The translations under genes and the position numbers were made by a program. This document shows positions 1 to 64,000 of a stretch of 64,000 bases of DNA, one piece after another. Where the stretch lies: the NCBI GenBank assembly GCA_964464475.1, contig CAYXGG010000005.1, forward strand, positions 33,143 through 97,142, written 5' to 3'. Numbering within the stretch: position 1 is the first letter of the stretch; each line of letters starts with the position of its first letter. Source of the stretch: an uncultured Planctomycetales bacterium. Lineage in GTDB: Bacteria > Omnitrophota > Gorgyraeia > Zapsychrales > JAHFFX01. Below the pieces are notes generated by a model that searched no databases, had not been told where the DNA came from, and was given only the letters and a program-made list of their open reading frames with translations.

Positions 1-609
1 AATGCCTTCTTGAGTCAGGATGGGGGCCAGGATAAAGTGTTCGACGTCAAATAATTGAGAAAGTCGATCTTTGCGTTGCTTAGGCGAACTCGCGGAAGAA
101 AAAGTATGTCCTTCTCTTAAAGCGGTACTTAGATTGCGATCCTTTTCCATCTGAGAAAGAATGTAGATGATTTCTTCTTTAGAAAATCCTGACTCAACGC
201 GACAATGCAGTTTTTTGTCGGCGTCGTACATCAGGATCAGGTTTTTCTCAAATCCTAATTCATTCATCAAGGGCTGGTCCAAGCGACGGAAAATCTCTTC
301 CTCATCGAGCGTGGTGGAGATGAGACGGGAGGTTTTTTGTAAGGCGTTAAGCCCATTAAGACGGCGATCGAGTTCTTCCTGAGCTTTGTTTAATTCTAAG
401 TCGGTTTTGACAATAAGTTTGGCCTGCTCATCGAGATCGTTAAATGAGCGGGTCATCTTTTGTACGGCGCGTTTGAGTTCGTTGACTTGCTCATTTTTGA
501 AAATAAGCAGGAAGATCAGCGTTCCGATCGTCACAAATAAAATAACACCCACAATGCTAAGTAGGTTAAAGACGTTGGACTTATCGAATAATTGCGTCAG
601 GACTTCCAT
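1..609 (-). CDS. Partial signal-transduction protein. The N-terminus has a TM helix, a coiled-coil and a GAF-like sensory domain. The C-terminus lies beyond the window edge.
   Basis: Reverse-strand reading frame is open from the ATG at 609-607 to the window start. The translation begins MEVLTQLFDKSNVFNLLSIVGVILFVTIGTLIFLL, a TM helix, followed by a coiled-coil and a GAF-like segment. The plus-strand ORFs 167-382 and 386-613 are its antisense shadow. Confidence 0.45.
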   Translation of the reverse strand, partial: MEVLTQLFDKSNVFNLLSIVGVILFVTIGTLIFLLIFKNEQVNELKRAVQKMTRSFNDLDEQAKLIVKTDLELNKAQEELDRRLNGLNALQKTSRLISTTLDEEEIFRRLDQPLMNELGFEKNLILMYDADKKLHCRVESGFSKEEIIYILSQMEKDRNLSTALREGHTFSSASSPKQRKDRLSQLFDVEHFILAPILTQEGI

Positions 610-1794
610 TTAGCCAATCCCTAGGATAACAATACTTTTGTTTTGTAACAAAACTTTACGCGTATTGTCGGCGTTGATCATGGGGGCGACCTCTCCGTGA
701 CAATACATGCCAAAAATGGGCACTTCATAACCCAGGATATTCTTGATGGCTTGGATTTCCTGGTGAGCGCTGCGTCCTAAAAGTTTGTGGCGCCCTAATG
801 ATTCAAAGATTAATAATAATTTTGGCTCCCGGTCGCCGAGCTGCTCTTTGACTTGTTGGGCGGCCAAGATGGCCGCCTGTCGACAGGCATCTTTATTGCT
901 GATCATTATATGAACTTCGCTGTCTTCTGGGATTTCTCCCTGGCAAGTCAGGCTCCCATCGCTTCCGACACCGATCGGGTTTTTAATAAGATAATGCCTT
1001 TCTTCCGGTAGTGCAATACCTAAAGGATAAAGAATGGCGAGCTGATCAATTAACGTGGTCGGCAATTGCTGCTGCGCGCCAAAAAAATCTTCGTAGATGG
1101 CGACGGCTTTTTTTTGGTCGATGCTTTTTATGATATTGCCGCTGGCTTCGGTAATAAAGCGGGGTTTGCCTAAAGGTTTCCAACCGTGCTGGAAACCGAC
1201 CGCGCAGCGAAAGTTCCCACCGAGCATGAGGCCGACGGCGGAATCGTTGGCGAATTTATCTTGGTGATATTGCCAGGTTTTGCGAAAATGAAAATCGTCA
1301 CTACTGCCGGCGCCAACGACGGGAAAAACATTGCCCATCATTTCCTGCATGCCTTTGACGAACGCGGCGTTCTCCGCCATCAGCCCGTCCATAAAAAAGA
1401 GCATGAGATTACGACGGTATTGGCCGAAGTCATTTAGGATGGAACGTGTTAGCGCGATTCCCGCTTGGCGTCCATCCTGGCTAGAAAGATTGGCAATCGA
1501 GCCTGTGCCAAAATGGAGTTCATCGGAAGAGATGGCCAAGACGCCCACGCCCCGCAAGGAAACTAGTTCTGAAAGAATAACCCCTGCGGTGGAGCTCCCA
1601 ATGAGCCGGTCCGTGGCCAGAGTTTTGCGAACAGTCAGTAAGGTCTCCAGGGGACTATAGTGGATAGTATTGAAAACGATGGCGAGATCAATTTTGTCGG
1701 ACTGGAGTTGTTCCTGCGCTTGCTGGGCGGCCTGTTGGGCGGCTTGAGCTGCGGAGCCGTCCTGACTAAAGCCGATTCCGATACTGGTAGGCAC
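610..1794 (-). CDS. FIST-domain sensory protein (FIST_N and FIST_C)
   Basis: 394-aa ORF. Its domain organisation and conserved Gly-rich segments are typical of FIST sensory proteins. It is translationally coupled to the downstream GAF gene: stop at 612-610, next start at 609. Confidence 0.6.
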   Translation of the reverse strand: MPTSIGIGFSQDGSAAQAAQQAAQQAQEQLQSDKIDLAIVFNTIHYSPLETLLTVRKTLATDRLIGSSTAGVILSELVSLRGVGVLAISSDELHFGTGSIANLSSQDGRQAGIALTRSILNDFGQYRRNLMLFFMDGLMAENAAFVKGMQEMMGNVFPVVGAGSSDDFHFRKTWQYHQDKFANDSAVGLMLGGNFRCAVGFQHGWKPLGKPRFITEASGNIIKSIDQKKAVAIYEDFFGAQQQLPTTLIDQLAILYPLGIALPEERHYLIKNPIGVGSDGSLTCQGEIPEDSEVHIMISNKDACRQAAILAAQQVKEQLGDREPKLLLIFESLGRHKLLGRSAHQEIQAIKNILGYEVPIFGMYCHGEVAPMINADNTRKVLLQNKSIVILGIG

Positions 1795-2025
1795 TGATTA
1801 TCTCCTTTGCGGTGCAGGACTTGTTTCTTTTGGGAAGAGAAAACTTTTGTATTTTAGTGAGCCAGGAGAGTGGTGTCAAATATTTTATTGATTCCGAGGA
1901 GGATTGTGTTATTATTGGGGCGAATTTTTTGTTTAAAGTTTATCCTCATTTCCAAAAGTTCCTCCCCCGCAGCTTTCTTGGGAAACCATGAAGCGGGGTC
2001 GGAATCGAATTTACGAAGTAAATTC

Positions 2026-2099
2026 GGCCCCATCGTCTAGCCTGGTTAGGACACCTGCTTCTCAGGCAGGGAACACCGGTTCAAATCCGGTTGGGGCTA
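2026..2099 (+). tRNA. tRNA-Glu (anticodon CTC)
   Basis: Cloverleaf drawn by hand. Acceptor is GGCCCCA/TGGGGCT. Anticodon stem is CCTGC/GCAGG with loop TTCTCAG, giving anticodon CUC. T-arm is ACCGG-TTCAAAT-CCGGT. No CCA is encoded. Confidence 0.8.
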
Positions 2100-2103
2100 T
2101 TCT

Positions 2104-2142
2104 ACTTCGCCCCACAACTCAAACCTTCGGTTTGGTTGGGGG
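2104..2142 (+). repeat. Left copy of a roughly 40-bp direct repeat 'cttcgccccacaactcaaaccttcggtttggttgggggc'. It contains a hairpin.
   Basis: Identical 39-nt string at 2104-2142 and 2523-2561. Similarity extends about 6 nt further upstream. The two copies flank the GIY-YIG ORF. Confidence 0.85.
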
Positions 2143-2264
2143 CTTCGTAGGAATAAATTTTGGCGAAGTAGAATAGTTCCTGCGAAGCTCAAACACGAAA
2201 GTATTTGAGCGTAGCAGAACTAAACGGTTCTCCCTCCGAGGTCAATTTTTACCGGGGGAATCGT

Positions 2265-2507
2265 ATGTACATTGTGTATATTCTAATCAGTCAAAAAGAT
2301 CCGCAGCGATATTATATCGGATTTACTCAGAACCTTAATCAAAGAGTTATCGATCATAATTTAAGGAAATCGTGGTATTCAAAGCGTTATTCTCCTTGGA
2401 AATTAAATAGCTGGGTTGTTTTCGAGAATCATTCTAAAGCGCTTGAGTTCGAAAAGTATTTAAAAAGTGGTTCTGGATTCGCCTTTCTTAAAAAAAGACT
2501 AATCTGA
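2265..2507 (+). CDS. GIY-YIG nuclease family protein (UPF0213/YhbQ-like)
   Basis: Translation is MYIVYILISQKDPQRYYIGFTQNLNQRVIDHN, which matches the GIY-YIG core (YIVY...YYIG...R...H/N). A GGGGGAA RBS sits before the ATG at 2265. The ORF frame opens at 2205. Confidence 0.65.
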   Translation: MYIVYILISQKDPQRYYIGFTQNLNQRVIDHNLRKSWYSKRYSPWKLNSWVVFENHSKALEFEKYLKSGSGFAFLKKRLI

Positions 2508-2522
2508 CAAAGCAGGATTCAC

Positions 2523-2561
2523 CTTCGCCCCACAACTCAAACCTTCGGTTTGGTTGGGGGC
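2523..2561 (+). repeat. Right copy of the roughly 40-bp direct repeat. Its hairpin plus T-run looks like a terminator.
   Basis: Same 39 nt as 2104-2142. It is followed by 'atttttttta', giving a GGTTTGG...CCAAACC-type stem with a T-tract. Confidence 0.8.
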
Positions 2562-2664
2562 ATTTTTTTAGCAATCCACCAAAATTTATCAAAAAGAGCT
2601 TCAAAGATTTGTTATTTCCTTTCTTGATTGCTGCGCAAATCTCCGTACAATAAATTGTTTTTGA

Positions 2665-3642
2665 ATGCCTTTTGAATTCTGTGGAGATTTTGGTTTGTTA
2701 CTGACGGCTTCAGTGTTCGCACATTTGTTAATTCCGGGGAAAATGCGTCGGCCCCTAAAAGTGGCTGAGGAGTTCGGATCGGGTGGGCCACTTCATGTGG
2801 AAATTGGTTTTGGCATGGGCGAAATTTTGGCCCAAGAAGCGCGCTTGTTTCCAAAACAAAATTACCTGGGCATCGATTTGCACGGTAAGCGCACGCGCAA
2901 GGTTCTTAAAAAATTACTTAGGGAAAATATTCAGAATGTGCGCTTGGTGCAGGAAGATGCTTGGGTGGTTTTTAGGCATCTGCTGTCTGCCCGAAGCGTG
3001 CAGTCCTGCTGGAGTTATTTTCCTTGCCCCTGGCCGAAGCGGGCGCATAGCAAACACCGGCTTTTCTCGACGGAATTTCTGAAGTTGTTGAATAGCCGTT
3101 TGGTGGAACAAGGAGAGTTTCGATTAGTGACGGATTTTGTTCCGTTTCGTGATTGGATCCTTGAGCAAATTCCGGGGACGGGATTTCATTTTCAGACACA
3201 GGTGATCCCCCCGCAGTTCGATACTAAATTTGAGCGTAAATGGCGGGGATTAGGGCAGAACGAGTTTTATGAAATTTGCTTGCGCAAGCAAGAACACATT
3301 CCTTGGGAATGGATTGAGGATACCGCGGTGCAACATCTTTATGTAGATAAGTTTGATCCGACTAAGTTTGAGTTTTCAGATATCAACGCGCTTCCCGCCT
3401 TTATCCAGAAAGATTATTGGCATGACCCGCTTAAGAAACGATCCGCGGTGCATTTGCTGATTGCTGAAGATCAGTTAACGCAACATCTTTGGGTTGAAAT
3501 TAAATTCTTTGATGGTCGATGGCAGATTTACCCTCTGGAAGGGCAAGTATATCTTCCCACCCGCGGCATTCAGCGGGCACTCGAATTGGTGCAGGAAGCC
3601 TGCGCGCAAACCAACCGTGAGTCAAATGCCCCCTCTGTTTAA
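2665..3642 (+). CDS. trmB: tRNA (guanine46-N7)-methyltransferase TrmB with a C-terminal extension of about 100 aa
   Basis: Motifs EIGFGMGE (SAM binding) and SCWSYFPCPWPKRAHSKHRLFSTEFL (TrmB signature, cf. FPDPWxKxRHxKRR). The real start may be the internal Met at 2743. Confidence 0.7.
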   Translation: MPFEFCGDFGLLLTASVFAHLLIPGKMRRPLKVAEEFGSGGPLHVEIGFGMGEILAQEARLFPKQNYLGIDLHGKRTRKVLKKLLRENIQNVRLVQEDAWVVFRHLLSARSVQSCWSYFPCPWPKRAHSKHRLFSTEFLKLLNSRLVEQGEFRLVTDFVPFRDWILEQIPGTGFHFQTQVIPPQFDTKFERKWRGLGQNEFYEICLRKQEHIPWEWIEDTAVQHLYVDKFDPTKFEFSDINALPAFIQKDYWHDPLKKRSAVHLLIAEDQLTQHLWVEIKFFDGRWQIYPLEGQVYLPTRGIQRALELVQEACAQTNRESNAPSV

Positions 3643-4465
3643 TAAAACAATTTTAGTCGCGTTTTCGGTCGTTGTGGCGATTCATGCGTTGTCTCCGGCA
3701 GCGCTGGCGGCTAAGAAAAAGAAATCTCGCAGTACGAGTGTGTCGGCCCGCTCCGCTATTCTTTCCGATGCCACTAAACAAAAAAGATTGTATGGCAAGA
3801 ATGTGCATCAGCGCGTTAAGCCCGCTAGCACGACGAAAGTGATGACCGCGCTTTTGGTGCTGGAACATTTGAATTTAGATGATTCGGTGACGGTGAGCAA
3901 AGCTGCCACGTATGTTCAACCCAGTAAAATTAACCTTGTTCAAGGAGAGGTTTTTAGCGTTGAGGATCTGCTGTACGCGATTCTTCTTAATTCGGCCAAT
4001 GATGCTAGCGTTGTTTTGGCGGAAGCGGTGGCCGGATCAGAAGCAAAATTTGTGGCGTTGATGAACAAACGGGCGCGAGAACTAGGCGCAAAGAATACGA
4101 ATTTCGTAAACTCCAACGGTTTGCCGAGTAAACAATCTCAATACACGTCTGCTTATGACATGTATCTGATTTTTCGGCAAGCGCTTAACCACGATTTCTT
4201 TCGCCAGGCTGTACAGTTGAAGACGAAAACTATTGCCAGCGGGGATGGTCGCACGGTTTATTTAAAAAGTCATAATAAAATGTTGTTTACTAAATGGGGG
4301 AACCGGATTTTTGGGAAAACCGGTTACACGCGGGCGGCCCAGGCTTGTTTTGTGGGGTTTATTCAAAAAGGAAAATCTGTCCTGATTGTGGCAGTTTTTG
4401 GTTGCAGTCGCCGCTGGGAAGACATCCGGCATATTGTTAGAAACTACGGAGGCATAGCGCTTTAG
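3626..4465 (+). CDS. dac: D-alanyl-D-alanine carboxypeptidase, a low-molecular-weight PBP of the PBP5/6 (S11) family
   Basis: Signal peptide MPPLFNKTILVAFSVVVAIHALSPAALAA. SxxK motif in PASTTKVMTA, SxN in NSANDA, and a KTG motif in GKTGYT. It overlaps the trmB 3' end. Confidence 0.75.
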   Translation: MPPLFNKTILVAFSVVVAIHALSPAALAAKKKKSRSTSVSARSAILSDATKQKRLYGKNVHQRVKPASTTKVMTALLVLEHLNLDDSVTVSKAATYVQPSKINLVQGEVFSVEDLLYAILLNSANDASVVLAEAVAGSEAKFVALMNKRARELGAKNTNFVNSNGLPSKQSQYTSAYDMYLIFRQALNHDFFRQAVQLKTKTIASGDGRTVYLKSHNKMLFTKWGNRIFGKTGYTRAAQACFVGFIQKGKSVLIVAVFGCSRRWEDIRHIVRNYGGIAL

Positions 4466-4576
4466 GGCGGACCATCTGTCTTCGCGAAACAAGAAAAGCC
4501 ATTGCAATGTGTTCGGGTTTTCAGTAGAATGGCGCCAGTTGTGTGAGCTAAAAGGCTGTTAGGGCGAAAATATTTC

Positions 4577-4771
4577 ATGGATAACTTAGCGAAAGCCCTT
4601 ACGTTATTATTTATCGCGGCTGGTTTCGCGATTTTTGTTTTAGTGTTACTGTTTAAGTTGGACGTGGTTTCCAAAAAAGCCGAAGCCGAAGTCCAAGAGT
4701 CATCTTCAGAAGCCATTTGGGAAGCGCATCTTTATCACCAGGCCATTGAGGGGGCCATGAAGGCCAAATAG
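4577..4771 (+). CDS. Small single-pass membrane protein (hypothetical)
   Basis: 64-aa ORF with one TM helix, LTLLFIAAGFAIFVLVLLF. No recognisable family. Confidence 0.3.
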   Translation: MDNLAKALTLLFIAAGFAIFVLVLLFKLDVVSKKAEAEVQESSSEAIWEAHLYHQAIEGAMKAK

Positions 4772-4799
4772 AGAGTTATAGTTCAAGAAAGGACGCACT

Positions 4800-5615
4800 A
4801 TGAAAAATACTGTTTCTTTGATTGTAATCGTTGCGGTGGCTATTGCCATCGGCGTGGCGTTGGCGGTTCAGCTAAATCAGGCACCCATGGTGGCCCAACA
4901 GCTGGGTATGATCATTGAATCGCAAGCGAAGATTGATCAAAAAATGACTTCTATTGAAGAGCAGCAGAAAAAAATGTTGGAAATTTTTGAAAGTGCCAAA
5001 AAGTCCGCTGAGCGCTTTGCTCAGCAAGGAGGAGCGGGTGGTCAGCAAGCCCAGCGACAAATGCCACCGCCGGAAGATTTGAATAAAGTTTATGATATTC
5101 CCGTTGGGGCTTCTTATATACGCGGTAACCCCGAAGCAAAAGTTACTATCGTTCAGTTTACGGATATCCAGTGCCCATTCTGTCAAAGATTTTACACACC
5201 CATTTTGGAAGTGCTTAAAGCTTATCCTAATGACGTAAAGTTTATCGTTAAGAATTTTCCATTGAGTTTTCATCCCAGCGCCCGACCGGCTGCGAAAGCC
5301 GCGTTGGCTGCCGGTGAGCAGGGTAAGTATTGGGAAATGATGGATTTGTTGTTAGAGGCGGGTCAGCAGTTGACCGATGAGAATTATAAGACATTGGCTG
5401 GGAAAATAGGGATCAGTGTGGAGCAATTTACCGCTGATTTAAAGAATAATGACGCGAAGTACGAAAAAATCATTAATGATGATTTGCAGCTTGGGTCTTC
5501 GGTGGATGTTCGTGGAACCCCCGCCTTCTATTTGAATGGCAAGAAAACCAACGCACGTGAATTTTCCATGTATAAACAGGAAATTGACGCAATTTTGGGG
5601 AAAGCCGGCCAATAA
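4800..5615 (+). CDS. DsbA-family thiol:disulfide oxidoreductase, membrane-anchored with a thioredoxin fold
   Basis: N-terminal TM/signal anchor. CPFC active-site motif in FTDIQCPFCQRF. cis-Pro region VRGTPAFYLNG. Confidence 0.75.
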   Translation: MKNTVSLIVIVAVAIAIGVALAVQLNQAPMVAQQLGMIIESQAKIDQKMTSIEEQQKKMLEIFESAKKSAERFAQQGGAGGQQAQRQMPPPEDLNKVYDIPVGASYIRGNPEAKVTIVQFTDIQCPFCQRFYTPILEVLKAYPNDVKFIVKNFPLSFHPSARPAAKAALAAGEQGKYWEMMDLLLEAGQQLTDENYKTLAGKIGISVEQFTADLKNNDAKYEKIINDDLQLGSSVDVRGTPAFYLNGKKTNAREFSMYKQEIDAILGKAGQ

Positions 5616-5711
5616 GAGGTGCTGGTAAATTTTAGTTGCATTTTTTCCGTCTCAAGAGTAGCATAAGGCCTTTGTTTCTTAGGGCAAAAGTAGTATTTAA
5701 GGGAGGTTAGC

Positions 5712-5984
5712 ATGACCAAAGTCGGCGGTACAACAAAAAAATATTACAAAGAGACCCGGGGCATGAAAGTCTCTGGCGGCCAGAAAGTCAAAGCAGGTAC
5801 GATGTTGACCCGAGAAGGTCATCGTTGGCAACCGGGCTTGAACGTAATCGGCCGCACGCACCTGACGGCGGGCTGTGACGGGGAAGTTTATTTTACTCGT
5901 AAACGCAGCAATTATCGTCGGGGTATTACCTTGATTAATGTCCGGCCTGAGGGCACGGATACTAAAGTTAAGAAAACCAAGTAA
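5712..5984 (+). CDS. rpmA: 50S ribosomal protein L27
   Basis: The segment AGTMLTREGHRWQPGLNVIGRTHLTAGCDGEVYF aligns with the L27 core ([28 protein letters not shown].F). GGGAGG RBS. No rplU is adjacent. Confidence 0.6.
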   Translation: MTKVGGTTKKYYKETRGMKVSGGQKVKAGTMLTREGHRWQPGLNVIGRTHLTAGCDGEVYFTRKRSNYRRGITLINVRPEGTDTKVKKTK

Positions 5985-5999
5985 GCATCCTACCTTTCC

Positions 6000-7832
6000 A
6001 TGTGCGGTATCATCGGATACGTTGGTCATAAGCAAGCGGTTCCGATTCTCATCGAGGGCCTGAAAAAGCTTGAGTACCGAGGATATGACTCCAGCGGCGT
6101 TGGAGTCATATCTTTAGGTCAGGCCAAGATCGATGTGCGCAAAATGGAAGGCAAAATTCATAATCTGCAGGAATTAATCAAAACTCATTCCTTGCCGGAC
6201 GCCACGATCGGCATTTCGCATACCCGCTGGGCCACTCACGGGGTTCCCAATCGCGTTAATTCCCATCCTCATGGAGACAGCCAAGGAAAGATTTTGGTTG
6301 TGCATAACGGCATTATTGAGAATTATCAAGAACTACGTTCGTATTTGGAGAATAAAGGGGTTAAGTTCCTTTCCCAAACGGACACAGAAGTTGTGCCGCA
6401 TTTGATTGCTGCTTTTTACCAGGGAGATTTCCTGGCTGCCGTCCTGAAAGCGATTCAGCAGCTAAAGGGAGCTTTTGCTTTGGGGATCATTCACCGTGAC
6501 CATCCGGATACATTGATCGCAGCGCGCGTGGGCTCACCGTTAATTATCGGTATTGGAAAGGATGAGAATTTTATCGCGTCGGATGTCCCGGCCATTTTGG
6601 ATAAAACCAAGAAGGTCATTTATCTTAAAGATAATCAGTTGGCCGTCATCTCTCGTAAAGCGGTTAAAGTCTATGCTTTTACGGGGAAGGCTGTGCCGGC
6701 TAAAGTAGACACGGTTTCCTTTACCGTCGGATCGGTTCACAAAGATGGTTATCCGCACTTCATGCTCAAAGAAATTCATGAGCAGCCCAAAGTTTTGAAT
6801 CACATGTTTTCCAACCGGATGAAGGGCAACAATATTCATCTTGAGGGTTTAAATCTTAAAGAAGCGGACATTAAGAAAATTAAGCAAATTATGGTTGTGG
6901 GTTGTGGAACGGCTTACCACGCGGGGATGGTCGGGAAGTATATTATTGAACGCTTGGCGCGCTTGCCGGTTTTGACGGATGTTTCCAGTGAGTTTCGTTA
7001 TCGCGATCCGATTATTGATAAATCTACGTTGATTTTGGCGATTAGTCAAAGCGGGGAGACCGCGGATACCCTGGCGGCGGTCAAAGAGGCCAAAGCGATG
7101 GGTGCCAAAGTCATCTCAATTTGTAATGTGATGGGATCATCGCTAGCGCGGGAATCACACGGCATTCTGTATACGCATGCGGGTCCGGAAATGGGCGTGG
7201 CTTCTACGAAAGCTTATACCGCTCAGTTGGCGATGTTATATTTACTGGCCATCAAATTAGCGGCGATGCGTAAGGTTTTTTCGCGAGGACATTTGCAGAA
7301 GATTATTAAGGATCTCAAACATATCCCGGCTTTGTATCAGCAAATTTTACATCATACGCACACCATTTCTAAGATTGGCCATGATAACGCGCATTTTGGG
7401 TGCTTCTTATTTTTGGGGCGGAATATTAATTATCCTTCTGCTCTCGAGGGGGCCTTGAAATTAAAAGAGATTTCGTATATTCCCGCAGAGGGTTATGCCG
7501 CTGGAGAAATGAAGCATGGACCAATCGCGCTCATTGATGAGTATCGAGCCGTGGTCTGTATCGCTCCGCAATCGGAAACTTATGAGAAGATGGTTTCCAA
7601 CATGCAAGAAATCAAATCCCGCAAAGGGAATATCATCGCTATTGCTACCGAAGGTGATGCTGAAATCAAGAATCATTCCCACCACGTTATTTATATTCCG
7701 AAGACTAACCCCATATTGACTCCATTGTTGGTGGCGTTGCCTTTACAATTGATCGCGTACGCCATTTCCACTAAACGTGGTTGTGATGTTGATCAACCTC
7801 GTAATTTAGCCAAATCGGTCACGGTTGAATAA
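6000..7832 (+). CDS. glmS: Glutamine--fructose-6-phosphate aminotransferase (isomerizing)
   Basis: MCGIIGYVGH Ntn-amidotransferase N-terminus. Two SIS domains. C-terminal ...GCDVDQPRNLAKSVTVE. 610 aa. Confidence 0.95.
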   Translation: MCGIIGYVGHKQAVPILIEGLKKLEYRGYDSSGVGVISLGQAKIDVRKMEGKIHNLQELIKTHSLPDATIGISHTRWATHGVPNRVNSHPHGDSQGKILVVHNGIIENYQELRSYLENKGVKFLSQTDTEVVPHLIAAFYQGDFLAAVLKAIQQLKGAFALGIIHRDHPDTLIAARVGSPLIIGIGKDENFIASDVPAILDKTKKVIYLKDNQLAVISRKAVKVYAFTGKAVPAKVDTVSFTVGSVHKDGYPHFMLKEIHEQPKVLNHMFSNRMKGNNIHLEGLNLKEADIKKIKQIMVVGCGTAYHAGMVGKYIIERLARLPVLTDVSSEFRYRDPIIDKSTLILAISQSGETADTLAAVKEAKAMGAKVISICNVMGSSLARESHGILYTHAGPEMGVASTKAYTAQLAMLYLLAIKLAAMRKVFSRGHLQKIIKDLKHIPALYQQILHHTHTISKIGHDNAHFGCFLFLGRNINYPSALEGALKLKEISYIPAEGYAAGEMKHGPIALIDEYRAVVCIAPQSETYEKMVSNMQEIKSRKGNIIAIATEGDAEIKNHSHHVIYIPKTNPILTPLLVALPLQLIAYAISTKRGCDVDQPRNLAKSVTVE

Positions 7833-8044
7833 TTTGTGTTAAGTATAAAGAGTCAAGAGTTAAGGCTCGTCGCGATGAAGAGCTTATTGAGCTTTGCCCC
7901 CCACTCTCCTTTAAGGGTAGCCCTAAGCAAAGCTCTATACAAGTACGGCTTTGGCCGTACAGTACTGGGCCTTTGGCCCACGTATTGGCTACTGCAATAC
8001 CGTTTTGTCCAGGAAAACGGCAATAACACGTAACGCGTTTCCTT

Positions 8045-8731
8045 ATGCTTTACATTGTCTCCACTCCTATCGGTAATTTAAAAGACATTACGCTTCGCGC
8101 GTTGGAAGTCCTAAAAGACGTCGACCTTATCGCTGCCGAAGATACCCGCCACACTAAAAATCTTCTCAATCATTATTCCATTACGACTCCGCTGACCAGT
8201 TATTTTGAACATAATCAGGTTAAGAAATCCGATTATTTGCTTTCTTTATTACAAGAAGGAAAGAATATTGCGCTGGTGACGGACGCGGGCACTCCCGGCA
8301 TTAGTGACCCGGGTTTTTTGCTGATTCGTTTGGCGAAAGCTAATCAGATCCCGGTGACTGTTGTTCCTGGACCCACGGCGTGTATCGCCGCTTTGTCCCT
8401 CTCTGGCCTGCCTGCGCATGATTTTGTTTTTGAAGGTTTTCTACCGGTGAAATCTGCCGCGCGGCAGAAAAAATTGTTATCTCTTAAAGACGAGTTACGT
8501 ACAATTATTTTTTATGAGTCGCCGCATCGCTTGGTTAAGGCGCTAAAAGACATGGAAGTTGTTTGGGGTAACCCTGCGGTGACGGTCATTCGGGAGTTGA
8601 CCAAAAAGTTTGAAGAGGTTTTAGAAGGTGAAGCAAGTCAGCTTGTGGAATTTTTCTTAAAGAAGCCCCCGAAGGGTGAATTCGTGATTCTGGTTAATTT
8701 TTCTAACGGCAAAAGAGCTCTTCAGGAATAA
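8045..8731 (+). CDS. rsmI: 16S rRNA (cytidine1402-2'-O)-methyltransferase
   Basis: MLYIVSTPIGNLKDITLRALEVLKDVDLIAAEDTRHTKNLL is the tetrapyrrole-methylase-fold RsmI signature. Confidence 0.85.
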   Translation: MLYIVSTPIGNLKDITLRALEVLKDVDLIAAEDTRHTKNLLNHYSITTPLTSYFEHNQVKKSDYLLSLLQEGKNIALVTDAGTPGISDPGFLLIRLAKANQIPVTVVPGPTACIAALSLSGLPAHDFVFEGFLPVKSAARQKKLLSLKDELRTIIFYESPHRLVKALKDMEVVWGNPAVTVIRELTKKFEEVLEGEASQLVEFFLKKPPKGEFVILVNFSNGKRALQE

Positions 8732-8884
8732 TTACTGGCCTTTTCTCATCCAACAATGGTAAGGAAGCCAGCCCGCCTGCCGGACGGACAGGTATTAGAC
8801 CTTTCTTCTCTTAGAGAAAAGGCGGTACCTGCCTCGCCGGTAGGCGAGTTGACTACCTTAAATTCATCATTGGAAGTAGAAAGG

Positions 8885-9832
8885 TCAATAAGTTTTCTTG
8901 TCATTCGAGGGAGCAGTAAAGAGGGCTGCTTCGAGAGAAGCGCTTTTGGCGAGGAATCGACTGGATAGTGATTTTAGAGATAGTCGAATTCGATGTAAGC
9001 GCTGCTCACTGACAAAAAATACGTACCAGGTCAGCATCTGAGTTGAGAAGAAAATCAGTTTCTCCATAAAAAGAACGACTAAGCCCTGAAACGAAATTCC
9101 AAAGAAGATTCCCACCGGCCGCAAATACCGAATGCAGAACAAAATTGGGGCTGCTATTTCAAAAGTTAACGCCAAATATTGCAGTAAACTCCAAACCCCC
9201 AAGGGCAAAATGTCGAGGCATTGGGCGGCCAAATCAGTCATATAAAGGCCCTGCACGTGGCTCCATAAAACGTTGGGATTCTTTAGCCAGTCTCCCCGAA
9301 AAGCTTTCGCGTATCCCGCAAAAAAATAATGAAGAATTAAGGTCATTTGGAAAATTCTGACCGGCCAGATGGCTTGAGGGCGGGGTTCGGTGGAATGGAA
9401 TGACCAATAGGCATCATGTTTGGTAAAGAGCATTAACGTCATGGAGAGAGCAAAGAATTTATTGAGCGTGTAGGCGCTAAAAACATCCACATGATTGATG
9501 TATAAAACGCATGCCCAAAGCAAGGGGCAGGTGATTCGGGTGTAAAGTCCTAATGTCCAGGCTATGAGGCTTCCAAAGAAAAGAAAGCCGAAAAACGGCA
9601 GCCAGTCCGGCGGGAGGGCGGGCCATACTGGAATAGCAAGCAGTGCTTTTCCAGAAATGTGAAAGCTTTGTGTTGTCAGCCACTCCGTACTGTTCTGCCA
9701 CCAGACAATAAAGTAACTGAACATTGCCAAGCCGCTCAGAACTCGGTAGGTACACAATGCTATGGGGTCATGCAGTGCGAAAAAGAATTTGTATAGACGC
9801 CGCGATTGGTGGATAAAGAATTTTAAAATCAT
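8885..9832 (-). CDS. HTTM-domain-like polytopic membrane protein. This is the third HTTM paralogue in the block.
   Basis: N-terminus FFALHDPIALCTYRVLSGLAMFSYFIVWWQN resembles the HTTM start (L/F-DP-x-x-L-x-x-F/Y-R-x-x-x-G-x-x-M). About 8 TM segments. It overlaps the upstream gene by 4 nt. Confidence 0.45.
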   Translation of the reverse strand: MILKFFIHQSRRLYKFFFALHDPIALCTYRVLSGLAMFSYFIVWWQNSTEWLTTQSFHISGKALLAIPVWPALPPDWLPFFGFLFFGSLIAWTLGLYTRITCPLLWACVLYINHVDVFSAYTLNKFFALSMTLMLFTKHDAYWSFHSTEPRPQAIWPVRIFQMTLILHYFFAGYAKAFRGDWLKNPNVLWSHVQGLYMTDLAAQCLDILPLGVWSLLQYLALTFEIAAPILFCIRYLRPVGIFFGISFQGLVVLFMEKLIFFSTQMLTWYVFFVSEQRLHRIRLSLKSLSSRFLAKSASLEAALFTAPSNDKKTY

Positions 9833-10368
9833 GATTTTGGGGGAGTAAGGTAAGAAGAAATATACAAAACGTAGTATTGCTCAGGATTAAATTTTTCTAT
9901 CGGTTCATTTTCCCAATGCTTTTTGAAGCCATTCATTTTAAGATTCCGGTTTATTTGTAAGAATCGGACCGCGATGGGCTGTGGAGCGCGCGGATTCTTT
10001 TGCCGATAATTTTCTTTTAACCAGAGGGCCAGTTCAAAATGGGCGCGTTTATTGCCGCGATTGTTAAAAATCTCAAAATAGCGATTAAGACGATTGCGAT
10101 ATCCGAAAGGCCGCATTTTAAAATCTTCCTGTTGGTTATAGGTTATCCAGGGGCCATCAGGGAGGAATTGAAACTGGATAAAATACTGCGGCCAGGAACC
10201 AACTGAGTTGGTAAAAAGCGCAGAGCAGTTGTAGAGATTATTCAGGATAGGTGGCGAGTGAGGAAAAAATTTCCCGGTTAGTCCCATATAGGAGAAGGGA
10301 ATGACCCAAACAAATAAAAAAAGCGCGCAGCCAAAATAGTCCAGCTTGCTAGGCGAGGGCGTTTTCAT
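9829..10368 (-). CDS. Hypothetical N-terminally anchored protein, co-transcribed with the HTTM-like gene
   Basis: 179-aa ORF with an N-terminal TM helix, FGCALFLFVWVIPFSYMGL. No known motif. Translationally coupled to 8885-9832. Confidence 0.4.
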   Translation of the reverse strand: MKTPSPSKLDYFGCALFLFVWVIPFSYMGLTGKFFPHSPPILNNLYNCSALFTNSVGSWPQYFIQFQFLPDGPWITYNQQEDFKMRPFGYRNRLNRYFEIFNNRGNKRAHFELALWLKENYRQKNPRAPQPIAVRFLQINRNLKMNGFKKHWENEPIEKFNPEQYYVLYISSYLTPPKS

Positions 10369-10482
10369 GGAAAATTGTTAAAGGTCACTACGTGTCATCG
10401 ATTTTTGGTCGATAACCATAACTTTGGATGAGCGTAATCGGCGGTAATGATGGTTATAAAAATAATGAGCGGTGCTTATAAT

Positions 10483-11130
10483 CTATGGTCCGTAGGTAAT
10501 GAAATTCCAAGAGGCCGTTCCGGAGCCATCAGAAGTAAGAACTTTTCCTGAGGCTGGAGCGCCTCCACGAATACTGATTTGTCCATTTACGTCCAGTTTG
10601 GTGGCCGGATTCGTAGAGCCAATACCGACGTTACCGGTAGTAATTATCGTGTCGCCTCTTAATGTCGATGTCCCATTAACATCTAGTTTGGTGGCCGGGT
10701 TCGTAGATCCGATCCCAACGTTACCGGTGACAAGGGCATTGCTGCGAATATTGGCAGAGCCATTCACATCTAATTTGGCTCCAGGAGTAACGGTTCCAAT
10801 CGCCACATTCCAAGCCGTATTGTTAGGGTAAAGGTCGGTCCCGGATTGGGTCCAGGCGGAGGACAAGGTGCTGCCTGTCCAGGAGCTGGTGCTTCCACAA
10901 ACTTCTATCTGATAATTATCATTGCGAACATAAAATGTTCCCGGAGTGCAGGCGCCGGATTTTGCGGCTTGAGGAACCAGCAGCAATTCACTATAAGCGC
11001 CAATAGGGGAAGGATAATATGTCGTAAGCGATAATGTTTCTGCGGAAGCTTTAAAGCAATACCCTAAGGTGAAGACGATAACGCCGATAGTGATAATGTG
11101 GTTGGAAGAATTTCTCCTGAAGTGATCCAT
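10483..11130 (-). CDS. Secreted protein with tail-fibre-like beta-repeats (NVGIGSTNPATKLDVNG, three copies)
   Basis: Signal peptide MDHFRRNSSNHIITIGVIVFTLGYCFKASA from the ATG at 11130. Repeated G-N-V-G-I-G-S-T-N-P-x-x-K-L-D-V-N-G units as seen in phage tail-fibre and collar proteins. The longer ORF, open to 11265, overlaps the upstream gene. Confidence 0.55.
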   Translation of the reverse strand: MDHFRRNSSNHIITIGVIVFTLGYCFKASAETLSLTTYYPSPIGAYSELLLVPQAAKSGACTPGTFYVRNDNYQIEVCGSTSSWTGSTLSSAWTQSGTDLYPNNTAWNVAIGTVTPGAKLDVNGSANIRSNALVTGNVGIGSTNPATKLDVNGTSTLRGDTIITTGNVGIGSTNPATKLDVNGQISIRGGAPASGKVLTSDGSGTASWNFITYGP

Positions 11131-11255
11131 GAAAGGTTCAAAAGTATTTCTTAACATAGATTTAGTATATTTTATTTTTGCTGATAGAGCAACTAACCAG
11201 TTTAAAAATGAGAAATATTTGAAATAAGGCATTGCTTGTTGCTCCCCAAAAGGTT

Positions 11256-13670
11256 TTATAGGCATGGTGGATTGAGGGCTCCATAAGAATTACAGGCGCA
11301 TTCGGGTGGATCTGAGGGCCCTCCGGTGCAACTACCACTATTCCAACTGATGCATCCATAGACACAAGCAGGAAGTGCTTCGTCCACCTCATCGACTTCA
11401 TCAACGGGAGGTGTGACTGTTGGTGGCGTTACGGTCGGCGGCGATACCGTGGGTGGTGTGATCGTTGGCAACCCTTCATCTACCTCATCGACTTCATCAA
11501 CGGGAGGTGTGACTGTTGGTGGCGTTACGGTCGGCGGCGATACCGTGGGTGGTGTGACGGTAGGCGCTCCTTCGTCCACCTCGTCGACCTCATCAACGGG
11601 AGGTGTGACCGTTGGTGGCGTTACGGTCGGCGGCGATACCGTAGGTGGTGTGACGGTAGGCGCTCCTTCGTCCACCTCGTCGACCTCATCAACGGGAGGT
11701 GTGACCGTTGGTGGCGTTACGGTCGGCGGCGATACCGTAGGTGGTGTGACGGTAGGCGCTCCTTCGTCCACCTCATCAACGGCCACGCCGTTACATTCAA
11801 TACAGATTGAACAGACAGGTGTAATGCAGGCCCCGCCCATTTGGCACATAAATCCTCCCGGGTCAATAGAGCAAAAAGGGTTGGGAGAACCGTCACTAAT
11901 GACATTGTTATAAGTTTTGCAGCCTCCTTGAGAACTGCAGTCTAAGGAGGAAGGGCATCCTGTTCCGCAACTCGCGCTAGGTGATGGTGCCGCAACGGTT
12001 GGGGGCGTGACTGTTGGGGGCGTGGCTGTTGGGGGTGTCACGGTCGGTGGTGTTACTGTTGGAGGTGGAGTTACGGTTGGGGGGGTCACTGTGGGAAAGC
12101 AATTACCGCAATCTTCAGGTGCAGTATTGCAATCCTCGCCTCCTCCACAACATCCATCTCCCGGTGTTGAACTCGAGCAATCCGCTGGACAATTACAAAC
12201 ATTTTCGCCAACTTGACAGGTTCCATTAGGACAAGAGGTTCCTGATTGACAGCAATTGGATACAGGATAAAACCAAGTTCCTCCGATACAAATGGCCGAA
12301 CAGGCGGAGGTTCCATTAGAGGTAGTACCACTGGGACAACCGAGTACTTGAGGAAAACACATATCTGCCCCGCACCCAGGCATTTGAGCGGAATCCGCAG
12401 TACAGTCTTGTAGACAGTTTGAACAATCTTCCCCCGCACCACAAGTACCGTCGCCACAGTTTACTCCGCAGGCCGGCATGGGGCAGGCCTGGCTTGAGGG
12501 GCCGGCGCAATCGGTGCCTCCGCAGGCGGGCGTGGGATTGGTGCACGTACGTGTCTGAATACCGTCCTGGCCACATAATCCCGTACAAGTACTCCAAGCG
12601 CTCCAGCCTCCATTAACCGCAGGGGTACAGCAGTCTCCTGGACAGCTGACGGCATTTTCCGAAGCGCAGCAATAACCGTCGCCGCAGTTAGGGCAGCCAC
12701 TCACGCAAGTAACACTAGGATTGAAAGGATTGGGCGGAGAACAGGTTCCAGAGCATCCAAATAAAGCGCAAGAGACACAGGAACAGGTCGAATAATCCAA
12801 AAATGATCCATTCGGACAAGAATTTGTACAATAACAGGATGGACCAAAAGGCGTATCATTACACCCGGTTTGGGGTGCCGGACACGTATGTAAGGTGCAG
12901 GTTGTTGAGGGACAAAGAGTTGGCGGACAGTTTGCGAGATTACAAACAGTTATGTTGTTGCCCGGGCAATCGGTCGGCGCATTAGTGCAGTTTTCGCATG
13001 GAGTGTCACAAAAACCATCACCAACATTTAGTGAGCAAGAGCAATCTGCTGGGCAGGTGGCTACTGTTTCCCCCTGAGCGGTATCGCAGAACCCATCGTT
13101 ACATTGGGTCCCACAGTCTTGCGGGCACGTCGCTGAACTTTCAGTCGCTGAACAAAAACCATCACCGCAAGGACTACTACAATCTCCGGGGCAGGAAGCT
13201 GCTGTTTCGCTTCCGTTGCAAACACCATCACCACAGCACATGGCATTTTCCAGATTGACTCTAAGTTCGTTGAGATGGATCGCTTTTACGCGCGTGGAAC
13301 TGGCAGTGATGTTGCTGTCGGTATAGCTGGGATTAGGTCGACCCAGAGGAGCATAAAAATTGTTAATTGCCGTGCGAAGTTCGTCGATATGAATTTTGCG
13401 GATTTGGGTAACGCCGGCAGTGATGGTTTCAGACCAGGGATAAGCGCTTCCTCCGCACGCCGTTCTTTTGGCATCAATTTGAGCCCGAAGCTCAACGATG
13501 TGTGAGGCCCGAATGCTGGTTGACGTGGTAATATTCTCGCTCCAGGATATGGTGTAGCTGGCGGACTGAGCGTATGAATTTTGATTTAACGACAAAAAGA
13601 AGAAAAGGGTGATGGAAAAGAATAGCGTGGTTAAGTTTTTAAGAATCGGCAGCTGTCGGCAATAATCCAT
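11256..13670 (-). CDS. Giant secreted Cys-rich modular protein. It contains a thrombospondin type-1 repeat, GDGxC...CPxDC cysteine repeats, Pro/Thr linkers and C-terminal Asp/Glu-rich tandem repeats.
   Basis: 804 aa. Signal peptide MDYCRQLPILKNLTTLFFSITLFFFLSLNQNSYAQS. WSAWSTCTGLCGQDGIQTRTCT is a TSP1 consensus. More than 100 cysteines. Four copies of VDEVDEVDEG-APTVTPPTVSPPTVTPPTVTPP at the C-terminus. Confidence 0.75.
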   Translation of the reverse strand: MDYCRQLPILKNLTTLFFSITLFFFLSLNQNSYAQSASYTISWSENITTSTSIRASHIVELRAQIDAKRTACGGSAYPWSETITAGVTQIRKIHIDELRTAINNFYAPLGRPNPSYTDSNITASSTRVKAIHLNELRVNLENAMCCGDGVCNGSETAASCPGDCSSPCGDGFCSATESSATCPQDCGTQCNDGFCDTAQGETVATCPADCSCSLNVGDGFCDTPCENCTNAPTDCPGNNITVCNLANCPPTLCPSTTCTLHTCPAPQTGCNDTPFGPSCYCTNSCPNGSFLDYSTCSCVSCALFGCSGTCSPPNPFNPSVTCVSGCPNCGDGYCCASENAVSCPGDCCTPAVNGGWSAWSTCTGLCGQDGIQTRTCTNPTPACGGTDCAGPSSQACPMPACGVNCGDGTCGAGEDCSNCLQDCTADSAQMPGCGADMCFPQVLGCPSGTTSNGTSACSAICIGGTWFYPVSNCCQSGTSCPNGTCQVGENVCNCPADCSSSTPGDGCCGGGEDCNTAPEDCGNCFPTVTPPTVTPPPTVTPPTVTPPTATPPTVTPPTVAAPSPSASCGTGCPSSLDCSSQGGCKTYNNVISDGSPNPFCSIDPGGFMCQMGGACITPVCSICIECNGVAVDEVDEGAPTVTPPTVSPPTVTPPTVTPPVDEVDEVDEGAPTVTPPTVSPPTVTPPTVTPPVDEVDEVDEGAPTVTPPTVSPPTVTPPTVTPPVDEVDEVDEGLPTITPPTVSPPTVTPPTVTPPVDEVDEVDEALPACVYGCISWNSGSCTGGPSDPPECACNSYGALNPPCL
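11380..11790. repeat. 96-bp tandem repeat array of about 4.3 copies inside the giant Cys-rich gene
   Basis: The string 'cctcatcgacttcatcaacgggaggtgtgac...' recurs at 11387, 11483, 11579 and about 11675, with a 96-bp period. It encodes the VDEVDEVDEG...TPP protein repeats. Confidence 0.85.
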
Positions 13671-13819
13671 TCAGCCCCCCCAGGCGAGATGATTAGTGTT
13701 GCCAAATTTGAGTATAGATAACTTAATCCAATGGTTCAATTAAGAATTTATTTTTTGAGCAAGCGTTTTCAATCGTTTGAATTCTTTGTTTTGAATAAAT
13801 TGTATGCTTATCGGTGCCC

Positions 13820-16762
13820 TCATTGATGAAAATCAATAGTGGAGAAAATTTGAATACGGGTTTGCGCGTCCTTCCAGCAATCGTTGGGCAGCTTAGCTTT
13901 TTCGCTACACAACCGAGATAGAAAAGTTTCTTTATCCGGGATTTTAGACCAAACACTCGGTAAAAATATTCCTCGGTTTTTTCCTTTGCTGACAATAACG
14001 CCATGCCGGCGCGGTTGAATGATGGCCACATCAGAAATAACGCGAGGCGGGGTCAGAACGGAAATCTTGATTTTGCTTTTTTGAAATTCTTCTTTGGTTA
14101 AAGGAGGAAAGCGAGGGTCTTGGAAGGCGGATTCCCGGGCCATGACGGTTATTTCTTGCCAGAGGCTGCGGGTGGGGGTGGTGCTCCCTCGGCATCCGCG
14201 CAGACGACCTTCTAATTCAATCGTGACAAAAGCGCTGGCCGGCAGGTTTAAATAAGCGCTATGAGACAATGCGGCTGGGTCCAGCGGTTGATTGTCGAAT
14301 TGTTCGGTAATGGATTGGGCGGCTTGCTTAAGGAGCATTTGTTGTAATTCCGGATCATGCAGATAGCTTACGGGTTCGGGGCTCGGCGCGTCCTCTTTGA
14401 GGAAAGCGAGGGCCGCGTAGCCAACAACGCGGTTAATGTCTCCGGATGGGGCGTCTCCGGAGTTCGCGTAAGCCAGCGGGGTGACGTTAGTCGCTCCCAG
14501 TAGTTTGGCCGCGATAATTCCTGTTTGGACCGCGCCTTGGCCGCAAAGCGGGGTTTTAAGTTTATTCGCAAATTGTTTTTTTAAGAACGTGACGGTTTGA
14601 TTGACCAGACCTGCATCCATTTGTTGAATGGCGGATAGGGTGATGGGATCAATGCGCAATGCGGAGGCTTGATCCGGATAGTGAGCTAGGTCTGTTGAGA
14701 TAATAATGAGCGCGTTGTGCTTCTTGGCGACTTGGGCGATGGATTCCGCCATGAGCCGGCAAGTTTTAACATCGTCGGTACTGATCAGTAGTGGAACAAT
14801 TTTGAAATTGCTGAAACGGCGTTGCAGAAAAGGGAGTTGGGCTTCTAGCGAATGTTCTTGTTGGTGAGGCAGTGCTGAATCAACGAAAAGGGGGTTGCTG
14901 GTCAACAGTTCCTGGACGACGTCTTCGTTAACTGGGACTTTTCCTAAAGGGGTTTCAAAAAAACCCTTGGCCCAAAGCGCGCCGCCTTTAACGGGTACGC
15001 GATGAGCGGGTCCAATGAGGATAAAGGTGAGCGTGTCATTGTTCAGTTGGTGATAGCCATTGGCTGCTACTCCTCCTGAATATTGGTAAGCCGCGTGGGG
15101 AACCAGCAGCGCGACGATACTTCCGGGGAGCGTTTTTGAGGTCGACGCGTTGAGCAGTTGATCGACGGTGGAAGAAAGCGTTGCGGGGTCTCCGGGATAA
15201 AATTTATCAGCCACGGCGGCCGCTCGGATCCCGCCGCTGGGCACGATGGCTTTTGAGCTTGCAGAAGAATTGGGCTGAGAGGTTTTTTGTTTATGAGTCT
15301 TAGTGTTCTTGACGCAGGAATGTTTTAGCATTACGCGCTTGGTGTATTCCGCGACTTGTCCAGGCGGGGGGGTTTTCTTGGCCATAAAAATTAATTCCAG
15401 CGATTGCAGTCGCTGAGGTCCGGAATGGGTCGCATTCCAAGTGCGGCACAAATACTCTCCGTAATAGGGCCAGTAGTTTTTGTTTTTTCCGTAAGTATGG
15501 TTAAACAGGTAACGTCGCCAACGTTCGCTGGGGAACATCTGAGATGCGGATGGCTTAGTCCAGTCTAATTTCTTTCCGTCGCGGAATAAATCAACGGTGT
15601 TTCCATCGGCCAATTTGCCGGGAACCAGGAACCAGCCATTCGTCATGGCTGGCGGCGCGAACATGCGCCACGCCTGATTGATGTGTAAAAGATCGCAAAT
15701 GTTTTTTAATGGAGCCGGCATGCGATAGGTTTTTTGGGTAATTCGTTCGTAATTATAAAGCAGTACGCAGACCAGTGTCAGCGCCGCGGTCAAATTGGCC
15801 GCGGGGGAAGCGTGAATAGTCATGAACTTTCTGGGTAGACGTTCATAAATATGGCTGCCGGTTATGGCTGTGGTCACACGATCCCAGAGTTTAAGGCCCC
15901 CTATTTTGTCCCAGAATTCTTTGGGTAGAAAGAGAAGCAGGGCGGTGCTGCTAACCCAGGGAAACAACATTAAATGCAGGCAAAGATAAAAGCCCAAGTG
16001 CATCAATAGGAATCCAGCCACCAAAGGCGTCCGAATGTAGGCAGTTGCCCAGGGTAAAAAGAGAAGAATCGGCGCGATTAATTCAAACCAAAGCGTGGCG
16101 TGAGTGATAAAAGACAGCAAGTCAGGAAATTGTAAAAGCGTTAGCGCGAAATTTTTGGCGTAATTATCAATATTAAGTGCGTAATAAACCGCCGTGCCGT
16201 CTTGCCACATGGGCAGAGGCCACTTGTGAAGGGCGGCCATGAAATAGCCAACGGCGTTTTGAATCAACATGGCCGCCGTTCCGACGCTGAATATTTGTAT
16301 CGGAATTTCGTTTTTGTTTAAAGCGCGACTGCTATCAACAGAGAATTTGGCGCCCAACGGCAAAAATAGGCTCCAAAAAAGTAAGAGACGAAAATAATCG
16401 TCTCCGCCGCCCATAATCATCGGATTGCGACGGTGTAATGAAATCAGCAAGAGGTAGGAGAAGAAGGTCATCCAGCGAGTTTGGTACCCAAACATCAAAC
16501 CTAGCGCGCACAGTGCCTGCAAGCCCAGCAGTACGTATTGAACTTGCGGTGTTCCGTTCAACAGGTGAATTGATAGGGCCCAGGGACTGGGAGGTTGTTG
16601 AATGACAGCCATGCGGGGTAAGAGTCCTTCATCAGAGAAGTAAAGCGATACGTCCGGTAGATAATTAATCACATCGATTAAAATAATGAGTCCGATGCCG
16701 ATTCTAAAAATAGCTAGCGCGCGCGTATCAATGCCGAATAAATTTCTGAGTTTATTCATCAA
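13820..16762 (-). CDS. Tri-domain fusion. An N-terminal HTTM domain (vitamin-K-dependent gamma-carboxylase-like, with a VKGC-like C-terminal soluble region) is followed by a Memo-like domain (AmmeMemoRadiSam system protein B) and an AMMECR1 domain (AmmeMemoRadiSam system protein A).
   Basis: HTTM: FRIGIGLIILIDVINYLPDVSLYFSD...HRRNPMIMGGGDDYFRLLLFW. Memo: ALLVPHAAYQYSGGVAANGY, FILIGPAHR, QEHSLEAQLPFL, IISTDLAHYP, LCGQGAVQ, VVGYAALAF. AMMECR1: EGRLRGCRGS...QDPRFPPLTKEEF...HGVIVSKGKNRGIFLPSVW. 980 aa. Confidence 0.8.
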   Translation of the reverse strand: MMNKLRNLFGIDTRALAIFRIGIGLIILIDVINYLPDVSLYFSDEGLLPRMAVIQQPPSPWALSIHLLNGTPQVQYVLLGLQALCALGLMFGYQTRWMTFFSYLLLISLHRRNPMIMGGGDDYFRLLLFWSLFLPLGAKFSVDSSRALNKNEIPIQIFSVGTAAMLIQNAVGYFMAALHKWPLPMWQDGTAVYYALNIDNYAKNFALTLLQFPDLLSFITHATLWFELIAPILLFLPWATAYIRTPLVAGFLLMHLGFYLCLHLMLFPWVSSTALLLFLPKEFWDKIGGLKLWDRVTTAITGSHIYERLPRKFMTIHASPAANLTAALTLVCVLLYNYERITQKTYRMPAPLKNICDLLHINQAWRMFAPPAMTNGWFLVPGKLADGNTVDLFRDGKKLDWTKPSASQMFPSERWRRYLFNHTYGKNKNYWPYYGEYLCRTWNATHSGPQRLQSLELIFMAKKTPPPGQVAEYTKRVMLKHSCVKNTKTHKQKTSQPNSSASSKAIVPSGGIRAAAVADKFYPGDPATLSSTVDQLLNASTSKTLPGSIVALLVPHAAYQYSGGVAANGYHQLNNDTLTFILIGPAHRVPVKGGALWAKGFFETPLGKVPVNEDVVQELLTSNPLFVDSALPHQQEHSLEAQLPFLQRRFSNFKIVPLLISTDDVKTCRLMAESIAQVAKKHNALIIISTDLAHYPDQASALRIDPITLSAIQQMDAGLVNQTVTFLKKQFANKLKTPLCGQGAVQTGIIAAKLLGATNVTPLAYANSGDAPSGDINRVVGYAALAFLKEDAPSPEPVSYLHDPELQQMLLKQAAQSITEQFDNQPLDPAALSHSAYLNLPASAFVTIELEGRLRGCRGSTTPTRSLWQEITVMARESAFQDPRFPPLTKEEFQKSKIKISVLTPPRVISDVAIIQPRRHGVIVSKGKNRGIFLPSVWSKIPDKETFLSRLCSEKAKLPNDCWKDAQTRIQIFSTIDFHQ

Positions 16763-16766
16763 GGGT

Positions 16767-18257
16767 TTAATTCCTTTTATTTTTTTTGGTGCTGGTCGAT
16801 TCTGTGCACGATTGACTCCATAAGATTTTCTTTTGAGTGGAAGAGTCTTGTCCCGGCAGACGCGTCACTCTTTTGATGGTGACAATCTGCAGTGAAGCGA
16901 TTTGTTCGGGCGACGTATGCTTAGAATTCCAACTGCGGCATAAATAGCTCGCATAATGTTTCCACGCGCGTTCTTCATCTCGAATAAGAAAATTCATTTG
17001 AAATTTACGCCAACGTTCATTCTTGAACAGCTTGGCGGCCTCGGGTTTTTCCCAAATAAGCGAAGTGCCAGGTCGGGATGCGTCGACTTGAGTGCCGTTG
17101 TTGAGCGTGGCGGGCACCACCACCCAGCCGCTGATTTTGGAAGGATTAGGAGCAAACATTTTCCAGGCTTGGTCCAAATATAAGAATGTGCTGGCCGTGT
17201 TTAGGGCGGGGGAAAATTTTATTGTTTCTGGAACCAGTCGGGATAGGGTTAAGCCAAAGACAGCGATTAAACAGAGTGCCGCCGTCCCGTTTAGCAACGG
17301 ACTTAACTGGTATTTTGCTGAGTCGGAATTCAAGGCGGTGGGAGATTGGGATAATGCGGAGAACATCGGCAGTATTTTCTGGACTAAATGTGTTTCCCAA
17401 AACCAGGTCGGTAAAAAAAGCGTCATCGCGACAATGCTGATGGCGGGAAAAAGTTCCAAATAGAGGAGAGAATGAAAGCTCATTTGTAACACAATAAAGA
17501 TGAGGGCGGTGAACGTCCGAATTTTTTCATGCCACCAAGGGAGAAAAAGAAGAAAAGGTCCCCACAGTTCAAAATAAAGGATTGCGCGCGTCAGAACTGA
17601 CATGAGGTCGGGGTAATGTAGCAGCCATTCCGCTTGTGGGCGCGCGTAAAGCTCGACGTTGAACGCATAGTATAGGGCGCTTCCGTCATGCCAGGTTTCG
17701 CCCTTCCATTTATGGAGCGCTGTAAAAATATAAACGATAGCAGTTTGTAGCAGCGCGGCGGTTGTCGCCCAGTTAAAAATGCGGGAGGGCCGCTCTATGT
17801 TGTATTTGGACCGTAAGTTATCGAGAGAGAGCCGAATTCCCAACGGTAAAAAAAGACTCCAGAAAAGCATCATCCTTAAATAGTTATCCGCTCCTCCCAG
17901 AATGAGTGGGTTACGTCGCTGGAGAGAGGCTAATAGGATCCAGGATAAGAACGTCATCAGGCCGGTGCGATATCCGACCAGGAGCCCGATGGCGCACAAA
18001 GCTTGCAATAAAAATAGAATGCTTTGGACTTCCACTGTTCCGTTTAGCAGATGCCAGGACATGATTCCCGTGGAAGAGTTTCGCTCCAGAAGGGCTGCAC
18101 GTGGGAGCACTCCGTTATCGGTGTAAAACGCGGTAATGTCTCCGGCGCGAATGGCAAGGTCCCACAAAAGTACGATCGCTAGGCCACATCGAAATAGCAC
18201 TAAAGATCGAACATCAATACCGAATACCCTAGCGAAAAGAGAGGGCTTGTTTTCCAT
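16767..18257 (-). CDS. HTTM-domain protein (vitamin-K-dependent gamma-carboxylase-like). Paralogue of the N-terminal half of 13820-16762.
   Basis: FRCGLAIVLLWDLAIRAGDITAFYTDNGVLP...QRRNPLILGGADNYLRMMLFWSLFLPLG. The C-terminal region shares QAWKMFAP...GW.VVP...ERWRKF...YLCRSWN with the neighbouring gene. The genes are 4 nt apart, consistent with an operon. Confidence 0.8.
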   Translation of the reverse strand: MENKPSLFARVFGIDVRSLVLFRCGLAIVLLWDLAIRAGDITAFYTDNGVLPRAALLERNSSTGIMSWHLLNGTVEVQSILFLLQALCAIGLLVGYRTGLMTFLSWILLASLQRRNPLILGGADNYLRMMLFWSLFLPLGIRLSLDNLRSKYNIERPSRIFNWATTAALLQTAIVYIFTALHKWKGETWHDGSALYYAFNVELYARPQAEWLLHYPDLMSVLTRAILYFELWGPFLLFLPWWHEKIRTFTALIFIVLQMSFHSLLYLELFPAISIVAMTLFLPTWFWETHLVQKILPMFSALSQSPTALNSDSAKYQLSPLLNGTAALCLIAVFGLTLSRLVPETIKFSPALNTASTFLYLDQAWKMFAPNPSKISGWVVVPATLNNGTQVDASRPGTSLIWEKPEAAKLFKNERWRKFQMNFLIRDEERAWKHYASYLCRSWNSKHTSPEQIASLQIVTIKRVTRLPGQDSSTQKKILWSQSCTESTSTKKNKRN

Positions 18258-18433
18258 TCAATTATGGATTTGGTTAGTTTTTGGTCGACCCGTTGTTTAA
18301 GTTAGTGGCAACGGTAATTGATGCAACTATGAACATTATTGTTTAATAAATTTTAGTATAATTGCCCAGGGGAGGCGAGGTAATTGTCAAATTATTTGCT
18401 ATATGAAAGAGATTTATGTCAAAAAAGTGTGCC

Positions 18434-18462
18434 TTGACAAAAGCTTAAAGGCATTTTATAGT
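18434..18462 (+). promoter_or_regulatory. Sigma70-like promoter for the pyrR-pyrB-pyrC operon
   Basis: TTGACA at 18434-18439, 17-bp spacer, TATAGT at 18457-18462. Confidence 0.5.
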
Positions 18463-18481
18463 TGACGCAGTTAACCTTTAA

Positions 18482-19139
<658 letters not shown>

Positions 19140-19156
19140 CTGATTGAGGATGACCC

Positions 19157-20107
19157 ATGGAATGGAACCGAACCGATTTAATTGACCTTAAGGATCTTAG
19201 CCGAGAAGAAATCGAACTCGTTTTAGAGACCGCTAAATCATTTAAAGAGGTTTCTACCCGCGATGTTAAGAAAGTCCCGGCGCTGCGAGGTAAAACGGTC
19301 GTGCTGTTATTTTTTGAAGCGTCGACCCGTACCCGTGTTTCTTTTGAGTTAGCCGCGAAGCGTCTGTCTGCGGATACTATCAGCGTGACGGCCAGCGGCA
19401 GTTCCGCTTCGAAGGGTGAATCAATATTAGATACCGCAAAAAATATTGAAGCTATGCATGTGGATGCGATTGTGGTCCGGCATGGATCAAGTGGCGCGCC
19501 GCAAATTATGGCCGACGCTCTGGGGCCTTCGATTATAAACGCGGGGGACGGGTGTTGTGGTCATCCGACTCAGGCGCTGTTGGATCTGTTTACCATTAAA
19601 GAGCGATTGGGCCGTGTGGCTGGTTTAAAGATTGGGATTGTGGGCGACATTCTGCATTCTCGTGTGGCTCGGTCTAATATTTGGGGCATGACTAAGCTCG
19701 GCGCGGAAGTGACGGTGTGTGGTCCGGCGACCTTAATGCCTCGTGGTATTGAGCAGGCGGGGGTTAAAGTATCCTATGATCTCGTGGATACGATTAAACA
19801 ATGCGATGTTATTATGGCTTTACGGTTGCAGAAGGAGCGCCAGCAAGATAAATTACTTCCTTCCTTGCGCGAATACGCGAAAATGTTTGGGATCAATCAA
19901 GATAAATTAAAACATGCGAAGAAAGATATTCTGGTCATGCATCCCGGGCCCACCAACCGTGGCGTGGAAGTATCGGCAGAAGTCGCTGATGGGGACAAAT
20001 CTTTGATTCTGGAACAGGTGACCAACGGCGTTGCGGTTCGCATGGCCGTATTGTATTTGTTGCTGGGCGCAAAACCAAAACTTGTGGAAGAAGGATCGTC
20101 GATATGA
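19157..20107 (+). CDS. pyrB: Aspartate carbamoyltransferase catalytic subunit
   Basis: STRTR motif in FEASTRTRVSFE. HPTQALLD. 316 aa. Confidence 0.9.
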   Translation: MEWNRTDLIDLKDLSREEIELVLETAKSFKEVSTRDVKKVPALRGKTVVLLFFEASTRTRVSFELAAKRLSADTISVTASGSSASKGESILDTAKNIEAMHVDAIVVRHGSSGAPQIMADALGPSIINAGDGCCGHPTQALLDLFTIKERLGRVAGLKIGIVGDILHSRVARSNIWGMTKLGAEVTVCGPATLMPRGIEQAGVKVSYDLVDTIKQCDVIMALRLQKERQQDKLLPSLREYAKMFGINQDKLKHAKKDILVMHPGPTNRGVEVSAEVADGDKSLILEQVTNGVAVRMAVLYLLLGAKPKLVEEGSSI

Positions 20108-21387
20108 GTTTATTGATTAAGAATGCCATTATTGTTTCGGAGCAGGAGATCAGTGTCAAATCTCAGGATATTCTCATTGAGCACAATAAAATTGTTAAAA
20201 TCGCGTCGACGATTTCAACCCGCGCTGATCAGACCGTTGATGCGAAAAATAAATATGTTTTGCCGGGCTTGATTGATTTGCACGTTCATTTGCGCACTCC
20301 CGGACAGGAGCATAAGGAGACCATTGAGACGGGCTGCCGTTGTGCGGCTAAAGGCGGTTTCACATCGGTCTTTTGCATGCCCAACACGAATCCCGTCATT
20401 GATACGCCCAGCGTGGTGGAGATGATCACTAAAGAAGCGTCGCGGGTGGGACTGGTCAATGTTTATCCGATCGGTGCGATTTCTAAAGGGCAGAAATGCG
20501 AAGAGTTAACTGAAATGGCGGAATTAAAGAATGCCGGATGTGTGGCGTTTTCCGACGATGGAAAAGGCGTTCATAACAGCCAGTTAATGCGGTTGGCTTT
20601 GGAGTATTCGAAGATGCTGGGGTTGCTTTTGATTCAGCATTGCGAAGATCCTTGTCTGAGTAATCATGGGGTAATGAACGAAGGGTATCGTTCGACCGTG
20701 TTGGGGCTTAAAGGCTGGCCGGAAATTGCTGAGACCGTAATGATCGCGCGGGACATTGAACTGGGTCGCTATCTAAATGCACGCGTGCATTTTGCGCATA
20801 TTAGCTGCAAGCGTTCGGTCGAATTGGTTCGCTGGGCTAAGGCCCAGGGTATTCCGGTGACGGCCGAAGCCTGCCCGCATCACTTCACCTTGACAGATGA
20901 GGATGTAAAAAATTATGACACGAATTTTAAAGTCAATCCCCCGCTACGCACTGCAGCGGATGTTCAGGCCATCAAGGAAGGATTAAAAGATGGTACCGTC
21001 GATTGCATCACCACGGATCATGCGCCGCATGCTTTAGAAGAAAAAGAATTGGGATTTGATCAGGCGCCTTTTGGGATGATAGGGTTGGAGACTGCGTTGG
21101 GGTTGGCGGTTAGTGAATTGATCGAGAAAAAAGTTTTGACTTGGCCGCAGCTTGTTGATCGGATGTGTGTGGCTCCTGCCAGAGTGGGTGGTCTTGCGAA
21201 TAAAGGAATCATTAAAGAGGGTACGGACGCGGATGTGACGATCATTGATCCTCATCGCGAATGGACATTTGAGAAAAAAGATATTGCCTCAAAATCAAAG
21301 AATTCTCCCTTCTTGGGTCGGCGGCTCAAAGGATTAGTTGAAACCACCATTTGCGGTGGTAGAATTAGCTACCAAATTGGAAAATAA
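20104..21387 (+). CDS. pyrC: Dihydroorotase
   Basis: DLHVHLRTPG metal-binding motif. CMPNTNP. 427 aa. Overlaps pyrB by 4 nt. Confidence 0.85.
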   Translation: MSLLIKNAIIVSEQEISVKSQDILIEHNKIVKIASTISTRADQTVDAKNKYVLPGLIDLHVHLRTPGQEHKETIETGCRCAAKGGFTSVFCMPNTNPVIDTPSVVEMITKEASRVGLVNVYPIGAISKGQKCEELTEMAELKNAGCVAFSDDGKGVHNSQLMRLALEYSKMLGLLLIQHCEDPCLSNHGVMNEGYRSTVLGLKGWPEIAETVMIARDIELGRYLNARVHFAHISCKRSVELVRWAKAQGIPVTAEACPHHFTLTDEDVKNYDTNFKVNPPLRTAADVQAIKEGLKDGTVDCITTDHAPHALEEKELGFDQAPFGMIGLETALGLAVSELIEKKVLTWPQLVDRMCVAPARVGGLANKGIIKEGTDADVTIIDPHREWTFEKKDIASKSKNSPFLGRRLKGLVETTICGGRISYQIGK

Positions 21388-21449
21388 TTAGGCAAGAATC
21401 AGAAATCAGGTCCCAGAGCACCTCTGGGAAGCTTGTCTTTGAGGGCTGG

Positions 21450-22712
21450 GTGCAAAACAAAATGACATTCATCGCCGACTTCCACATTCATTCTAAGTAT
21501 TCCCGCGCTACCAGCAAAAATCTCGATGTCGAGAATTTAAGTCTTTGGGCCAAGAAAAAAGGGGTGCATCTTCTGGGAACGGGAGATTTTACTCATCCGC
21601 AATGGCTTAAGGAGCTTAAAGCAAAGTTAAAACCTATTGATGGTGATTTGTTTGAGTATAAAGGAACAAATTTCATTCTCACCTCAGAGCTAAGCAATAT
21701 TTATTCAAAGAACGGTCGCGTTTACCGTATTCATACCGTTTATTTGGCGCCCAGTTTTAAGACGGTAGATAAAATTGTGGCTGCGCTGGAAGCGCGCGGC
21801 GCAAATCTCAAGGCCGATGGTCGCCCGATTATCGGCATGGATGTCGAGGAGATGTCGAAGATCATCTTGGATGTTGATCCGCGCGTGTTTATTATTCCCG
21901 CGCATATTTGGACGCCGTGGTTTAGCATGTTTGGTTCCAAGTCGGGATTTGATACGATTGAAGATTGCTGGGGCAAGCTAGCTTCAAAAATTACCTGTGT
22001 TGAAACCGGATTATCATCTGATCCGGCGATGAATTGGCGGCTGAGCTGTTTAGATCGGATGACGTTGGTAAGTAATTCCGACGCACATTCGCCCTCGAAG
22101 ATCGGGCGAGAGGCGAATGTTTTTGATTGTGACATGACCTATGATGATATCGTGGACGTTTTGAGCCACAAAGATCCCAAGCGATTTCTGAAGACCATTG
22201 AATTTTTTCCTGAAGAAGGCAAATATCATTTTGATGGGCATCGAATGTGTCAGGTGTCGTTAGCACCTCCTGAATCAAAGAAGAATAAAAATCTTTGTCC
22301 GGTTTGTGGTAAGGAATTAATTTTGGGAGTCATGCATCGGGTTGAGGAACTTGCCGATCGGCCGGAAGGATATAAACCCAAATCGCCGATTCCTTTTGTT
22401 AATCTTATTCCTTTGGAAGAAATTATTGCTGACGCGCGTGGTCAAGGGGTGCATGCCAAGGGCGTACAGAATGAATATGAAGCCATCCTTAAGGTTCTGG
22501 GCCCCGAGTTGGGCGTGCTGATGGATGTCTCGGAGAAAGATTTGACAAAAATAGCTTCTCCTCGTATTGTGGAAGGCATTCTGCGGGTTCGACAAGGTAA
22601 GGTCAACATCGTGCCTGGGTATGACGGCGAATACGGTAAGATTAGTATTTTTCGTCATGAGCCTTCCAGCAAAAACTTGCCGAAAGATTCGCAGTTAAAA
22701 TTGTTTGCTTGA
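21450..22712 (+). CDS. PHP-domain protein of the TIGR00375 family (endonuclease Q-like)
   Basis: N-terminus FIADFHIHSKYSRATS is a PHP His motif. C-terminal CPVCGKELILGVMHRVEEL is a Zn-ribbon. Confidence 0.45.
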   Translation: MQNKMTFIADFHIHSKYSRATSKNLDVENLSLWAKKKGVHLLGTGDFTHPQWLKELKAKLKPIDGDLFEYKGTNFILTSELSNIYSKNGRVYRIHTVYLAPSFKTVDKIVAALEARGANLKADGRPIIGMDVEEMSKIILDVDPRVFIIPAHIWTPWFSMFGSKSGFDTIEDCWGKLASKITCVETGLSSDPAMNWRLSCLDRMTLVSNSDAHSPSKIGREANVFDCDMTYDDIVDVLSHKDPKRFLKTIEFFPEEGKYHFDGHRMCQVSLAPPESKKNKNLCPVCGKELILGVMHRVEELADRPEGYKPKSPIPFVNLIPLEEIIADARGQGVHAKGVQNEYEAILKVLGPELGVLMDVSEKDLTKIASPRIVEGILRVRQGKVNIVPGYDGEYGKISIFRHEPSSKNLPKDSQLKLFA

Positions 22713-22924
22713 AGAATTTAAGTTTTGTCCCTGTGGCCCGGCTGCCCGTCTCACCGATGGCGAGCCGAGGCGGACCGTTAAGTAGGCTCAACGGCTCCGA
22801 TGTTTGCATGTTAATTTAAAGGTAGTCGGAGTCCCGACTACCACAATATTTTTAGAAGACGTCGGGCATAGAGCGCGGGAACTTTACTCTAAGCAGATGT
22901 TCTCAGAGGCCTACTAAAAATTAT

Positions 22925-23010
22925 GCCCCCGTAGCCTGCCTGACGGAAGTCAGGCTCAACAGATAGAGCACGTGAGCCTTTCTCTAGGCATGGTGCTCTT
23001 AGAGGTTTCT
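22925..23010 (+). pseudogene. Degenerate tRNA-like sequence (pseudo-tRNA-Arg) with a 20-nt hairpin inserted in the D-arm region
   Basis: GCCCCCGTAGC-[ctgcctgacggaagtcaggc]-TCAACAGATAGAGCAC parallels the 5' half of the adjacent tRNA-Arg (GTCCCCGTAGCTCAACGGATAGAGTAC). The 3' half cannot form an anticodon or T arm. Confidence 0.5.
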
Positions 23011-23040
23011 TGAAATAAATTTTTTTGAAAATACATTTAA

Positions 23041-23112
23041 GTCCCCGTAGCTCAACGGATAGAGTACCAGCCTCCGGAGCTGGTGGTACAGGTTCGATTC
23101 CTGTCGGGGACG
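23041..23112 (+). tRNA. tRNA-Arg (anticodon CCG)
   Basis: Acceptor GTCCCCG/CGGGGAC. Anticodon stem CCAGC/GCTGG with loop CTCCGGA gives anticodon CCG. T-arm ACAGG-TTCGATT-CCTGT. Discriminator G. Confidence 0.8.
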
Positions 23113-23273
23113 TATATAAGAACCTCCAAGAGTACCAAAATAAAGAAATAGGCTCACGCCTCCGGAGCTTGGGGTGTAAGCATAGGTTCGGCCTGGCTCT
23201 CCAAAATTAAACTATTGGAAATAGCCAGGGCAGTCCTCATTGTATCTCGCTGGTCTTTTGTTTTTGGAAAATG

Positions 23274-23295
23274 GGGACGATTCCTGTCGGGGGCG
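23274..23295 (+). repeat. Partial direct duplicate of the tRNA-Arg 3' end ('ggggacgattcctgtcgggggcg')
   Basis: 17 of 22 nt match tRNA-Arg 23089-23112. A copy of the anticodon arm ('gcctccggagc') also occurs at 23158-23168. Confidence 0.55.
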
Positions 23296-23523
23296 TAAAT
23301 TTAATGAAGGATGAGGACGATTTTCCAGAATGACGTATTAGTTGGCCCTGTGAATTATTCATCAGGGCCTTATTTACGGTTAGATAGCTAGCGAATTTCT
23401 TTATACGCTAAAGTGATTGTTATTCTTAGAGTTTAGGTCGAGCTTAAAAAAAGTGAACACTAGGGATAGTGGTTATCCACAATTGCTGCACAAGATGTGG
23501 ATAAATTTGTGAAAGGAGCGACG

Positions 23524-24012
23524 ATGAATCAAAAAATCACTATATCTGTGATTGGCGGCCACGACGTAGATGAAGAAGTGGGTGGATTTGCTGAGAAAGT
23601 TGGAAAATTGGTAGCAGAAGTGGGTGGCATTCTTGTTTGTGGCGGTCTTAGGGGAGTAATGGAGGCATCTTGCCGCGGGGCCAAGAAAGCAAAAGGCATG
23701 ACTATTGGGTTATTGCCGGGTAAGGATAAAAATGAAGCTAACCCTTACGTAGATATAGCTTTACCAACTTCTATCGGCTACGCGCGCAATGCGATGGTGG
23801 CTTGCTGTGCGGATATTATCCTAGCGCTACCAGGAAGTAACGGAACTTGCTCGGAAATTTGTTACGGGTTGGTTTATGGACGTCCGGTTTTGGATCTGGG
23901 GGGGTGGAATATGAAGGGAATGATCCCCGTCAAGGATTTAAAAGACGCGCGTCGAAAACTTAAGCATCTAATTAAGCTAATTGAGAGTAACCGAAAAACA
24001 TTGCAGGAATAA
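23524..24012 (+). CDS. TIGR00725-family protein with a LOG/SLOG-type Rossmann fold, related to lysine-decarboxylase-like and DprA-like proteins
   Basis: ITISVIGGHDVDEE...GGILVCGGLRGVMEA...ALPGSNGTCSEI fits the LOG/TIGR00725 pattern. Start taken at the Met preceded by GGAG. Confidence 0.5.
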   Translation: MNQKITISVIGGHDVDEEVGGFAEKVGKLVAEVGGILVCGGLRGVMEASCRGAKKAKGMTIGLLPGKDKNEANPYVDIALPTSIGYARNAMVACCADIILALPGSNGTCSEICYGLVYGRPVLDLGGWNMKGMIPVKDLKDARRKLKHLIKLIESNRKTLQE

Positions 24013-24020
24013 TTTACTTT

Positions 24021-25676
24021 ATGTTTAAGAAGGCTTGGTTCCTTATTGCTTTAATCGGATTCATTATTTATTCAAATTCTTTGGGCAATGAGTTTTGTAA
24101 TGATGATTATAAATTTATTGTTGAGAATCCGTCGATTAAATATTGGAACGATTGGGGTTTTCTGGCCCGAACGTTTAACACACGATTTTTGTTGGGATTG
24201 AGTTTTGCCGCCAACTACGCCGTTGGCCAATTGAATGTTTTTGGTTACCATTTAGTCAATATTTTCATCCACATTCTCAATGCGATTCTGGTTAAGGCGT
24301 TGGTTAGTTTACTTTTTCAAACTTCCCTATTAACTCAGCATCCGTTAAGGTCTAAATCGAATACCGTTGGGTTATTAACGGCACTATTATTTTTAACTCA
24401 TCCGATCCAAACAGAAGCGGTAACTTTTGTCACTCAGCGGGCGGTCTCGCTCGCATCTTTCTTTTACTTGTTATGTTTGGTGTGTTATTTAAAAAATAGA
24501 ATCGCTCGCGATGATCGGTTCTATCTGGCTGCCTTCGGGGCGCTTTTCTTAGGGATGTTAACCAAGGAAATGTTGATCACCGCACCTTTGGCCCTCGTGG
24601 CGCTGGAGGCGTTTTTCTTTTGTCCGCGCGCCCGAGATTTAGTCGCGCCCTGCCGGAAATTGTTGCCATTTTTAGTGATGTTGGCTTTTATTCCGATCTT
24701 GATGTCTCAGGCGACGTTTAATTCGATTCTAAATCTAAAATTTCAAGTCGCTAAAGAATTTAGTTGGGATTATTTTTTTACAGTCATCAATGTCGTTCGC
24801 AGTTATTTAGGTTTGCTGATTTTTCCGCTCAATCAACAGTTGCATTACCTTTATCCGATCGCCAAGGGATTTTCCGAACCGAAAACCTGGTTTTCGTTAT
24901 TGCTAATATTGTCCATCGGCGTTTACGCGTTTAGAAAGTTCCGACAAGATCGGCTGGTCAGCTTTTCTATTCTTTGGTTTTTTGGCACCATGGTGCTGGA
25001 GCTAGGTCATGTCTGCTGGGTTAAGGCGGGAGTGATGTATGACCACTGGCTGTATTTGCCGATGGTGGGGTTTGCTTTACTGTTGGTGCTTTTTGCGGTT
25101 AACGCCGAAATTTTAGGTAACATTTGGATAACCAGAAGTCTTTTGGTCATCGTTGCTTTGTGGTCGGTCTTGACGTATCAGCGTAATTTTGATTGGAAAG
25201 ATGAAATTACGCTATGGTCTGATGGGATTGCAAAGTCTCTCCAAAACTCAACTGCTTATTATGGATTGGCTTCAGCTTATTCTCGACGAGGGGATTACCC
25301 TCGAGCGATGGCGTTGCTTGAAAAAGCTATTGAATATAACCCCAAATATTTAAAGGCGATCGTAGGGCTGGGATCCCAGTATGAGCGTCAGGGCGATTTT
25401 GTTGCCGCGCGCGCACAGTATCGCCGGGCCTTAGATATTGATCCCAATTTTTTTACGGCTTATCTATATACAGGGCAAAGTTTCTTGGCTCAGGGAGATC
25501 CGGCCACGGCCGTTACGTTTTATCAAAAAGCGTTGGCGTGTGAGCCGAATTATTTTTATTCGCATCTTTTGCTGGCCTCGGCCTATAGCGCTATGGGTCG
25601 GGTGAAAGAGGCCGAGGACGCTTTAAAGAAAGCCTATAAGATTAATCCCGATTTATCAAAGTATTTGCCGGGTTAA
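24021..25676 (+). CDS. TMTC-like membrane protein. The N-terminus is a DUF1736/PMT_2-like polytopic glycosyltransferase-like domain and the C-terminus carries TPR repeats.
   Basis: N-terminus IYSNSLGNEFCNDDYKFIVENPSI matches the bacterial TMTC-like start (YxNSLxNxFVxDD). Roughly 10 TM helices. C-terminal TPRs: AYYGLASAYSRRGDYPRAMALLEKAIEYNP...AYLYTGQSF.... Confidence 0.6.
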   Translation: MFKKAWFLIALIGFIIYSNSLGNEFCNDDYKFIVENPSIKYWNDWGFLARTFNTRFLLGLSFAANYAVGQLNVFGYHLVNIFIHILNAILVKALVSLLFQTSLLTQHPLRSKSNTVGLLTALLFLTHPIQTEAVTFVTQRAVSLASFFYLLCLVCYLKNRIARDDRFYLAAFGALFLGMLTKEMLITAPLALVALEAFFFCPRARDLVAPCRKLLPFLVMLAFIPILMSQATFNSILNLKFQVAKEFSWDYFFTVINVVRSYLGLLIFPLNQQLHYLYPIAKGFSEPKTWFSLLLILSIGVYAFRKFRQDRLVSFSILWFFGTMVLELGHVCWVKAGVMYDHWLYLPMVGFALLLVLFAVNAEILGNIWITRSLLVIVALWSVLTYQRNFDWKDEITLWSDGIAKSLQNSTAYYGLASAYSRRGDYPRAMALLEKAIEYNPKYLKAIVGLGSQYERQGDFVAARAQYRRALDIDPNFFTAYLYTGQSFLAQGDPATAVTFYQKALACEPNYFYSHLLLASAYSAMGRVKEAEDALKKAYKINPDLSKYLPG

Positions 25677-25710
25677 GTTTTTCTCAAATTAAGGATAGAA
25701 AATTATAATT

Positions 25711-26535
25711 ATGCCTGAACTTCCGGAAGTTGAAACCATGCGTCGTGATTTGGAGCGGTTGCTCCAGCAACAAATTTTTTCTCAGATTCGGGTCATCGAT
25801 GATCGGGTGATCCGGGGAATTTCTGGCCAGAAGTTCAGGGACGCTTTGCTCGGTGAGCGGATCCAAAGCGTTGGCCGCCGGGGCAAAGCGCTCATCTTTA
25901 ATTTGCGCCAGGACAAGTTTTTGTTGATGCAACCGATGATGACGGGGCATTTTATTTATTTTGCTGCTGGGAAACCCGTTTCGTTTAATCCCGCAACTAA
26001 AATAATTTTTGATTTTAATTCCGGTGACACGATGGTTTATAACGATCACCGGTTGTTTGGGCGGATTTCGCTCGTCAAAGATCTTAGTGAGGTTAAATTT
26101 TTACGAGACATCGGGCCTGAGCCTTGGGACCTGACGTATCAGCGGCCTTGGCTTGCGGCAGCGTTGGGTAAGCGCACGGTACCGATCAAAACACTTTTGA
26201 TGAATCAGCAGTTTTTGGCCGGAATCGGGAATATTTACGCGTCGGAGATTTTGTTTAAGTCCGGTATCAAACCCCAGCGGCGCGCGCAGACACTGAAAGC
26301 ACAGGAAATTGACCAGTTATTTTCCTGGATTCCTAAAGTTTTGGAAGAAGCCATTGCGTTGCGCGGGACTTCCATGTTAACGTATCGGGACACGGCGGGC
26401 GAAAGAGGAAATTTTAGCTCGCGGGTCCAGGTTTATGGGCGGGAAAATCAAGACTGCTACCGTTGTGCCGGCAAGATTCGTAAGATCGTGCAGGCCGGTC
26501 GCAGTACGTTCTTTTGCGCTACTTGCCAGAAATAA
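25711..26535 (+). CDS. mutM: Formamidopyrimidine-DNA glycosylase
   Basis: MPELPEVE N-terminus with catalytic Pro2 and Glu3. H2TH. C-terminal zinc finger CYRCAGKIRKIVQAGRSTFFCATCQ. Confidence 0.85.
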   Translation: MPELPEVETMRRDLERLLQQQIFSQIRVIDDRVIRGISGQKFRDALLGERIQSVGRRGKALIFNLRQDKFLLMQPMMTGHFIYFAAGKPVSFNPATKIIFDFNSGDTMVYNDHRLFGRISLVKDLSEVKFLRDIGPEPWDLTYQRPWLAAALGKRTVPIKTLLMNQQFLAGIGNIYASEILFKSGIKPQRRAQTLKAQEIDQLFSWIPKVLEEAIALRGTSMLTYRDTAGERGNFSSRVQVYGRENQDCYRCAGKIRKIVQAGRSTFFCATCQK

Positions 26536-26604
26536 GATTGCGCGGCCTTAGGGTTCTGTTAGAAAAACACGAGTTGAATTTAGCCAGATCACTCTGGAAG
26601 CATT

Positions 26605-27315
26605 ATGAAAACACGGATCAAAATCGATAGTTCCATCCTTTCCTTCATCATTATTCTGACGGGATTTCTGTATCTGTTCCCGTACCTCTATTCTCCGCAA
26701 ACGCCGTGGCTGGAGGTGATTTTGGATTTCTTTGGCGTTATCGTTTTGCTTTCGGGAACCTATTTGCGCATGGTGGCCCGCGGGCATAAGAAGGCCAACT
26801 CCGGGCAGGGGCATGCGCTGGTCAAGGATGGCGTTTACGGTTTCGTACGAAATCCGATGTACTTAGGAAGCTACTTGATGGGGGTTGGGTTTATTTTGTT
26901 GGTCTGGCCGTGGTGGACGCTCCCGCTATTTACCATTCTTTTTTATAATCGATTCATGATACAGGTGAAGGGCGAAGAAGCGCATTTATTGAAGATGTTT
27001 GGTCAAGGGTATGAAGATTATTGCCTTAAAGTTCCGAGGATATTTCCAACGGTCAGCGTTCTGCATCAGGTTAATTTTGTCAAAACTTTTCCCGTTCAGG
27101 AAGCACTTAATACCAAGGACCGTCGGGGAATATGGGTGTGGCCGCTGGTGGCGTTGGTGCTGGAAACTTTTCAACAAAAGATGGTTTTTGGAATTTTTGA
27201 TTTAACGAATAATATTCCAACTTTTATGTTCGCAATCTTTGTTTTTACGATGGGGCTCTGGGTTTTGTACTTGACTGCTCCGGAAGCGGAAAATTATGTC
27301 CAAGATTCAAAATAA
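26605..27315 (+). CDS. Isoprenylcysteine carboxyl methyltransferase (ICMT) / phospholipid methyltransferase family membrane protein
   Basis: GVYGFVRNPMYLGSYLMGVGF...EEAHLLKMFGQGYEDYCLKVPRIFP is the ICMT/PEMT C-terminal signature (RHPxY..G, EE..L...FG..Y..Y). Confidence 0.55.
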   Translation: MKTRIKIDSSILSFIIILTGFLYLFPYLYSPQTPWLEVILDFFGVIVLLSGTYLRMVARGHKKANSGQGHALVKDGVYGFVRNPMYLGSYLMGVGFILLVWPWWTLPLFTILFYNRFMIQVKGEEAHLLKMFGQGYEDYCLKVPRIFPTVSVLHQVNFVKTFPVQEALNTKDRRGIWVWPLVALVLETFQQKMVFGIFDLTNNIPTFMFAIFVFTMGLWVLYLTAPEAENYVQDSK

Positions 27316-28066
27316 ATTTAAGGTTATTGCCAATAAAAGATTATGTCCGCGGTTTTTTTGCCTGTCGCTGGATGCTAAGTCTATTTTAAAAAGCATTAAG
27401 CCAGGGCAGTTTGTGCACATTAAAGTTAATGAAGGGCTGGAGCCGTTCTTTCGTCGGCCGTTTAGCGTGTATCGCGCCCAGAAAACACTGGATGTTTTTT
27501 TTGAGCCGGTGGGGCCGGGGACAAAAATTTTAAGCCAAAAAAAGCCGGGTGATGTCTTGGATGTCTTGGGGCCATTAGGGAATTCGTTTAGTTTGCCTCC
27601 TAAAGGAACAAAACAAGTTGTCATGATCGCTGGTGGAATTGGGGTGGCGCCCTTTTTGCTGTTGACAGATCAGCTGAAGAGTAGAGGGTTGGAATTGATT
27701 TTGCTGTTCGGGGCACGGACCAAAGAACACACCTTTCCGATGACTGAATTTAAGAAAAATGGCGTGAAGGTTTATGTCTCAACTGACGATGGGAGTGTCG
27801 GTGTCAAAGGAAGGGTTTCGGAATTATTTGATAAGATCAAGTTAGATTCGAAGACCACACAACTTTATACCTGCGGTCCGCATCCGATGATGCACGCGGT
27901 GCAGCGTTTTGCCAAGGAACATGATTTGCGTTGTGAGGCGTCATGTGAAGAAGTGATGGCTTGCGCGTTAGGCGCTTGTCTGGGCTGTTCGATTAAAACG
28001 ACCAAAGGTTATAAGACGGTTTGCTATGATGGGCCAGTCTTTGATGTGCAGGAAGTGGTTTTTTAG
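27296..28066 (+). CDS. pyrK: Dihydroorotate dehydrogenase electron-transfer subunit (FAD/[2Fe-2S])
   Basis: FHIKVNEGLEPFFRRPFSV (FAD binding). C-terminal cysteine cluster CEASCEEVMACALGACLGCSI. 256 aa, immediately upstream of pyrD. Confidence 0.8.
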   Translation: MSKIQNKFKVIANKRLCPRFFCLSLDAKSILKSIKPGQFVHIKVNEGLEPFFRRPFSVYRAQKTLDVFFEPVGPGTKILSQKKPGDVLDVLGPLGNSFSLPPKGTKQVVMIAGGIGVAPFLLLTDQLKSRGLELILLFGARTKEHTFPMTEFKKNGVKVYVSTDDGSVGVKGRVSELFDKIKLDSKTTQLYTCGPHPMMHAVQRFAKEHDLRCEASCEEVMACALGACLGCSIKTTKGYKTVCYDGPVFDVQEVVF

Positions 28067-28130
28067 AGGTCACAAGGACACCAGTCACAAGACACAAAAA
28101 TTTGTGACTTGTGTCGTGTGTCTTGTGACA
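28067..28130. promoter_or_regulatory. Compound dyad element built of GTCACA/TGTGAC half-sites, between pyrK and pyrD
   Basis: 'gtcacaaggacaccagtcacaagacacaaaaatttgtgacttgtgtcgtgtgtcttgtgac'. GTCACAAGACAC pairs with GTGTCTTGTGAC. A similar element occurs at 50090-50160. Confidence 0.5.
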
Positions 28131-28134
28131 ATGG

Positions 28135-29049
28135 GTGCTTAATATGAATATCTCCATTCAAATAGGTTCTGTTAAATTTAAAAATCCGGTGACGGTGGCC
28201 TCGGGGACGTTTGGTCATGCCGAGAAGTATTATGACTTGGAGGAAGTTAAGAAGCTCGGCGCGATTGTGCCCAAGACGGTGATGCTGCATCCGCGGGAGG
28301 GCAACCCCCCGCCGCGGATCCTGGAAACGCCGTCAGGGATGTTGAATGCCATTGGGATCGAAAATCCCGGAGCTGATGGCTTCATTGAAAAGAAATTGCC
28401 GGGGTTTCGTAAGATAGGAGTCCCTTTAATCATTAGTATTTTAGGCCACACGGATGAAGAATTTGAAGAGCTTGTGCGCAAATTTAACGCGGCCTCCGGG
28501 GTGAGCGCTTTAGAGTTGAATCTTTCTTGCCCAAACTTAAAGCAGAAATTATTGGTGGCTCAGGATCCTGAGGCAACCCAAAGGGTTGTCCGTAAAGTGA
28601 AGGCGCTTTCTAAATATCCCGTTATTGCGAAACTTTCACCTAACGTGACGGACATTGCGGCGATCGCGTTAGCCGCCCAGCAGGGTGGAGCGGACGCGGT
28701 GAGCTTAGTTAATACCTTTGGCGCGATGGCGATTGATATCAAAACACGAAAGTCTCGATTGGGAAATTTTACGGGCGGACTGAGTGGTCCTGCCATCCGC
28801 CCGATCGCAGTTAGGATGGTGTATGAGGTGGCTCAGGCGGTCAAAATTCCTATCGTGGGTATGGGAGGAATTTTAACTGCACGAGATGCTTTGGAATTCA
28901 TCATCGCCGGGGCCACGATGGTGGCGGTCGGGACCGGGAACTATTTAAATCCCCGCGCACCCATGGAGGTCTTGGAAGGCATTGTGGGCTTTATGAAAGA
29001 AAATAAAATACAAGATTTAAGTGAGTTGCGAGGAAGTATAAAAAGTTGA
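28135..29049 (+). CDS. pyrD: Dihydroorotate dehydrogenase catalytic subunit (class 1B)
   Basis: FKNPVTVASGTFG. LNLSCPN with active-site Cys. GGIxTA. 304 aa. Confidence 0.9.
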   Translation: MLNMNISIQIGSVKFKNPVTVASGTFGHAEKYYDLEEVKKLGAIVPKTVMLHPREGNPPPRILETPSGMLNAIGIENPGADGFIEKKLPGFRKIGVPLIISILGHTDEEFEELVRKFNAASGVSALELNLSCPNLKQKLLVAQDPEATQRVVRKVKALSKYPVIAKLSPNVTDIAAIALAAQQGGADAVSLVNTFGAMAIDIKTRKSRLGNFTGGLSGPAIRPIAVRMVYEVAQAVKIPIVGMGGILTARDALEFIIAGATMVAVGTGNYLNPRAPMEVLEGIVGFMKENKIQDLSELRGSIKS

Positions 29050-29115
29050 TTGTAAACCCCTGGTGGGTGAGATATACTTTCGTTAAACGTTTTTATGATC
29101 GATCGGAGGATTGGT

Positions 29116-29322
29116 ATGTATACTGTCAAAGTCTCACCCAAATATCAAGTTGTCATCCCGCTAGGGATACGAAAGACCCACAAGGTAGTTCCGGGAGAGA
29201 AATTTCAAGTGTTGCCTTATGAAGGACGGATCGAGTTGGTGCCCGTACGTGATATTAAAAAAATGCGAGGATTTCTTAAGGGTATTGATACCGAAGTGGC
29301 CCGCGATAAAGATCGGTCATGA
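29116..29322 (+). CDS. vapB: AbrB/MazE-family type II antitoxin (VapB-like)
   Basis: MYTVKVSPKYQVVIPLGIRKTHKVVPGEKFQV is a swapped-hairpin AbrB-type fold. Overlaps the downstream PIN gene by 4 nt. Confidence 0.65.
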   Translation: MYTVKVSPKYQVVIPLGIRKTHKVVPGEKFQVLPYEGRIELVPVRDIKKMRGFLKGIDTEVARDKDRS

Positions 29323-29690
29323 ATTTAGTCGACTCTTCAGGCTGGTTGGAGTATTTTGCCGATGGTCCCAAGGCTAAATATTTTCAATCACCGATCCATG
29401 ATACTCGCCGTTTAATTGTTCCAACCATTAGCTTATATGAAGTGTTTAAGAAAGTTTTATTGGAATTTGGAGAAGATAAAGCTTTGCAAGCTATTGCTTT
29501 GATGGAGAAGGCGAAGGTGATTGATTTGGATCTAGAGTTATCTTTAAAAGCGGCTAAATTAAGTCATCAATTAAAATTACCAATGGCGGACAGTATTATC
29601 TTAGCAACGGCCAGAATGAATGATGCTATGCTTTGGACCAAGGATGCTGATTTTAAAGGGATGCTGAATGTTAGGTATTTGGGTGATTAA
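29319..29690 (+). CDS. vapC: PIN-domain toxin VapC
   Basis: LVDSSGWLEYF has the N-terminal D of the PIN fold. Conserved acidic residues ...TKDADF. 123 aa. Confidence 0.7.
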   Translation: MNLVDSSGWLEYFADGPKAKYFQSPIHDTRRLIVPTISLYEVFKKVLLEFGEDKALQAIALMEKAKVIDLDLELSLKAAKLSHQLKLPMADSIILATARMNDAMLWTKDADFKGMLNVRYLGD

Positions 29691-29709
29691 CATTTCTTTT
29701 GGGAAATAA

Positions 29710-30411
29710 GTGAGATATATGAATAAGCTTATCGTCGCGTTGGATGTCGAATCTGGTGAAGAAGCCAAGCGGTTGGTAAAATTGTTAGCGCCGGAGGTGG
29801 AAGTTTTCAAAATCGGCTCACAAATTTTTACGGCGTTGGGGCCGGAAATCGTTCGTTATGTTGAAAATTTAGGAAAGAAAGTTTTTTTAGATCTGAAATT
29901 TCACGATATACCAAATACCGTTGCCAACGCGGTGACCGCGGCGGTGGAGATGAGCTCGGGTGGTCTGTTGATGTATACGATGCACACGGTGGGGGGTGCA
30001 CAGATGTTAAGTCAAGCCGTGGCCGCGGGGAAAAAACGCGCCCAACAAAGAGGTTTTACGTCTCCATTGGCCCTGGGGATTACCGTCTTGACAAGTGAGG
30101 CCGCCACCGATAACATATCCGCTCTTGTGATGGAGCGGGCTAAGCTTGGCTTAGAAGCGGGCTGCGATGGGGTTGTTTGCTCGGCTGAAGAAGTGGGGAG
30201 TCTAAAGAAAAAATTTGGCAACCGATTGAAATTAGTGACACCCGGCATTCGTCCGGCTGGTGAGGCTGCCGGTGATCAAAAACGTACCGCAACCCCGGCG
30301 CAGGCTTTAAAAAATGGCAGCGATTACTTAGTTGTGGGGAGACCCATCGTTAAGGCCGCCGATCCTTTAGAAGCGACAAGAAAAATTTTGGAAGAGATCC
30401 GTTCTTTGTGA
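29710..30411 (+). CDS. pyrF: Orotidine-5'-phosphate decarboxylase
   Basis: LIVALDV. DLKFHDIPNT (catalytic Lys). LVVGRPI. Start may be the Met at 29719. Confidence 0.85.
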   Translation: MRYMNKLIVALDVESGEEAKRLVKLLAPEVEVFKIGSQIFTALGPEIVRYVENLGKKVFLDLKFHDIPNTVANAVTAAVEMSSGGLLMYTMHTVGGAQMLSQAVAAGKKRAQQRGFTSPLALGITVLTSEAATDNISALVMERAKLGLEAGCDGVVCSAEEVGSLKKKFGNRLKLVTPGIRPAGEAAGDQKRTATPAQALKNGSDYLVVGRPIVKAADPLEATRKILEEIRSL

Positions 30412-30415
30412 ATTT

Positions 30416-30523
30416 GGGCGGTTAGCTCAGTTGGCTCCGACGTTTTCTAGATTAGTGTAAAGGAGGTCGGAGTCCCGCCTACATTTTGAATATTTAGGAA
30501 TGGCGGGAGAGCACTAAGATTCT
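30416..30523 (+). pseudogene. Pseudo-tRNA. A tRNA 5' half (GGGCGGTTAGCTCAGTTGG...GAGCAC) is interrupted by a roughly 70-nt double-hairpin module.
   Basis: The D-arm sequence is interrupted after AGTTGG by 'ctccgacgttttctagattagtgtaaaggaggtcggag' plus 'tcccgcctacattttgaatatttaggaatggcggga'. No anticodon or T arm follows. Confidence 0.55.
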
Positions 30524-30597
30524 GGACGAATAGCTCAGTTGGTTAGAGCACTTGATTTACATTCAAGGGGTCGTAGGTTCAACTCCTACTTCGTCCA
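30524..30597 (+). tRNA. tRNA-Val (anticodon TAC)
   Basis: Acceptor GGACGAA/TTCGTCC. D-arm GCTC-AGTTGGTTA-GAGC. Anticodon stem CTTGA/TCAAG with loop TTTACAT gives anticodon UAC. T-arm GTAGG-TTCAACT-CCTAC. Discriminator A. Confidence 0.8.
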
Positions 30598-30705
30598 TAA
30601 ATTATTGTTAGTTCAACTGGGGGTCAGAGGTTCGTCCCAACCTTTCCTTAAAATAATATGAGGAAGGTGGGACGTCCTCTATTGCCCATTTAAATTTTTT
30701 GATGC

Positions 30706-30960
30706 GAATAGCTCAGTTGGCTCCGACGCTTTCTAGATTAGTGTAAAGGAGGTCGGAGTCCCGCCTACATCTTAAAATATTAGGGATTGGCGGGAGAGCA
30801 CTTGATTTACATTCAAGGGGTCGTAGGTTCGCCCCAACTCTCCTTAAATTGTTAAGAAATTCTGGAAGAAGTTGGGGCAGTCCCTGTTTTATTCTGGAAT
30901 TTATTGAAAGAAAACAGGGACGACTCCTACTTCGTCCATTAAAATTTAGGTTTAAGAATT
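30706..30960 (+). pseudogene. Mosaic pseudo-tRNA-Val carrying a roughly 70-nt D-loop insert and a roughly 90-nt T-loop insert
   Basis: Contains exact copies of tRNA-Val segments: GAGCACTTGATTTACATTCAAGGGGTCGTAGGTTC, and ACTCCTACTTCGTCCA at 30942-30957. The first is separated by the same double-hairpin module seen at 30437-30507. The second is separated by a new two-hairpin insert (ccccaac...gttgggg, then cagtccctgtttt...aaaacagggacg). Positions 1-2 of the acceptor stem cannot pair. Confidence 0.55.
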
Positions 30961-30978
30961 AAGAGTAAAGAATTAAGA

Positions 30979-31341
30979 ATGGATGAACCGAATTACAGAA
31001 AGCTTATTGTTTGGCAAAAAGCACATCAAAACGCGCTTCTTATTATTAAATTGTTGGACGAAACTTCTGTTAAGTATTCTAGAATTATTAGTCAATGCAT
31101 TAGTTCAGCAACTTCAATCGGAGCCAATATTGCAGAAGGAAATTCAGCATCCACAATCAAGGGGAAGAAGAGATATTTTGAAATTGCCATTAATTCGGGT
31201 TACGAGTTTGATAATTGGTTGCAAATTTTGAAAGATTCTGATAGTATTTGTCCCAATAAATTTCCACTTGCTGAAGTTGAAATGCGAAATATTGAAGTTA
31301 TCAAGATGTTAAGTAAATTGATAATGGGTCTTAAATCTTAG
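30979..31341 (+). CDS. Four-helix-bundle protein (TIGR02436 family; rRNA-intervening-sequence / Avd-like)
   Basis: WQKAHQNALLIIKLLDETS...ATSIGANIAEGNSASTIKGKKRYFEIAINSGYEFDNWLQI matches the IVS-encoded and DGR accessory (Avd) four-helix-bundle family pattern. Confidence 0.55.
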   Translation: MDEPNYRKLIVWQKAHQNALLIIKLLDETSVKYSRIISQCISSATSIGANIAEGNSASTIKGKKRYFEIAINSGYEFDNWLQILKDSDSICPNKFPLAEVEMRNIEVIKMLSKLIMGLKS

Positions 31342-31367
31342 TTCTTTTTTTCTCTATTCTGTTTTTT

Positions 31368-31445
31368 GGGGACGTGGTGTAGCCTGGTTAACATGTCAGA
31401 TTGTCGATCTGAAGATCGCGAGTTCAAATCTCGTCGTCCCCGCCA
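31368..31445 (+). tRNA. tRNA-Asp (anticodon GTC), CCA encoded
   Basis: Acceptor GGGGACG/CGTCCCC. Anticodon stem TCAGA/TCTGA with loop TTGTCGA gives anticodon GUC. T-arm GCGAG-TTCAAAT-CTCGT. Discriminator G then CCA. Confidence 0.8.
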
Positions 31446-31447
31446 AA

Positions 31448-31487
31448 TAAAAAAACACTCACTATTTAAACAGTGAGTGTTTTTTTA
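31448..31487. terminator. Bidirectional intrinsic terminator
   Basis: AAAAAAACACTCACT-atttaaac-AGTGAGTGTTTTTTT is a perfect 8-bp stem flanked by A and T runs. Confidence 0.7.
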
Positions 31488-31703
31488 TTTGGCGAGGCTC
31501 GCCCTTCCCAAATTGGGAATAGTGAAGGGCGGCCCGCTCCATGTACTCGTACAAAAACCTCGGTACCCTTTGGGTCGAGGTTTTTTGATTTTAATAGGAA
31601 AGACGCGGGATGCCCCGAGAGGCGTCCCTGCCCAACGGGGCCCCGCTGAGAAATTGAAATGCGGTCCACCTAGGCGCATCCTTCTAACCTCCTAGTTAGA
31701 AGG

Positions 31704-32078
31704 ATGCTTTACAAGATATCTTATCTTTCTTATTGTTGGATAAGGATTCCCGGTTATCATAAACATCTAGGATGTTTCGTAACCCGGAGGTGTGCTATTA
31801 ATCCTGATCCGTTTTCAGTTAATTCTCTCACCAATTCTCTGCAAGAAATGCTCCCTGCCGGCGCTAGTTCCGGATTCTCAATGGCCAATATTGTTTTTGG
31901 TTTAATTTACGGCGCTATTGGTTTTATCGCGTTTTCCTACGGCAAAAGTAACAGCAAAATGAAACCGTTGATTCTGGGGATCGCTTTGATGGGGTTTCCC
32001 TATTTTGTTTATAACACGACGGGATTGCTGTTGATCGGCCTGGGCCTGATTGCCGCGTTGTATTTCTGGCGGGATTAA
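31704..32078 (+). CDS. Small two- or three-TM membrane protein (hypothetical)
   Basis: C-terminal hydrophobic segments IVFGLIYGAIGFIAFSY and LILGIALMGFPYFVYNTTGLLLIGLGLIAALYF. Start uncertain; an internal Met lies near 31857. Confidence 0.4.
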   Translation: MLYKISYLSYCWIRIPGYHKHLGCFVTRRCAINPDPFSVNSLTNSLQEMLPAGASSGFSMANIVFGLIYGAIGFIAFSYGKSNSKMKPLILGIALMGFPYFVYNTTGLLLIGLGLIAALYFWRD

Positions 32079-32100
32079 TTAGTTATTTAACCACCAAAGA

Positions 32101-33729
32101 TTAATTCAGAAAATTACGACGTTTCAGAATTACCGTGCCATGATTCCACGCCCAGCCGGGTTCGTTTTGCCAGTCTCCGAATTGCGCGACGGGCGCGAAG
32201 TTGTCTTCCAAATATTTCCCAATCAACGGACAGTAGGTCTTTCCTAGGACTCCCAGTCCCGGTTCTTGGGTCGCGTTCATGCGGCTGGAGGCGAGGACCC
32301 AATTCACTTTATTCTTTTCTAATTCCGAGATAACGCTACGTTCTTGTTCCGGAGGGATTTTGATATGATCAAAAAAGATCAACTGACGGGTGGGGGTTTT
32401 TTTGCCGGTCAAATAGTAATAGAGGCAGTCGTAGGGCAGAGCGAAAAATAATTCATCACGGGTGAGATTCTTTTGTAAATAATCTGTGGTCAGGTTGACC
32501 GTCTGGGCCCAGCTGGGATGGTTGGTGGTGTAAATCTGCAGCCGAGAGTTTGTAAGGAATTGCTGCGGATTTCTTATTTTGGCTAATTCGTTTAAATTGG
32601 CCTGGTGGTTGTTGATGACGACGGACAAGGCACCTACCAAAAGGGCTCCAGCAATCCAGCGGGGTAAATTAATGACTGCAAAAGCGATTAACGAAACGAT
32701 CAAGGTTAATTGAAAGGGTTTGATCCAAAAATGGCGATAGAAGACGCCACTAACCAGGAATTCGTGAAAGTTTAAGATAATGAGAAGGACCAGCCCTCCT
32801 AAAAAAAGACCGAAGGTGCGTTTGGTTGTCGATGGAGTTTTGATGGTGGTTAATTGATAGATGCTCTGAATGATTGCCAACACTAACAGGACGGCCGTGA
32901 TTTTGTTGGTCAAGGTAAAGAGAATGTTTTGTTTGGTGAAGTCCGCGAACATGGACAGCGCTTGCCAAGGGGTGACGCTGTAGGGCTGGTCGCCCTTGAC
33001 GTAAGGGAAGCATTGACGGATTTCCATGATGCTTAAGCCGCGCACGCACCAAATGTAAATAGCCGCAGTGCAAGCTAATAAAGCGAAGCCGCCGATAAAA
33101 AGCGGGGGCAACCATTCTTTAATGGGGCGGCGGTGAACGAGGTTGGTAACGATGACCATGGCCCCGAAGCCCGCGAGGGTCGCCAGGCCGATGTTGATTT
33201 TAACGAGCCCAAGAAGAAAAATCGCTCCTAATCCGGCCCAAATGAAGGCCCCACGCTGCGTGAGGATATGTTGGGTCAGGCAATAAAGGGTGGCCGCCAA
33301 CAACGTGATCCCGGCGGCATTGTTATATGTATAAAAGAAATCGGGATTAAAAGCCCAAAACCATAAGCTGCCAATAAGACCCAGCCACGGAGAGCGCAGT
33401 GCGGTCAGCGTTAGGAAAATAAATATTCCGGAACAAAGATTAAAAAACATCTTCACCAGTAAAACATTTTTGATGCTAATTCCCAGAACACTTAACACCG
33501 GCGCGTAAATGTAAGGCATCAAGGGGCCGTAGACCCACCAATAATCAAGGTAGGGGCGCTGGCCGTGCGCGGTTTGTTCAAAAGCGTAAAGGTCCCGTCC
33601 ATGGTCACCTTGAGAAAGCATCGCTTGGAAATCTAAAAAAGGGGACAAGATAATGGCGCCGCCAACGAGTGAAGCCGTTAGGCACAGCCAAAACCAAAAT
33701 TGTGGGAGGTGATCGTTAGGTTTGTTCAA
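32101..33729 (-). CDS. Large polytopic membrane protein, putatively a GT-C-fold glycosyltransferase, with a C-terminal periplasmic domain
   Basis: 542 aa. About 12 predicted TM helices followed by a soluble C-terminal domain of about 150 aa. No catalytic motif can be called by eye. Confidence 0.45.
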   Translation of the reverse strand: MNKPNDHLPQFWFWLCLTASLVGGAIILSPFLDFQAMLSQGDHGRDLYAFEQTAHGQRPYLDYWWVYGPLMPYIYAPVLSVLGISIKNVLLVKMFFNLCSGIFIFLTLTALRSPWLGLIGSLWFWAFNPDFFYTYNNAAGITLLAATLYCLTQHILTQRGAFIWAGLGAIFLLGLVKINIGLATLAGFGAMVIVTNLVHRRPIKEWLPPLFIGGFALLACTAAIYIWCVRGLSIMEIRQCFPYVKGDQPYSVTPWQALSMFADFTKQNILFTLTNKITAVLLVLAIIQSIYQLTTIKTPSTTKRTFGLFLGGLVLLIILNFHEFLVSGVFYRHFWIKPFQLTLIVSLIAFAVINLPRWIAGALLVGALSVVINNHQANLNELAKIRNPQQFLTNSRLQIYTTNHPSWAQTVNLTTDYLQKNLTRDELFFALPYDCLYYYLTGKKTPTRQLIFFDHIKIPPEQERSVISELEKNKVNWVLASSRMNATQEPGLGVLGKTYCPLIGKYLEDNFAPVAQFGDWQNEPGWAWNHGTVILKRRNFLN

Positions 33730-33860
33730 AATGATCCTTTGTCAACGCGCGTTCATTCTAAGGAAGGGGTTCATGCTTGTCAAAGCCCAATTGAAATATA
33801 CTAAATTCTCCTGCGTCGCTATTCGCAAAGGTGTTACAATTTTTTATCTTAACTGAATAA

Positions 33861-35546
33861 TTGATCATGGGCCCACGATTTAAATATTTCCTGACTTTCT
33901 TTTTTATTTTGCTGCTAAACCTTTCCGTGTATTTTCCTGCTTTTTTTCAAATGGCCCGGGCCGATCAGCTGGTGTATTTGACGGAAGTGGCTGACCAATA
34001 CGAATTTGGTGAATTATTTCAGAACACCTATTCTTATAACCGCACGCGTCATTATAACCAGGGCGACGAATTGGGGTTTCGGCCGATATTGTTCGCGTTA
34101 TTGGCCTTTCAAAAAAGTTATTTTGGTTACAATTTTGTGCTTTGGCAGCTGGTCGGGTTTGTGTTGCACGCGCTGCTGTTGGCGCAGCTGCTGCGCTTGC
34201 TTAATTTTATCCGTTGGGATTTCCTGGGGGCTTTACTGGTGGCCAACTTTTCCGTGTTGACCATTGCTTCCGAAATGGTCAGCTGGCACCACATTCACGC
34301 GTACATTTTATTTTTGGTGTTAGTGCTGGAGGCGTTGTTGCAAGTGGCGCGATTCTTCCATCCGCCTACGCCTGAAACCACGGCTTTAGCCGTGGGGCTC
34401 CATGATCCGGTCCGGGACGAAAAAAGATTGGGCCTAGCGCTTATTTGGTTGACGTTGGCCTGTTACATTCAGGAATTTGGAGTTATTACGTGCGTGGTGC
34501 TGGGGATTTTTACGCTGTATTGGGGGAAGAAAAATAAATCCCCTACTGCTTGGCGGGACGCTCTAATTTTTGTGGTGCCGGTCGCGAGCTACGTTATCAT
34601 CAGCCTAGCGGACTATTGCTTGCGGAATATTGTTCCTCGTACTTTAGGTGCGATTGACTTAAAGTTCATGCTGATGAACTTGCCGGTCATTATGTTTACC
34701 TATCTACGCGGCGCGTTATTGCCTTGCTGGACCACCATTTATCCCGAAGAGCGCGCGAGCATTGATCCTTTTTCGTTGACGGTCACCTGGCAGAGCATCC
34801 AATGGGACAATTGGCTGCATCAGTTAAACCTGTTACTGGTCGTACTGTTTGCTTTAGGGTTACTGTCAGTGATCGTGAATTTCTTTTGGCGGCGGTTCCG
34901 TCCGGTGGTGCAGACAGATGTTGCTTCAAATCATGACTCGCGGTTTTGGTCCATCTTTTCCTGGCTGTGTTTGGCTCTAGCCGGGCTTTACATGGCGTTG
35001 GTCATGATGGGGCGATTAACGACGCAGGAGATGGATTATATTTATTTGAGTTTGTATCAATTTTACATGGTCGGGGCCTTTCTGGTTGTTGCCATCTATG
35101 CCGAGCTGGCCGCTCATCATCCACGTTTATTTTCGGGACGGTCGTTTTTGCGATGGGGTGTCATTTTGTTTTTGGTCGTATCTATTCTGGTCAACGCCGT
35201 GCAGACCTATACCCAAAATCGATTACGTATGAAACTCGAATCCGGAGCGCTGGCCATGGTGAAGACACTCGAACGATTTGTGCAGGAGCATCGTCGAGAA
35301 ACAGATTTTTCATTCTGGATGGTGGGGGCTGAACATGATTTAATAACGGGTATGTTTGAAGGGCATTCGTGGGACGGGAATCTTTGGGTGGGTTCGGTTT
35401 CTAACTTTTTATTCCGTCCGTACGTCCGGACGGAAAACGCCAAGTATTACTTAGTGTATTCCACTAAAGAGGGATTGGTGGTGTTTCGGGATTTAACCGC
35501 AGCAGAATACTTCTTAGAACAACTGCAAGAGAGCACGCATGACTGA
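33861..35546 (+). CDS. Polytopic membrane protein, paralogue A of a tandem pair (GT-C-like, function unknown)
   Basis: 561 aa. Conserved N-terminus with its neighbour: YFPAFFQMARADQLVYLTEVADQYEFGELFQNTYSYNRTRHYNQGDELGFRP. Confidence 0.6.
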   Translation: MIMGPRFKYFLTFFFILLLNLSVYFPAFFQMARADQLVYLTEVADQYEFGELFQNTYSYNRTRHYNQGDELGFRPILFALLAFQKSYFGYNFVLWQLVGFVLHALLLAQLLRLLNFIRWDFLGALLVANFSVLTIASEMVSWHHIHAYILFLVLVLEALLQVARFFHPPTPETTALAVGLHDPVRDEKRLGLALIWLTLACYIQEFGVITCVVLGIFTLYWGKKNKSPTAWRDALIFVVPVASYVIISLADYCLRNIVPRTLGAIDLKFMLMNLPVIMFTYLRGALLPCWTTIYPEERASIDPFSLTVTWQSIQWDNWLHQLNLLLVVLFALGLLSVIVNFFWRRFRPVVQTDVASNHDSRFWSIFSWLCLALAGLYMALVMMGRLTTQEMDYIYLSLYQFYMVGAFLVVAIYAELAAHHPRLFSGRSFLRWGVILFLVVSILVNAVQTYTQNRLRMKLESGALAMVKTLERFVQEHRRETDFSFWMVGAEHDLITGMFEGHSWDGNLWVGSVSNFLFRPYVRTENAKYYLVYSTKEGLVVFRDLTAAEYFLEQLQESTHD

Positions 35547-37221
35547 AAAACATTTATCGTCGGGAGCCCCGCGTTTTGTTTATTTGTTGATTATTTTGGC
35601 ACTCAATTTTATTGTTTATTTTCCTTCTTTCTTTCACGCGGCCCGTGCCGACCAACTGGTGTATCTGACGGAGGTCGCAGAATACCGTTCGTTCCCTGAG
35701 CTGGTGGGTAATACCTATTCTTATACTCGCCAGCGACAGTTTAACAAGGGTGATGAATTTGGTTTTCGTCCCTTGCTTTTTTTCTTCATTGCTTTGGAGA
35801 AACAGCTGTTTGGTTTTAATTTTACGTTATGGCAAGCGACGGGATTGATGTTGCACGGTTTGCTCATCTGTCAGCTGGTTCGGTTTATGGGGCTGTTGGA
35901 GATAGGGCTTCTAGGTTATCTGTTCGTTGGTTTATTTTCAGTTTTAACGATGAGTATGGAAATGGTCATCTGGCACCACATCAGTGGCTATATGCTTTGT
36001 CTTATATTATTTTTGGAGGCGTTTTATCGATTGGTTGTTTTTATTGGTCAGGGTTTCCGGAAGCAACGTGATTTAGGCCTAGCCATTGGGACGTTAACGC
36101 TGGCTAATTTTACGTATGAGTATAGCGTCGTGGGCTCCGGGGTGTTGTGGCTGGCCGTTATCCTAGCGGCAGGGCGGAAGTTGCGTCAGGAAAACCACTC
36201 ATTGAGCGCGCCAGAAATAATTTACTTAAAAAGAATTAAATGGCAGCTTTTGATTCCACTCGTACTTTATTTCTCCATCAACGCAGCAGACTATATTGGG
36301 AAAGTGGGTTTTTCCGCTAAACAATTAGCTTTTTCAGGCTCGGTTTTTCAGACGGGGGTAGGGTATCAGTTGGGGTTAGCTGGAGCGACTTTCGTGGCCA
36401 GTATCCTTTTCCCGTTTTTGCTAAGTGTTGAATATTGGGAAAGAACCATCATTTATCCGATTAATGAAGAGTGGTGGCAGCAAGTCGCGTATCCAAATTG
36501 GGGGCAGGCTGCCAATATTTTGGTTGTTTTGGTATCTTTAGGCATTATTGTGTATTGGTTTGTGAAGGTCAGGCGCAAACAGTTGCGCACGCGTCCTTCT
36601 ATGTTGACGTCGGATTTAGGAATTCGGAGTCAAGTCAATTTTATTGGAGTGGTAAGTGCGATTTTAGGTTTTGGGTATTTTCTTTTTCTTTTAGTGGTGC
36701 GGTTAAATAAGCATGGTTTGTTGGACTACGTCTACTATAGTTTGTATCATTTTTACATCATCGCGCTCTTTTTGCTGATCGCCTTAGGTGCTTGGATTAA
36801 GCGAGTCGAATTCCTGAATTTGCAGCCACCCGTTTGGCTTAAAGGGACGATTTGCATTCTGGTGGCGGGATTGATATTCTTTAATGGCTTACGAACTTGG
36901 CAAATCAATCAGCAGCGGAGAGAAAATGAAGTGGGCTTTTCCCGACTCGTGGGAACACTGAATGATTTTGTGCAGGCCCATCGGAGCGAAGAAGGTTTTT
37001 CTTTTAACATTGTTTGGGCGGAAGACGACGTGCCCACAGGAATGTATTTAGGATATCCTAATGACCGTGATAATTTTGTGGGCGGTTTTGGGACCGGATT
37101 TATATTTCGGGCTTTTAACGAGAGGGAACGTTCTAAATATTTTGTGGTTTATACGCGTCGTCAGGGATTGGTCTCTTTTTCCAGTCCTGGGGCGGCAGAG
37201 GAATACTTAAGGAGATTGTAA
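35539..37221 (+). CDS. Polytopic membrane protein, paralogue B of the tandem pair
   Basis: 560 aa. YFPSFFHAARADQLVYLTEVAEYRSFPELVGNTYSYTRQRQFNKGDEFGFRP. Collinear with the upstream gene, overlapping by 8 nt. Confidence 0.6.
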   Translation: MTEKHLSSGAPRFVYLLIILALNFIVYFPSFFHAARADQLVYLTEVAEYRSFPELVGNTYSYTRQRQFNKGDEFGFRPLLFFFIALEKQLFGFNFTLWQATGLMLHGLLICQLVRFMGLLEIGLLGYLFVGLFSVLTMSMEMVIWHHISGYMLCLILFLEAFYRLVVFIGQGFRKQRDLGLAIGTLTLANFTYEYSVVGSGVLWLAVILAAGRKLRQENHSLSAPEIIYLKRIKWQLLIPLVLYFSINAADYIGKVGFSAKQLAFSGSVFQTGVGYQLGLAGATFVASILFPFLLSVEYWERTIIYPINEEWWQQVAYPNWGQAANILVVLVSLGIIVYWFVKVRRKQLRTRPSMLTSDLGIRSQVNFIGVVSAILGFGYFLFLLVVRLNKHGLLDYVYYSLYHFYIIALFLLIALGAWIKRVEFLNLQPPVWLKGTICILVAGLIFFNGLRTWQINQQRRENEVGFSRLVGTLNDFVQAHRSEEGFSFNIVWAEDDVPTGMYLGYPNDRDNFVGGFGTGFIFRAFNERERSKYFVVYTRRQGLVSFSSPGAAEEYLRRL

Positions 37222-37577
37222 TGATGAATGATGTCAACGGACAACAAGGAGTAGGTATGATTACGATTGATGATTTTAAGAAAATTGAGTTGGTCGTCGG
37301 GAAGATTCTGGAAGTGAAGGAGCATCCCAATGCCGACCGGCTTTATGTTCTCAAAGTTGATAATGGGAAAGAAGTCCGCCAGCTGGTCGCGGGTATTCGC
37401 AAAGCTTATACTCCTGACCAATTAGTCGGGCGGCGGATTGTGATGGTCAATAATTTACAGCCGACGGTCATTCGGGGGGAAGAATCGCAAGGCATGCTTT
37501 TGGCGGCATCGGATGAGCAGGCGTTATCGCTTTTAGGTATGGAGAAGGATATCGCCTTGGGAAGCATTGTAAAATAG
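37221..37577 (+). CDS. tRNA-binding protein with an EMAP/Myf OB-fold domain (CsaA-like)
   Basis: IDDFKKIELVVGKILEVKEHPNADRLYVLKVDNGKE...QLVAGI...VNNLQP is the tRNA_bind (MetRS C-terminal / CsaA) domain. Confidence 0.7.
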   Translation: MMNDVNGQQGVGMITIDDFKKIELVVGKILEVKEHPNADRLYVLKVDNGKEVRQLVAGIRKAYTPDQLVGRRIVMVNNLQPTVIRGEESQGMLLAASDEQALSLLGMEKDIALGSIVK

Positions 37578-37706
37578 TCTGTAGGGTCGCAGAGTCATTG
37601 CGTCTTTGGGGTCATTGAGTCGTTGGGTTTGCAGGTAAATGATGACGTCCTGACGCCACGACTTAATGGACTCCACGGACCCAAGAGACAAAAATCTTAA
37701 TTTAAA

Positions 37707-38228
37707 ATGTATTCTGATTTCCAACAATTCGTCCCCTCATCCGTTTGTTTAAACTGCGATGGTTGCTGCCGGTTTAAAGAGCCGGGTAGTGAATGGCGTC
37801 CGAAATTAACGCATGAAGAGCGACGCCAGCTAGCGCACAATCCGTTGGCGTCAGAAATTTTTTCTAGGCATGCGGACGATGAGCTGCTATCGGTTCCGGC
37901 CCGACAGATAGGTACGTCACCGTGCGAGTGTTCATTGTTTGACGCTGGGCGCAATGCCTGTCGGATTTATGGGGAACATCCGTTTGATTGCCAGCTGTAT
38001 CCTTTTGTGTTGGTTAAAAATGAGTCGCGCGTGGGCGTGTATGTTCATCAGCTGTGTCCGCATGTTCAAACGTATCGCCAGCAGACGGTGTTTGCCGAGT
38101 ACGTGGGTTTTTTACAAAATTATTTTCAACGTCCAGAGGTGACGTCGATGCTTGCCGCCAACCCGCATCTCGCGGGGGAATATCGTTCCTACTTGTCTGA
38201 ATTGGAATTTTTATTTTTTCTATCTTAA
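37707..38228 (+). CDS. YkgJ-family cysteine-cluster protein (UPF0153)
   Basis: CLNCDGCCRF CxxCxxCC motif, plus downstream Cys pairs (CECSLF...C). Confidence 0.5.
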   Translation: MYSDFQQFVPSSVCLNCDGCCRFKEPGSEWRPKLTHEERRQLAHNPLASEIFSRHADDELLSVPARQIGTSPCECSLFDAGRNACRIYGEHPFDCQLYPFVLVKNESRVGVYVHQLCPHVQTYRQQTVFAEYVGFLQNYFQRPEVTSMLAANPHLAGEYRSYLSELEFLFFLS

Positions 38229-38245
38229 GTAGTTCAGCCTCTTCC

Positions 38246-39142
38246 ATGTTTGCCGACTTCTTAAAGAACCATGCCAGAGTTAATGAGGTGTTAACACAGA
38301 GCCCTAGTCGTTTGTCTTCGGCTTCGCTGACTAACTTGGCGCTGTGGCAGGATTTTTTTGAGTTTGAATGGAGAGAAATTCAGGGATGCGGTTGCGTCTG
38401 GGTCCACAGCGGCAAAAGCAGTTTTGTCTATTGGCCGCCACGGGGAAATAAGATGTCGGTGGCTGTAGTCGCGGAAGTTTTCGCGCAGTTAAAAAAGGAA
38501 AATGGCGATCGTCCCGTCGCGCGCGTTGAGAATGTTCCTCAAGAGGATTTAAATTTTTTCCCCGAAGCCGATTACCGATATTTTTCTAAAGGTGATGAAT
38601 TTATTTATGAGCGCGCGGCGATTGCAGAATTAAGAGGCAACGCGTATAAAACTAAGCGTAATGCGTACAATCAGTTTGTTAAAAATAACTCTTTTGAATT
38701 TCTTCCTTTCGGCGTTGACGATGGCCCCGCCTGTTTGCAGCTGTATGATCGCTGGGCCAAGGAAAAAGAAGAGAAAAATAACGATGATGCTTATCGCTTT
38801 ATGTTGCAGGACAGTCGGGTTGTTCTGGAGCGAGCGATTAAAGATTTTACTAAGCTGGACTTGGTGTGGCGTGTGGTGAAAATTCAAGGGAAGATAAGGG
38901 CCTTCACGTTCGGCTATCCGCTTACCACCGATACCTTTTGTGATTATTTTGAAATCGCGGATTTAAGTATTAAGGGATTAGCGGCCTATATTTTCTCGGC
39001 GTTGTGTCAGGACGAAGCCCTAAAGAGTTTTCGTTATGTGAATGTTATGGATGATTTTGGGATGCCCCATGTTGGGGTCACGAAGGAATCTTTTCGGCCG
39101 GTAAAAAAATTACCGGTGTATGTTGTTACCAAAAAAGATTAA
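38246..39142 (+). CDS. Hypothetical protein, possibly DUF2156 / GNAT-fold (LPG-synthase C-terminal-like)
   Basis: 298-aa ORF. No clear catalytic motif. The assignment is by overall pattern only. Confidence 0.3.
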   Translation: MFADFLKNHARVNEVLTQSPSRLSSASLTNLALWQDFFEFEWREIQGCGCVWVHSGKSSFVYWPPRGNKMSVAVVAEVFAQLKKENGDRPVARVENVPQEDLNFFPEADYRYFSKGDEFIYERAAIAELRGNAYKTKRNAYNQFVKNNSFEFLPFGVDDGPACLQLYDRWAKEKEEKNNDDAYRFMLQDSRVVLERAIKDFTKLDLVWRVVKIQGKIRAFTFGYPLTTDTFCDYFEIADLSIKGLAAYIFSALCQDEALKSFRYVNVMDDFGMPHVGVTKESFRPVKKLPVYVVTKKD

Positions 39143-39160
39143 AGTGGAACCCGCACTATC

Positions 39161-41362
39161 ATGTCGTTAATTAAAACATTTCCTTATCGGGGTGATGCGT
39201 TTGCGCTGCTTAAGTTTTTTGGGCGGGAGCGGCATGTGTTTTGGCTGGACAGCAGTTTGTCGCACAAGACTCGAGGACGGTATTCTATTTTGGGATTTGA
39301 TCCTTTTGACGTTGTAGCGATTAAAAGAGAGGATCCGTTTCCAATTTTAAAGAAAAAATTTGCGCGGTTTCAAGATGAAGGTGGTCCGCGTCCAGCGTGG
39401 CCTTTGGTTTCGGGGATGGTTGGGTATCTTGCGTATGATGCCGGATTATTGCTGGAGGATATTCCGCAACAAGCCCCCCATGATTTGAAGTTACCAAATG
39501 CGTGGTTTGGTTGTTATGACGTGATGCTGGTCGTGGATCATGGGGCGCACCAGGTACATTTGTGTTCCAGCGGCTTTCCTGAGTTGAATCGTTCCCGACG
39601 GCAACAGCGGGCCCAGGCGCGGCTTCATGTTTTACTCAAGCAGTGGAGAAGTTTTGTGCAAGAGGGCAATTCCTCGCAATCAGCAGTAGCGCCTATGGCG
39701 GTCACTTGGCGAAGTAATTTTACACAGAAGCAATTTGAAGCGGCGGTGCGCCAAGCCCAAGCCTTTATTCTCGCGGGTGACATTTATCAGGTGAATCTGG
39801 CTCAGCGATTTGCCGGAACTTTCGCGGGGCGTGGGCAAGTCAACCCGGTCGAACTTTATGGACGCTTACGAGCTCAGGCTCCGTCTTATTTTGGCAGTTA
39901 TTTAGATTGCGGTTCCTTTCAAATTCTTAGCTCATCGCCGGAAGAATTTTTGAGTCTACGCGGTCGAGAGGTGTTGACCTGGCCGATGAAAGGGACCCGG
40001 CCGCGCGGTGAGTCTAGGGCAGAAGACCAGCGCCTTAAAAAGGAATTGGCGCGAAGTGCTAAAGACCGGGCGGAATTGTTGATGATCACCGATTTGGAAC
40101 GCAATGATCTGGGGCGAGTGTGCGATTTTGGTTCCGTACGGGTAAGGAAATTGCGTACTGTAGAAACTTATCGCACGGTCCATCAAGGAACATCAACCGT
40201 GGCCGGCCGACTGCGCTCAGGGCTGGATGGTTTTGATTTATTGCGCGCGTGTTTTCCCGGTGGGTCGATTACGGGATGTCCGAAAATTAGGGCGATGAAA
40301 ATTATTGAGACGCTTGAGCCCGTCAAGCGAGGGATTTATTCGGGCGCTTTTGGTTATGTCGACTTTAGCGGGGATTTAAATTTTAATATTCTGATTCGAA
40401 CGCTTATCAAAAAGGAGCGTAACGTATTCTTTCATGTGGGTAGCGGGATCGTCGCAGATTCAACGCCGGATGGTGAATATCAGGAGACTTTGGTCAAGGC
40501 GCGATCGTTGTTCGGGGCTTTCGCGCCAACTAAAAAGGTTATTATTTTAGATAGTGAATTTATTGAAGCTGAGCCCGCTTTTCTTGATTCGTTGGCTCCC
40601 GGTAAGGTCGAGGGAGACGGTGTTTTTGAAACCATGCGCTCACAGCAGGGGCGGATTCTCTTTTTTGATCAGCACCAAAAACGTTTGGTCGCAGGGCTTA
40701 AGGCGTTGGGCATTAGACTGCCGGCTAACTTGGAGCAGATGGTCCGAAAAATTAAAGAGTTGCTGAAATTACAAGCCGGGGAAACCGCTCGGGTCCGTTG
40801 GTCGGTGTGGCGATGGCGTGGGAAAACGCATTGGGCGGCGGCCTCCTTTGCCTATCAGCCGCCGCCCCCATCCGTTTATCATCGGGGCTGGTCTGCGTGT
40901 CTGTTAACAGTTCCACCTGCCCAATTGACTTGTCGGGGAGAGATTAAATCGTTGCGTTATGCGGCGTATGCGCGAGCCAGCCAGTTGGCTGCTTCAAAAA
41001 AGGTTGATGAAGCCCTGTTTGTTTCACCGAAAGGTCATTTGATTGAAGGCAGTCGCGTTAATTTATTTTGGTTTCAAGGAAAAGAGCTGCGGACACCGGC
41101 GTTAACGACAGGTTGCTTAAACGGAGTGACGCGGCGTAGGGTGTTGGCCTTGGCTCGTCGAAAAGGATACGTGGTTCGAGAAGGAGCATGGGACGCTCAA
41201 GATTTACGGCGCGCCAACGAAGCCTTTGTCACCAACGCGCTTATTGGTTTGATGCCGCTTAGCCGTGTGAATGGGAAACCCATTGGTTCAGGGAAACTCG
41301 GGCGCTTGACCGCGGACTTGCGTCGGAATTATGAACGAATCACGGGTGCTGAAATTGTTTGA
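39161..41362 (+). CDS. pabBC: Aminodeoxychorismate synthase component I fused to aminodeoxychorismate lyase (a class IV aminotransferase)
   Basis: Chorismate-binding region: GAFGYVDFSGDLNFNILIRT...GSGIVADSTPDGEYQET. C-terminal 270-aa branched-chain/ADC lyase fold: EGSRVNLFW...NALIGLMPLSRVNG. Confidence 0.75.
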   Translation: MSLIKTFPYRGDAFALLKFFGRERHVFWLDSSLSHKTRGRYSILGFDPFDVVAIKREDPFPILKKKFARFQDEGGPRPAWPLVSGMVGYLAYDAGLLLEDIPQQAPHDLKLPNAWFGCYDVMLVVDHGAHQVHLCSSGFPELNRSRRQQRAQARLHVLLKQWRSFVQEGNSSQSAVAPMAVTWRSNFTQKQFEAAVRQAQAFILAGDIYQVNLAQRFAGTFAGRGQVNPVELYGRLRAQAPSYFGSYLDCGSFQILSSSPEEFLSLRGREVLTWPMKGTRPRGESRAEDQRLKKELARSAKDRAELLMITDLERNDLGRVCDFGSVRVRKLRTVETYRTVHQGTSTVAGRLRSGLDGFDLLRACFPGGSITGCPKIRAMKIIETLEPVKRGIYSGAFGYVDFSGDLNFNILIRTLIKKERNVFFHVGSGIVADSTPDGEYQETLVKARSLFGAFAPTKKVIILDSEFIEAEPAFLDSLAPGKVEGDGVFETMRSQQGRILFFDQHQKRLVAGLKALGIRLPANLEQMVRKIKELLKLQAGETARVRWSVWRWRGKTHWAAASFAYQPPPPSVYHRGWSACLLTVPPAQLTCRGEIKSLRYAAYARASQLAASKKVDEALFVSPKGHLIEGSRVNLFWFQGKELRTPALTTGCLNGVTRRRVLALARRKGYVVREGAWDAQDLRRANEAFVTNALIGLMPLSRVNGKPIGSGKLGRLTADLRRNYERITGAEIV

Positions 41363-41417
41363 AAAAAAAGACATTTTTATTTGCTCTGACCGCGTCAGGT
41401 CTTATAATATCGTCACT

Positions 41418-42479
41418 ATGCCAGCCAAAATCCAAATTCAGATTGTTTCTGTATTTTTTATCACTTTGTTCGTCGCATCGGTTGTTCGTGCTCAAGAGGC
41501 TGATATTGCTCCTACCTGGCGCGAGGCCGTCAATGAAGTGCAATCAAGCACCGAGCAAGCCGCTTCCCAAAATGAGCAGTTAAGACGAGAATATGAATCT
41601 TTACAATCCGAATTAGAGCAGCTTCAGCAAGCTGTAGACGCGGCTAGGTCGGACAAACAATTAAAAGAAAAGCAAATGGAAGAAATTAAGTCTTTCGTCG
41701 GGTCGCAGAAAAGTAAAGCGATGACGGCCGAGAAAGATTTGAAGAAATTACAGGAAGAGATTGATGGCATCAACCAGCAAAGTGTTTCCCTGAAGGAACA
41801 GTTGGATAGTTTGGATGACGCGTATCGTTTGTGGAAATTGAAAATTAGCGATTTGGACGCTCAGAAAAGCATGTTGGAATTAGACGGAAAACTGCAAGAA
41901 ACGTTTGCCGCTGAAGGCGTCGCGCTACCGGAAGAAATCAAAGAATTGCAAGCCCAGCTTGAGATGGAGCGGCAAAAGGAAGAGTCCTTACAGTCCCGCT
42001 TTGCCGAATCTCAAATTAAAGAAAAAGAATTAATGGAAGAATTGGAGAAAGTCCGCGCTCAGAGTGAAGCGATGGATGCGGACCTCGCTAAAATTCATTC
42101 CGATGTTGAGACCCAGCGACGGCATAATGCCGATTTGGAAACTAAATACCAGGGAGCGGAAAGCACCGCCGACGCGGATTTTAATAAGAAATTGGCTCAG
42201 AAAGAAAGCCTGGAAAAAGAAATTGATGCGTTGGAAAATCAAATCAAGAGTTTTGACGCTCAGCTGGATAACTACGCCCAGATTTCACAGCGCAAACGCG
42301 CTCTCTTAGATCAAATGATTGCGATGGACGAAGAGAATCAGGGTTTGCGTGACCAGATTACCCGCATCAAAGATGATATTGCCGCCATGCAGCAACAGGC
42401 AACGACCATGAATGATCGATTGGAAGCCGGTCGGGAGCGAGCGCCGAGTTTACCAATTCCTGCCACCAATAATCCTTAA
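41418..42479 (+). CDS. Secreted or periplasmic coiled-coil protein (hypothetical)
   Basis: Signal anchor MPAKIQIQIVSVFFITLFVASVVRAQEA followed by about 300 aa of Q/E/L-rich heptad repeats. A TATAAT box lies just upstream. Confidence 0.5.
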   Translation: MPAKIQIQIVSVFFITLFVASVVRAQEADIAPTWREAVNEVQSSTEQAASQNEQLRREYESLQSELEQLQQAVDAARSDKQLKEKQMEEIKSFVGSQKSKAMTAEKDLKKLQEEIDGINQQSVSLKEQLDSLDDAYRLWKLKISDLDAQKSMLELDGKLQETFAAEGVALPEEIKELQAQLEMERQKEESLQSRFAESQIKEKELMEELEKVRAQSEAMDADLAKIHSDVETQRRHNADLETKYQGAESTADADFNKKLAQKESLEKEIDALENQIKSFDAQLDNYAQISQRKRALLDQMIAMDEENQGLRDQITRIKDDIAAMQQQATTMNDRLEAGRERAPSLPIPATNNP

Positions 42480-42572
42480 GTTTACCTGTTCCGCTAGTTT
42501 TTGATCGGTTGACTTAATTTCATTCCAGTACTACAATTGGGGACTTTAAATTGAATTTTAAGGAGAGGGATC

Positions 42573-43058
42573 ATGGACGAAATTCTAGAATTGCTCAGTA
42601 AAGATGCCCGGTTAACCGCGGCGGAAATCGCCAAATTGACGGGGAAAAAAGTTGATTCCGTCAAGAAAGCTATTAAGCAGTACGAAAGTAATGGGACCAT
42701 CATTCAATATAAGACGGTCATTGATCAAGAACTGGTCAAAGATAACAGTAAGTATGTGCGCGCGTTGATTGAAGTTAGCGTGACGCCGCAGAAGGATGTG
42801 GGTTTTGATTACGTCGCGGAGAGAATCTATAGTTTTCCTGAAGTGATCAGTTGTTATCTCGTTTCGGGAACCTATGATTTACTTTTGGTGGTAGAAGGAG
42901 ATAATATCCAAACCGTTTCCAATTTTGTCGCCTCAAAGCTGTCCCCCATGGAAAATGTGCGTGCGACCACAACACACTTTTTACTTAAGAAATATAAAGA
43001 AGATGGCCAGGTTTTAAAAAAAGCCAATCATCGTAAACGTTTAAACATTTCTTACTAA
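42573..43058 (+). CDS. Lrp/AsnC-family transcriptional regulator
   Basis: ILELLSKDARLTAAEIAKLTG is an HTH motif. A C-terminal RAM domain is present. Confidence 0.75.
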   Translation: MDEILELLSKDARLTAAEIAKLTGKKVDSVKKAIKQYESNGTIIQYKTVIDQELVKDNSKYVRALIEVSVTPQKDVGFDYVAERIYSFPEVISCYLVSGTYDLLLVVEGDNIQTVSNFVASKLSPMENVRATTTHFLLKKYKEDGQVLKKANHRKRLNISY

Positions 43059-44209
43059 TGAAAATTTCAGATAAGGTAGAACAATTAGCTCCTTCCGGCA
43101 TCAGGGCTTTTTTTGATTTAGTCCTAGGGATGCAGGATGTCATTTCACTAGGTGTCGGGGAACCTGATTTTATTACTCCCTGGCACATCCGTGAAAAGGC
43201 GATCTATTCACTAGAGCGAGGCTACACGTCGTATACATCCAATAAGGGTATGCCTGAATTACGTCGCGAAATCGCGGCATTTTTAAAGCAGCGTCATGGC
43301 TTGGAGTATGATCCGGACAATGAGATTCTAATTACGGTGGGGGTCTCACAGGCGTTGGATTTAGTAGCGCGGACCTTGATTAATCCGGGTGATAAAGTTA
43401 TTGTTCCGCAGCCCTGTTATGTGTCCTATGGCCCGGTCGTGGATTTAGCGGGGGGTGTGCCGGTGTTCGTGCAAACGTCTATTAAAAATGGTTTTAAATT
43501 GACCCCGCAAGAATTGGATGAGGCCGCAAGCTCCGGAGCGATTGCGGTGTTGTTGAATTATCCCTGTAATCCTACCGGCGCTTCGTACACTAAAAAGGAG
43601 TTGACGGAGCTCGCCAAGGTGGCCACCAAGCACAATTTAATTGTCGTCAGCGATGAGATTTATGATGAATTGACTTATGATTTTGCGCACACGGCTTTTC
43701 CCACTCTTAAAGGCATGCGGGACAAAGTCATTTATCTCAATGGATTTTCGAAAGCTTACGCCATGACGGGATTCCGCTTAGGCTATGCTTGCGGTCCGGC
43801 AGAAATCATCGCCGGCATGACCAAGATTCATCAATATACAATGCTTTGCGCCCCTATTACGGCGCAAATTGCGGCAATCGAAGCCCTTAAGTCTGGGATG
43901 AAAGATGTTCAGGATATGAAGCGTGAGTATGCGCGCCGCCGAAGGTTTATGGTGGACGCTTTGAACGCGATTGGGATGTCTTGTCATAATCCGGAAGGGG
44001 CGTTTTATGTATTCCCGTCGATAAAATCGACCGGAAAGAAATCTTTGGATTTTGCGAAAGAATTGCTGCATCAACAGAAAGTGGCTTTGGTGCCAGGAGT
44101 GGCGTTTGCTTCCGGGGCCGAGGGCTTTGTCCGCATGTCGTACGCTTCCAGTTATGATAATTTAAAGGAAGCCGTCAGCCGCATTAAAGCATTTCTTGGA
44201 AAAAAATAA
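43058..44209 (+). CDS. Pyridoxal-phosphate-dependent aminotransferase, class I (aspartate/aromatic aminotransferase-like)
   Basis: NPTGASYTKKEL. SKAYAMTGFRLGYACG contains the PLP Lys. 383 aa. Confidence 0.8.
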   Translation: MKISDKVEQLAPSGIRAFFDLVLGMQDVISLGVGEPDFITPWHIREKAIYSLERGYTSYTSNKGMPELRREIAAFLKQRHGLEYDPDNEILITVGVSQALDLVARTLINPGDKVIVPQPCYVSYGPVVDLAGGVPVFVQTSIKNGFKLTPQELDEAASSGAIAVLLNYPCNPTGASYTKKELTELAKVATKHNLIVVSDEIYDELTYDFAHTAFPTLKGMRDKVIYLNGFSKAYAMTGFRLGYACGPAEIIAGMTKIHQYTMLCAPITAQIAAIEALKSGMKDVQDMKREYARRRRFMVDALNAIGMSCHNPEGAFYVFPSIKSTGKKSLDFAKELLHQQKVALVPGVAFASGAEGFVRMSYASSYDNLKEAVSRIKAFLGKK

Positions 44210-44320
44210 AGACTTCCGGAAATTTTCGCGATAAAATATTATCAGTTTTTTGGGCAGAGTGATCAGTTGAGGCGGTGTTCACTCAACTGTTTACCCACAA
44301 CCTTGAAAAAAGGGGGCGCT

Positions 44321-44716
44321 ATGAAGAAAAACAAAAAGCTCGAGGAGGAGATGGCTTTTGAGATTCGTTTTTATGAAGGGATCTTGCGGCACGCTCCGGA
44401 TTTCATTGAAGCTTTGATGGCCCTCGGCGATTTGTATACCAAGCGCGGTTTGTATGAACAAGGATTGAAGGTGGACGAGAAACTATCAGCCCTGCGGCCG
44501 GACGATCCTTGTATTCTTTACAACTTGGCCTGTAGTTATTCGTTGGTCAATAATATTCCGTTGTCGCTGCGCACGATCAAATGCGCCATCCGGCAAGGGT
44601 ATGAGTACTTGGACTATCTGGAACAGGACCCTGATTTAAATAATTTGCGTCAGGACCGCCGCTTTCAAACGTATATCTCGCGACTCAAGAAAAAAATGGT
44701 CGCTCAGCCGAGCTGA
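44321..44716 (+). CDS. TPR-repeat protein
   Basis: IEALMALGDLYTKRGLYEQGLKV...ILYNLACSYSLVNN are TPR-like helical repeats. Start taken at the Met of MKKNKKLEE. Confidence 0.5.
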   Translation: MKKNKKLEEEMAFEIRFYEGILRHAPDFIEALMALGDLYTKRGLYEQGLKVDEKLSALRPDDPCILYNLACSYSLVNNIPLSLRTIKCAIRQGYEYLDYLEQDPDLNNLRQDRRFQTYISRLKKKMVAQPS

Positions 44717-44734
44717 GTCGTCGGTTATTAAAAA

Positions 44735-45844
44735 ATGCCCCAGTCTGCCGAAGCAAGAGAGTATCATCGAATTAAAAATATTCTCTTCTTCGTCGAACTG
44801 GGGCTGTTCTTTGTGGGTTTAGGATATTTCGCTGTCAGCGGTTGGTCAGCGTGGCTGTCGGATTTCGCAGCTCAACAGACTGAATCTATCTGGTGGCAGC
44901 GAAGCATCTACCTGACGCTTTTGGGGGCGCTACTTTTTTTAATCCCTTTGCCCTTGCATTGGTATTCCGGTTTCTTTTTAGAACATCAGTTTAAACTTTC
45001 CAATCAGACGTTCCTCAAATGGCTTATTGAACATGTTAAAAGTTCTTTACTGGGATTAATGCTGGCGTTTATCTGCACGCTGGGTTTATATTACCTGCTT
45101 GATCATGCGGGACCTTTTTGGTGGTGGTGGGCCGGGCTTTTTTGGTTGTTGTTAAATTTGGGTTTAGCGCGTATCATGCCCAGTATTATTGTGCCGCTTT
45201 TTTTCAAATATGCTCCGATCCAGGATGAAATGCTCAAATCCGCCGTGATCAATATTTTTAAAAAGGCTCAAGTCGAGATACAGGACGCGTACCTCATTGA
45301 TTTTTCTAAGAAAACTAAGAAAGCTAACGCCTTTATCTGTGGATTGGGGAAAAGTCGTCGGGTGGTATTGACGGATAATTTAGTGGCAGAGTTTACGATC
45401 CCCGAAATTGAAACTGTGTTAGCGCACGAGTTGGGGCACTATAATCATCATGATATTGTGAAAATGACGTTGCTGCAGGCAGGGCTGACGTGGGGAGGAC
45501 TTTATGTGCTTAGTCTGTTGGCCTCAAGTTTGCTTCCTTGGGTTGGGGTTCAATCGTTAGCTGATATCGCTGGGCTGCCGGTGGTGATGTTGCTTTTTAT
45601 GGTTTTTAGTTTGCTGACGATGCCGATTACTAACGGATTTAGTCGTGCTTGTGAAGTTGCAGCGGATCGATACAGTTTGGAGTTAACCGGTCGCCCGCAA
45701 GATTTCTTGTCGATGATGGATAAACTGGGAGCCAAGAACCTCGCTGAGTTTGATCCGCATCCGCTTAAAGAGTTTTTATTTTATAGTCATCCGTCGCTCG
45801 CTAAACGATTGGCCTTCGCGCGGCAGTTTATGCAAAAGAGGTAA
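44735..45844 (+). CDS. M48-family zinc metallopeptidase (HtpX/Ste24-like), membrane-bound
   Basis: HExxH in VLAHELGHYNHHD. Multiple TM helices. Confidence 0.7.
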   Translation: MPQSAEAREYHRIKNILFFVELGLFFVGLGYFAVSGWSAWLSDFAAQQTESIWWQRSIYLTLLGALLFLIPLPLHWYSGFFLEHQFKLSNQTFLKWLIEHVKSSLLGLMLAFICTLGLYYLLDHAGPFWWWWAGLFWLLLNLGLARIMPSIIVPLFFKYAPIQDEMLKSAVINIFKKAQVEIQDAYLIDFSKKTKKANAFICGLGKSRRVVLTDNLVAEFTIPEIETVLAHELGHYNHHDIVKMTLLQAGLTWGGLYVLSLLASSLLPWVGVQSLADIAGLPVVMLLFMVFSLLTMPITNGFSRACEVAADRYSLELTGRPQDFLSMMDKLGAKNLAEFDPHPLKEFLFYSHPSLAKRLAFARQFMQKR

Positions 45845-45942
45845 ATAGTACAAAATTGCGGCGACAGACTGAAGAACGAATATTATGATGAAGGTCTTCA
45901 ATTTGTTCAGTCGTGTCGCTATGTTCAATCCATGAGGCAATC

Positions 45943-48774
45943 ATGAAAAAAACATGTTGGTGGTTTTTGTTCCTACTGCTGGTGAATTTTTATCGCGTCG
46001 TTCCCGCGATCGCCGCGGATGTCTTCTCCCATTACCGGATTAACGCGACGTTGGATACTTCTGGGAAAATGCTGACGGGTTACCAAAAAGTAACACTGGT
46101 CAATACGTCGGGTAATGCGATAAGCGAGGTCTATTTTTACATTTATCCCAATCGGGAATATTCCCCTCAAGAAAAGCGTTTTATGCTGCGCTACGGCGGC
46201 TATTTTAAAGTCAATCCTTTCCCGGCCGGCTATCAGAAGCCTGATTATGAAATTGCGAATGTTAAAGCTGGTGGTCAAGCGGCGGCGTTCAGCATTGAAG
46301 GCGAAGACAAAACCTTACTCAAAATTAATTTAGCAAAGCCGTTAAGCCCGGACGAATCCATAGAGATGGAGATGAATTTCTCGGCTAAGATTCCGCACGC
46401 GTATGGACGTTTTGGCTGGCACGATGACATTTTCGCGCTGGCTCGGTGGTATCCACTTTTGGCGGTACTAGATGAGCAGGGGTGGCAGTTAAATCCGTAT
46501 TATCCTTTTCACCGTCCGTTTTTTTCGGAAGCGGCTCATTATGACGTGACGTTGACGGTTCCCCAGCAGGTGACGGTCATTCATTCCGGTTTGGAAAAAT
46601 CGGTGACGTCGGTGGGGGGAGAGGCAAAAGAAATCGTCATGTCCTCCGAACAACCCATTCGCGAGTTTACGCTCGCGGCGAGTTCGCGCTATCAGGTCAA
46701 AGAATCCCAAGGGGAGGAAGTTAAGCTTAAAGCGTACTATCTGCCCGGTGATGAGCGGCACGCGCAGCTGGCGCTGGATAACGCGCGAGGAATGATGGCG
46801 TATTACGTGGAGCTTTTTGGTGGTTATCCTTATCGGGAGTTTAGTATCGCTCCGGTTCATTTGGGGTATGGCGGCGAACAAATGCCCAACTTGATTTTTA
46901 TCGACGCGCGGGCCTTTCGGCTGCCGGGGATCTTGGACCGCTATTTTGATTTTCTCATTAGTCATGAAACCGGACATCAGTGGTTTTACAACCTCGTGGG
47001 GGTTGACGCTTTCACGGAAATGTGGCTCGAGGAAGGTGTCAACTCGTATTTCCTGTTGCAGTATCTTGAGAAGAAATATGGAAAGAACGAAGGCATCATT
47101 GATTGGCCTAAGAAAATGGAATGGCTGTTGCCTAACTTTTCTTTTCGATCGGCACGCGCGACGCGTTATCACCTCATCGCGCGCACCAACCTGGATCGTC
47201 CTATCTCCGGCAAGCTCTCCAGCTTTCAAGAACCCAGCAGTATTTTTTCGTTAACCTATGGCAAAGGCGCGGGCATTACCGACATGTTGCGGTATCTTTT
47301 AGGAGATGAAGCTTTCTTTAATGTGTTCAAAAGACTTTTTAAGGAGTATCAATTTAAGAATGTGACGCGCGCTGATTTGCTCCGGCTCTGTAACGAAGAA
47401 ATGAAACAGGATTACACGTGGTTTTTTGATCAATGGTTGGATACAAATAAGAAAGCTGATTTTGCTGTGGCGGGAGTCAGGGATAATGAGATTTTCTTGG
47501 TTAACAAAGGCGGTGTAGAAATGCCCCGCGATTTGAAAGTAACGTTTAAAGACGGCAAACAAAAAACCATGCGGGTCGAACGCTGGAACGAAAAGTCTGA
47601 AGCTCTGGAGATGGAAAGTTTCTATGGCGGCATCAAGGAAGTTGTGTTGGATCCTGATGAACGGATTTTGGATATTGACCGGACTAATAATGTCTGGCCC
47701 CGACGCGTGAACAAACAAATTGTCCCGCTGTATTTGCCGGTGTATGAAATCCCGGTTTTTATTCCGGAAGACGCGTATAGCTGGATCACCGGGCCGGAGT
47801 TGGCTAATGGGGGGTTGGGTGTTAAATCATCATTCCAAAAGCCCTACGATTGGAATTTGTACGGCGCGGTGGATTATGAATTCGGAGAATCTTTGACGCA
47901 TTCGCGGGCGGGTTTCTTATGGAAGAATTTATTTAAAACGCAGACGGCGGCGGGGGTGGAATTGTTTCATGTCACGGATAATGACGGTGGCGAAGAGGAT
48001 TTGGCCGGGGGTAAATTATTTTTGCGCAGGGAATTGTGGCCGGCGGCGTATGGACTCGGCGATATTAATGATCATGTCACGTTGTATTTATTGCGGGATC
48101 GCAGCCTCAGCGGTGATTTAACCGGGGGCGGCTTAGAAGATTCCCGCAATGTTTCGTATCTGAAAAAAGATGAAGCGATCGTGGGGACGGCCTTACATTT
48201 AAGCAACAACGGTCCTTATCCGGATCCGGTCGAGGGGTATCAGCTGGATGCTTTGCTGGAAAGCTCCGGTCATTTTCTCGGGGCGACACAGTATTTTTAC
48301 CGTTCGTCGCTGGACGGCAGCCATTATCAGCCGGTGACGCCACGTACCCGATTGGCTTTTCGAGGCAAATACGGTTGGGGCTTTCCCGACGATAAAAATT
48401 TGTATGAACTCGGCGGGATGAACGGCTTGCGGGGGTTTGACCGAAAAACAATTCGCGGCGCAAACATTTGGCTCGGCAGTGTTGAATATCGCTTTCCGAT
48501 CATTGAGGATATTAAAGTGGGACGCCGGTTCGGGGTTAGTCATTGGCTGGATTTGGAATCCATTAGTGGTGTTGCGTTTTTTGATGGGGGGACAGCCTGG
48601 CGTGAAGACTATGAGGACGCCAAATTTCGGCGAGACGCGGGTTTTGGTTTACGAGCTAAAGTAAACGTTGGCTCACTTTTGGAAAATGCCTTGTTGCGTT
48701 TGGATGTGGCGGAAGCGATTGGGGATGGGGAGCGCGATCCCCACGTGTGGTTTGGCGTAAACCAAGCCTTCTGA
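45943..48774 (+). CDS. Secreted M1-family (gluzincin) metallopeptidase domain fused to a C-terminal outer-membrane beta-barrel-like domain
   Basis: Signal peptide MKKTCWWFLFLLLVNFYRVVPAIAADV. HExxH...E in LISHETGHQWFYN...MWLEEGVNSYF. The C-terminal roughly 300 aa have alternating-hydrophobic beta-strand character and end ...WFGVNQAF with a terminal aromatic. Confidence 0.6.
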   Translation: MKKTCWWFLFLLLVNFYRVVPAIAADVFSHYRINATLDTSGKMLTGYQKVTLVNTSGNAISEVYFYIYPNREYSPQEKRFMLRYGGYFKVNPFPAGYQKPDYEIANVKAGGQAAAFSIEGEDKTLLKINLAKPLSPDESIEMEMNFSAKIPHAYGRFGWHDDIFALARWYPLLAVLDEQGWQLNPYYPFHRPFFSEAAHYDVTLTVPQQVTVIHSGLEKSVTSVGGEAKEIVMSSEQPIREFTLAASSRYQVKESQGEEVKLKAYYLPGDERHAQLALDNARGMMAYYVELFGGYPYREFSIAPVHLGYGGEQMPNLIFIDARAFRLPGILDRYFDFLISHETGHQWFYNLVGVDAFTEMWLEEGVNSYFLLQYLEKKYGKNEGIIDWPKKMEWLLPNFSFRSARATRYHLIARTNLDRPISGKLSSFQEPSSIFSLTYGKGAGITDMLRYLLGDEAFFNVFKRLFKEYQFKNVTRADLLRLCNEEMKQDYTWFFDQWLDTNKKADFAVAGVRDNEIFLVNKGGVEMPRDLKVTFKDGKQKTMRVERWNEKSEALEMESFYGGIKEVVLDPDERILDIDRTNNVWPRRVNKQIVPLYLPVYEIPVFIPEDAYSWITGPELANGGLGVKSSFQKPYDWNLYGAVDYEFGESLTHSRAGFLWKNLFKTQTAAGVELFHVTDNDGGEEDLAGGKLFLRRELWPAAYGLGDINDHVTLYLLRDRSLSGDLTGGGLEDSRNVSYLKKDEAIVGTALHLSNNGPYPDPVEGYQLDALLESSGHFLGATQYFYRSSLDGSHYQPVTPRTRLAFRGKYGWGFPDDKNLYELGGMNGLRGFDRKTIRGANIWLGSVEYRFPIIEDIKVGRRFGVSHWLDLESISGVAFFDGGTAWREDYEDAKFRRDAGFGLRAKVNVGSLLENALLRLDVAEAIGDGERDPHVWFGVNQAF

Positions 48775-48777
48775 TGT

Positions 48778-48805
48778 TTGACAAATGTTAGACATGTGTT
48801 ACTAT
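48778..48805 (+). promoter_or_regulatory. Sigma70-like promoter of the phd-vapC toxin-antitoxin operon
   Basis: TTGACA at 48778-48783, 16-nt spacer, TACTAT at 48800-48805. GGAGG RBS at 48813. Confidence 0.55.
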
Positions 48806-48822
48806 TTTTGCGGAGGTGCCCT

Positions 48823-49050
48823 ATGATAAAAATAACTATGCGAGAATTCAGTCATCATATTTCAGAGTACGTTCAGCGTGCTGAACAGGGAGAAAAGGTC
48901 GTGATTACTAAACGCAATAAACCTAGTGTGCAATTATCTCATTATCGAGAGAATGCCTCATCTCCTTCCTGGAAGATGTCATTCGATCCTATCAAAATTA
49001 AAGGAGAACCTTTCTCGAAGACTCTGGCCAAGATGAGAAAAGATCGATGA
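48823..49050 (+). CDS. Phd/YefM-family type II antitoxin
   Basis: MIKITMREFSHHISEYVQRAEQGEKVVITKRNKPSVQL matches the Phd/YefM N-terminal fold. Overlaps the PIN gene by 4 nt. Confidence 0.65.
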   Translation: MIKITMREFSHHISEYVQRAEQGEKVVITKRNKPSVQLSHYRENASSPSWKMSFDPIKIKGEPFSKTLAKMRKDR

Positions 49051-49460
49051 CGTCTTTCATTGATACATCTAGTCTGATTAAAAGATATGTCTTAGAAGCT
49101 GGTTCTCAGAAATTCCTGCAGATACTAGTTGGCTTAAATAATATTATTGTCTCTCCCGTTACATTGATTGAGCTCCATTCTTGTTTTAGGCGGCGTCTGC
49201 GCGATGGGGATCTTTCCTTGGGCAATTATCAAAAAATAGAAAAGGAGCTGGAGCGCAATTTTCAGGATTTTTCTGTAGTTGCTTGTGACGATAATTTGAT
49301 AATGACTGCAGTTATTTTGCTTAAAAAATATAATTTGAGAACTTTAGATGCAATACAATTGGCCTCTGCGGTCGTTGTCGATGCTCCTGAATTTATTACT
49401 TCAGATCATAAATTAGCGCTAGCCGCGAAAAAAGAAATTAATAAGGTGCTAATAATTTAG
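49047..49460 (+). CDS. vapC: PIN-domain toxin (VapC family)
   Basis: SFIDTSSLIKRYV. ...TLDAIQLASAVVVDAPEFITSDHKL carries the PIN acidic residues. 137 aa. Confidence 0.65.
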   Translation: MTSFIDTSSLIKRYVLEAGSQKFLQILVGLNNIIVSPVTLIELHSCFRRRLRDGDLSLGNYQKIEKELERNFQDFSVVACDDNLIMTAVILLKKYNLRTLDAIQLASAVVVDAPEFITSDHKLALAAKKEINKVLII

Positions 49461-49892
49461 GTGATTCAATTTATGAAAACCCATCGTGAAGAATTATGGT
49501 TTAACCTTCCGACTCGTCGGGGGTTCGTCAATATTTCGGATCAGGTCCAAAAGGCCGTGACGAAAAGTGGTATTCAGGAAGGGCTGGTTTTGGTCAATGC
49601 CATGCATATCAGCGCGTCAGTTTTTATTAATGACGATGAATCCGGTTTGCATCAGGATTATGAGAAGTGGTTGGAAAAACTCGCGCCGCACGAACCGATC
49701 TCGCAGTACAAACACAATGATACAGGTGAAGATAATGCCGACGCGCATTTGAAACGTCAAATCATGGGGCGCGAAGTGGTGGTGGCCATCACGAAGGGGC
49801 AATTGGATTTTGGGCCTTGGGAACAGATATTTTATGGGGAATTTGACGGTCGAAGGAAAAAAAGAGTCCTGATGAAAATTATTGGTGAATAA
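49461..49892 (+). CDS. yjbQ: Secondary thiamine-phosphate synthase enzyme YjbQ (UPF0047)
   Basis: [10 protein letters not shown]...[36 protein letters not shown]...[28 protein letters not shown] is the YjbQ signature. Confidence 0.7.
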
Positions 49893-50015
49893 GGCCGTGT
49901 CCTGCTTCGCCAAATTGCTTTTGCGCCTGCCTGCCGAAGGTAGGTTTGGCTTCGCAGGATCAATTCGGCCAAACAACTTACGTTACGATGCTCCGTAAGT
50001 TGTGGCCTCATTGAG

Positions 50016-50087
50016 GAACAGATTTTTTATGGTGAGTTTGATGGGAAGAGGAAGAAGAGAGTTCTTGTAAAAATAATTGGAGAATAA
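50016..50087 (+). repeat. Degenerate in-frame duplicate of the last 72 bp of yjbQ, including its stop codon
   Basis: 'gaacagattttttatggtgagtttgatgggaagaggaagaagagagttcttgtaaaaataattggagaataa' versus 49821-49892 'gaacagatattttatggggaatttgacggtcgaaggaaaaaaagagtcctgatgaaaattattggtgaataa'. Identity is about 80%. Confidence 0.8.
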
Positions 50088-50089
50088 TT

Positions 50090-50160
50090 TAGGTCACAAG
50101 TCACAAAGACACCAGACACAAAAAAGTTTATTTGTGTCGTGTGACTTGTGTCTGGTGACC
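50090..50160. promoter_or_regulatory. Second copy of the GTCACA/TGTGAC compound dyad element, upstream of the PfkB kinase gene
   Basis: 'ggtcacaagtcacaaagacaccagacacaaaaaagtttatttgtgtcgtgtgacttgtgtctggtgacc'. GGTCACCAGACACAAGTCACA pairs with its inverted partner. Related to 28067-28130. Confidence 0.5.
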
Positions 50161-50180
50161 AGCGTAGAAAGGAAATCGTT

Positions 50181-51083
50181 ATGAGTTTGTTGGTGCTAGG
50201 GACAGTTGCTTTAGATAATGTCAAGACCCCGCATGGTGCGCGACGGGATATGCTGGGGGGATCAGCGGCGCATTTTTCGATGAGCGCGCGGCTTTTTACT
50301 CATGTCAATCTGGTTGCGGTCATCGGTAAGGACTTTCCTCCGGAACACATCAAGTTTCTGAAAGCTAAAGGTGTTAATTTGACGTCGGTCCGGGTTGAGG
50401 AAGGTAAATCTTTTCGTTGGGATGGGGAGTATAAAAAAGAGGATTTAAATTCGGCATTAACACTGGCCACTGAACTGGGGGTTCTGGTGGGGTTCGCCCC
50501 ACAGGTTGCCGAGCATCAACGCGCGATTCCTAATGTTTTTTTAGCCAACATTGATCCGGATATTCAGATGGGTTTGTTGAATATGATGCGCAAACCGAAG
50601 TTCGTTGGTTTAGATAGTATGAATTTATGGATCAATCATAAAAAAGAATCATTGTTAAAGTTAATGAAGCGAGTGGACTTGTTTGTTGCAAACGATGGGG
50701 AAGCGCGTCTCCTGACGGGCGAACATAATCTGGTTCGAGCCGCGAAAGCCATGCGCAAGCTGGGGCCGCGTTTTATCGTGCTCAAAAAAGGAGAGCACGG
50801 CGTTTTGTTTTATAGTGACAAAGTCAAATTTGCGTTCCCGGCTTTCCCGGTGGATGAGGTCATTGACCCAACGGGCGCGGGCGATACTTTTGCCGGTGGG
50901 TTGATGGGATATTTAACCAGAGCTAATAAGTTTGATGCTAAGACCATCAAGCGTGCGGTTTTAATGGCGACTACGGTCGCGTCCTTTAACGTTCAGGGTT
51001 TTGGCATGGAGAAAACTTCCAAATTGACGATGCCGGTAGTGCTTAAAAGATTGAAAGAGTTGGAAGATTTTATCTCACTTTAA
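50181..51083 (+). CDS. PfkB-family carbohydrate/nucleoside kinase (ribokinase fold)
   Basis: DPTGAGDTFAGGLMGYL is the PfkB C-terminal signature. N-terminal Gly-rich LVLGTVALD. Start at 50181 follows an AGGAAA RBS. Confidence 0.7.
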   Translation: MSLLVLGTVALDNVKTPHGARRDMLGGSAAHFSMSARLFTHVNLVAVIGKDFPPEHIKFLKAKGVNLTSVRVEEGKSFRWDGEYKKEDLNSALTLATELGVLVGFAPQVAEHQRAIPNVFLANIDPDIQMGLLNMMRKPKFVGLDSMNLWINHKKESLLKLMKRVDLFVANDGEARLLTGEHNLVRAAKAMRKLGPRFIVLKKGEHGVLFYSDKVKFAFPAFPVDEVIDPTGAGDTFAGGLMGYLTRANKFDAKTIKRAVLMATTVASFNVQGFGMEKTSKLTMPVVLKRLKELEDFISL

Positions 51084-52084
51084 TGTCCATGAAGAAAAAT
51101 CAACAGTTTGAAAAGAATTTGTCCTTAGTGGCAGATTTGATCCGTCGCAGTCCACGGATTATTTTGGCTTGCCATATGAATCCGGATGGTGACGCTATCG
51201 GTTCGCTGTTGGCATTAGGTTTGGGGTTAAGAAAGATGCGTAAGTCGGTGGTCCTGCTGTGTCCGGATCCGGTGCCGGAACGCTATCGCACTTTACCGGG
51301 AGCGACGAGTGTTAAACAGGAGTATAAGGGGAAAGCCGATTTGGCCATCAGTGTTGATTGCGGCAGCTTGCAGCAGCTGGCTCGACTCGAAATGGCTTTC
51401 GGTCAATCAAAACGTATCATCGAGATTGATCATCATGAGTATCGGACGCGTTTCGGTGATTTGCAATTGATTAGCGATCAGGTTTCCTGTGTCGGGGAAA
51501 TAGTTTTGCAGCTGTTGCAGTCACTCAAGATTAAATTGGATGATCGTATCGGCGAGTGTTTGATGATCTCGACGCTCGTGGAGACTTCTTCTTTTAGTCG
51601 TCAGGAAGTCGGGCCGACGACGTTTGATTTTTGCTCGCGCTTGATGAAGCTGGGAATTGATTTTCAGAAAATTTCCGAACGTTATTATTGGCGCAAGCGG
51701 TTTTCTGCGGTTAAGCTTGCCGGGTTGTGTTTTACCCGGGTCACTTTAAGGGCGCATCGGCAACTTGTTTGGTCGATTGCTCGCGCGCGAGATTATCGAG
51801 AATGCCAAGCCCGCCAGGAGGACATCGATCACGTGGCGGATGAAATGATGATGATTGAAGGGGTCAAGGTGGCGTTGCTGTTTAGAGAAATTGACGGGAA
51901 TATGCTGAGAGTATCCTTACGATCTAAGGATCGTATCAACATCGGTTCGCTGGCGACGCTGTATGGCGGAGGCGGTCATCGGGACGTGGCGGGCTGCCGG
52001 ATTCATAATAATGATAAAACGCTGGAGCAGTTTATTGAACAGGCGAGTCAGCTTATTTATCGCAATCAAAAATACAAGGACTAA
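51083..52084 (+). CDS. nrnA: DHH/DHHA1-family phosphoesterase (NrnA-like oligoribonuclease / pAp phosphatase)
   Basis: ILACHMNPDGDAIGS. EIDHHEY. GGGHRDVAG is the DHHA1 GGGH motif. Confidence 0.7.
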   Translation: MSMKKNQQFEKNLSLVADLIRRSPRIILACHMNPDGDAIGSLLALGLGLRKMRKSVVLLCPDPVPERYRTLPGATSVKQEYKGKADLAISVDCGSLQQLARLEMAFGQSKRIIEIDHHEYRTRFGDLQLISDQVSCVGEIVLQLLQSLKIKLDDRIGECLMISTLVETSSFSRQEVGPTTFDFCSRLMKLGIDFQKISERYYWRKRFSAVKLAGLCFTRVTLRAHRQLVWSIARARDYRECQARQEDIDHVADEMMMIEGVKVALLFREIDGNMLRVSLRSKDRINIGSLATLYGGGGHRDVAGCRIHNNDKTLEQFIEQASQLIYRNQKYKD

Positions 52085-52086
52085 TC

Positions 52087-52365
52087 GTGCTGGATTTCTG
52101 GATTGAAAAGTTGGGCTTAGTGGCGGCCGTGGTGTTGCCTTTGTGGAATATTCCGTTGATCATCAGGATTATTCAGCGTGGTTCCTCCCAAGACATCAGC
52201 CTCTCGTGGGCTTTAGGCGTTTGGGTTTGTATTATTTTAATGGCGCCATCGGGGGTGAGATCAGCGGATTTAGTGTGGCGTACGTTTAATATTGTCAATC
52301 TCGTGCTGTTTACAGCCGTGATGGTCACGGTGGTTAAATATCGTAAAGGAACCAAACATGGTTAA
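52087..52365 (+). CDS. Small membrane protein (hypothetical)
   Basis: 92 aa with three hydrophobic helices. Lies between nrnA and era and overlaps the era start by 8 nt. Confidence 0.35.
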   Translation: MLDFWIEKLGLVAAVVLPLWNIPLIIRIIQRGSSQDISLSWALGVWVCIILMAPSGVRSADLVWRTFNIVNLVLFTAVMVTVVKYRKGTKHG

Positions 52366-53305
52366 AGAAAAGAAAGTTTTGCCAGTAAAGCCGACGGCTA
52401 GCGTTCTTCGTTCCGGGACCGTCGCTATCGTCGGACGACCGAACGTAGGAAAATCCACGTTGTTAAACCAAATTATTGGAGAGAAGGTCACGATCGTTTC
52501 GAAAGTCCCGCAAACGACGCGGCATTCGATTCGCGGTATTTACAGCGATGAACGCGGACAGATCGTCTTTATTGACACGCCGGGAATTTTGAAAGGCAAG
52601 GATCGCTTAGGTCGCATTCTCAACAGAAGTTCGCTGGATATGGTTGATCAAGTGGACTGTTTGATTCACTTGGTGGATTCCTCCGAACCCGTGGGGCTAG
52701 AAGAAAAGCACATTGTCGAGCAGCTGGTTAAAATAAAAGCGCCGGTCATTTTGGGGCTAAACAAAATTGACCTCAAGGGGAAATTCGTTGCTGAGTACAT
52801 TGTGCTTTGGGAAAAGGCATTGGGCAAGAAAATCAATGAAGTCACCTCGCCGGTGCTGTTACCTTTATCCGGAAAAAAAGGTAATAATGTTCCGGAATTG
52901 TTGGACATGCTTTTTAAATTTTTGCCGGCAGGAGAGCCGCTGTATCCTACGGATACGATTTCCGATATGCCTCAAAAGATGTTTGTCGCCGATATTATCC
53001 GTGAAAAGTTTTTGGAAGAATTGCGTCAAGAACTGCCTCATTCGGTCGCGGTGATCGTTGAAAAGATGGAACCCCGCAAGAATAAACTGCTCTATGTTTT
53101 GGCGGCTATTATTGTTGAAAGAGATTCACAAAAAGAAATTGTGATCGGTCGGGGTGGTGCTCTTTTGAAAAAAGTCGGAACGCTCGCTCGCCAGGAGTTG
53201 GAAAATATTATGGAGAAGCGAGTTTTTCTGGAGTTAAACGTTTTGCTTAAACGTAGCTGGCGCGAAGATCCGGAAATTTTGCACGAATTAGGCTATGAAA
53301 CATAA
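52358..53305 (+). CDS. era: GTPase Era
   Basis: G1 in VAIVGRPNVGKSTLLN. DTPG. NKID. C-terminal KH domain in VIGRGGALLKKVG. Confidence 0.85.
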   Translation: MVKEKKVLPVKPTASVLRSGTVAIVGRPNVGKSTLLNQIIGEKVTIVSKVPQTTRHSIRGIYSDERGQIVFIDTPGILKGKDRLGRILNRSSLDMVDQVDCLIHLVDSSEPVGLEEKHIVEQLVKIKAPVILGLNKIDLKGKFVAEYIVLWEKALGKKINEVTSPVLLPLSGKKGNNVPELLDMLFKFLPAGEPLYPTDTISDMPQKMFVADIIREKFLEELRQELPHSVAVIVEKMEPRKNKLLYVLAAIIVERDSQKEIVIGRGGALLKKVGTLARQELENIMEKRVFLELNVLLKRSWREDPEILHELGYET

Positions 53306-53954
53306 AGTGCTGACCGCGGCGTCGGCGCGGCGGTTAGACGAGTGGGCCATTAAGCGGATTGGCATTCCCTCGCTGGTGCTTATGGAAAATGCGGGCCGCG
53401 CGGTCACTCAAGAAATCTCTAAAAGAATTAAAACTTTTAGGTCTGCAACTGTTGTAATTGTGTGTGGACTGGGCAATAACGGCGCTGATGGGATGGTGGT
53501 GGCGCGACAAGTGTTAGCGGCCGGAGGTCAGCCGCGCATATATTTAGCGGGACGAACTGGAGCGCTTAAGTCCGAGGCGGCCATTCAGGCTCGAATTCTT
53601 AAGAATTTGCGGATCAAGATAGGTCATTGCTTAAAAGATAAAGAGAATTTTATTAAAGATTTAAATAAGGCGGATATTGTGGTGGATGCGCTGTTTGGCT
53701 GTGGTCTCAATCGTCCTCTGGGGGAAGAAGCGCAGACGGTCATTCAACTCATGAATCGCTCAAAGGGTTTTCGCCTTGCGGTGGATGTGCCCTCTGGGCT
53801 TGACGCGACAACGGGAAAAGTTTGGGGATGCGGTGTTAAAGCCGATATGACCGTGACTTTTACGGCTTACAAACGTGGATTGCTCCTGCGAGAGGGACCA
53901 CGCCTCGCCGGCAAGGTGATGGTGGCCGATATCGGAATTCCAAAAGTAAATTGA
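53295..53954 (+). CDS. nnrE: NAD(P)H-hydrate epimerase (YjeF N-terminal domain)
   Basis: LMENAGRAV...VVIVCGLGNNGADGMVVAR is the YjeF_N signature. Confidence 0.7.
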   Translation: MKHKVLTAASARRLDEWAIKRIGIPSLVLMENAGRAVTQEISKRIKTFRSATVVIVCGLGNNGADGMVVARQVLAAGGQPRIYLAGRTGALKSEAAIQARILKNLRIKIGHCLKDKENFIKDLNKADIVVDALFGCGLNRPLGEEAQTVIQLMNRSKGFRLAVDVPSGLDATTGKVWGCGVKADMTVTFTAYKRGLLLREGPRLAGKVMVADIGIPKVN

Positions 53955-53960
53955 AGCGCC

Positions 53961-54623
53961 ATGGCTGTAAATAAAATTGATATTGATAAGGTGGTCGCCG
54001 CGCTTAAGCTGGCCACGAAAAAATTACCAGACCCATCGGTCACGCTGGTGGGGAAAAAATGGAAAAGCCCGTTTCTCGTTTTAATTTCCTGCATCTTAAG
54101 TTTGCGCACCAAAGACGAAACGACACTTCCGGCATCGGAACGACTTTTTAAACTGGCGGACAATCCAGCGGCTATGCTTAAGTTAAGCGTGGCGCAAATA
54201 GAAAAAGCGATTTATCCGGTTGGGTTTTATCGCACCAAAGCGCGGAATATTTTATCTATCTGCGAAGATATCTTGCAACGTTTTGCCGGTCAGGTTCCTG
54301 ATGACATTGACCAGTTGCTGACGATGCGCGGGGTGGGACGTAAGACCGCTAATCTCGTCTTGACGGAAGGCTTTGGTAAATTGGGTGTGTGTGTGGACAC
54401 GCATGTGCATCGTATTTCAAACCGGTTGGGTTATGTGAAGACAAAAAATCCGGAAGAAACCGAATGGGCCTTAAGAAAAAAATTACCCCAAAAATATTGG
54501 ATTGAGTATAATGCTCTCCTTGTGTTGTGGGGCCAAAATATTTGTAAGCCGGTTTCGCCGTTATGTTCTAGTTGTCCGATTGATCGGATGTGCCCGAAGT
54601 TAACCGTTGGAGTACGTCGTTAA
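53961..54623 (+). CDS. nth: Endonuclease III (DNA glycosylase / AP lyase)
   Basis: HhH-GPD in LLTMRGVGRKTANLVL. [4Fe-4S] cluster in CKPVSPLCSSCPIDRMC. Confidence 0.8.
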   Translation: MAVNKIDIDKVVAALKLATKKLPDPSVTLVGKKWKSPFLVLISCILSLRTKDETTLPASERLFKLADNPAAMLKLSVAQIEKAIYPVGFYRTKARNILSICEDILQRFAGQVPDDIDQLLTMRGVGRKTANLVLTEGFGKLGVCVDTHVHRISNRLGYVKTKNPEETEWALRKKLPQKYWIEYNALLVLWGQNICKPVSPLCSSCPIDRMCPKLTVGVRR

Positions 54624-54649
54624 CCAAAAGTGTTGTTCGTGCAAATCTT

Positions 54650-55570
54650 ATGTTAAAGCGTTTTAAAATAAATGATGGGAAGCTGGTCGAGAATGATACT
54701 CAAGATTCACCGGTATTGCTTTATACGAATCCCGATGAGACGGAGAAGCGATACCTGATCGATGCTTTGCAGATCGATGAGCACACACTAAATTCAGCGT
54801 TGGATCCGGATGAGTTAGGTCGTGTGGAGTTTGAAACCAACCACGCCGCGGTCATTATCAAACGCCCAAAACGTTATTCTTCCGAAGATAATTTTCTGCT
54901 CAAGATTTCCTCGGTCGGTTTATTTCTTTTTAACGATAAGATTGTGATCGTTCTATCGGAAGACGCGATGCTATTTGACGGTAAACATTTTCAACGACTG
55001 CGTTCGGTACAAGATGTTTTGTTAAAAGTGATTCAAAAATGTATTGTGCATTTCGAGCAACATTTGCACGTCATTCAGCAGATTTCCGATGAGTTGGAGC
55101 GTGAAATCAATAAGGCCATGGCCAACAAAGATTTGCTGCACATGTTTAATTTAGAGAAAAGTTTGGTTTATTATTTGAAGGCGATCGGTTCTAACGGCAA
55201 GGCGATCGAAAAATTAAAACTCAACTCGGCCAAGATCAATTTTACTGTTGAAGAGAATGAATTTTTGGAAGACGTTTTAATCGAAAACAGTCAGTGTTAC
55301 GACGAAGCGAATACCTATTCACAAGTTTTGTCGAGTATGATGGACGCGTGGGTATCGATCGTCAGTAATAATTTGAATATTTTAATTAAAAATCTGACGA
55401 TCGTGATGATATGCATTATGTTGCCGACGTTGGTCATTGGTATTTTTTCAATGAATTTGAAATTACCGCTCCCGCAGGATGGAACCCTGTTTTCTTTCTG
55501 GATCGTCATGTTGATGGCGTTGTTTTCGGTCGCACTGACGGTGATAATTTACAAAAGGATGAAGATTTAG
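54650..55570 (+). CDS. corA: CorA-family Mg2+/Co2+ transporter
   Basis: Two C-terminal TM helices. GIFSMNLKLP is a GMN-like motif between them. Start taken at the second Met to avoid overlap with nth. The ORF frame opens at 54590. Confidence 0.6.
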   Translation: MLKRFKINDGKLVENDTQDSPVLLYTNPDETEKRYLIDALQIDEHTLNSALDPDELGRVEFETNHAAVIIKRPKRYSSEDNFLLKISSVGLFLFNDKIVIVLSEDAMLFDGKHFQRLRSVQDVLLKVIQKCIVHFEQHLHVIQQISDELEREINKAMANKDLLHMFNLEKSLVYYLKAIGSNGKAIEKLKLNSAKINFTVEENEFLEDVLIENSQCYDEANTYSQVLSSMMDAWVSIVSNNLNILIKNLTIVMICIMLPTLVIGIFSMNLKLPLPQDGTLFSFWIVMLMALFSVALTVIIYKRMKI

Positions 55571-55812
55571 TGTAGGTGATTGGGCTGTGGATAAATTTTT
55601 TTGCGTTTAGATTGGACATTGTGATTAATAGTTTCGTCGAGACTTAACTGATTAGAAATAAAGATGTTAAATTTTTGAAAAAACTTAAGCAAATTTCTTG
55701 ACATTGATATATGTGTATGTTAAAAATCAAATCGAAGTTTGAGAATTTTTAAAAATAAATTATTCGCAAAGGGGATTTAAGGAATTGACAAAGTTTTAAA
55801 AAATTTGAATAG

Positions 55813-55850
55813 GAACCCAACTATTGCAGCGGGGTTCCTATTTTTTTTGG
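55813..55850 (+). terminator. Intrinsic terminator after corA
   Basis: GGAACCC-aactattgcagc-GGGGTTCC followed by TATTTTTTTT. Confidence 0.7.
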
Positions 55851-55860
55851 AACATAACTT

Positions 55861-56919
55861 ATGGGAAAAATAATAGGACTCACTTACGATTTAAAACAGG
55901 ACGTTACGCTCAACGCGGATGATCCAGCGGATTTCACCGCCGAGTTGGATAAGCCGGCGACCATTGATTCCATTGCGCGAGCCTTGGAAAGCGGCGGCCA
56001 TACGGTTAAGCGCATTGGCCACGTCTGGAATCTTTTGGAGCAGATTAACACGTTGGATGTCGATATCGTGTTTAACATTTGTGAAGGGCATGCCGGGCGA
56101 AATCGGGAATCGCAAGTCCCGGTCATTCTCGAGATGAAAGGGATTCCTTTTATTGGCGCGGACGCGTTGACTTTGGGCGTAACGCTGGATAAAATTGTCG
56201 CCAAAAAGTGCTTTATCGCTGATGGTATCCGTACCCCGCGGTATTTTGAAGCATGGGGAACGGAACATTTGCGTAAAATTAATAAAATCGGTTATCCCTT
56301 GATTGTGAAACCTTCTCACGAGGGGTCATCGAAGGGTTTGTCCAAGAAATCACGCGTGACCAATTTGAAAGAATTGCAGGCGCAGGTGGAATTAATCAAT
56401 AAATCTTATAAGCAGCGGGCGATTGTGGAAGAATTTATCAGCGGGACGGAATTTACCGTCGGCGTTATTGGCAATGATAAGCCCCAGGCCCTGCCGGTGG
56501 TGCAAATCCAGATTGAAGGAAAAACCAAACTGGGGGATGACTTTTATACCTTTACCCGTCTTTCCCAGCAGGCTGATCAAATTGTGTATTTGTGCCCGGC
56601 CAAGATTCCTAAAAAATTATTTAATGAGTTGCAGCAAATGGCTGTGGCCGCGTATCGCAGCGTGGACTGCCGGGATTTTGGGCGTGTTGATTTTCGCGTT
56701 GATGCTAAAGGTCGACCGTATGTGCTGGAAATTAATCCGTTGCCGTGTTTGGCCGAGGAAGATACGTTTACCTTTATGGCTCAGGCGATGGGGATGAATT
56801 ATAACCAGATTGTGAATCGAATTCTCGAGGAAGGATTAAAGCGGTACGGTTTGTGGGATAGTCCCTCGGGAAAAAGGAAGAGTTCCGCGCTTAAGGCGGA
56901 AGCGGCGTCTGTCCGATAA
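55861..56919 (+). CDS. ATP-grasp ligase of the D-alanine--D-alanine ligase family
   Basis: ATP-grasp fold. IGYPLIVKPSHEGSSKGLS (Lys and Ser-rich loop). EEFISGTEFTVGVIG. VLEINPLPCL. The N-terminus is atypical for canonical Ddl. Confidence 0.6.
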   Translation: MGKIIGLTYDLKQDVTLNADDPADFTAELDKPATIDSIARALESGGHTVKRIGHVWNLLEQINTLDVDIVFNICEGHAGRNRESQVPVILEMKGIPFIGADALTLGVTLDKIVAKKCFIADGIRTPRYFEAWGTEHLRKINKIGYPLIVKPSHEGSSKGLSKKSRVTNLKELQAQVELINKSYKQRAIVEEFISGTEFTVGVIGNDKPQALPVVQIQIEGKTKLGDDFYTFTRLSQQADQIVYLCPAKIPKKLFNELQQMAVAAYRSVDCRDFGRVDFRVDAKGRPYVLEINPLPCLAEEDTFTFMAQAMGMNYNQIVNRILEEGLKRYGLWDSPSGKRKSSALKAEAASVR

Positions 56920-56934
56920 CCCTTCTAAAGGAGG

Positions 56935-58161
56935 ATGAACATGAACGAGTCTCAGACGGGAGTTAAAGAAGTAAACGTATCGGAAGTTGCCGGTGCGGCG
57001 TCAGGGACTGTTTCATCGGTTAGTCAACCGAATGTAAAGTTGACCCCTAAAGAAAATCGGGTCATTAATTTTTTTCAGGATGCGACTCCCTTTGATTGGG
57101 AAGATTGGCGTTGGCAGATTCGTAATCGCATCCGCACGAAGGAAGTGCTGGCTAAGATCGTTAATTTGACGGCCGAAGAAGAGCGGGGCGTTGATGGCTG
57201 CAATGATAAGTTAACGATGTCAATTCCGCCTTACTGGGCCAGTTTGATGGACCCAGAAGATCCTGCCTGCCCTATTCGTTTGCAGACGATTCCTCGAGAA
57301 CAGGAGTTAATCACGTCACCCGAAGAAATGGCTGATCCGTGTGGTGAAGACAAACACATGCCGGTGCATGGGTTGGTGCATCGTTATCCGGACCGGGTTT
57401 TGTTTTTGGTCAATGAAATGTGCGCGATGTACTGCCGCTATTGCACGCGTTCGCGCATGGTGGGTGATGGTAACCGGACGTTGCGACCCTCCACTTATGA
57501 AGCGGCGTATGATTATATCCGTTCCAATAAAAAGATCCGCGATGTTTTGATTTCCGGCGGGGATCCTTTGACTTTAGGGGATAATATGCTCGAGAGCATT
57601 ATCAAGAACATTCGTTCGATTCCCCATGTTGAGTTCGTGCGTATCGGTAGTCGTGTTCCCGTTACCTTACCGCAGCGGATTACAACGGAGTTGGTGAATA
57701 TTCTTAAAAAGTACGGTCCGATTTGGCTGAGTATTCATTTTAACCATCCTAAGGAAGTGACCAAGCGGGTTAAATTTGCCGCGGATTTACTGGCCGATAA
57801 TGGCATTGTTATGGGCAGCCAGACGGTCTTGCTGAAAGGGGTTAATGACAAGCCGGCGACCATGAAGAAATTGTTTCATGAGTTGCTGAAAATACGGGTG
57901 CGTCCTTACTATATTTATCAGTGTGATCCTATCACGGGGTCGCGGCATTTCCGCACGCCTGTGGCTACCGGGGTCAATATTATAGAAAAGCTGCGTGGGC
58001 ACACGACGGGTTATGCGGTCCCAACCTATGTTATTGACGGTCCAGGCGGGGGCGGCAAGATCCCGATTTCGCCCAACTATATTGTGTCTGTGGAAAACGG
58101 CATTTACAATTTGCGCAATTTTGCCGGTCAGAGCTTCCAATACGTGGATCCGATCGCGTAA
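56935..58161 (+). CDS. kamA: Lysine 2,3-aminomutase (KamA-family radical SAM enzyme)
   Basis: CAMYCRYCTRS is a CxxxCxxC radical SAM motif. The KamA-family core LISGGDPL and the C-terminal Zn/PLP region are present. Confidence 0.8.
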   Translation: MNMNESQTGVKEVNVSEVAGAASGTVSSVSQPNVKLTPKENRVINFFQDATPFDWEDWRWQIRNRIRTKEVLAKIVNLTAEEERGVDGCNDKLTMSIPPYWASLMDPEDPACPIRLQTIPREQELITSPEEMADPCGEDKHMPVHGLVHRYPDRVLFLVNEMCAMYCRYCTRSRMVGDGNRTLRPSTYEAAYDYIRSNKKIRDVLISGGDPLTLGDNMLESIIKNIRSIPHVEFVRIGSRVPVTLPQRITTELVNILKKYGPIWLSIHFNHPKEVTKRVKFAADLLADNGIVMGSQTVLLKGVNDKPATMKKLFHELLKIRVRPYYIYQCDPITGSRHFRTPVATGVNIIEKLRGHTTGYAVPTYVIDGPGGGGKIPISPNYIVSVENGIYNLRNFAGQSFQYVDPIA

Positions 58162-58191
58162 ATGGTGAAGTTATAGGCTGTTAGGAATGGA

Positions 58192-58240
58192 GTAGGGCCC
58201 ATCCGACGCTTCAGCGTCGGATGGGCCCTACTGCTTTTCC
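58192..58240 (+). terminator. Intrinsic terminator after kamA
   Basis: GTAGGGCCCATCCGACGCT-tca-GCGTCGGATGGGCCCTAC is an 18-bp perfect stem, followed by TGCTTTTCC. Confidence 0.7.
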
Positions 58241-58329
58241 ACCTTCAGAAGTGAGAGAAACAGCAATTGACGTTTGGGAGGGTTTTTGTTATCATACCCG
58301 CCTTCAATTCAGCTTCACGGAGGAAACCT

Positions 58330-58632
58330 ATGAAAAAAATTGAAGCGATTGTCCGCAAAGAAAGATTTCAAGAAGTTTATGATGTTTTGGTGGATTCGGG
58401 AATTGGGGGTATGACCATTACCGAAGCCCAAGGCTTTGGGCATCACCGTAACGGGCTTAAAGAAAAAATTAAGATCGAAATTTACGCCGATGAATTTCAG
58501 GTCGATAAGGTTGTTGACATGATCTGTCGGACTGCTCGTACGGGAGTCACGGGCGACGGCAAAATCGCCATTATTCCTTTAGAAACCATTTATCGCATTC
58601 GCACCGGGGAACAAGGGGCGATTGCTATTTAA
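58330..58632 (+). CDS. P-II (GlnB-like) family nitrogen regulatory protein
   Basis: MKKIEAIVRKERFQEVYDVL...GMTITEAQGFG...GDGKIAIIPLETIYRIRTGE is the PII fold signature. The ORF frame opens at 58267. Confidence 0.7.
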   Translation: MKKIEAIVRKERFQEVYDVLVDSGIGGMTITEAQGFGHHRNGLKEKIKIEIYADEFQVDKVVDMICRTARTGVTGDGKIAIIPLETIYRIRTGEQGAIAI

Positions 58633-58668
58633 CGTAGTACCAAAACTAACGAAAGGGTGTGATTAGAC

Positions 58669-58830
58669 ATGGTAGAAGTAAAAATCGGCGACAAGCATAA
58701 TTTCGAGAAAGCCATCCGTATTTTCAAGAAGCAATGCCAGAAGGAAGGATTTCTCGTTGAAGCTAAAGAACGTCGCTATTATACCAAGCCTTCCGAGCGC
58801 AAGCGTCGTAAGGGAACCGGCGGCCGTTAA
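58669..58830 (+). CDS. rpsU: 30S ribosomal protein S21, a short 53-aa form
   Basis: Hand translation gives MVEVKIGDKHNFEKAIRIFKKQCQKEGFLVEAKERRYYTKPSERKRRKGTGGR, which matches the S21 core (..FE.ALRRFKR.C.K.G.L.E.+.R..YEKP...RKR+). It is not in the supplied ORF track because it is shorter than 60 aa. Confidence 0.65.
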   Translation: MVEVKIGDKHNFEKAIRIFKKQCQKEGFLVEAKERRYYTKPSERKRRKGTGGR

Positions 58831-58851
58831 TTTTTTAGTTATATAAACCGT

Positions 58852-59376
58852 ATGGCTAAGAAAATTAAGAAAGTCGCAATCCTTGTCGAGGATCTTTACC
58901 AGGTGTTAGAGGTGTGGTATCCGCTTCTCCGTTTAAAAGAAGCGGGTATCGCGCCCATAACTGTCGGCACCGGTACGAAAGAAACTTACGGAAGTAAAGA
59001 AGGTTATCCCTGCAAAGTCGATACCTCCATCGACAAAATCAACCCTCAAGAATTCGCTGGTGTTGTGATCCCCGGAGGATATGCTCCGGATATCTTGCGT
59101 CGTTTTGCCAAAATAAATGAATTCGTCCGCGTGATGTACGAGCAGAAAAAAGCGGTCGCGTGTATTTGTCATGGCGGCTGGGTGCTGGTTTCGGCCGGCA
59201 TTCTCAAGGGTGTTAAAGCCACTTGCTTTTCGGCGATCAAGGATGATTTAATCGCGGCGGGCATTCAATATCTTGATCAGGAAGTGGTGGTGGATGGTCA
59301 TTTGATTACTTCGCGCAAACCCGATGATTTGCCTCGTTTCACCGAAGAATTAATTAAATACGTCGAACATAACTAA
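58852..59376 (+). CDS. DJ-1/PfpI-family protein (class I glutamine amidotransferase-like)
   Basis: VVIPGGYAP...ACICHGGWVL carries the nucleophile-elbow Cys. Confidence 0.7.
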   Translation: MAKKIKKVAILVEDLYQVLEVWYPLLRLKEAGIAPITVGTGTKETYGSKEGYPCKVDTSIDKINPQEFAGVVIPGGYAPDILRRFAKINEFVRVMYEQKKAVACICHGGWVLVSAGILKGVKATCFSAIKDDLIAAGIQYLDQEVVVDGHLITSRKPDDLPRFTEELIKYVEHN

Positions 59377-59399
59377 GTCCCCCGTATCTAAATTTCTCC

Positions 59400-60956
59400 A
59401 TGATAAAAGTTAAAAGAGCGTTGCTAAGTGTTTCCGATAAAACTGGATTGCTGGAGTTTGCCCGAGGGCTGGTCGCGTTAGGAATTGAAATTCTTTCCAC
59501 GGGAGGAACAGCTAAGTTATTGCTTTCTAATGGCATTGCGGTGAAGGAAGTTGCCGATTACACCGGTTTTCCGGAAATGCTTGATGGGCGTGTAAAAACG
59601 TTGCACCCGATGATTCATGCGGGCCTTCTGGCGTTGCGCGATAAGCCAGAGCATCTCGAGCAACTCAAACACCACCATATCAATCTTATCGATATGGTGG
59701 TGGTTAATTTGTATCCTTTTGAAAAAGTTACTGAAAAAAAGAACGTAAGTCTGGAAGAAGCGATTGAGAATATCGATATCGGCGGACCGTCCATGCTGCG
59801 CTCCGCCGCTAAAAATTATAAGAGTGTCGCGGTGATCGCTAATCCCCTCCGCTACAAAGAAGTGCTTAAAGAATTGGAAACAAATAGCGGCATTCTGCCC
59901 GACGCTGTCTTAAGTAACTTAGCGATGGAGGCCTTTCAGCACACCAGCCGTTATGACGGCATCATTTATAATTTCTTAAACCAGCGGATGCGCTCGGGTG
60001 ACTTCTCTGGTTTCCCTAAGGAACTAACACTCCGTTTTGCTAAATTGCAGGATTTACGCTACGGAGAGAATCCGCATCAAGCCGCGGCGTTTTATAAAGA
60101 TGTCGATATTAACGGAGGGTTGCCGAAATTAAAACAGCTGCATGGTAAAGAATTAAGTTTCAATAATATTCTGGATTTGGAAGCGGCTATTAATGTCGTT
60201 CGGGAATTTGATCAGCCGGCGGTCGTGGTGATTAAACATAATAACCCGACGGGCGTGGCGCAAGATAAGGTGCTAAGTAAAGCGTATAAAGCGGCCTTCG
60301 CGGCAGACAAGCTTTCTGCCTTTGGAGGCATTATCGGTTTAAATCGTCCGGTCGATGGTGCAACTGCGCAGTTGATCGCCAAAAGTGGATTCATGGAATG
60401 CGTGGTGGCCCCGGCGTTTGAAGCGTCGGCGATCAAGCTTTTGACGCAAAAAAAGAATTTGCGTTTGTTAGAAATAGATTTGAATCATCTCCCGCGTTCA
60501 TCCCGCGATTACAAAAAAGTGGAAGGCGGGTTGCTCGTTCAGGACGCGGATTTAAAACAATTAAATCCGGCGGATTTAAAAGTTGTCACCAAACTGAAAC
60601 CGACCAAATCCCAATTGGAGTCTGTGCTTTTTGGTTGGAAAATTGTGAAGCACGTCAAATCTAACGCGATTGTTTTGGTGAAGGGCTTAAAAACCGTTGG
60701 GATTGGGTGCGGTCAAACCAGTCGTGTAGATAGCGCCCTGCATGCCATTCGTAAGGCTGGAAAAGATGTTAAGAATGCCGTTTTGTTCTCTGAAGCTTTC
60801 ATTCCCAAAATAGACACCATTCAAATCGCCGCCAAGGCGGGCATTAAGTTGGTGGTTCAGACCGGCGGTTCCATTGCCGATGCCGAAGTTATCCAAGAAG
60901 CCGATCGCCGTAAAATTGCTATGGTTTTTACGGGTCTCCGGCATTTCAAACACTAA
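59400..60956 (+). CDS. purH: Bifunctional AICAR transformylase / IMP cyclohydrolase
   Basis: MIKVKRALLSVSDKTGLLEFARGL...GGTAKLL is the MGS-like N-terminus. 518 aa with the AICARFT domain. Confidence 0.9.
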   Translation: MIKVKRALLSVSDKTGLLEFARGLVALGIEILSTGGTAKLLLSNGIAVKEVADYTGFPEMLDGRVKTLHPMIHAGLLALRDKPEHLEQLKHHHINLIDMVVVNLYPFEKVTEKKNVSLEEAIENIDIGGPSMLRSAAKNYKSVAVIANPLRYKEVLKELETNSGILPDAVLSNLAMEAFQHTSRYDGIIYNFLNQRMRSGDFSGFPKELTLRFAKLQDLRYGENPHQAAAFYKDVDINGGLPKLKQLHGKELSFNNILDLEAAINVVREFDQPAVVVIKHNNPTGVAQDKVLSKAYKAAFAADKLSAFGGIIGLNRPVDGATAQLIAKSGFMECVVAPAFEASAIKLLTQKKNLRLLEIDLNHLPRSSRDYKKVEGGLLVQDADLKQLNPADLKVVTKLKPTKSQLESVLFGWKIVKHVKSNAIVLVKGLKTVGIGCGQTSRVDSALHAIRKAGKDVKNAVLFSEAFIPKIDTIQIAAKAGIKLVVQTGGSIADAEVIQEADRRKIAMVFTGLRHFKH

Positions 60957-60961
60957 TTCTT

Positions 60962-62326
60962 ATGCTTTCAGGTGCGGCCGCGTATCTGGACAGTTTTGTT
61001 AATTTGGAATTGTCGTTGGCGTCTCTGCCTCGCGATTCGTTTAAGCTGGAACGTTTACGCGCTTTGCTAGCGAGTCTGGGAAACCCTGAACGTCAATTGC
61101 GTTGCCTGCACGTGGCGGGCTCAAAGGGGAAGGGCTCGACCTGCGTGATGGCAGCGACCATGCTGGCCTGCGCGGGATACCGGGTCGGATTATATACGTC
61201 ACCTCACCTGCATGACTATAAAGAACGTTTGCGCATTTTGAGTCCGCAGGATTTTTGTTCTCATGACCCAAAGGAATTTGCGGGTATGATTTCTGAGAGG
61301 GCTTTGACGCGATTAATTCAGGAGATTGAGCCGCACCTTGAATCTTTTCGTACCCACCGGAAGTTTGGTCGCCTGACTTATTTTGAAGTGATGACGGCGA
61401 TAGCGTTTTATTTTTTCTTTCGTCGTCGGGTCGATTTTGCAGTTTTGGAGGTAGGACTAGGCGGACGGTTGGACGCAACCAATGTCATCAGCGCGCTGGT
61501 GTGCGCGATTACGCCGATCAGTTTAGAACACACTCAGATTTTGGGAAAAACGTTGTCTAAAATTGCGCGGGAAAAGGCCGGGATCATTAAATCGTCTCAT
61601 TCCGCGGTAGTGTTGGCCCAACAGCGACCTGCTGCTTTAAAAGTTTTACGACAACATTGCACGGCTTTAGGGATTAAACCAGTTGAAGTGGGAAAAGACC
61701 TGACAATAAAAGGTGTGCGTCCGTCATCTTTGGAGACAGGATTTTTGTTGCATTCAAAGAGAGGCGCAAACGGACGTTGGCGATTGCCGTTTGTTGGAGA
61801 GCACCAAGTGCAGAATGCCGCTGTCGCAATCGGCATGTTGAATGAACTTCGAAAAAAGGGGTTTGTCATTTCAGAACAGGCCATGCGTCGAGGTCTTAAG
61901 TTAACGCGTTGGCCTGGCAGGTTTGAGATAGCGTCCCGAAAGCCAGTCTGGATACTCGATGGCGCTCACAATCCAGAATCAACGGAATTATTGGTCCGGA
62001 CCTTCCGTCGTGTTTTTTCTCGATTTAAGGTAGTTTTGATTTGGGGTGTTTCAGAAGATAAAGACCGCGCAGGAATGGCGCGCCAATTACGGAAGATTTC
62101 TCGAGTCGTGATTGCCACTCGAGCCCGGCATCCACGCGCGCACACGTTTTCTGTCGCCGAGTTGGCTCAATGGTTTAGTGGACAAGAAATAATTTTGGAA
62201 CCCGACGTCGCGAGAGCGGTGGCGTTGGCACAGCAAAGTGTGGGTCCCCAAGAGATTGTTTTGGTAACAGGTTCTTTATTTGTCGTTGGAGAAGTGAGGA
62301 AGTTATGTATCAATACAAAGGTTTAG
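60962..62326 (+). CDS. folC: Bifunctional folylpolyglutamate synthase / dihydrofolate synthase
   Basis: Mur-ligase P-loop HVAGSKGKGST. DGAHNPES. Confidence 0.85.
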   Translation: MLSGAAAYLDSFVNLELSLASLPRDSFKLERLRALLASLGNPERQLRCLHVAGSKGKGSTCVMAATMLACAGYRVGLYTSPHLHDYKERLRILSPQDFCSHDPKEFAGMISERALTRLIQEIEPHLESFRTHRKFGRLTYFEVMTAIAFYFFFRRRVDFAVLEVGLGGRLDATNVISALVCAITPISLEHTQILGKTLSKIAREKAGIIKSSHSAVVLAQQRPAALKVLRQHCTALGIKPVEVGKDLTIKGVRPSSLETGFLLHSKRGANGRWRLPFVGEHQVQNAAVAIGMLNELRKKGFVISEQAMRRGLKLTRWPGRFEIASRKPVWILDGAHNPESTELLVRTFRRVFSRFKVVLIWGVSEDKDRAGMARQLRKISRVVIATRARHPRAHTFSVAELAQWFSGQEIILEPDVARAVALAQQSVGPQEIVLVTGSLFVVGEVRKLCINTKV

Positions 62327-63714
62327 ACGATACGATTGCGGCCGTGGCAACTGCTCTTGGGGCGGGAGGCATTGGGGTGGTGCGTTTAAGTGGCCCGCGG
62401 GCGGTGGAGATGGTGGACGGGATTTTTAATGCGCGTTCTCAGAAGCGTCTTTACAACGCGCGAAATTTTTCTCTCACTTATGGGTGGATTATGGCCCCGG
62501 AGAAGGCCGACGTAAAGCGGTTGGTGGTCGATGAAGTTTTGGTTTCGGTGATGCGGGCACCGCATAGTTATACGAAGCAGGATGTGGTGGAAATAAGTTG
62601 TCACGGTGGTCCAGTCGCTCAACGAACAATATTAAAATTAGTTTTGGAGCAGGGAGCGCGCTTGGCCGAGCCGGGTGAATTTACCAAGCGTGCTTTTTTG
62701 AACGGTCGGATTGATTTGGCCCAGGCGGAAGCGGTGTTGGATATCATCAACGCTAAGACGGATTCCTGCTTGCGCGTGAGTTCGCATCAGCTTAAAGGCG
62801 AGCTTTCTTTGAGATTGGATTCGTTACGTGAGCAACTCCTGAGCATTTATACGGAAATTGAGGCCATTGTGAATTTTCCGGAGGATGAAATCAACGCGTC
62901 CACTTTGGGGCAGATTGCCCAAAAAATTAATGACGTTCTTAAAGACGTTCAGCAGTTATTGGCGGCGAGTGAGCAGGGAAGAATTTTGCGGGACGGCGCT
63001 AAAATTGTTTTGTGCGGACGCCCCAACGTAGGGAAATCTTCGTTATTGAATGTTCTGTTAAGGCAGCCGCGAGCGATCGTCAGTGCGATGGCCGGAACAA
63101 CGCGGGACACGATTGAAGAGACCGCGCAGATTCAGGGCGTGCCGCTACAGTTGGTAGATACTGCGGGCATTCTTGAGCCGCGCGATTTGGTGGAAGAAGA
63201 AGCGATCAAACGCAGTCGGCTAAGCATTGAGAGCGCGGATTTGGTTTTATTGGTGATGGATGCCAGTCAGTCGTTGACCCCTGATGATGTGTCGCTGGCG
63301 CAGGCCTTAGTGGGTAGACCAACATTACTAGTGTTGAATAAATGTGATTTACCCGTCGTCGTTGCTCCACAGGATCTAGAGAAATCACTTCCGGGCCAGG
63401 AATATGTTAAGGTGTCGGCCCTGCAGAATAAATCAGTTCATCATTTGGAGCAGGCGATCGTGCAGCGCGTGCTGCAGGGAAAAACGCTCGAGCCGGGAGC
63501 GATCCTCGTGAGTAATTTGCGCCACATTCAATGTTTGCGGTTGGGATTGGCCGCGATTGAGCGAGCCAGCGAAACGTTAGATCGGAAAATTTCTTTGGAA
63601 TTTGTATCCGAAGACATAAAGTCGGCAGTTAATGAATTGGATGCGATTACCGGGCGTAATGTTGATCAGGATTTGCTGGACAAGATTTTTTCCGATTTCT
63701 GTATTGGAAAATAG
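62305..63714 (+). CDS. mnmE: tRNA modification GTPase MnmE
   Basis: G-domain CGRPNVGKSSLLN. DTAG. NKCD. C-terminal ...FCIGK is the conserved CxGK tail. Confidence 0.85.
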   Translation: MYQYKGLDDTIAAVATALGAGGIGVVRLSGPRAVEMVDGIFNARSQKRLYNARNFSLTYGWIMAPEKADVKRLVVDEVLVSVMRAPHSYTKQDVVEISCHGGPVAQRTILKLVLEQGARLAEPGEFTKRAFLNGRIDLAQAEAVLDIINAKTDSCLRVSSHQLKGELSLRLDSLREQLLSIYTEIEAIVNFPEDEINASTLGQIAQKINDVLKDVQQLLAASEQGRILRDGAKIVLCGRPNVGKSSLLNVLLRQPRAIVSAMAGTTRDTIEETAQIQGVPLQLVDTAGILEPRDLVEEEAIKRSRLSIESADLVLLVMDASQSLTPDDVSLAQALVGRPTLLVLNKCDLPVVVAPQDLEKSLPGQEYVKVSALQNKSVHHLEQAIVQRVLQGKTLEPGAILVSNLRHIQCLRLGLAAIERASETLDRKISLEFVSEDIKSAVNELDAITGRNVDQDLLDKIFSDFCIGK

Positions 63715-63828
63715 TTTTTATTGGTCTTTTCCTTGCTAATAGAAATGCGGAAGCCCAATATAACGACCTTTGTCCTCTAGAGAAAAGACCTAATATTGAC
63801 TTCCATTTTTTCTTTGGTAGTACAAAGG

Positions 63829-64000
63829 TCAATAGCGAGGAGCGCTTGGTGGCGTGGGGTGTTCGGGAATTGCCGGACTGTCTTGAAGCATCTTCTGCTG
63901 TAATCCCATCATTTTTTTCAATAGCTCTTCGTTTTGCATTAATTCTAATACTTTAGGATTGGTTAAGAGCTTGGTGAAATCTTTGCTTTGAATCTGTTTG
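63829..64000 (-). CDS. C-terminal fragment of an unknown protein; the gene continues beyond the window end
   Basis: Reverse-strand frame is open from the window edge to a TGA at 63831-63829. It translates ...KQIQSKDFTKLLTNPKVLELMQNEELLKKMMGLQQKMLQDSPAIPEHPTPPSAPRY*. Confidence 0.3.
   Translation of the reverse strand, partial: KQIQSKDFTKLLTNPKVLELMQNEELLKKMMGLQQKMLQDSPAIPEHPTPPSAPRY

Follow-up and report, generated by a model that had tools for sequence, protein, structure and literature searches.

A two-gene module of an HTTM membrane protein and an anchored partner: a candidate split relative of gamma-glutamyl carboxylase in an uncultured bacterium

Background

To our knowledge, bacterial HTTM proteins have no assigned function other than those of SdpB, in toxin maturation, and MloH, in aspartyl carboxylation, and the idea that some of them form split enzymes resembling human gamma-glutamyl carboxylase (GGCX) rested on a single AlphaFold 3 prediction, that involving DUF5819.

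In GGCX itself, roles in quinol binding and deprotonation and in CO2 trapping have been assigned to individual residues (PMC12647623), and a D263E mutant keeps 25% of the activity (cited in bioRxiv 10.64898/2026.03.26.714578). The AlphaFold 3 complex of a DUF5819 protein with its HTTM protein was described as a split GGCX, in which Leu59 and Phe60 of DUF5819 touch the pocket predicted for vitamin K (bioRxiv 10.64898/2026.08.19.745780). The Streptomyces enzyme MloH, which adds a carboxyl group to an aspartyl residue during malonomycin biosynthesis, is a fused HTTM carboxylase; according to the same study, it carries the region equivalent to a partner after its HTTM domain. Bacillus subtilis requires both SdpA and SdpB for the maturation of a secreted protein (PMC6818787). 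Finally, a role as quinol epoxidase has been proposed for the giant-virus 'vitamin K epoxidase', found in modules with a desaturase (bioRxiv 10.64898/2026.03.26.714578).

We describe here two overlapping genes at positions 8885-10368, on the minus strand of a 64,000-nucleotide stretch of bacterial DNA (the window), and compare them with these systems.

Results and discussion

An HTTM protein with the predicted membrane core of GGCX

The gene at 8885..9832 (minus strand) encodes a 315-aa protein, which the first-pass annotation took to be polytopic and to open with an HTTM-like segment. Both claims stand. The product matches the Pfam HTTM model PF05090 with 34.1 bits (E = 2.9e-8; residues 21-273, profile positions 4-255 of 259), above the gathering score of 27.7 bits, and the domain envelope covers 9014..9772; the missing HTTM match that the first-pass annotation had named as refuting its claim is thus not what the search gave. 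The opening segment, 'HDPIALCTYRVLSGLAMF' (residues 21-38), pairs in the profile alignment with 'TDPASLAVFRFLFGFLMVL', where the HTTM domain of human GGCX begins. Hydropathy reveals several hydrophobic segments, and the AlphaFold model (pLDDT 75.9) is helical throughout.

Comparison with known structures points to GGCX only. When the profile of the 315-aa family was searched against the PDB, the sole matches were human GGCX chains (E = 7e-5; query 7-270 aligned to GGCX 48-309). Foldseek, run with the model, returned GGCX for all of the 16 best PDB matches (E = 2.3e-6 to 4e-3; next match E = 1.8), with a TM-score (query) of 0.61-0.63 over about 290 aligned columns.

The profile alignment places K176, W182, E225, F248 and F262 at the positions of GGCX K218, W223, D263, F286 and F299, and all five are invariant in nine of nine HTTM homologues. 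K176 (codon 9305..9307, minus strand) corresponds to the catalytic base; around it the HMM alignment reads 'aGwaK...GdW' against 'AGVKK-LDADW'. E225 (codon 9158..9160, minus strand) represents a conservative change from D263. In the alignment, the residues of the quinol-deprotonation site (Lys, stacking Trp, acidic residue and ring-stacking Phe) are kept, as is the CO2-trapping Phe, F262.

Other parts of GGCX are not found. In the alignment, the Glu-binding residues N159/H160 are replaced by T122/L123, two positions before an N124-K125 that is invariant in the family, and N290, which forms a hydrogen bond to the quinol, is replaced by V252 (V, I or L across the family). The Y395 region of the luminal loop is absent from the 315-aa protein, as are the luminal clamp domains that bind a propeptide: the chain stops about 40 residues past the HTTM domain. 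With neither N159/H160 nor N290 retained, carboxylation of Glu is doubtful, and the loss of N159/H160 makes a classical Gla-type glutamate an improbable substrate.

A similar reduced core is described for the giant-virus 'vitamin K epoxidase', a truncated gamma-carboxylase, which shares with the 315-aa protein an HTTM-only organization of about 300 aa, the catalytic Lys, Glu for D263 and a hydrophobic residue for N290 (bioRxiv 10.64898/2026.03.26.714578). The differences lie in the surroundings: no small partner is reported for the viral proteins, and no VKOR gene is seen beside the pair in the window. As to the desaturase of the viral modules, a gene of the FA_hydroxylase family adjoins the pair at one of the 12 loci considered below (L012).

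A new family of anchored partner proteins

The partner gene, at 9829..10368 (minus strand), encodes a 179-aa protein of an unannotated family, predicted to be single-pass with its N-terminus in and its C-terminus out. Hydropathy detects one hydrophobic segment, at residues 12-30. In the AlphaFold model (mean pLDDT 83.4), a transmembrane helix at residues 8-31 (10276..10347; pLDDT 86-94), which holds the near-invariant W21 and P24, is followed by an alpha/beta domain. Near-invariant L51-F52 (codons 10213..10218, minus strand) close the juxtamembrane helix and are proposed, by analogy with DUF5819, to act as a lid on the quinone pocket. The protein matches no Pfam or NCBIfam model at E <= 1, and none of 114 family members matches any model of these libraries consistently. 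Its earlier description as uncharacterised and N-anchored is accurate.

On its own, the 179-aa protein found no homologues in a word-based search, and the family was recovered only after aligning syntenic genes from contigs with HTTM homologues. Identity to the syntenic gene of contig L001 is 31% (E = 8e-22). An exhaustive search with the family profile yielded 375 clusters (50% identity), of which 307 reach E <= 1e-10. Judged from this homology, the ORF is real, far beyond a chance ORF. W21, P24, L51, F52 and W74 are conserved in at least 90% of the 114 sequences; F88, G89, R93 and R135 are conserved residues of the alpha/beta domain. Scans with the partner alignment found one locus in genomes and three in metagenomes; the viral contigs scanned gave none.

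Long family members were surveyed for fusions. One (P0069) consists of a signal peptide, a cyclophilin, a transmembrane segment and a short basic loop, followed by the partner; four others carry C-terminal leucine-rich repeats (LRRs). No fusion to an HTTM protein was seen among these long members, only those to LRRs and cyclophilin.

Neither the PDB nor BFVD holds a significant structural match to the partner model: the best BFVD match, a Barrevirus "desaturase" (E = 0.13, TM-score 0.26), is taken as noise, and a weak 36-residue match of the partner profile to GnsA among PDB sequences (E = 0.063) is attributed to chance. No GGCX match was obtained in the PDB with either profile or model.

Strict coupling of the two genes

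The translational coupling proposed for the two genes is borne out by the sequence: both ORFs lie on the minus strand, and the stop of the 179-aa frame and the start of the 315-aa frame share an ATGA at 9829-9832. Including the window, we examined 12 loci (window, L001, L002, L003, L004, L005, L006, L008, L010/L011, L012, one ENA contig and L013). In each of the 11 others, as in the window, the HTTM gene comes immediately after the partner gene, hence in 12 of 12. The HTTM gene was confirmed by profile or Pfam in nine of these 11 (10 of 12 with the window); in the remaining two, the ENA contig and L013, an unscanned ORF of matching size occupies its place. Overlap of partner and HTTM genes is found in eight of nine measured pairs, and the genes flanking them vary between loci. 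Partner and HTTM genes are thus always together at the loci examined, as a self-contained, translationally coupled two-gene module.

A tblastn search of plasmids with the HTTM protein gave one match, in Hymenobacter, where an unannotated 168-aa ORF lies upstream; it is not similar to the 179-aa partner.

Comparison with split and fused HTTM systems

By analogy, the pair is best read as resembling the SdpA/SdpB and DUF5819/HTTM pairs, with a different partner family. It shares with the DUF5819/HTTM system adjacent genes and a partner made of an N-terminal transmembrane helix and a domain of about 150 aa. The details extend to a Leu-Phe soon after the helix (Leu59/Phe60 there, L51-F52 here) and, in the HTTM protein, to a conserved Lys and, six residues on, a conserved Trp (Lys189/Trp195 there, K176/W182 here). 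However, the published HTTM protein linked to DUF5819 has a C-terminal DCC1-like domain, which the 315-aa protein lacks, and none of 114 partner-family members matches the DUF5819 model. More broadly, PF17418, PF19136 and TIGR04034, which we take to be the models of the SdpA/DUF5819 partner families, match 0 of 114 members at E <= 10 in Pfam and 0 of 114 in NCBIfam. What the partner has in common with SdpA and DUF5819 is architecture and context: a transmembrane helix and a domain of some 150 aa, with the gene placed immediately before the HTTM gene in 12 of 12 loci. The sdpB-type pairing invoked in the first-pass annotation is an apt comparison, since sdpABC and yitPOM have the same order, partner then HTTM.

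Compared with GGCX, the 315-aa protein retains the HTTM membrane core and counterparts of K218, W223, D263 (as Glu), F286 and F299, whereas the luminal clamp and C-terminal domain are absent, N159/H160 and N290 are lost, and the enzyme would be split over two genes, with a partner that has no detectable similarity to any region of GGCX.

Fused forms occur in the window itself. Two paralogous HTTM-like genes at 13820..18257 (minus strand) encode proteins of 980 and 496 aa, the latter 40% identical to the N-terminal half of the former. Both fail Pfam HTTM itself, but hhalign relates them to the 315-aa family (256 columns, probability 93.8%, E = 1.8e-7), and the catalytic Lys is retained; on this profile evidence they are genuine remote HTTM folds, and the count of three HTTM-fold genes in the window, given previously, is upheld. 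In both proteins, a transmembrane helix comes after the HTTM domain, then an invariant Met-Phe about 22 residues on, and then a domain of about 150 aa. The 980-aa protein additionally scores above cut-off for AMMECR1 (protein A, 162.8 bits) and Memo (protein B, 245.6 bits); no gene in the window matches the radical SAM partner of the AmmeMemoRadiSam system, the only radical SAM gene being KamA-like. In these two proteins, as in MloH (compared by description), the partner-like region is fused downstream of the HTTM domain, whereas in the pair it is a separate gene, located upstream. That the partner is a split-off form of the 496/980-aa C-terminal domain is no more than a structural guess: hhalign with three profiles gave non-significant values (E = 0.23-0.48), with the same helix-strand stretch aligned each time.

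Proposed mechanism

We consider it probable, if well short of certain, that 8885-10368 encodes a two-subunit, quinol-dependent GGCX-like enzyme acting on the outer side of the cytoplasmic membrane. The partner would insert with its N-terminus in and its C-terminus out, and its helix would pack on the HTTM bundle where GGCX has an extra helix after the HTTM domain. By analogy with Leu59/Phe60 of DUF5819, juxtamembrane Leu51-Phe52 may close the quinone pocket, while the periplasmic alpha/beta domain, with F88, G89, R93 and R135, may dock the substrate. As in GGCX and MloH, reduced menaquinone and O2 would yield a strong alkoxide base. This base would take a proton from the substrate, leaving a carbanion to be trapped by CO2 or otherwise resolved.

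An Omp85 protein encoded in the window indicates a diderm host, and in a bacterial diderm the active site would face the periplasm. The cyclophilin (P0069) and LRR fusions of the partner family support a periplasmic, protein-handling role, and the likeliest class of substrate for the pair is a secreted or surface protein. Gene neighborhoods give mixed hints: protein at some pair loci, lipid or glycan at others. The requirements of GGCX chemistry, O2 and a reduced naphthoquinone, weigh against the proposal: the window shows no genes for men, VKOR or oxidase functions, and the one named relative is an Omnitrophica MAG, from a lineage that is largely anaerobic.

The surrounding block and alternative readings

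Immediately upstream of the pair and on the same strand, at 10483..13670, lie genes for two secreted repeat proteins that are candidate substrates: a fibre-like protein of 260 aa and a Cys-rich protein of 804 aa. A 96-bp tandem repeat (4.2 copies) is found in this segment. The first-pass annotation viewed the whole of 8885-18257, up to the 980/496 genes, as one functional island, and suggested a test for its horizontal acquisition. Neither conservation nor composition supports an island: at the other loci read at the DNA level, no 496/980-type gene lies beside the pair, and the genes flanking the pair differ from locus to locus. Horizontal acquisition likewise gains no support. The strand-symmetric tetranucleotide signature of the pair is normal (0.287, against 0.256 +/- 0.033 for the window), and so is that of the 980+496 segment, only the repeat-rich 260+804 segment being atypical. 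Five of the six block genes do deviate in codon usage (z = -2.6 to -3.9). However, the two other minus-strand genes of the window deviate as well (z = -1.6 and -1.8), while the partner gene does not (z = 0.13), so that the deviation is confounded by strand. The sole link to the island idea, and no more than a hint of it, is a recurring adjacency: Cys-rich or fibre-like secreted neighbours of the pair are seen in four of 12 loci (window, L002, L004, L010).

We may still hypothesize, as a possible but rather doubtful extension, that the block is an operon-like unit in which three HTTM enzymes, two fused and one split, modify the two secreted repeat proteins whose genes lie between theirs, perhaps at acidic VDEVDEVDE units or at the conserved Glu of CGDGxC...E...CPxDC repeats. 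At the level of the pair, this is compatible with the two-subunit enzyme. The layout is compatible with co-transcription: six same-strand genes are separated by 4, 149, -10, 114 and -4 nt, with no terminator-like sites in the gaps, and plus-strand housekeeping genes occupy the flanks. All three HTTM-like proteins have the catalytic Lys, and in L002, L004 and L010 the secreted genes next to the pair (Cys-rich DUF4215/CGDG or fibre-like) are in the same orientation. Yet promoter-like matches in the block are at chance level, its composition is not distinct, repeat genes excepted, eight of 12 loci have no Cys-rich neighbour, and the 496/980-type gene is absent from every other pair-carrying locus read at the DNA level.

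Three further readings concern the pair itself. Its substrate, instead of a protein, might be a quinone, a lipid-linked glycan or a lipid of the membrane, with the HTTM core reduced to a quinol epoxidase that powers some other reaction in the membrane. The neighbourhood of some loci favors this: in L012 the FA_hydroxylase/sterol-desaturase-family gene immediately precedes the pair, in L004 the HTTM stop lies within the overlap with a PMT_2 (GT-C) glycosyltransferase gene, a 492-aa gene occupies the same position in an ENA contig, and MlaEFD genes follow the pair in L001. In addition, the viral enzymes share with the 315-aa protein the loss of N290 and of the Glu-binding residues, and they too have Glu for D263. 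Nevertheless, no lipid-type neighbour occurs in more than two loci, the fusions to LRRs and to a cyclophilin point to protein handling, and the invariant F262 (F299 in GGCX) would be needless in an enzyme restricted to epoxidation; we thus regard a lipid or glycan substrate as unlikely. A system of the SdpA/SdpB type that matures a secreted peptide toxin, suggested by the same order and architecture of a small partner followed by an HTTM protein, appears more improbable still. The 980- and 496-aa proteins, it is true, weakly match the SdpB-family model TIGR04033 (31.9 bits, E = 1e-7, and 23.8 bits, E = 3e-5, for a cut-off of 178.4), but the 315-aa protein does not match this NCBIfam model even at E <= 1, and no partner-family member matches the SdpA model of NCBIfam. 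Furthermore, the host is diderm, the window has no SdpC-like precursor or SdpI/SdpR-type immunity gene beside the pair, and none appears among the annotated neighbours at other loci. The least probable reading, which we give very little credence, is that the 179-aa ORF is over-called and that the HTTM protein works alone, with only a shorter product, or none, made from the partner gene. The NCBI record (P0019) does annotate 95 aa only, 100% identical over 53% of the 179-aa query, starting at an internal ATG (M85, 10114..10116, minus strand). An AGGAAG lies 8 nt upstream of M85, while the ATG at 10368 has no Shine-Dalgarno-like sequence in front of it. Against this, residues 1-84 are conserved in homologues and contain the residues kept in at least 90% of 114 sequences, full-length homologues are called in other contigs, the full 179-aa product itself is called in an ENA contig (P0168), and the N-terminal helix is modelled with the confidence given above. 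From sequence conservation, the public-record start at M85 cuts the partner gene short.

Conclusions

With the two-subunit GGCX-like enzyme as our preferred reading, this locus adds to DUF5819 a second partner family, of 375 clusters, unrelated in sequence but with the same architecture and strict gene coupling; this suggests that an HTTM core plus an anchored accessory subunit is a general design. The locus also corrects the 95-aa gene call of the public record and supplies a set of invariant residues for mutation. With one split and two fused forms occurring together, beside secreted proteins that are candidate substrates, the window offers a convenient system for studying bacterial HTTM function. 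On a far more speculative note, which we think would probably not hold, the partner family may mark a widespread class of two-piece, quinone-driven enzymes that act in the periplasm to modify secreted or surface proteins after translation, for example by carboxylating acidic residues, acting here alongside two fused relatives on the Cys-rich and fibre-like proteins whose genes lie between theirs. If true, this would constitute a bacterial counterpart of Gla modification, with one of the fused relatives joined to Memo and AMMECR1 domains.

A carboxylase-like HTTM core without the classical substrate site

The minus-strand ORF at 8885-9832, which opens with ATG and encodes 315 aa, had been read as an HTTM-like membrane protein, and this identity holds. 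Pfam HTTM (PF05090) matches residues 21-273 with 34.1 bits (E 2.9e-8) against a curated cut-off of 27.7 bits, and the segment HDPIALCTYRVLSGLAMF, singled out as HTTM-like, lines up with the opening helix of the corresponding domain in human gamma-glutamyl carboxylase (GGCX). A word-based search returned six relatives at 36-49% identity. When the family profile was compared with all PDB sequences, GGCX chains were the sole matches (E 7e-5), the alignment covering query residues 7-270 and GGCX residues 48-309. Foldseek searches with the AlphaFold model (pLDDT 75.9) matched GGCX structures alone: the top 16 hits start from E 2.3e-6, the next stands at E 1.8, and TM-scores reach at most 0.63 over about 290 columns. 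The protein is an HTTM family member with a GGCX-like core; it is neither a GGCX orthologue nor, by the curated model, a member of the SdpB family.

We mapped the residue roles described for GGCX (PMC12647623) through the HMM alignment and verified five positions in the window sequence. The catalytic base K218 corresponds to K176, W223 (stacking on the base) to W182, D263 (the acidic neighbour of the base) to E225, F286 (stacking on the naphthoquinone) to F248 and F299 (the CO2 trap) to F262; all five are invariant in 9/9 homologues from distinct loci. The GGCX pair holding the substrate glutamate, N159/H160, is not kept: it aligns to T122/L123, with an invariant N124-K125 two positions further on. 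N290 aligns to V252, and the GGCX region around Y395 and M401 has no counterpart. With the five core residues retained and N159/H160, N290 and the Y395/M401 region lost, the quinol-oxygenation core is intact and the Gla-type substrate site is not; the missing N159/H160 speak against a classical Gla substrate for the pair. The GGCX D263E mutant retains 25% activity, and in giant-virus HTTM-only proteins, as here, this Lys and Glu recur and the N290 position is hydrophobic (bioRxiv 10.64898/2026.03.26.714578).

A family of membrane-anchored partners

The adjoining minus-strand gene (9829-10368) encodes a 179-aa partner with a single hydrophobic segment, residues 12-30. It has no Pfam or NCBIfam match at E <= 1, and the partner alone found no relatives in a word-indexed database. 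Contigs with HTTM homologues have, at the equivalent upstream position, a gene encoding ~180 aa (31% identity, E 8e-22, for the copy at locus L001), and alignment of these syntenic genes yielded 13 relatives. An exhaustive search of 1.84 billion representatives with a 12-sequence profile extended the family to 375 clusters at E <= 1e-3, 307 of them at E <= 1e-10. In a 114-sequence alignment, conservation reaches at least 90% at W21, P24, L51, F52, W74, F88, G89, R93 and R135, and none of these 114 members consistently matches a Pfam or NCBIfam model, be it SdpA, DUF5819 or another. The AlphaFold model is confident (pLDDT 83.4) and shows residues 8-31 as a transmembrane helix and residues 40-53 as a further helix with L51-F52 at its end, followed by an alpha/beta domain of four strands and two helices.

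In the public record the partner is annotated as a 95-aa product from M85 only, the ATG of which is preceded by AGGAAG (10114-10130, minus strand). Since residues 1-84 are conserved across the family and full-length homologues are called in other contigs, the 179-aa reading is correct and the 95-aa call an annotation error.

Four longer family members have C-terminal leucine-rich repeats, and another, P0069, runs from a signal peptide through cyclophilin, a transmembrane helix and a short basic loop to the partner helix and partner domain. The domains fused in long members are protein-binding or protein-folding modules. From the P0069 layout we infer that the partner domain is periplasmic and the N-terminus cytoplasmic. 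The host cell has a periplasm, as an Omp85 protein is encoded in the window. A 953-aa product (45913-48774, plus strand) unusually joins a Peptidase_M1 domain to an Omp85-superfamily barrel at its C-terminus, and indicates a diderm envelope.

The pair as conserved unit

The partner stop and the HTTM start share an ATGA, and in 8/9 measured pairs the two genes overlap, by 1-23 nt, which bears out the translational coupling proposed for the HTTM gene and its N-anchored partner. The partner gene is immediately followed by the HTTM gene in the window and at 11 other loci (L001, L002, L003, L004, L005, L006/L007, L008, L010/L011, L012, an ENA contig and L013), the HTTM assignment resting on a profile or Pfam match in the first nine and on matching size in the last two, where the ORF measures 293 aa (ENA contig) or is truncated as the contig stops (L013). 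L004, on the same contig as L009, belongs to an Omnitrophica WOR_2 MAG. In L005 (10005-12035) the HTTM homologue downstream of partner P0018 appears broken, being split over two reading frames, through a frameshift or pseudogene formation or an assembly error in this GC-rich contig.

Flanking genes vary by locus (phosphoesterases and Mla genes, AddAB, a methyltransferase, a toxin-antitoxin pair and others), which leaves the pair as the conserved unit. Among the neighbours, three types recur: a single-domain response regulator (L001, L004, L008); secreted proteins, either Cys-rich of the DUF4215/CGDG type or fibre-like, that share the pair's orientation (window, L002, L004, L010); and membrane enzymes of lipid or glycan metabolism. 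In L004 a PMT_2 GT-C glycosyltransferase gene (4769-6253) overlaps the HTTM stop, a position held by a 492-aa gene in the ENA contig, and in L012 a FA_hydroxylase/sterol-desaturase-family gene (1057-1929) lies directly upstream of the pair, echoing giant-virus epoxidase and desaturase modules. On a Hymenobacter plasmid (NZ_CP141187.1, 3198-4663), an annotated HTTM gene is preceded, across a gap of 8 nt, by a 168-aa ORF that lacks annotation and whose product has a hydrophobic N-terminus; an acyl-CoA desaturase gene is close by. This ORF has no similarity to the partner family described here. Small upstream partners of HTTM genes appear diverse.

Other genes of the block and the island question

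On the minus strand, the 980-aa ORF (13820-16762) begins with ~500 residues that are paralogous, at 40% identity, to the product of the 496-aa ORF (16767-18257). Neither protein matches Pfam HTTM, and both have weak SdpB-family matches. With the 315-aa family they share 256 aligned columns (hhalign probability 93.8%, E 1.8e-7), K183 falling on the catalytic Lys, and the count of three HTTM-fold genes in the block was correct. Their HTTM domain is followed by a transmembrane helix (~321-342), an invariant Met-Phe ~22 residues on and a ~150-aa domain, the similarity of which to the partner is without statistical support. The same fused layout occurs in GGCX and in MloH, the fused equivalent of a DUF5819 and HTTM pair (bioRxiv 10.64898/2026.08.19.745780). 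In the 980-aa protein this arrangement is further fused to Memo (AmmeMemoRadiSam protein B, residues 513-787) and AMMECR1 (AmmeMemoRadiSam protein A, residues 809-977) domains; no matching radical SAM partner was seen within the window. Should the domain after HTTM face the periplasm, as in GGCX-type enzymes, Memo and AMMECR1 would be periplasmic too.

The first-pass annotation took 8885-18257 for one functional island. This view is not upheld: a 496/980-type gene is absent from every other locus with the pair, and composition does not support it. Codon usage of five block genes does deviate from the window (z -2.6 to -3.9), but the comparison is confounded by strand, as the reference genes lie almost all on the opposite strand and the window's two other minus-strand genes deviate too. 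In a strand-symmetric tetranucleotide comparison the pair and the 980+496 segment are typical of the window, the repeat-laden 260+804 segment being the sole atypical one. No terminator-like sites were found in the block's intergenic gaps, and promoter-like matches are at chance level. The block may be co-transcribed; its status as an island, conserved or acquired, is not established by the evidence.

In the 804-aa secreted protein (11256-13670, minus strand), 'IRAxHIxELR' units occur three times and the Cys-rich repeat CGDGxC...E...CPxDC at least six times. Its PTVTPP...VDEVDEVDE units, whose acidic clusters adjoin the three HTTM genes, are encoded by a 96-bp tandem repeat (11378-11777; 4.2 copies, 95% identical). 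The 260-aa protein (10483-11265, minus strand) bears GNVGIGSTNPATKLDVNG fibre-stalk repeats. In the equivalent position upstream of the pair, L010 (141-521) has Peptidase_S74 (endosialidase chaperone) and PKD/Ig Cys-containing proteins.

Elsewhere in the window, a perfect 15-bp hairpin with a trailing T-run (18547-18579, plus strand), just upstream of a PyrR-like ORF at 18597, resembles a pyr attenuator, without an Rfam match at the gathering threshold. Three ~550-aa polytopic membrane proteins lack a Pfam match (32101-33729, minus; 33861-35546 and 35539-37221, plus); the latter two resemble each other at the N-terminus (RADQLVYLTEVA motif), as tandem paralogues would.

A predicted two-subunit enzyme

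The closest precedent is the DUF5819 and HTTM pair, whose AlphaFold 3 complex resembles whole GGCX: the DUF5819 helix replaces a GGCX transmembrane helix, its domain takes the place of the clamp domains, Leu59/Phe60 contact the predicted vitamin K pocket, and HTTM Lys189/Trp195 line it (bioRxiv 10.64898/2026.08.19.745780). Gene adjacency and partner architecture are the same here, a near-invariant Leu-Phe follows the partner helix by ~20 residues, and the Lys-x5-Trp spacing is kept (K176/W182). The partner resembles SdpA and DUF5819 in architecture and context, but fails every sequence membership test for either.

On the strength of these parallels, we propose that the HTTM protein and its partner form a heterodimer. 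Beyond the observed fold, residues and pairing, the complex, cofactor, chemistry and substrate are predictions. The HTTM subunit would bind reduced menaquinone, K176 and E225 starting its oxygenation, and the partner would provide the missing helix, cover the quinone as a lid and present a docking surface on the periplasmic side. The resulting strong base would take a proton from a C-H of the substrate, leaving a carbanion to be captured by CO2 bound at F262. The general concept of an HTTM core with a partner already exists, and the function of this pair is a prediction by analogy; the partner family, its strict coupling and the residue map offer concrete points for testing.

Follow-up and report, generated by a model that had tools for sequence, protein, structure and literature searches.

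The 804-aa secreted mosaic protein examined here (Cys804) is a candidate natural protein substrate of bacterial GGCX-type enzymes, a relation that is supported by comparative genomics and that may well hold, although we place it slightly short of an even chance. Its gene is located in the window, a 64,000-nt stretch of contig CAYXGG010000005.1 from an uncultured Planctomycetales bacterium (Omnitrophota in the GTDB lineage). The first-pass annotation had regarded the protein as a possible target of neighbouring vitamin-K-dependent-carboxylase-like enzymes and had asked whether this gene pairing is conserved in relatives. The pairing recurs in four further loci: a Cys-rich protein ending in a (VDE)n tract is encoded beside two HTTM paralogues of different clades in the window as well as in loci L005 (L006 is a second sample of the same locus), L007, L207, and L210. 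This recurrent neighbourhood supports the idea of a candidate substrate. As judged from the sequences compared, the association with HTTMs appears to follow the acidic tract and neither the Cys-rich body nor the thrombospondin type-1 (TSP1) repeat.

The Cys804 gene (11256..13670, minus strand) is an unbroken ORF with an ATG start, as annotated initially, and a G-rich RBS (GGGGGG) is present 5–11 nt upstream of the ATG. The encoded protein contains 87 Cys (10.8%), 103 Pro, and 100 Thr residues, with 78 acidic (D+E) versus 15 basic (K+R) ones. The earlier count of more than 100 cysteines was thus too high, and the label 'giant' does not suit a protein of only 804 aa. The N-terminus (aa 1–34; 13569..13670, minus) fits the proposed signal peptide, as judged by eye from the translation: it displays a basic n-region, a hydrophobic core, and a predicted cleavage site between SYA and QS. 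The following 'HIxELR x3' domain (aa 35–146; 13233..13568, minus) does not belong to any Pfam family and consists of three internal repeats, with HIVELR at aa 57, HIDELR at aa 94, and HLNELR at aa 132. Its AF2 model (pLDDT 85.6) is composed of three helices and long loops and has no significant match in PDB or BFVD. The Cys-rich body (aa 146–525; 12096..13235, minus), as delimited by module positions, carries the GDGxC...CPxDC-type modules noted earlier; six GDGxC seeds were detected, four of which fit the full pattern.

A Pfam scan had been suggested for both the TSP1 and the Cys-repeat families. No Pfam model matches the Cys-rich body, but the single TSP1 repeat (aa ~357–403; 12462..12602, minus; WSAWS at aa 356) was identified by PF00090 with 32.1 bits versus a gathering score of 21.6 when aa 351–407 were scanned alone. 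Its signature, WSAWSTC...QTRTC...C...C...C...C, includes the WxxW motif, an Arg layer, and approximately six Cys in ~50 aa. In the scan of the whole protein, TSP1 was not reported, presumably because of the HMMER composition correction, and the sole match was a sub-threshold one to the low-complexity model Extensin_1. The first Pro/Thr linker with TVTPP repeats (aa 526–563; 11982..12095, minus, from the translation) contains TRF arrays of period 15 and period 18 at 11998–12080. The acidic repeat region, which is the proposed modified element (aa 631–764; 11379..11780, minus), includes five (VDE)2–3 blocks separated by Pro/Thr linkers. According to the translation, the protein ends with a 40-aa tail containing 7 Cys (11256..11378 with the stop codon, minus). 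This tail is not kept in the other VDE proteins, which stop at or just past the VDE run.

The VDEVDEVDEG repeats described at first reading correspond to a 96-bp tandem array of 4.2 copies (95% matches), each unit encoding VDEVDEVDEG and a Pro/Thr-rich linker. The five VDE blocks (2+3+3+3+3) comprise 14 VDE units, and the Cys804 region has four exact coding matches to VDEVDEVDE versus none expected. The 'dense Glu clusters' reported earlier are strictly V-D-E triplets, and Glu is the rarer acidic residue in the protein as a whole (31 Glu versus 47 Asp). Mixed synonymous codons encode the VDE runs at each of the five loci, which argues for selection on the peptide and against a DNA microsatellite. 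The tract is C-terminal in the HTTM-linked proteins of L005, L007, L207, and L210; the only shared flanks noticed were Gly residues before and after the runs. By itself, (VDE)3 is common in unrelated sequences. At least 120 such stretches were found in metagenomes, and none of the 80 examined was located near an HTTM. A run of three or more ([VILA][DE][DE]) units occurs in none of the 387 related proteins that were gathered, about 10 of which have the HIxELR plus Cys-rich architecture, and (VDE)2 or longer was absent from 120 database matches rich in the GDGxC module.

No full-length homologue of Cys804 was found among 1.8 billion representatives, and the protein is, by its modules, a mosaic of promiscuous extracellular building blocks. 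The HIxELR domain occurs N- or C-terminally in many unrelated extracellular proteins, and 100 of the 120 database matches contain two or more copies of the GDGxC/CPxDC module, accompanied by highly varied domains. The top library matches for Cys804 were TSP1-rich proteins, such as P0001, in which a type-IV pilin front is followed by ~25 TSP1 repeats. These environmental TSP1/Cys-rich modular adhesins share the TSP1 and GDGxC/CPxDC modules with Cys804, and all of them, including Cys804, are likely extracellular binding proteins. They differ from Cys804 in the absence of a (VDE)n tract. Homologues without HTTM neighbours, which the first-pass annotation would have counted against its hypothesis, do exist: P0043 and P0060 share the HIxELR plus Cys-rich architecture and have no HTTM within 10 kb. 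Both, however, lack the VDE tract, so the hypothesis is sharpened and not killed, the link being to the acidic tract. A thiol-reductase/DsbA-like protein is encoded next to P0060.

Three HTTM-type genes are located on the same strand and in the same cluster as Cys804, as had been claimed. One of them, however, appears to be split (179 + 315 aa), and another carries a Memo–AMMECR1 fusion. The position of Cys804 between HTTM genes was also given correctly, but 260-aa and 179-aa ORFs separate it from the third HTTM. The 496-aa HTTM/GGCX-fold membrane enzyme (16767..18257, minus) belongs to paralogue clade A and has more than 270 homologues, many with PF05090. The clade B paralogue (13820..16762, minus) is a 980-aa protein fused to Memo (190 bits) and AMMECR1 (147 bits), as identified by Pfam/NCBIfam matches. 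The two paralogues are 40% identical over ~500 aa, and the N-terminal 495 aa of the larger protein form one family with the 496-aa protein. Members of this family carry PF05090, but neither ORF itself gave a PF05090 match in the Pfam scan. The HTTM-Memo-AMMECR1 fusion recurs in L207 and L007. The third HTTM (315 aa; 8885..9832, minus; PF05090 34.1 bits versus a gathering score of 27.7) is short and divergent, comprises the membrane domain only, and is ~18% identical to the other two; Lys and Glu are kept at the positions of K218 and D263 of GGCX. The membrane-anchored 179-aa ORF (9829..10368, minus) has no family match and shares a 4-nt overlap with the next gene. It may be a lumenal-type domain that has become separated from the short HTTM encoded downstream, i.e. 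part of a split gene; against the lumenal region of the long HTTMs, hhalign gave a weak, non-significant match (E 0.11).

The remaining gene of interest encodes the 'YYPSP' protein (10483..11265, minus; the likely real start is M37 at ~11157), which has no Pfam or NCBIfam family. It possesses a signal peptide and an invariant E-x6-Y-x-P-x-P-x-G-x-Y motif, followed by fibre-like GNVGIGSTNPATKLDVNG repeats. Its homologues adjoin HIxELR-domain proteins in L001 (twice), L002 (three copies), L005, and L210, and it is the steadiest neighbour of the HIxELR-domain family, whether an HTTM is present or absent. At 4800–5615, the window also encodes a separate DsbA-like protein with a membrane anchor.

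At least 587 HTTM relatives were confirmed in the genome scan, and the best 80 loci cover more than a dozen phyla. No (VDE)n ORF was detected in the more distant HTTM loci, one from each of 79 other species, and a Cys-rich ORF was present in only 2 of the best 80, L007 (the VDE one) and L047. The five loci with both VDE and HTTMs have GC contents of 46–65% (53–65% in the four outside the window), and their flanking HTTMs are 38–66% identical; the independence of this small sample of loci was judged solely by these two measures. L007 belongs to an Omnitrophota MAG and shares synteny with the window at glmS and rsmI; a PMT_2-type glycosyltransferase is encoded within its cluster. The VDE protein of L210, whose locus includes HTTMs, combines just 11 Cys with a long VDE tail. 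The clusters of L005 and L210 are flanked by prepilin-type genes and by PilM/PilO/secretin(/PilB) genes, whereas no pilus genes were found beside the clusters of the window, L007, and L207. HTTM clusters without a Glu-rich secreted partner had also been named as potential evidence against the hypothesis. Four further loci do encode a VDE protein; the one counter-example is L211, whose HTTM + HTTM-Memo pair has no VDE ORF within −10/+7 kb. Also speaking against the hypothesis are L213, in which the gene after a lone HTTM encodes a Cys/Asp-rich secreted protein with 47 Cys and no VDE, and L212, with an HTTM in a PKS-like cluster.

The AF2 model of the 496-aa HTTM (pLDDT 88.6, pTM 0.89) had GGCX as its only significant PDB matches in Foldseek. 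The best of these (9wf3_A; E 2.4e-8, probability 1.0, 487 columns) spans the membrane and lumenal domains, so that this confident model predicts a GGCX fold. Residues were mapped by hhalign against the verified GGCX sequence (collinear, at a probability of only 13.5%) as follows: K218 to K183, D263 to E230, F299 to F270, W399 to W365, M401 to M367, and R436 to R415. Both members of each paralogue pair keep the complete set; K183 and E230 do not vary in homologue alignment A1 or in any of the 17 paralogues compared. The conserved core therefore includes the quinol-deprotonation Lys, its acidic partner, the CO2-pocket Phe, and the W/M of the 393–404 loop, in which the HTTM motif LDQxWxMFAP aligns to LYGYSWDMMVH of GGCX. 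The D263E mutant of GGCX is still active (PMC13486548). The GGCX 374–418 region, which is needed for carboxylation and missing from 'epoxidase-only' homologues of viruses (PMC13486548), is present in both the 496-aa and the 980-aa paralogues. N116, the equivalent of N159, is also conserved. Of the residues of GGCX that bind the Glu carboxylate, however, most are not kept, H160 being replaced by Pro in most HTTMs (His in L005_B and L210_A) and Y395 by Leu/Ile. Moreover, GGCX requires a hydrophobic or long aliphatic residue directly before the target Glu (PMC12647623). In V-D-E, the residue before Glu is Asp, contrary to this rule, and the residue before Asp is Val, in agreement with it.

Similar to GGCX substrates, Cys804 is predicted to be exported and disulfide-containing and has clustered acidic residues, which makes processive modification possible. 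The differences are that HTTM sequence similarity to GGCX is below HMMER detection, that HTTMs occur as two paralogues per locus, and that the candidate target is a strict C-terminal V-D-E tripeptide repeat; Cys804 has no Gla-domain signature, and no propeptide-like element was noticed in it, such as the conserved hydrophobic positions (−16, −10, −6) by which the propeptides of Gla proteins dock on the carboxylase exosite.

Combining these data, we propose that Cys804 would be an exported, heavily disulfide-bonded modular surface protein (in the order HIxELR x3, GDGxC/CPxDC, TSP1, Pro/Thr linkers, (VDE)n), whose (VDE)n tract would be modified by the co-encoded pair of GGCX-fold HTTMs on the outer face of the cytoplasmic membrane. 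The active site of GGCX faces the lumen, which by homology would correspond to the periplasm for HTTMs, and Cys804 carries a putative export signal. The likeliest chemistry would be the known reaction of the HTTM/GGCX family: the conserved Lys would deprotonate a reduced quinone, whose oxygenation would yield a strong base; this base would abstract a proton, either from a backbone carbon or from the side chain of an acidic residue, and CO2 would be added. The product would be gamma-carboxy-Glu and/or carboxylated Asp, giving an adhesin-like protein a tail of high charge density that would bind metals or Ca2+. Acidic residues are targets of the family in animals (Glu; PMC12647623) as well as in bacteria, where MloH carboxylates Asp (PMC12186529, PMC12647623, citing Law 2018). 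A point against this chemistry is that it needs O2 and reduced naphthoquinone; the ability to make quinones is distributed patchily among Omnitrophota (PMC10066038). We infer the enzyme–substrate relation, the modified residue, the type of modification, and the biological role of the product; the role of a 'Ca2+-binding adhesin', suggested at first reading, may apply to Cys804. The most specific version, in which paired HTTMs of some Omnitrophota-like bacteria (one often fused to Memo/AMMECR1) processively carboxylate Asp/Glu of exported (VDE)n tails to yield a poly-Gla/carboxy-Asp metal-binding tail, is tentative and rather doubtful.

The same gene neighbourhoods could be explained by a single cell-surface or pilus apparatus, in which HTTMs act on a lipid, a glycan, or another protein and (VDE)n is a disordered, acidic spacer or a tail that binds cations without being modified. 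The pilus genes around L005 and L210, the PMT_2-type glycosyltransferase in L007, and the constancy of the YYPSP protein with or without HTTMs agree with such an arrangement, as do the lipid substrates proposed for GGCX-like enzymes of giant viruses (PMC13486548). We nevertheless consider it unlikely, given that pilus genes are absent beside the other three clusters, that the VDE tract co-varies specifically with HTTM presence, and that HTTMs, unlike the virus enzymes, keep the 393–404-like loop and the lumenal domain, which handle the peptide in GGCX.

Another explanation is that HTTMs are quinone-linked membrane redox enzymes for oxidative folding of Cys804 (~40 disulfides) and similar proteins, VDE being incidental. 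We regard this as improbable. The HTTM membrane domain has no conserved Cys pair, the only conserved Cys residues, C440 and C484, being in the lumenal domain, and the DsbA-like protein at 4800–5615 is encoded separately. Bacterial disulfide formation is, indeed, driven by VKOR-type quinone enzymes (PMC13486548), many HTTM family members are fused to the DCC thiol-disulfide oxidoreductase domain PF04134, and both the 87 Cys of Cys804 and the 47-Cys protein of L213 fit this role, as does the thiol-reductase/DsbA-like neighbour of P0060. Yet HTTMs are present in L210 with its 11-Cys VDE protein, the Cys-rich P0043 and P0060 have no HTTM neighbour, and Cys-rich ORFs are rare among the best 80 HTTM loci. 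Very improbable, in our view, is a neutral low-complexity expansion of VDE by replication slippage, associated with HTTMs by coincidence in a few related genomes. The repeat in the window is a young tandem array, as expected from slippage, and (VDE)3 coding strings are frequent in metagenome contexts away from HTTMs; against this, C-terminal VDE repeats with mixed synonymous codons occur in five loci of differing GC content, beside HTTMs of limited identity, and the tract is missing from every one of the related proteins collected.

Among known systems, MloH, the Streptomyces GGCX orthologue from malonomycin biosynthesis, is a bacterial family member with demonstrated carboxylase activity on Asp (cited in PMC12186529, PMC12647623, 10.64898/2026.08.19.745780). 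In our set, L212 provides a clade relative in a PKS-like context. The MloH substrate is a small PKS-NRPS intermediate, whereas Cys804 is a ribosomal 804-aa exported protein, and no NRPS/PKS genes were found near it among the window ORFs scanned. The 'vitamin K epoxidase' domains of giant viruses share with HTTMs the K218 equivalent and Glu at the D263 position; in contrast to the HTTMs studied here, they are desaturase-fused and lack both the 374–418 region and the lumenal domain (PMC13486548). The HTTMs also display a weak similarity to SdpB of the Bacillus SdpABC system (TIGR04033, E 1e-7 and 3e-5). Their scores of 32 and 24 bits are, however, far below the family cut-off of 178, the TIGR04033 model does not include a lumenal domain, and no SdpA or SdpC homologue is present. 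SdpB is a membrane protein of the HTTM type that is required for maturation of SdpC, an exported toxin, and the theme would be shared: an HTTM protein encoded beside an exported partner whose maturation it assists.

In the literature searched, MloH is the sole bacterial member with a demonstrated substrate, a small molecule. [quoted passage not shown] The (VDE)n/HTTM pairing could also reveal the chemistry of the ancestral enzyme on proteins. Carboxylated tails would mean that Gla-type calcium/mineral-binding chemistry is not confined to animals, and would bear on partner attachment by ultra-small, host-dependent bacteria. Since (VDE)n is a short, easily made peptide that co-varies with a defined enzyme pair, this substrate hypothesis is directly testable.

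The fusion to an HTTM also gives a physical context to Memo and AMMECR1, two widespread domains for which we know of no settled function. As in AmmeMemoRadiSam systems, the last 470 of the 980 aa match TIGR04336 (B; 245.6 versus a cut-off of 26) and TIGR04335 (A; 162.8 versus 99). The radical-SAM partner TIGR04337 is, however, absent from the six-gene cluster; the sole radical-SAM protein among 10 further window ORFs scanned is KamA-like and encoded 40 kb away (56935–58161). Fused behind the HTTM lumenal domain, Memo and AMMECR1 are predicted to be extracytoplasmic, unlike in AmmeMemoRadiSam. Some of the HTTMs studied here are also fused to TPR domains.

The gene for Cys804, the secreted Cys-rich protein studied here, is a single uninterrupted minus-strand reading frame (11256..13670) that encodes 804 aa from an ATG start and is preceded by a G-rich ribosome-binding site. 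The first-pass annotation had reported an ORF at this position; it proved to lie on the minus strand, the plus-strand reading having many stops. A 166-aa ORF at 11413..11913 (+) with 'GGVTVGG...SSTSSTSST' repeats is a mirror reading of the PT/VDE repeats and almost certainly no gene. Scans for promoters and terminators scored the real sequence no better than shuffles. The protein contains 103 Pro, 100 Thr, 87 Cys (10.8%), 47 Asp, 31 Glu, 5 Lys, and 10 Arg. Since the cysteines number 87, the earlier figure of more than 100 was too high, and at 804 aa the protein is not 'giant'.

The translation opens with a signal-peptide-like segment (aa 1-34, judged by eye), followed by a domain of about 110 aa (aa 35-146; 13233-13568, minus strand) with three internal repeats centred on HIVELR, HIDELR, and HLNELR, named here the HIxELR domain. 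The Cys-rich body comprises about 380 aa of GDGxC-x(8-10)-CPxDC modules, much as the first reading had described them, with one thrombospondin type-1 (TSP1) repeat embedded among them. The presence of this repeat was borne out by PF00090 at 32.1 bits (gathering score 21.6) in a scan of aa 351-407 alone; a Pfam scan of the whole protein returned only a sub-threshold Extensin_1 match and did not report TSP1. The suggested Pfam search for a Cys-repeat family gave nothing, the GDGxC module having no Pfam model. C-terminal to the body are a TVTPP linker and a short Cys-rich segment, then Val-Asp-Glu blocks, (VDE)2-3, separated by Pro/Thr linkers of 22-23 aa, and a 40-aa tail with 7 Cys. The VDE repeat had been recognized correctly; there are five blocks. 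At the DNA level, 4.2 tandem copies of a 96-bp VDE/PT unit, 95% identical, make up the repeat.

Cys804 is encoded within a cluster of six minus-strand genes running from 18257 down to 8885, in the order HTTM496, HTTM980, Cys804, and proteins of 260, 179, and 315 aa. The cluster is flanked by glmS and an rsmI-like gene on one side and by pyrR/pyrB/pyrC on the other (names read from translations). HTTM496 (16767..18257) and the membrane part of HTTM980 (13820..16762) have no Pfam match of their own; among the more than 270 members of their family, many carry PF05090 and bear the name "HTTM domain-containing". The first ~495 aa of HTTM980 are 40% identical to HTTM496, and the remainder consists of Memo and AMMECR1 domains that score above the cut-offs for AmmeMemoRadiSam components B and A. 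Because this fusion follows the HTTM lumenal domain, Memo/AMMECR1 are predicted by homology to lie outside the cytoplasm, which would be unexpected for these domains. No radical-SAM partner is encoded nearby. The same fusion recurs in database loci L207 (3028-5868) and L007 (6207-9218) and on the contig of the related protein P0126 (676 aa with AMMECR1), besides the window copy at 13820-16762 (-).

The 315-aa protein (8885-9832, -) passes the Pfam HTTM model (34.1 vs 27.7). [quoted passage not shown] HTTM genes also occur split elsewhere: in locus L210, the membrane and lumenal domains are consecutive ORFs (4123-5061, 5058-5636). In the window, a membrane-anchored 179-aa ORF (9829-10368, -) comes before the divergent 315-aa HTTM membrane domain and may be a detached lumenal-type domain; its hhalign match as the missing part of the 315-aa protein was non-significant (E 0.11). 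Both arrangements recall the DUF5819 + HTTM pairs described recently (bioRxiv 10.64898/2026.08.19.745780).

About 3 kb from the cluster, a membrane-anchored DsbA/thioredoxin-like protein is encoded at 4800-5615 (+) (PF13462, 86 bits; PF01323, 60 bits) and is a plausible oxidant for the 87 cysteines of Cys804. The related protein P0060 also has a neighbour with a faint likeness to GILT/thiol-reductases. Other large ORFs in the window include one at 24021-25676 that seems to begin with a membrane region and has TPR repeats at its C-terminus, and three of 542-561 aa at 32101-33729 (-), 33861-35546 (+), and 35539-37221 (+). The last two are alike at their N-termini; a Pfam scan of the first two gave no match.

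Neither a word-indexed search nor HMMER run across all 1.84 billion representatives revealed a full-length homologue of Cys804, and its C-terminal part was unmatched in both. The 5301 HMMER matches at E <= 1e-3 were all at module level (TSP1, GDGxC modules, or the N-terminal domain). At least two copies of the GDGxC...CPxDC module were present in 100 of the 120 best matches, and proteins carrying it have many unrelated partner domains, such as beta-helix, FG-GAP, lamin-tail, discoidin, and peptidases. Judged from this distribution, the module is used promiscuously as a building block of extracellular proteins. The HIxELR domain (~100 aa), for which there is also no Pfam model, turns up widely in unrelated extracellular proteins, at either terminus and together with LRR, Big, or FN3-like parts. 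Its structural model shows three helices and long loops (pLDDT 85.6). No PDB structure resembles it significantly, and its only matches, to uncharacterised phage and rudivirus proteins, were weak (E >= 0.13).

Among the first 120 Cys804 matches, the N-terminal domain and the Cys-rich body are combined only in P0043 and P0060, and no HTTM gene occurs within 10 kb of either. Homologues without HTTM neighbours, which the first-pass annotation had named as something that would refute its proposal, thus exist, yet both of these lack the VDE tract. Such a tract was present at loci that contain relatives of HTTM496. Locus L005 (GC 65%), whose HTTM P0122 is among the closest of these (51% identity), encodes, in this order, prepilin-like proteins, a member of the YYPSP family described below, a 533-aa HIxELR and Cys-rich protein, a 374-aa protein, HTTM, HTTM-TPR, and PilM/PilO/secretin/PilB. 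The 533-aa protein ends in GVDEVDQVDEVD...(G)n(VDE)8TTDWCGDFWC. L006 represents this locus in a second sample. In L207 (P0125; GC 53%), a partial Cys-rich ORF ending in ...CGG(VDE)n-stop is followed by a 375-aa protein, HTTM, and an HTTM-Memo-AMMECR1 protein 52% identical to that of the window. L210 (P0128; GC 64%) contains pilins, YYPSP, a 322-aa HIxELR protein with only 11 Cys that ends in ...VDEVDEVDEVDEVDEADEV-stop, a split HTTM, HTTM, and PilM/PilO/secretin. L007, from an Omnitrophota MAG (GC 54%), is syntenic with the window via glmS and rsmI; here, a Cys/Pro-rich ORF ending in (VDE)8G(VDE)8IDE-stop precedes a 379-aa protein, HTTM, a PMT_2-like glycosyltransferase, and HTTM-Memo-AMMECR1. 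The gene order on the P0126 contig is the same. Its synteny with L007 makes it probable that the window derives from a relative of Omnitrophota. The glycosyltransferase within the L007 cluster (4429-6210) is a membrane protein of the PMT_2 type, protein O-mannosyltransferase-like, and the Pro/Thr linkers of VDE proteins could be O-glycosylated.

In the best 80 loci of at least 587 relatives, a (VDE)n ORF was found in none of the 79 other HTTM loci, representing 79 other species, and any Cys-rich ORF in one of the 79. Repeats of a hydrophobic residue and two acidic ones (three or more units) were absent from all 387 related proteins collected, including about ten with the HIxELR and Cys-rich architecture. 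The HTTMs of the VDE loci form four clades, are 38-66% identical between loci, and at every locus two from different clades are combined. By these gene neighbourhoods, what travels with the HTTM pair is the (VDE)n tract; neither the Cys-rich body nor the TSP1 repeat does. Conservation of the pairing therefore held for the (VDE)n proteins of L005, L007, L207, and L210 and failed for the Cys-rich body and TSP1. Comparative genomics thus gives good support to a functional link between Cys804 and the HTTMs, narrowed to the (VDE)n tract.

When the HTTM sequences were searched against the PDB, nothing matched; only a fold search succeeded. The AlphaFold model of HTTM496, built on 22 homologues (pLDDT 88.6, pTM 0.89), has cryo-EM structures of human gamma-glutamyl carboxylase (GGCX) as its only significant neighbours (~490 columns, E 2.4e-8, probability 1.0). 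The human GGCX sequence, verified against the PDB, was aligned to the HTTM family profile. Although hhalign assigns this alignment a probability of only 13.5%, it runs collinearly and fits the structural match. In this low-probability alignment (13.5%), the general base K218 corresponds to K183 of HTTM496, its partner D263 to E230, F299 of the CO2 pocket to F270, the Glu-site-loop residues W399 and M401 to W365 and M367, and R436 to R415. The equivalents of all six residues are kept in both paralogues of every pair, so the core quinol-activating chemistry is plausibly retained. A D263E mutant of GGCX is still active (PMC13486548). Residues 374-418 are missing from the giant-virus homologues that were judged "epoxidase-only" (PMC13486548); the HTTMs of the VDE loci, in contrast, keep this region and the lumenal domain. 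The residues by which GGCX holds the Glu carboxylate are not retained: H160 is usually replaced by Pro, with His present in L005_B and L210_A, and Y395 by Leu or Ile. GGCX anchors the hydrophobic residue directly before each target Glu (PMC12647623), whereas in V-D-E the hydrophobic residue stands before Asp. MloH, the one characterised bacterial relative in the literature found, carboxylates an Asp (PMC12186529, PMC12647623). Candidate targets of the HTTMs are Glu, Asp, or something else.

We tentatively favour, at somewhat less than an even chance, the reading that Cys804 is an exported, disulfide-rich, adhesin-like mosaic whose (VDE)n repeats are modified on the periplasmic side by the co-encoded HTTM pair. 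A carboxylation-type reaction would be most likely and would need reduced naphthoquinone and O2. For this reason the patchy quinone synthesis of Omnitrophota matters; in these bacteria, type-4a pili and large adhesin-like proteins have been linked to host attachment (PMC10066038). Pilus genes at L005 and L210 and the constant presence of YYPSP point to another explanation, in which the genes share a surface or pilus apparatus with no enzyme-substrate relation; we regard this as rather unlikely. Assistance of the HTTMs in disulfide formation is a less probable proposition still. DCC-oxidoreductase fusions in the HTTM family and an HTTM beside a 47-Cys protein without VDE in L213 would agree with it, but the VDE protein accompanied by HTTMs in L210 has few cysteines, the Cys-rich P0043 and P0060 have no HTTM neighbour, and the membrane domain of the HTTMs has no conserved Cys.

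That the tract is a neutral low-complexity repeat found beside HTTM genes by coincidence seems very improbable. In Cys804, four VDEVDEVDE-coding strings were observed against 0 expected by chance, with synonymous codons mixed. A metagenome-wide scan for VDEVDEVDE-coding DNA returned low-complexity matches, none of the 80 examined loci being near HTTM, YYPSP, or HIxELR genes; the tripeptide repeat alone is thus not diagnostic. Returning to modification of (VDE)n by the HTTM pair, carboxylated (VDE)n (Gla) and a Ca2+-binding adhesin role for Cys804, both raised by the first-pass annotation, are candidate readings. Known family members have animal Gla proteins, a PKS-NRPS intermediate (MloH), or, putatively, lipids (giant viruses, PMC13486548) as their targets. 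In the literature searched, no bacterial protein was described as a substrate of an HTTM/GGCX homologue, and HTTM was not mentioned for Omnitrophota. What is new, within a known kind of system, is the recurrent cassette of two HTTM paralogues and a (VDE)n-tailed exported protein, whose repeat would make a simple test peptide.

The most consistent partner of the HIxELR-domain family to which Cys804 belongs is YYPSP, an unannotated family, a member of which immediately adjoins the HIxELR-domain protein at every locus examined, with or without HTTM. Its members have a signal peptide and an invariant E-x6-Y-x-P-x-P-x-G-x-Y motif at the mature N-terminus, and most also have fibre-like GxVGIGxxxPxxKLDVxG repeats. 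They are encoded at 10483-11265 (-) in the window, at 32-541 and 9368-9973 in L001, at 2907-3848, 3854-4825, and 5116-5832 in L002, at 1322-1693 in L005, and at 2514-3077 in L210. L001, the contig of P0043, also contains a very large ORF (15635-23228, -; 3995 aa) that continues beyond the retrieved locus; ORFs of such giant size are described for Omnitrophota (PMC10066038). A conserved family of ~375 aa is encoded between the VDE-protein gene and the first HTTM wherever the upstream gene is visible (L005, 3303-4427; L207, 461-1588; L007, 1750-2889; L208, 3-542, partial; P0126 contig, 394 aa). It has no Pfam match, nor is it encoded in the window (tblastn E 7). By eye, the His-x-His...Met pattern of its motifs, among them HYINAHLHPHGESIELRD and DHDIDAMA, may recall copper monooxygenases.

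Several HTTM loci depart from this arrangement. L211 contains HTTM and a frameshifted HTTM-Memo, with no VDE ORF within -10/+7 kb. In L213, a single HTTM (P0142, 2508-3932) is followed by the secreted, Asp-rich protein of 380 aa with 47 Cys (4053-5195), whose C-terminal hydrophobic helix and RRRAS resemble a sorting signal. L212 (2773-6683) has a single close HTTM homologue, P0138, beside FabD-like, thioesterase, PP-binding (acyl-carrier-type), and enoyl-CoA-hydratase genes, a PKS-like context of natural-product type reminiscent of MloH. Acid-rich ORFs next to distant HTTMs were dismissed: those of Poribacteria (L034, L037, L043, L050) look, by eye, like an RsfS-type protein (ribosome-silencing factor) with an acidic tail, those of L012 and L065 are Asp-rich secreted proteins, and that of L030 looks spurious. 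Another exported protein with a C-terminal low-complexity repeat adjoins an HTTM gene in L008, from a Chlamydiae MAG, where a secreted 583-aa protein with C-terminal (QGGH)n repeats (8072-9823) is encoded directly upstream of HTTM (9908-11392).

What the first reader, a model, noticed from the sequence alone, without database searches (positions are those of the whole stretch)
13820..18257. Tandem VKGC-like (HTTM) membrane proteins, one fused to Memo and AMMECR1 domains: an 'AmmeMemo' pair with no radical SAM partner, grafted onto a gamma-carboxylase-type scaffold
ORFs 16767-18257 and 13820-16762 are paralogues. Both carry an N-terminal HTTM domain (RNPxxxGGxDxxLRxxLFW) and a conserved C-terminal soluble region (QAW+MFAP...ERWR+...YLCR.WN), as in vitamin-K-dependent gamma-glutamyl carboxylase. 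The second continues in-frame into a clear Memo-like domain (LLVPHAAYQYSGGVAANGY, FILIGPAHR, IISTDLAHYP) and a clear AMMECR1 domain (GRLRGCRGS...DPRFPPLT). Memo and AMMECR1 are the two non-radical-SAM members of the conserved three-gene AmmeMemoRadiSam system, whose function is unknown. I am not aware of them fused to each other and to an HTTM membrane domain with no radical SAM enzyme in the neighbourhood. The only radical SAM in the window is a KamA-type lysine aminomutase 40 kb away. The genes are 4 nt apart in one minus-strand operon, together with two secreted repeat proteins and a third HTTM-like gene. I propose a membrane-embedded quinone/O2-dependent modification or redox module, with HTTM acting as an epoxidase/carboxylase-like catalyst and Memo/AMMECR1 as redox or metallo accessory.
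Basis: partly seen in the sequence, partly recalled or inferred. Interest (0 to 1): 0.92.

Follow-up and report, generated by a model that had tools for sequence, protein, structure and literature searches.

The report
Carboxylase-like membrane enzyme fused to Memo–AMMECR1
An uncultured bacterium really does encode a rare membrane protein that joins a vitamin-K-carboxylase-type domain to two enigmatic domains (Memo and AMMECR1), and it always sits beside a secreted protein with long acidic Val-Asp-Glu repeats, which is its likely but unproven target.

Summary
ORFs 16767-18257 and 13820-16759 (minus strand) are 42% identical paralogues. The second carries Memo (E 6e-56) and AMMECR1 (E 4e-43) in frame. 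The fusion is not an assembly artefact: independent assemblies hold full-length homologues at 44-52% identity. It is very rare, with about 3-4 clusters among 1.84 billion representatives.

- Memo–AMMECR1 fusions are common (>1000).
- The soluble region after the membrane domain shows no detectable similarity to the VKGC lumenal domain.
- The missing radical SAM neighbour is unremarkable. The closest free-standing Memo–AMMECR1 proteins carry signal peptides, and the two loci examined also lack such a neighbour.

Topology by homology puts the whole Memo–AMMECR1 module in the periplasm.

The new finding is the neighbourhood. In all four loci with enough flank, the tandem HTTM pair lies beside a secreted protein (Cys-rich in all, Pro-rich in two) bearing (VDE)n repeats. 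I propose periplasmic, quinol-driven modification of that tail, probably carboxylation, with Memo–AMMECR1 as an exchangeable accessory. Function is inferred, not shown.

The parts
16767..18257 (-). HTTM paralogue A (496 aa): VKGC-type membrane domain plus the family-specific C-terminal domain, with no further fusion
   Evidence: ORF. 42% identical to paralogue B. Its orthologue L001_490 hits PF05090 above the cut-off. The Lys/Trp/Glu/Phe equivalents are invariant in the seven-sequence alignment A1, which includes this ORF, and are visible in its sequence.
13820..16759 (-). HTTM paralogue B fused to Memo and AMMECR1 (979 aa from ATG 16759; 980 aa from TTG 16762)
   Evidence: Continuous ORF. Identical protein P0001 in NCBI. 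Full-length homologues are P0002, P0003 and P0213.
15740..16759 (-). VKGC-type (HTTM) transmembrane domain of B, residues 1-340; catalytic-Lys equivalent K179 is the codon at 16223-16225
15290..15739 (-). Family-specific alpha/beta domain after the last TM helix (residues 341-490; motifs QAWRMFAP, ERWRRY, YLCRTWN); predicted periplasmic
   Evidence: Conserved across 108 homologues. Confident model, pLDDT 89.7. No significant PDB match by sequence or fold.
14408..15220 (-). Memo domain (AmmeMemoSam_B type)
   Evidence: PF01875 E 5.7e-56. TIGR04336 245.6 bits. MEMO1 H49, H81, D189 and H192 equivalents present.
13838..14329 (-). AMMECR1 domain (AmmeMemoSam_A type), with the LRGCRGS and DPRFPP motifs
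   Evidence: PF01871 E 4e-43. TIGR04335 162.8 bits. PDB matches 1vaj and 1wsc.
11256..13670 (-). Secreted 804-aa protein rich in Cys, Pro and Thr. It has three N-terminal (I/V)(R/K)xxH(I/L)xELR motifs, one WSxWS motif and C-terminal [TVTPP...VDEVDEVDEG] repeats. It is the candidate substrate.
   Evidence: Translation. 87 Cys, 78 D+E against 15 K+R, and five VDE tracts. Equivalent (VDE)n proteins lie beside the HTTM pair in L001, L005/L006 and L008.
11378..11777 (-). 96-bp tandem repeat, 4.2 copies at 95% identity, encoding the TVTPP/VDE units
   Evidence: Tandem Repeats Finder.
10483..11265 (-). 260-aa membrane-anchored or secreted protein with a TTYYPSP motif and AKLDVNG repeats; a relative lies in locus L005
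   Evidence: Translation. tblastn with L005_111 gives E 2e-8.
9829..10368 (-). 179-aa protein with one N-terminal TM helix; overlaps the next gene by 4 nt
   Evidence: ORF. Hydropathy. No family hit. No match to the C-terminal-domain profile.
8885..9832 (-). Third, distant HTTM protein (315 aa, membrane core only)
   Evidence: PF05090 E 2.9e-8, 34.1 bits. hhalign to the family profile gives E 0.0017 with the Lys aligned.

Best explanation
Gene B encodes a real, rare three-module inner-membrane protein. Module 1 is a nine-helix VKGC-type (HTTM) domain that keeps the residues human VKGC uses to deprotonate vitamin K hydroquinone and to hold CO2. Module 2 is a family-specific soluble domain placed, by homology of the last TM helix, on the periplasmic side. 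Module 3 is a Memo–AMMECR1 unit derived from an exported clade of such fusions, so it is also periplasmic.

Together with its tandem paralogue A, B acts at the periplasmic face of the membrane on the co-encoded secreted protein, which is rich in Cys, Pro and Thr. The conserved feature of that protein is a run of Val-Asp-Glu repeats.

The most likely chemistry is inferred, not shown. Menaquinol plus O2 would be converted to a strong base (with epoxide as by-product), which drives carboxylation of Glu and/or Asp in the (VDE)n tract. That would give a poly-carboxylated tail that binds Ca2+ or other metals.

Memo–AMMECR1 is an exchangeable accessory. Sister proteins carry AMMECR1 alone or a TPR domain instead. 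It therefore either docks the substrate or performs a second metal/redox step on the substrate or the quinone. It does not work with a radical SAM enzyme.
For: The fusion is real. Full-length homologues at 44-52% identity come from independent assemblies.

Residue map: K218->K179, W223->W185, D263->E226, F299->F266. All four are invariant in the seven-sequence alignment A1, which includes paralogue A. Their roles are taken from PMC12647623 and PMC13486548.

Topology: the profile alignment runs into the last TM helix of human VKGC, after which the human protein enters the lumen. The loop at 279-315 is rich in K/R, and there is no hydrophobic segment after residue 340.

Exported clade: 82 of 120 closest free-standing Memo–AMMECR1 fusions have a signal-like N-terminus, against 0 of 120 PurH controls. 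The top-ranked hits are nearly all of this type.

Partner protein: (VDE)n tracts lie beside the tandem pair in 4 of 4 loci with enough flank (window, L001, L005/L006, L008). They are absent from the other fetched loci scanned.

Wider family: HTTM+CTD genes also sit next to secreted proteins (L003, L004, L017).

Variable C-terminus: AMMECR1 only in P0004/P0005, TPR in P0006.
Against: No biochemical evidence exists.

The Glu-binding residues of human VKGC (N159, H160) align to Gly-Gly. The Y395 region and the lumenal propeptide-binding domain have no detectable counterpart. Carboxylase activity, as opposed to epoxidase activity alone, is therefore not established.

A relative (L017) sits beside a (GTTS)n protein with no acidic tract. 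The family is therefore not tied to Glu/Asp substrates.

AMMECR1 is a strong marker of anaerobes (PMC13386939), while VKGC chemistry needs O2. No menaquinone or VKOR genes were seen in the window ORFs that I scanned.

The four (VDE)n loci come from related lineages, so part of the association may be inherited synteny.

P0213 has lost the near-invariant AMMECR1 Cys (LRGYAGS).

The periplasmic placement is by homology and the positive-inside rule. It has not been measured.
Confidence: 0.4

Rival explanations
1. Epoxidase/redox module without carboxylation. The HTTM pair only oxidises menaquinol, as proposed for the Leptospira VKGC orthologue and for the giant-virus VKGC-like epoxidase–desaturase fusions. 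That redox chemistry is coupled, through periplasmic Memo (a metal site) and AMMECR1, to another reaction. Candidates are oxidative folding of the 87-Cys secreted protein, or modification of a lipid or the quinone itself.
For: The KH2-deprotonation residues are conserved, but the Glu-binding N159/H160 are not. HTTM recurrently fuses to redox modules: many homologues carry the DCC thiol-oxidoreductase domain (PF04134), and giant viruses carry a desaturase fusion (PMC13486548). The partner protein has 87 Cys, and a DsbA-like gene lies at 4800-5615. Memo keeps its metal ligands. The Leptospira example rests on my own knowledge (Rishavy et al. 2005), which I did not read here.
Against: The CO2-stacking Phe299 equivalent is conserved. 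The feature of the partner proteins conserved across all four loci is the acidic (VDE)n tract, whereas the Cys-rich body diverges strongly. The TPR and AMMECR1-only variants show that the redox accessory is dispensable.
Confidence: 0.25
2. Memo–AMMECR1 is a non-catalytic docking or chaperone domain in this context. It holds the secreted substrate or a partner at the enzyme, as a TPR domain would.
For: The sister protein P0006 has a TPR domain at the same position, and P0004/P0005 have AMMECR1 only. P0213 replaces the near-invariant AMMECR1 Cys. Human Memo was described as binding a peptide in a vestigial active site (my own knowledge of Qiu et al. 2008, not read here).
Against: The window protein and P0002/P0003 keep every Memo metal ligand that could be mapped, and the AMMECR1 LRGC.G and DPRF motifs. 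That pattern suggests selection for catalysis.
Confidence: 0.2
3. Canonical AmmeMemoRadiSam system tethered to the membrane. Memo–AMMECR1 would be cytoplasmic and would work with a TIGR04337 radical SAM enzyme encoded elsewhere in the genome.
For: TIGR04336 and TIGR04335 score above their cut-offs. Only 64 kb of the genome was available, so a distant partner cannot be excluded.
Against: No such gene lies in the window. Homology-based topology puts the C-terminus outside the cell. The nearest free-standing relatives are signal-peptide proteins. The two relative loci examined also lack a radical SAM neighbour.
Confidence: 0.07
4. Assembly chimera or frameshift that joins two separate genes.
For: GC content is slightly higher over 14001-16000 (0.513, against about 0.46 elsewhere).
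Against: The same architecture occurs in P0002 (Logan SRR22388043), P0003 (SRR30312860) and P0213 (NCBI GCA_023247755.1 and ENA), at 44-52% identity across the junction. The fragment P0226 also spans the junction.
Confidence: 0.01

Closest known systems
[quoted passage not shown] PDB 9bum, 9wf3, 9l20)
   Different: Identity is about 15-17%. The Glu-binding Asn159/His160 are not conserved. The soluble domain has no detectable similarity to the propeptide-binding lumenal domain. The protein comes as a tandem paralogue pair, and one copy carries Memo–AMMECR1.
MloH of Streptomyces (VKGC orthologue that carboxylates an aspartyl residue in malonomycin biosynthesis)
   Same: It is a bacterial VKGC-type enzyme with a fused extracytoplasmic domain. 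It shows that bacterial members can carboxylate acidic residues (cited in PMC12647623, PMC12186529, and the bioRxiv preprint 2026.08.19.745780).
   Different: MloH acts on a PKS–NRPS intermediate, not a secreted protein. It has no Memo/AMMECR1 and no tandem paralogue. I did not compare the sequences directly.
Bacterial DCC–HTTM proteins with DUF5819 partners, and giant-virus VKGC-like epoxidase–desaturase fusions
   Same: An HTTM core is fused or paired with an accessory redox module (PF04134 on many homologues). The window's third pair (179 aa with one TM helix, plus the 315-aa HTTM core, overlapping by 4 nt) has the same gene layout as DUF5819+HTTM.
   Different: The accessory here is Memo–AMMECR1, and it sits on the periplasmic side. 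The 179-aa protein does not hit DUF5819 or the C-terminal-domain profile.
Free-standing Memo–AMMECR1 fusions annotated 'AmmeMemoRadiSam system protein B/A'
   Same: They are 36-43% identical over the whole 470-aa module, with the same domain order and motifs. Most of the closest ones are exported.
   Different: They have a signal peptide or lipobox instead of an HTTM membrane enzyme. They are common (>1000), whereas the HTTM fusion is known from about 4-5 sequences.

Membership tests
HTTM / VKGC superfamily (PF05090) | Significant match to the family profile | tested here: met
   The two window paralogues do not hit PF05090 directly. Membership is supported indirectly. Orthologue L001_490 scores 35.2 bits against a cut-off of 27.7. 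Many homologues carry PF05090. The 108-sequence family profile hits only human VKGC in the PDB, E 4e-5. There is also a weak SdpB (TIGR04033) hit at 1e-7.
HTTM / VKGC superfamily (PF05090) | VKGC transmembrane fold | tested here: met
Vitamin K-dependent carboxylase (functional VKGC) | Quinol-deprotonation site: Lys218, Trp223, Asp263 | tested here: met
   K179, W185 and E226 align to these residues. They are invariant in alignment A1, which includes paralogue A. K179 and E226 are nearly invariant in 108 homologues. D263E retains activity in the human enzyme (PMC13486548).
Vitamin K-dependent carboxylase (functional VKGC) | CO2 pocket residue Phe299 | tested here: met
   F266 aligns to it and is nearly invariant in the family.
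Vitamin K-dependent carboxylase (functional VKGC) | Glu-binding residues Asn159, His160 and Tyr395, and the conserved 374-418 segment needed for carboxylation | tested here: not met
   N159/H160 align to Gly-Gly in the GGxD motif. The region after the last TM helix gives no sequence match to VKGC (one search used a human segment recalled from memory).
Vitamin K-dependent carboxylase (functional VKGC) | Lumenal propeptide-binding domain | tested here: not met
Vitamin K-dependent carboxylase (functional VKGC) | Quinol-, O2- and CO2-dependent carboxylation of a peptide substrate | not testable with these tools
   This needs biochemistry. Only a candidate substrate was identified, the (VDE)n protein.
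AmmeMemoRadiSam system | Protein B (Memo, TIGR04336) | tested here: met
   245.6 bits against a cut-off of 26. PF01875 E 5.7e-56.
AmmeMemoRadiSam system | Protein A (AMMECR1, TIGR04335) | tested here: met
   162.8 bits against a cut-off of 99. PF01871 E 4e-43.
AmmeMemoRadiSam system | Partner radical SAM enzyme (TIGR04337) in the same system | tested here: not met
   Not present in the 64-kb window. The only CxxxCxxC protein is a KamA-family enzyme (TIGR00238, 344 bits) at 56935-58161. The rest of the genome could not be searched.
AmmeMemoRadiSam system | Cytoplasmic location compatible with a radical SAM partner | tested here: not met
   Periplasmic placement is inferred from the homology-based topology and from the signal peptides on the closest free-standing relatives (82 of 120, against 0 of 120 controls). 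This is an inference, not a measurement.
MEMO1 / LigB-type metal site | Ligands His49, His81, Asp189, His192 (and Cys244) | tested here: met
   The phmmer alignment to 3bcz shows PHAAY, GPAH and TDLAH at the H49, H81 and D189/H192 positions. Cys244 lies beyond that alignment. A 'LCGQG' motif is present by direct reading.

The most novel reading that the evidence does not exclude
This locus would be the first natural bacterial vitamin-K-type protein carboxylation system. The HTTM pair would convert the (VDE)n tail of a secreted adhesin-like protein into a poly-gamma-carboxy-Glu (or carboxy-Asp) tail that binds calcium or mineral. The periplasmic Memo–AMMECR1 module would handle the quinone cofactor, for example by resolving or recycling the epoxide. 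That would be the first biochemical role for two conserved, disease-linked domains, and it would be independent of any radical SAM enzyme.
Probability: 0.12. Interest if true: 0.9.

Novelty: new variant of a known kind. Interest (0 to 1): 0.62.

Why it matters
Memo and AMMECR1 are conserved from archaea to humans (MEMO1, AMMECR1), and neither has an agreed biochemical function. Bacterial VKGC homologues have no known protein substrate.

This locus ties the two puzzles together in a single polypeptide. It shows that a whole clade of Memo–AMMECR1 proteins is exported, and so cannot depend on the radical SAM partner the system is named after. It also supplies a concrete candidate substrate, a conserved (VDE)n tail, that can be checked by mass spectrometry after co-expression.

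Even a negative result on carboxylation would narrow the possible roles of HTTM enzymes next to secreted repeat proteins.

Tried and rejected
- Pfam at E<=10 on the N-terminal 509 aa and on paralogue A returned nothing. HTTM membership had to be shown through a family profile, an orthologue and the fold.
- The 179-aa protein does not match the C-terminal-domain profile. Pfam DUF5819 was not hit either.
- The ~375-aa conserved neighbour in L001, L005 and L008 looked to me like a PHM/DBH copper monooxygenase. Pfam, NCBIfam and PDB sequence searches all returned nothing, and it is absent from the window.
- Genome and metagenome scans with the family alignment found only 2 loci each, mostly short or distant. 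The neighbourhood statistics therefore rest on a handful of loci.
- A full-length AlphaFold run was abandoned. The tool also returns no inter-domain confidence.
- Organism identification failed. P0001 carries no name, and the PurH hits have names truncated before the organism. The only hints are an Omnitrophota MAG title (L003) and one Omnitrophota-labelled Memo–AMMECR1 protein.
- The promoter/terminator scan was no better than shuffled sequence.
- Burroughs et al. 2019 (JBC), the main comparative study of Memo systems, is not held. What I say about it is from memory.
Full report
**What is in the sequence.** The two minus-strand ORFs exist as described. ORF 16767-18257 encodes 496 aa (paralogue A). 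ORF 13820-16762 encodes 980 aa from a TTG, or 979 aa from the ATG at 16759 (paralogue B). The identical NCBI protein P0001 has 979 aa. The two are 42% identical over about 490 aa. Pfam places Memo at residues 515-785 (E 5.7e-56) and AMMECR1 at 812-975 (E 4e-43) of B. NCBIfam gives TIGR04336 (AmmeMemoSam_B, 245.6 bits) and TIGR04335 (AmmeMemoSam_A, 162.8 bits), both above their cut-offs. Downstream on the same strand lie an 804-aa secreted repeat protein, a 260-aa repeat protein, a 179-aa single-TM protein and a 315-aa protein that hits PF05090.

**The fusion is real but rare.** Full-length homologues covering all modules come from unrelated assemblies. They are P0002 (946 aa, 52% identity, Logan SRR22388043), P0003 (990 aa, 49%, SRR30312860) and P0213 (1003 aa, 44%, NCBI GCA_023247755.1 and an ENA assembly). 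The fragment P0226 also spans the junction. That excludes a chimera or frameshift. An exhaustive HMMER scan of 1.84 billion cluster representatives found only these. More than 15,000 proteins matched one module alone at E<=1e-10. Sister proteins have the same HTTM and C-terminal-domain body but carry AMMECR1 alone (P0004, P0005; 676 aa) or a TPR domain (P0006; 681 aa).

**The N-terminal domain is VKGC-type.** PF05090 does not hit either paralogue, even at E<=10, so I tested the claim in other ways.
- The orthologue of A in locus L001 scores 35.2 bits against a cut-off of 27.7, and many homologues carry PF05090.
- A profile of 108 homologues (A6) matches only human VKGC among all PDB sequences (E 4e-5).
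- An AlphaFold model of residues 1-509 is confident (pLDDT 93.1, pTM 0.91).

[quoted passage not shown] The roles of these residues are taken from PMC12647623 and PMC13486548. All four are invariant in the seven-sequence alignment A1, which includes paralogue A. The Glu-binding Asn159/His160 align to Gly-Gly. The quinol-activating half-site is therefore conserved, but the human substrate site is not.

**The soluble domain after the membrane domain is not shown to be VKGC-like.** Residues 341-490 (QAWRMFAP, ERWRRY, YLCRTWN) are strongly conserved within the family. However:
- a profile of this domain finds no VKGC sequence;

The domain shares only its position with the VKGC lumenal domain.

**Topology and the origin of the Memo–AMMECR1 module.** Human VKGC has nine TM helices, a cytoplasmic N-terminus and a lumenal C-terminal part (PMC12647623). 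The model has helices at matching positions. The profile alignment runs into the last TM helix of both proteins. The loop before that helix (279-315) holds 7 Lys/Arg, and no hydrophobic segment follows residue 340. By homology and the positive-inside rule, the C-terminal domain and everything after it are periplasmic.

An independent line of evidence agrees. Of the 120 closest free-standing Memo–AMMECR1 fusions, 82 have a signal-like hydrophobic N-terminus, and several have lipoboxes. None of 120 cytoplasmic PurH controls does. The highest-ranking hits (39-43% identity) are nearly all of this type, and the lower-ranking ones without a signal peptide look like the ordinary cytoplasmic form. The module fused here therefore derives from an exported clade. 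The Memo metal ligands (H49, H81, D189 and H192 equivalents) are intact, as are the AMMECR1 LRGC.G and DPRF motifs. P0213 is an exception, having lost the Cys (LRGYAGS).

**Radical SAM.** The window holds one CxxxCxxC protein, a KamA-family aminomutase at 56935-58161 (TIGR00238, 344 bits). This is not distinctive, however. Memo–AMMECR1 fusions are common (more than 1000, many labelled 'system protein B/A'). Two loci of close relatives also show no radical SAM neighbour. An exported module could not use a cytoplasmic partner in any case.

**The conserved neighbourhood.** This is the most informative result.
- Window: the 804-aa neighbour has a signal peptide, 87 Cys, 103 Pro, 78 Asp+Glu against 15 Lys+Arg, three (I/V)(R/K)xxH(I/L)xELR motifs, and four VDEVDEVDE tracts plus one VDEVDE tract. 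The three-unit tracts fall in 32-residue TVTPP…VDEVDEVDEG units encoded by a 96-bp tandem repeat at 95% identity.
- L001 (P0002): the gene two upstream of the pair ends in two long (VDE)n runs.
- L005/L006 (P0006): a 511-aa Cys-rich protein with the same N-terminal motifs ends in (VDE)8.
- L008 (P0213): an uncalled Cys- and Pro-rich ORF ends '…VDEVDEVDEIDE'.

That is 4 of 4 loci with enough flank. None of the other fetched loci scanned has such a tract. The tandem A-B arrangement is also conserved.

Other recurrent neighbours are a ~375-aa secreted protein of unknown family (absent from the window) and a PMT_2-like polytopic protein (L008; L002 has a 552-aa polytopic protein in an equivalent position that was not compared with it). 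In L005 there are type IV pilus-like genes, and in L008 sulfation genes.

More distant HTTM+CTD genes also sit beside secreted proteins: a protein of more than 3117 aa with 14% Asp+Glu in an Omnitrophota MAG (L003), a Thr/Ser-rich lipoprotein (L004), and a (GTTS)n protein (L017). P0030 is the exception and sits in a FemAB/carrier-protein context.

**How it most likely works.** Shown:
- a VKGC-type fold with the quinol-deprotonation residues and the CO2-pocket residue;
- a fused, intact Memo–AMMECR1 of exported type;
- a conserved secreted (VDE)n partner.

Inferred:
- the pair acts at the periplasmic face on that partner;
- by analogy with VKGC (Glu) and MloH (Asp), menaquinol and O2 generate a strong base that carboxylates the acidic repeats;
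- Memo–AMMECR1 is an exchangeable accessory, either for docking or for a second redox step.

I put 0.4 on this overall, and less on carboxylation specifically. Four points weigh against it. The human Glu-binding residues and lumenal domain are not conserved. The L017 partner is non-acidic. AMMECR1 is a marker of anaerobes (PMC13386939), while the chemistry needs O2. All (VDE)n loci come from related lineages.

Rivals:
- an epoxidase-only redox module, perhaps linked to folding of the Cys-rich protein, given that many homologues carry a DCC thiol-oxidoreductase domain: 0.25;
- a purely structural role for Memo–AMMECR1: 0.2 (compatible with the main model);
- a canonical cytoplasmic system with a distant radical SAM: 0.07;
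- an artefact: 0.01.

**Novelty and literature.** No paper in the searchable library links AMMECR1 or Memo with HTTM, VKGC or GGCX. Known HTTM fusions are DCC–HTTM with DUF5819 partners and giant-virus epoxidase–desaturases. The only characterised bacterial enzyme cited in the papers I read is MloH, which acts on a small molecule. The architecture is therefore a new variant built from known parts. The candidate protein substrate and the exported Memo–AMMECR1 clade are the points worth following up.

**Limits.**
- The organism is unidentified, with only weak hints of Omnitrophota.
- Only 64 kb of the genome was available.
- The neighbourhood evidence rests on four related loci.
- No model coordinates or inter-domain confidences were available.
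- The key Memo review (Burroughs et al. 2019) could not be read.

Noticed in passing
window 45913-48774 (+): A 953-aa ORF combines a Peptidase_M1 (aminopeptidase N-like) domain at residues 348-508 with a C-terminal Omp85/BamA-type barrel at 745-936. This is an unusual protease–outer-membrane-barrel fusion.
   Followed up: no
window 32101-33729 (-), 33861-35546 (+), 35539-37221 (+): Three proteins of about 550 aa, apparently polytopic membrane proteins, with no Pfam or NCBIfam hit. The two tandem ones share similar N-termini and may be paralogues. The PMT_2-like query that was run (L002_552) found nothing in the window.
   Followed up: partly
window 8885-10368 (-): A 179-aa protein with a single TM helix overlaps by 4 nt a 315-aa HTTM core that lacks the C-terminal domain. 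The layout resembles the DUF5819+HTTM two-gene systems described in bioRxiv 2026.08.19.745780. Neither DUF5819 nor the C-terminal-domain profile matches.
   Followed up: partly
window 11256-13670 (-), residues 53-137 and 356: The 804-aa protein has three (I/V)(R/K)xxH(I/L)xELR motifs near its N-terminus, shared with L005_511, and a thrombospondin-like WSAWSTC motif. L002_531 has several WSxWS-type repeats. The N-terminal module could be a docking element for the modifying enzymes.
   Followed up: partly
L001 461-1588, L005 3303-4427, L008 1750-2889: A conserved secreted protein of about 375 aa (motifs CHAYLKFD, HYINAHLHPHGESIELRD, DHDIDAMA) lies between the (VDE)n gene and HTTM-A in three loci. 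It has no Pfam, NCBIfam or PDB sequence match, and it is absent from the window.
   Followed up: partly
L008 9304-15685: In the syntenic NCBI contig JAHFFX010000027.1 the fusion gene is followed by a phosphodiesterase, an arylsulfotransferase and CysN/CysD-like PAPS-synthesis genes. After these come the same TP_methylase and GlmS genes that flank the window's operon (8045-8731 and 6000-7832). This hints at further modifications of secreted proteins.
   Followed up: no
L005 1-1331 and 8118-15034: In the TPR-variant locus the HTTM pair and its (VDE)n protein are embedded among pilin-like genes (judged from their N-termini) and PilM/PilO/secretin/T2SS-ATPase genes. The partner may therefore be a pilus- or surface-associated adhesin.
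   Followed up: no
L017 8362-9864; L003 4132-13482; L004 169-1746: More distant HTTM+CTD genes sit beside other secreted low-complexity proteins: a (GTTS)n protein followed by di-haem oxidoreductase (DHOR) genes, a protein of more than 3117 aa with 14% Asp+Glu in an Omnitrophota MAG, and a Thr/Ser-rich lipoprotein.
   Followed up: partly
P0093-P0212 (free-standing Memo–AMMECR1 fusions): About two thirds of the closest 'AmmeMemoRadiSam system protein B/A' fusions carry signal peptides or lipoboxes (82 of 120, against 0 of 120 controls). An exported clade appears to be annotated with the name of a cytoplasmic three-gene system.
   Followed up: yes
window 4800-5615 (+): A membrane-anchored DsbA/Thioredoxin_4-type protein lies 3 kb from the operon. 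It may be relevant to folding of the 87-Cys secreted protein.
   Followed up: no
window 18547-18579 (+): A perfect 15-bp hairpin followed by a T-run lies just upstream of the phosphoribosyltransferase-family gene (possibly pyrR) and the carbamoyltransferase and amidohydrolase (pyrB/pyrC-like) genes. It may be a pyrimidine attenuator.
   Followed up: no
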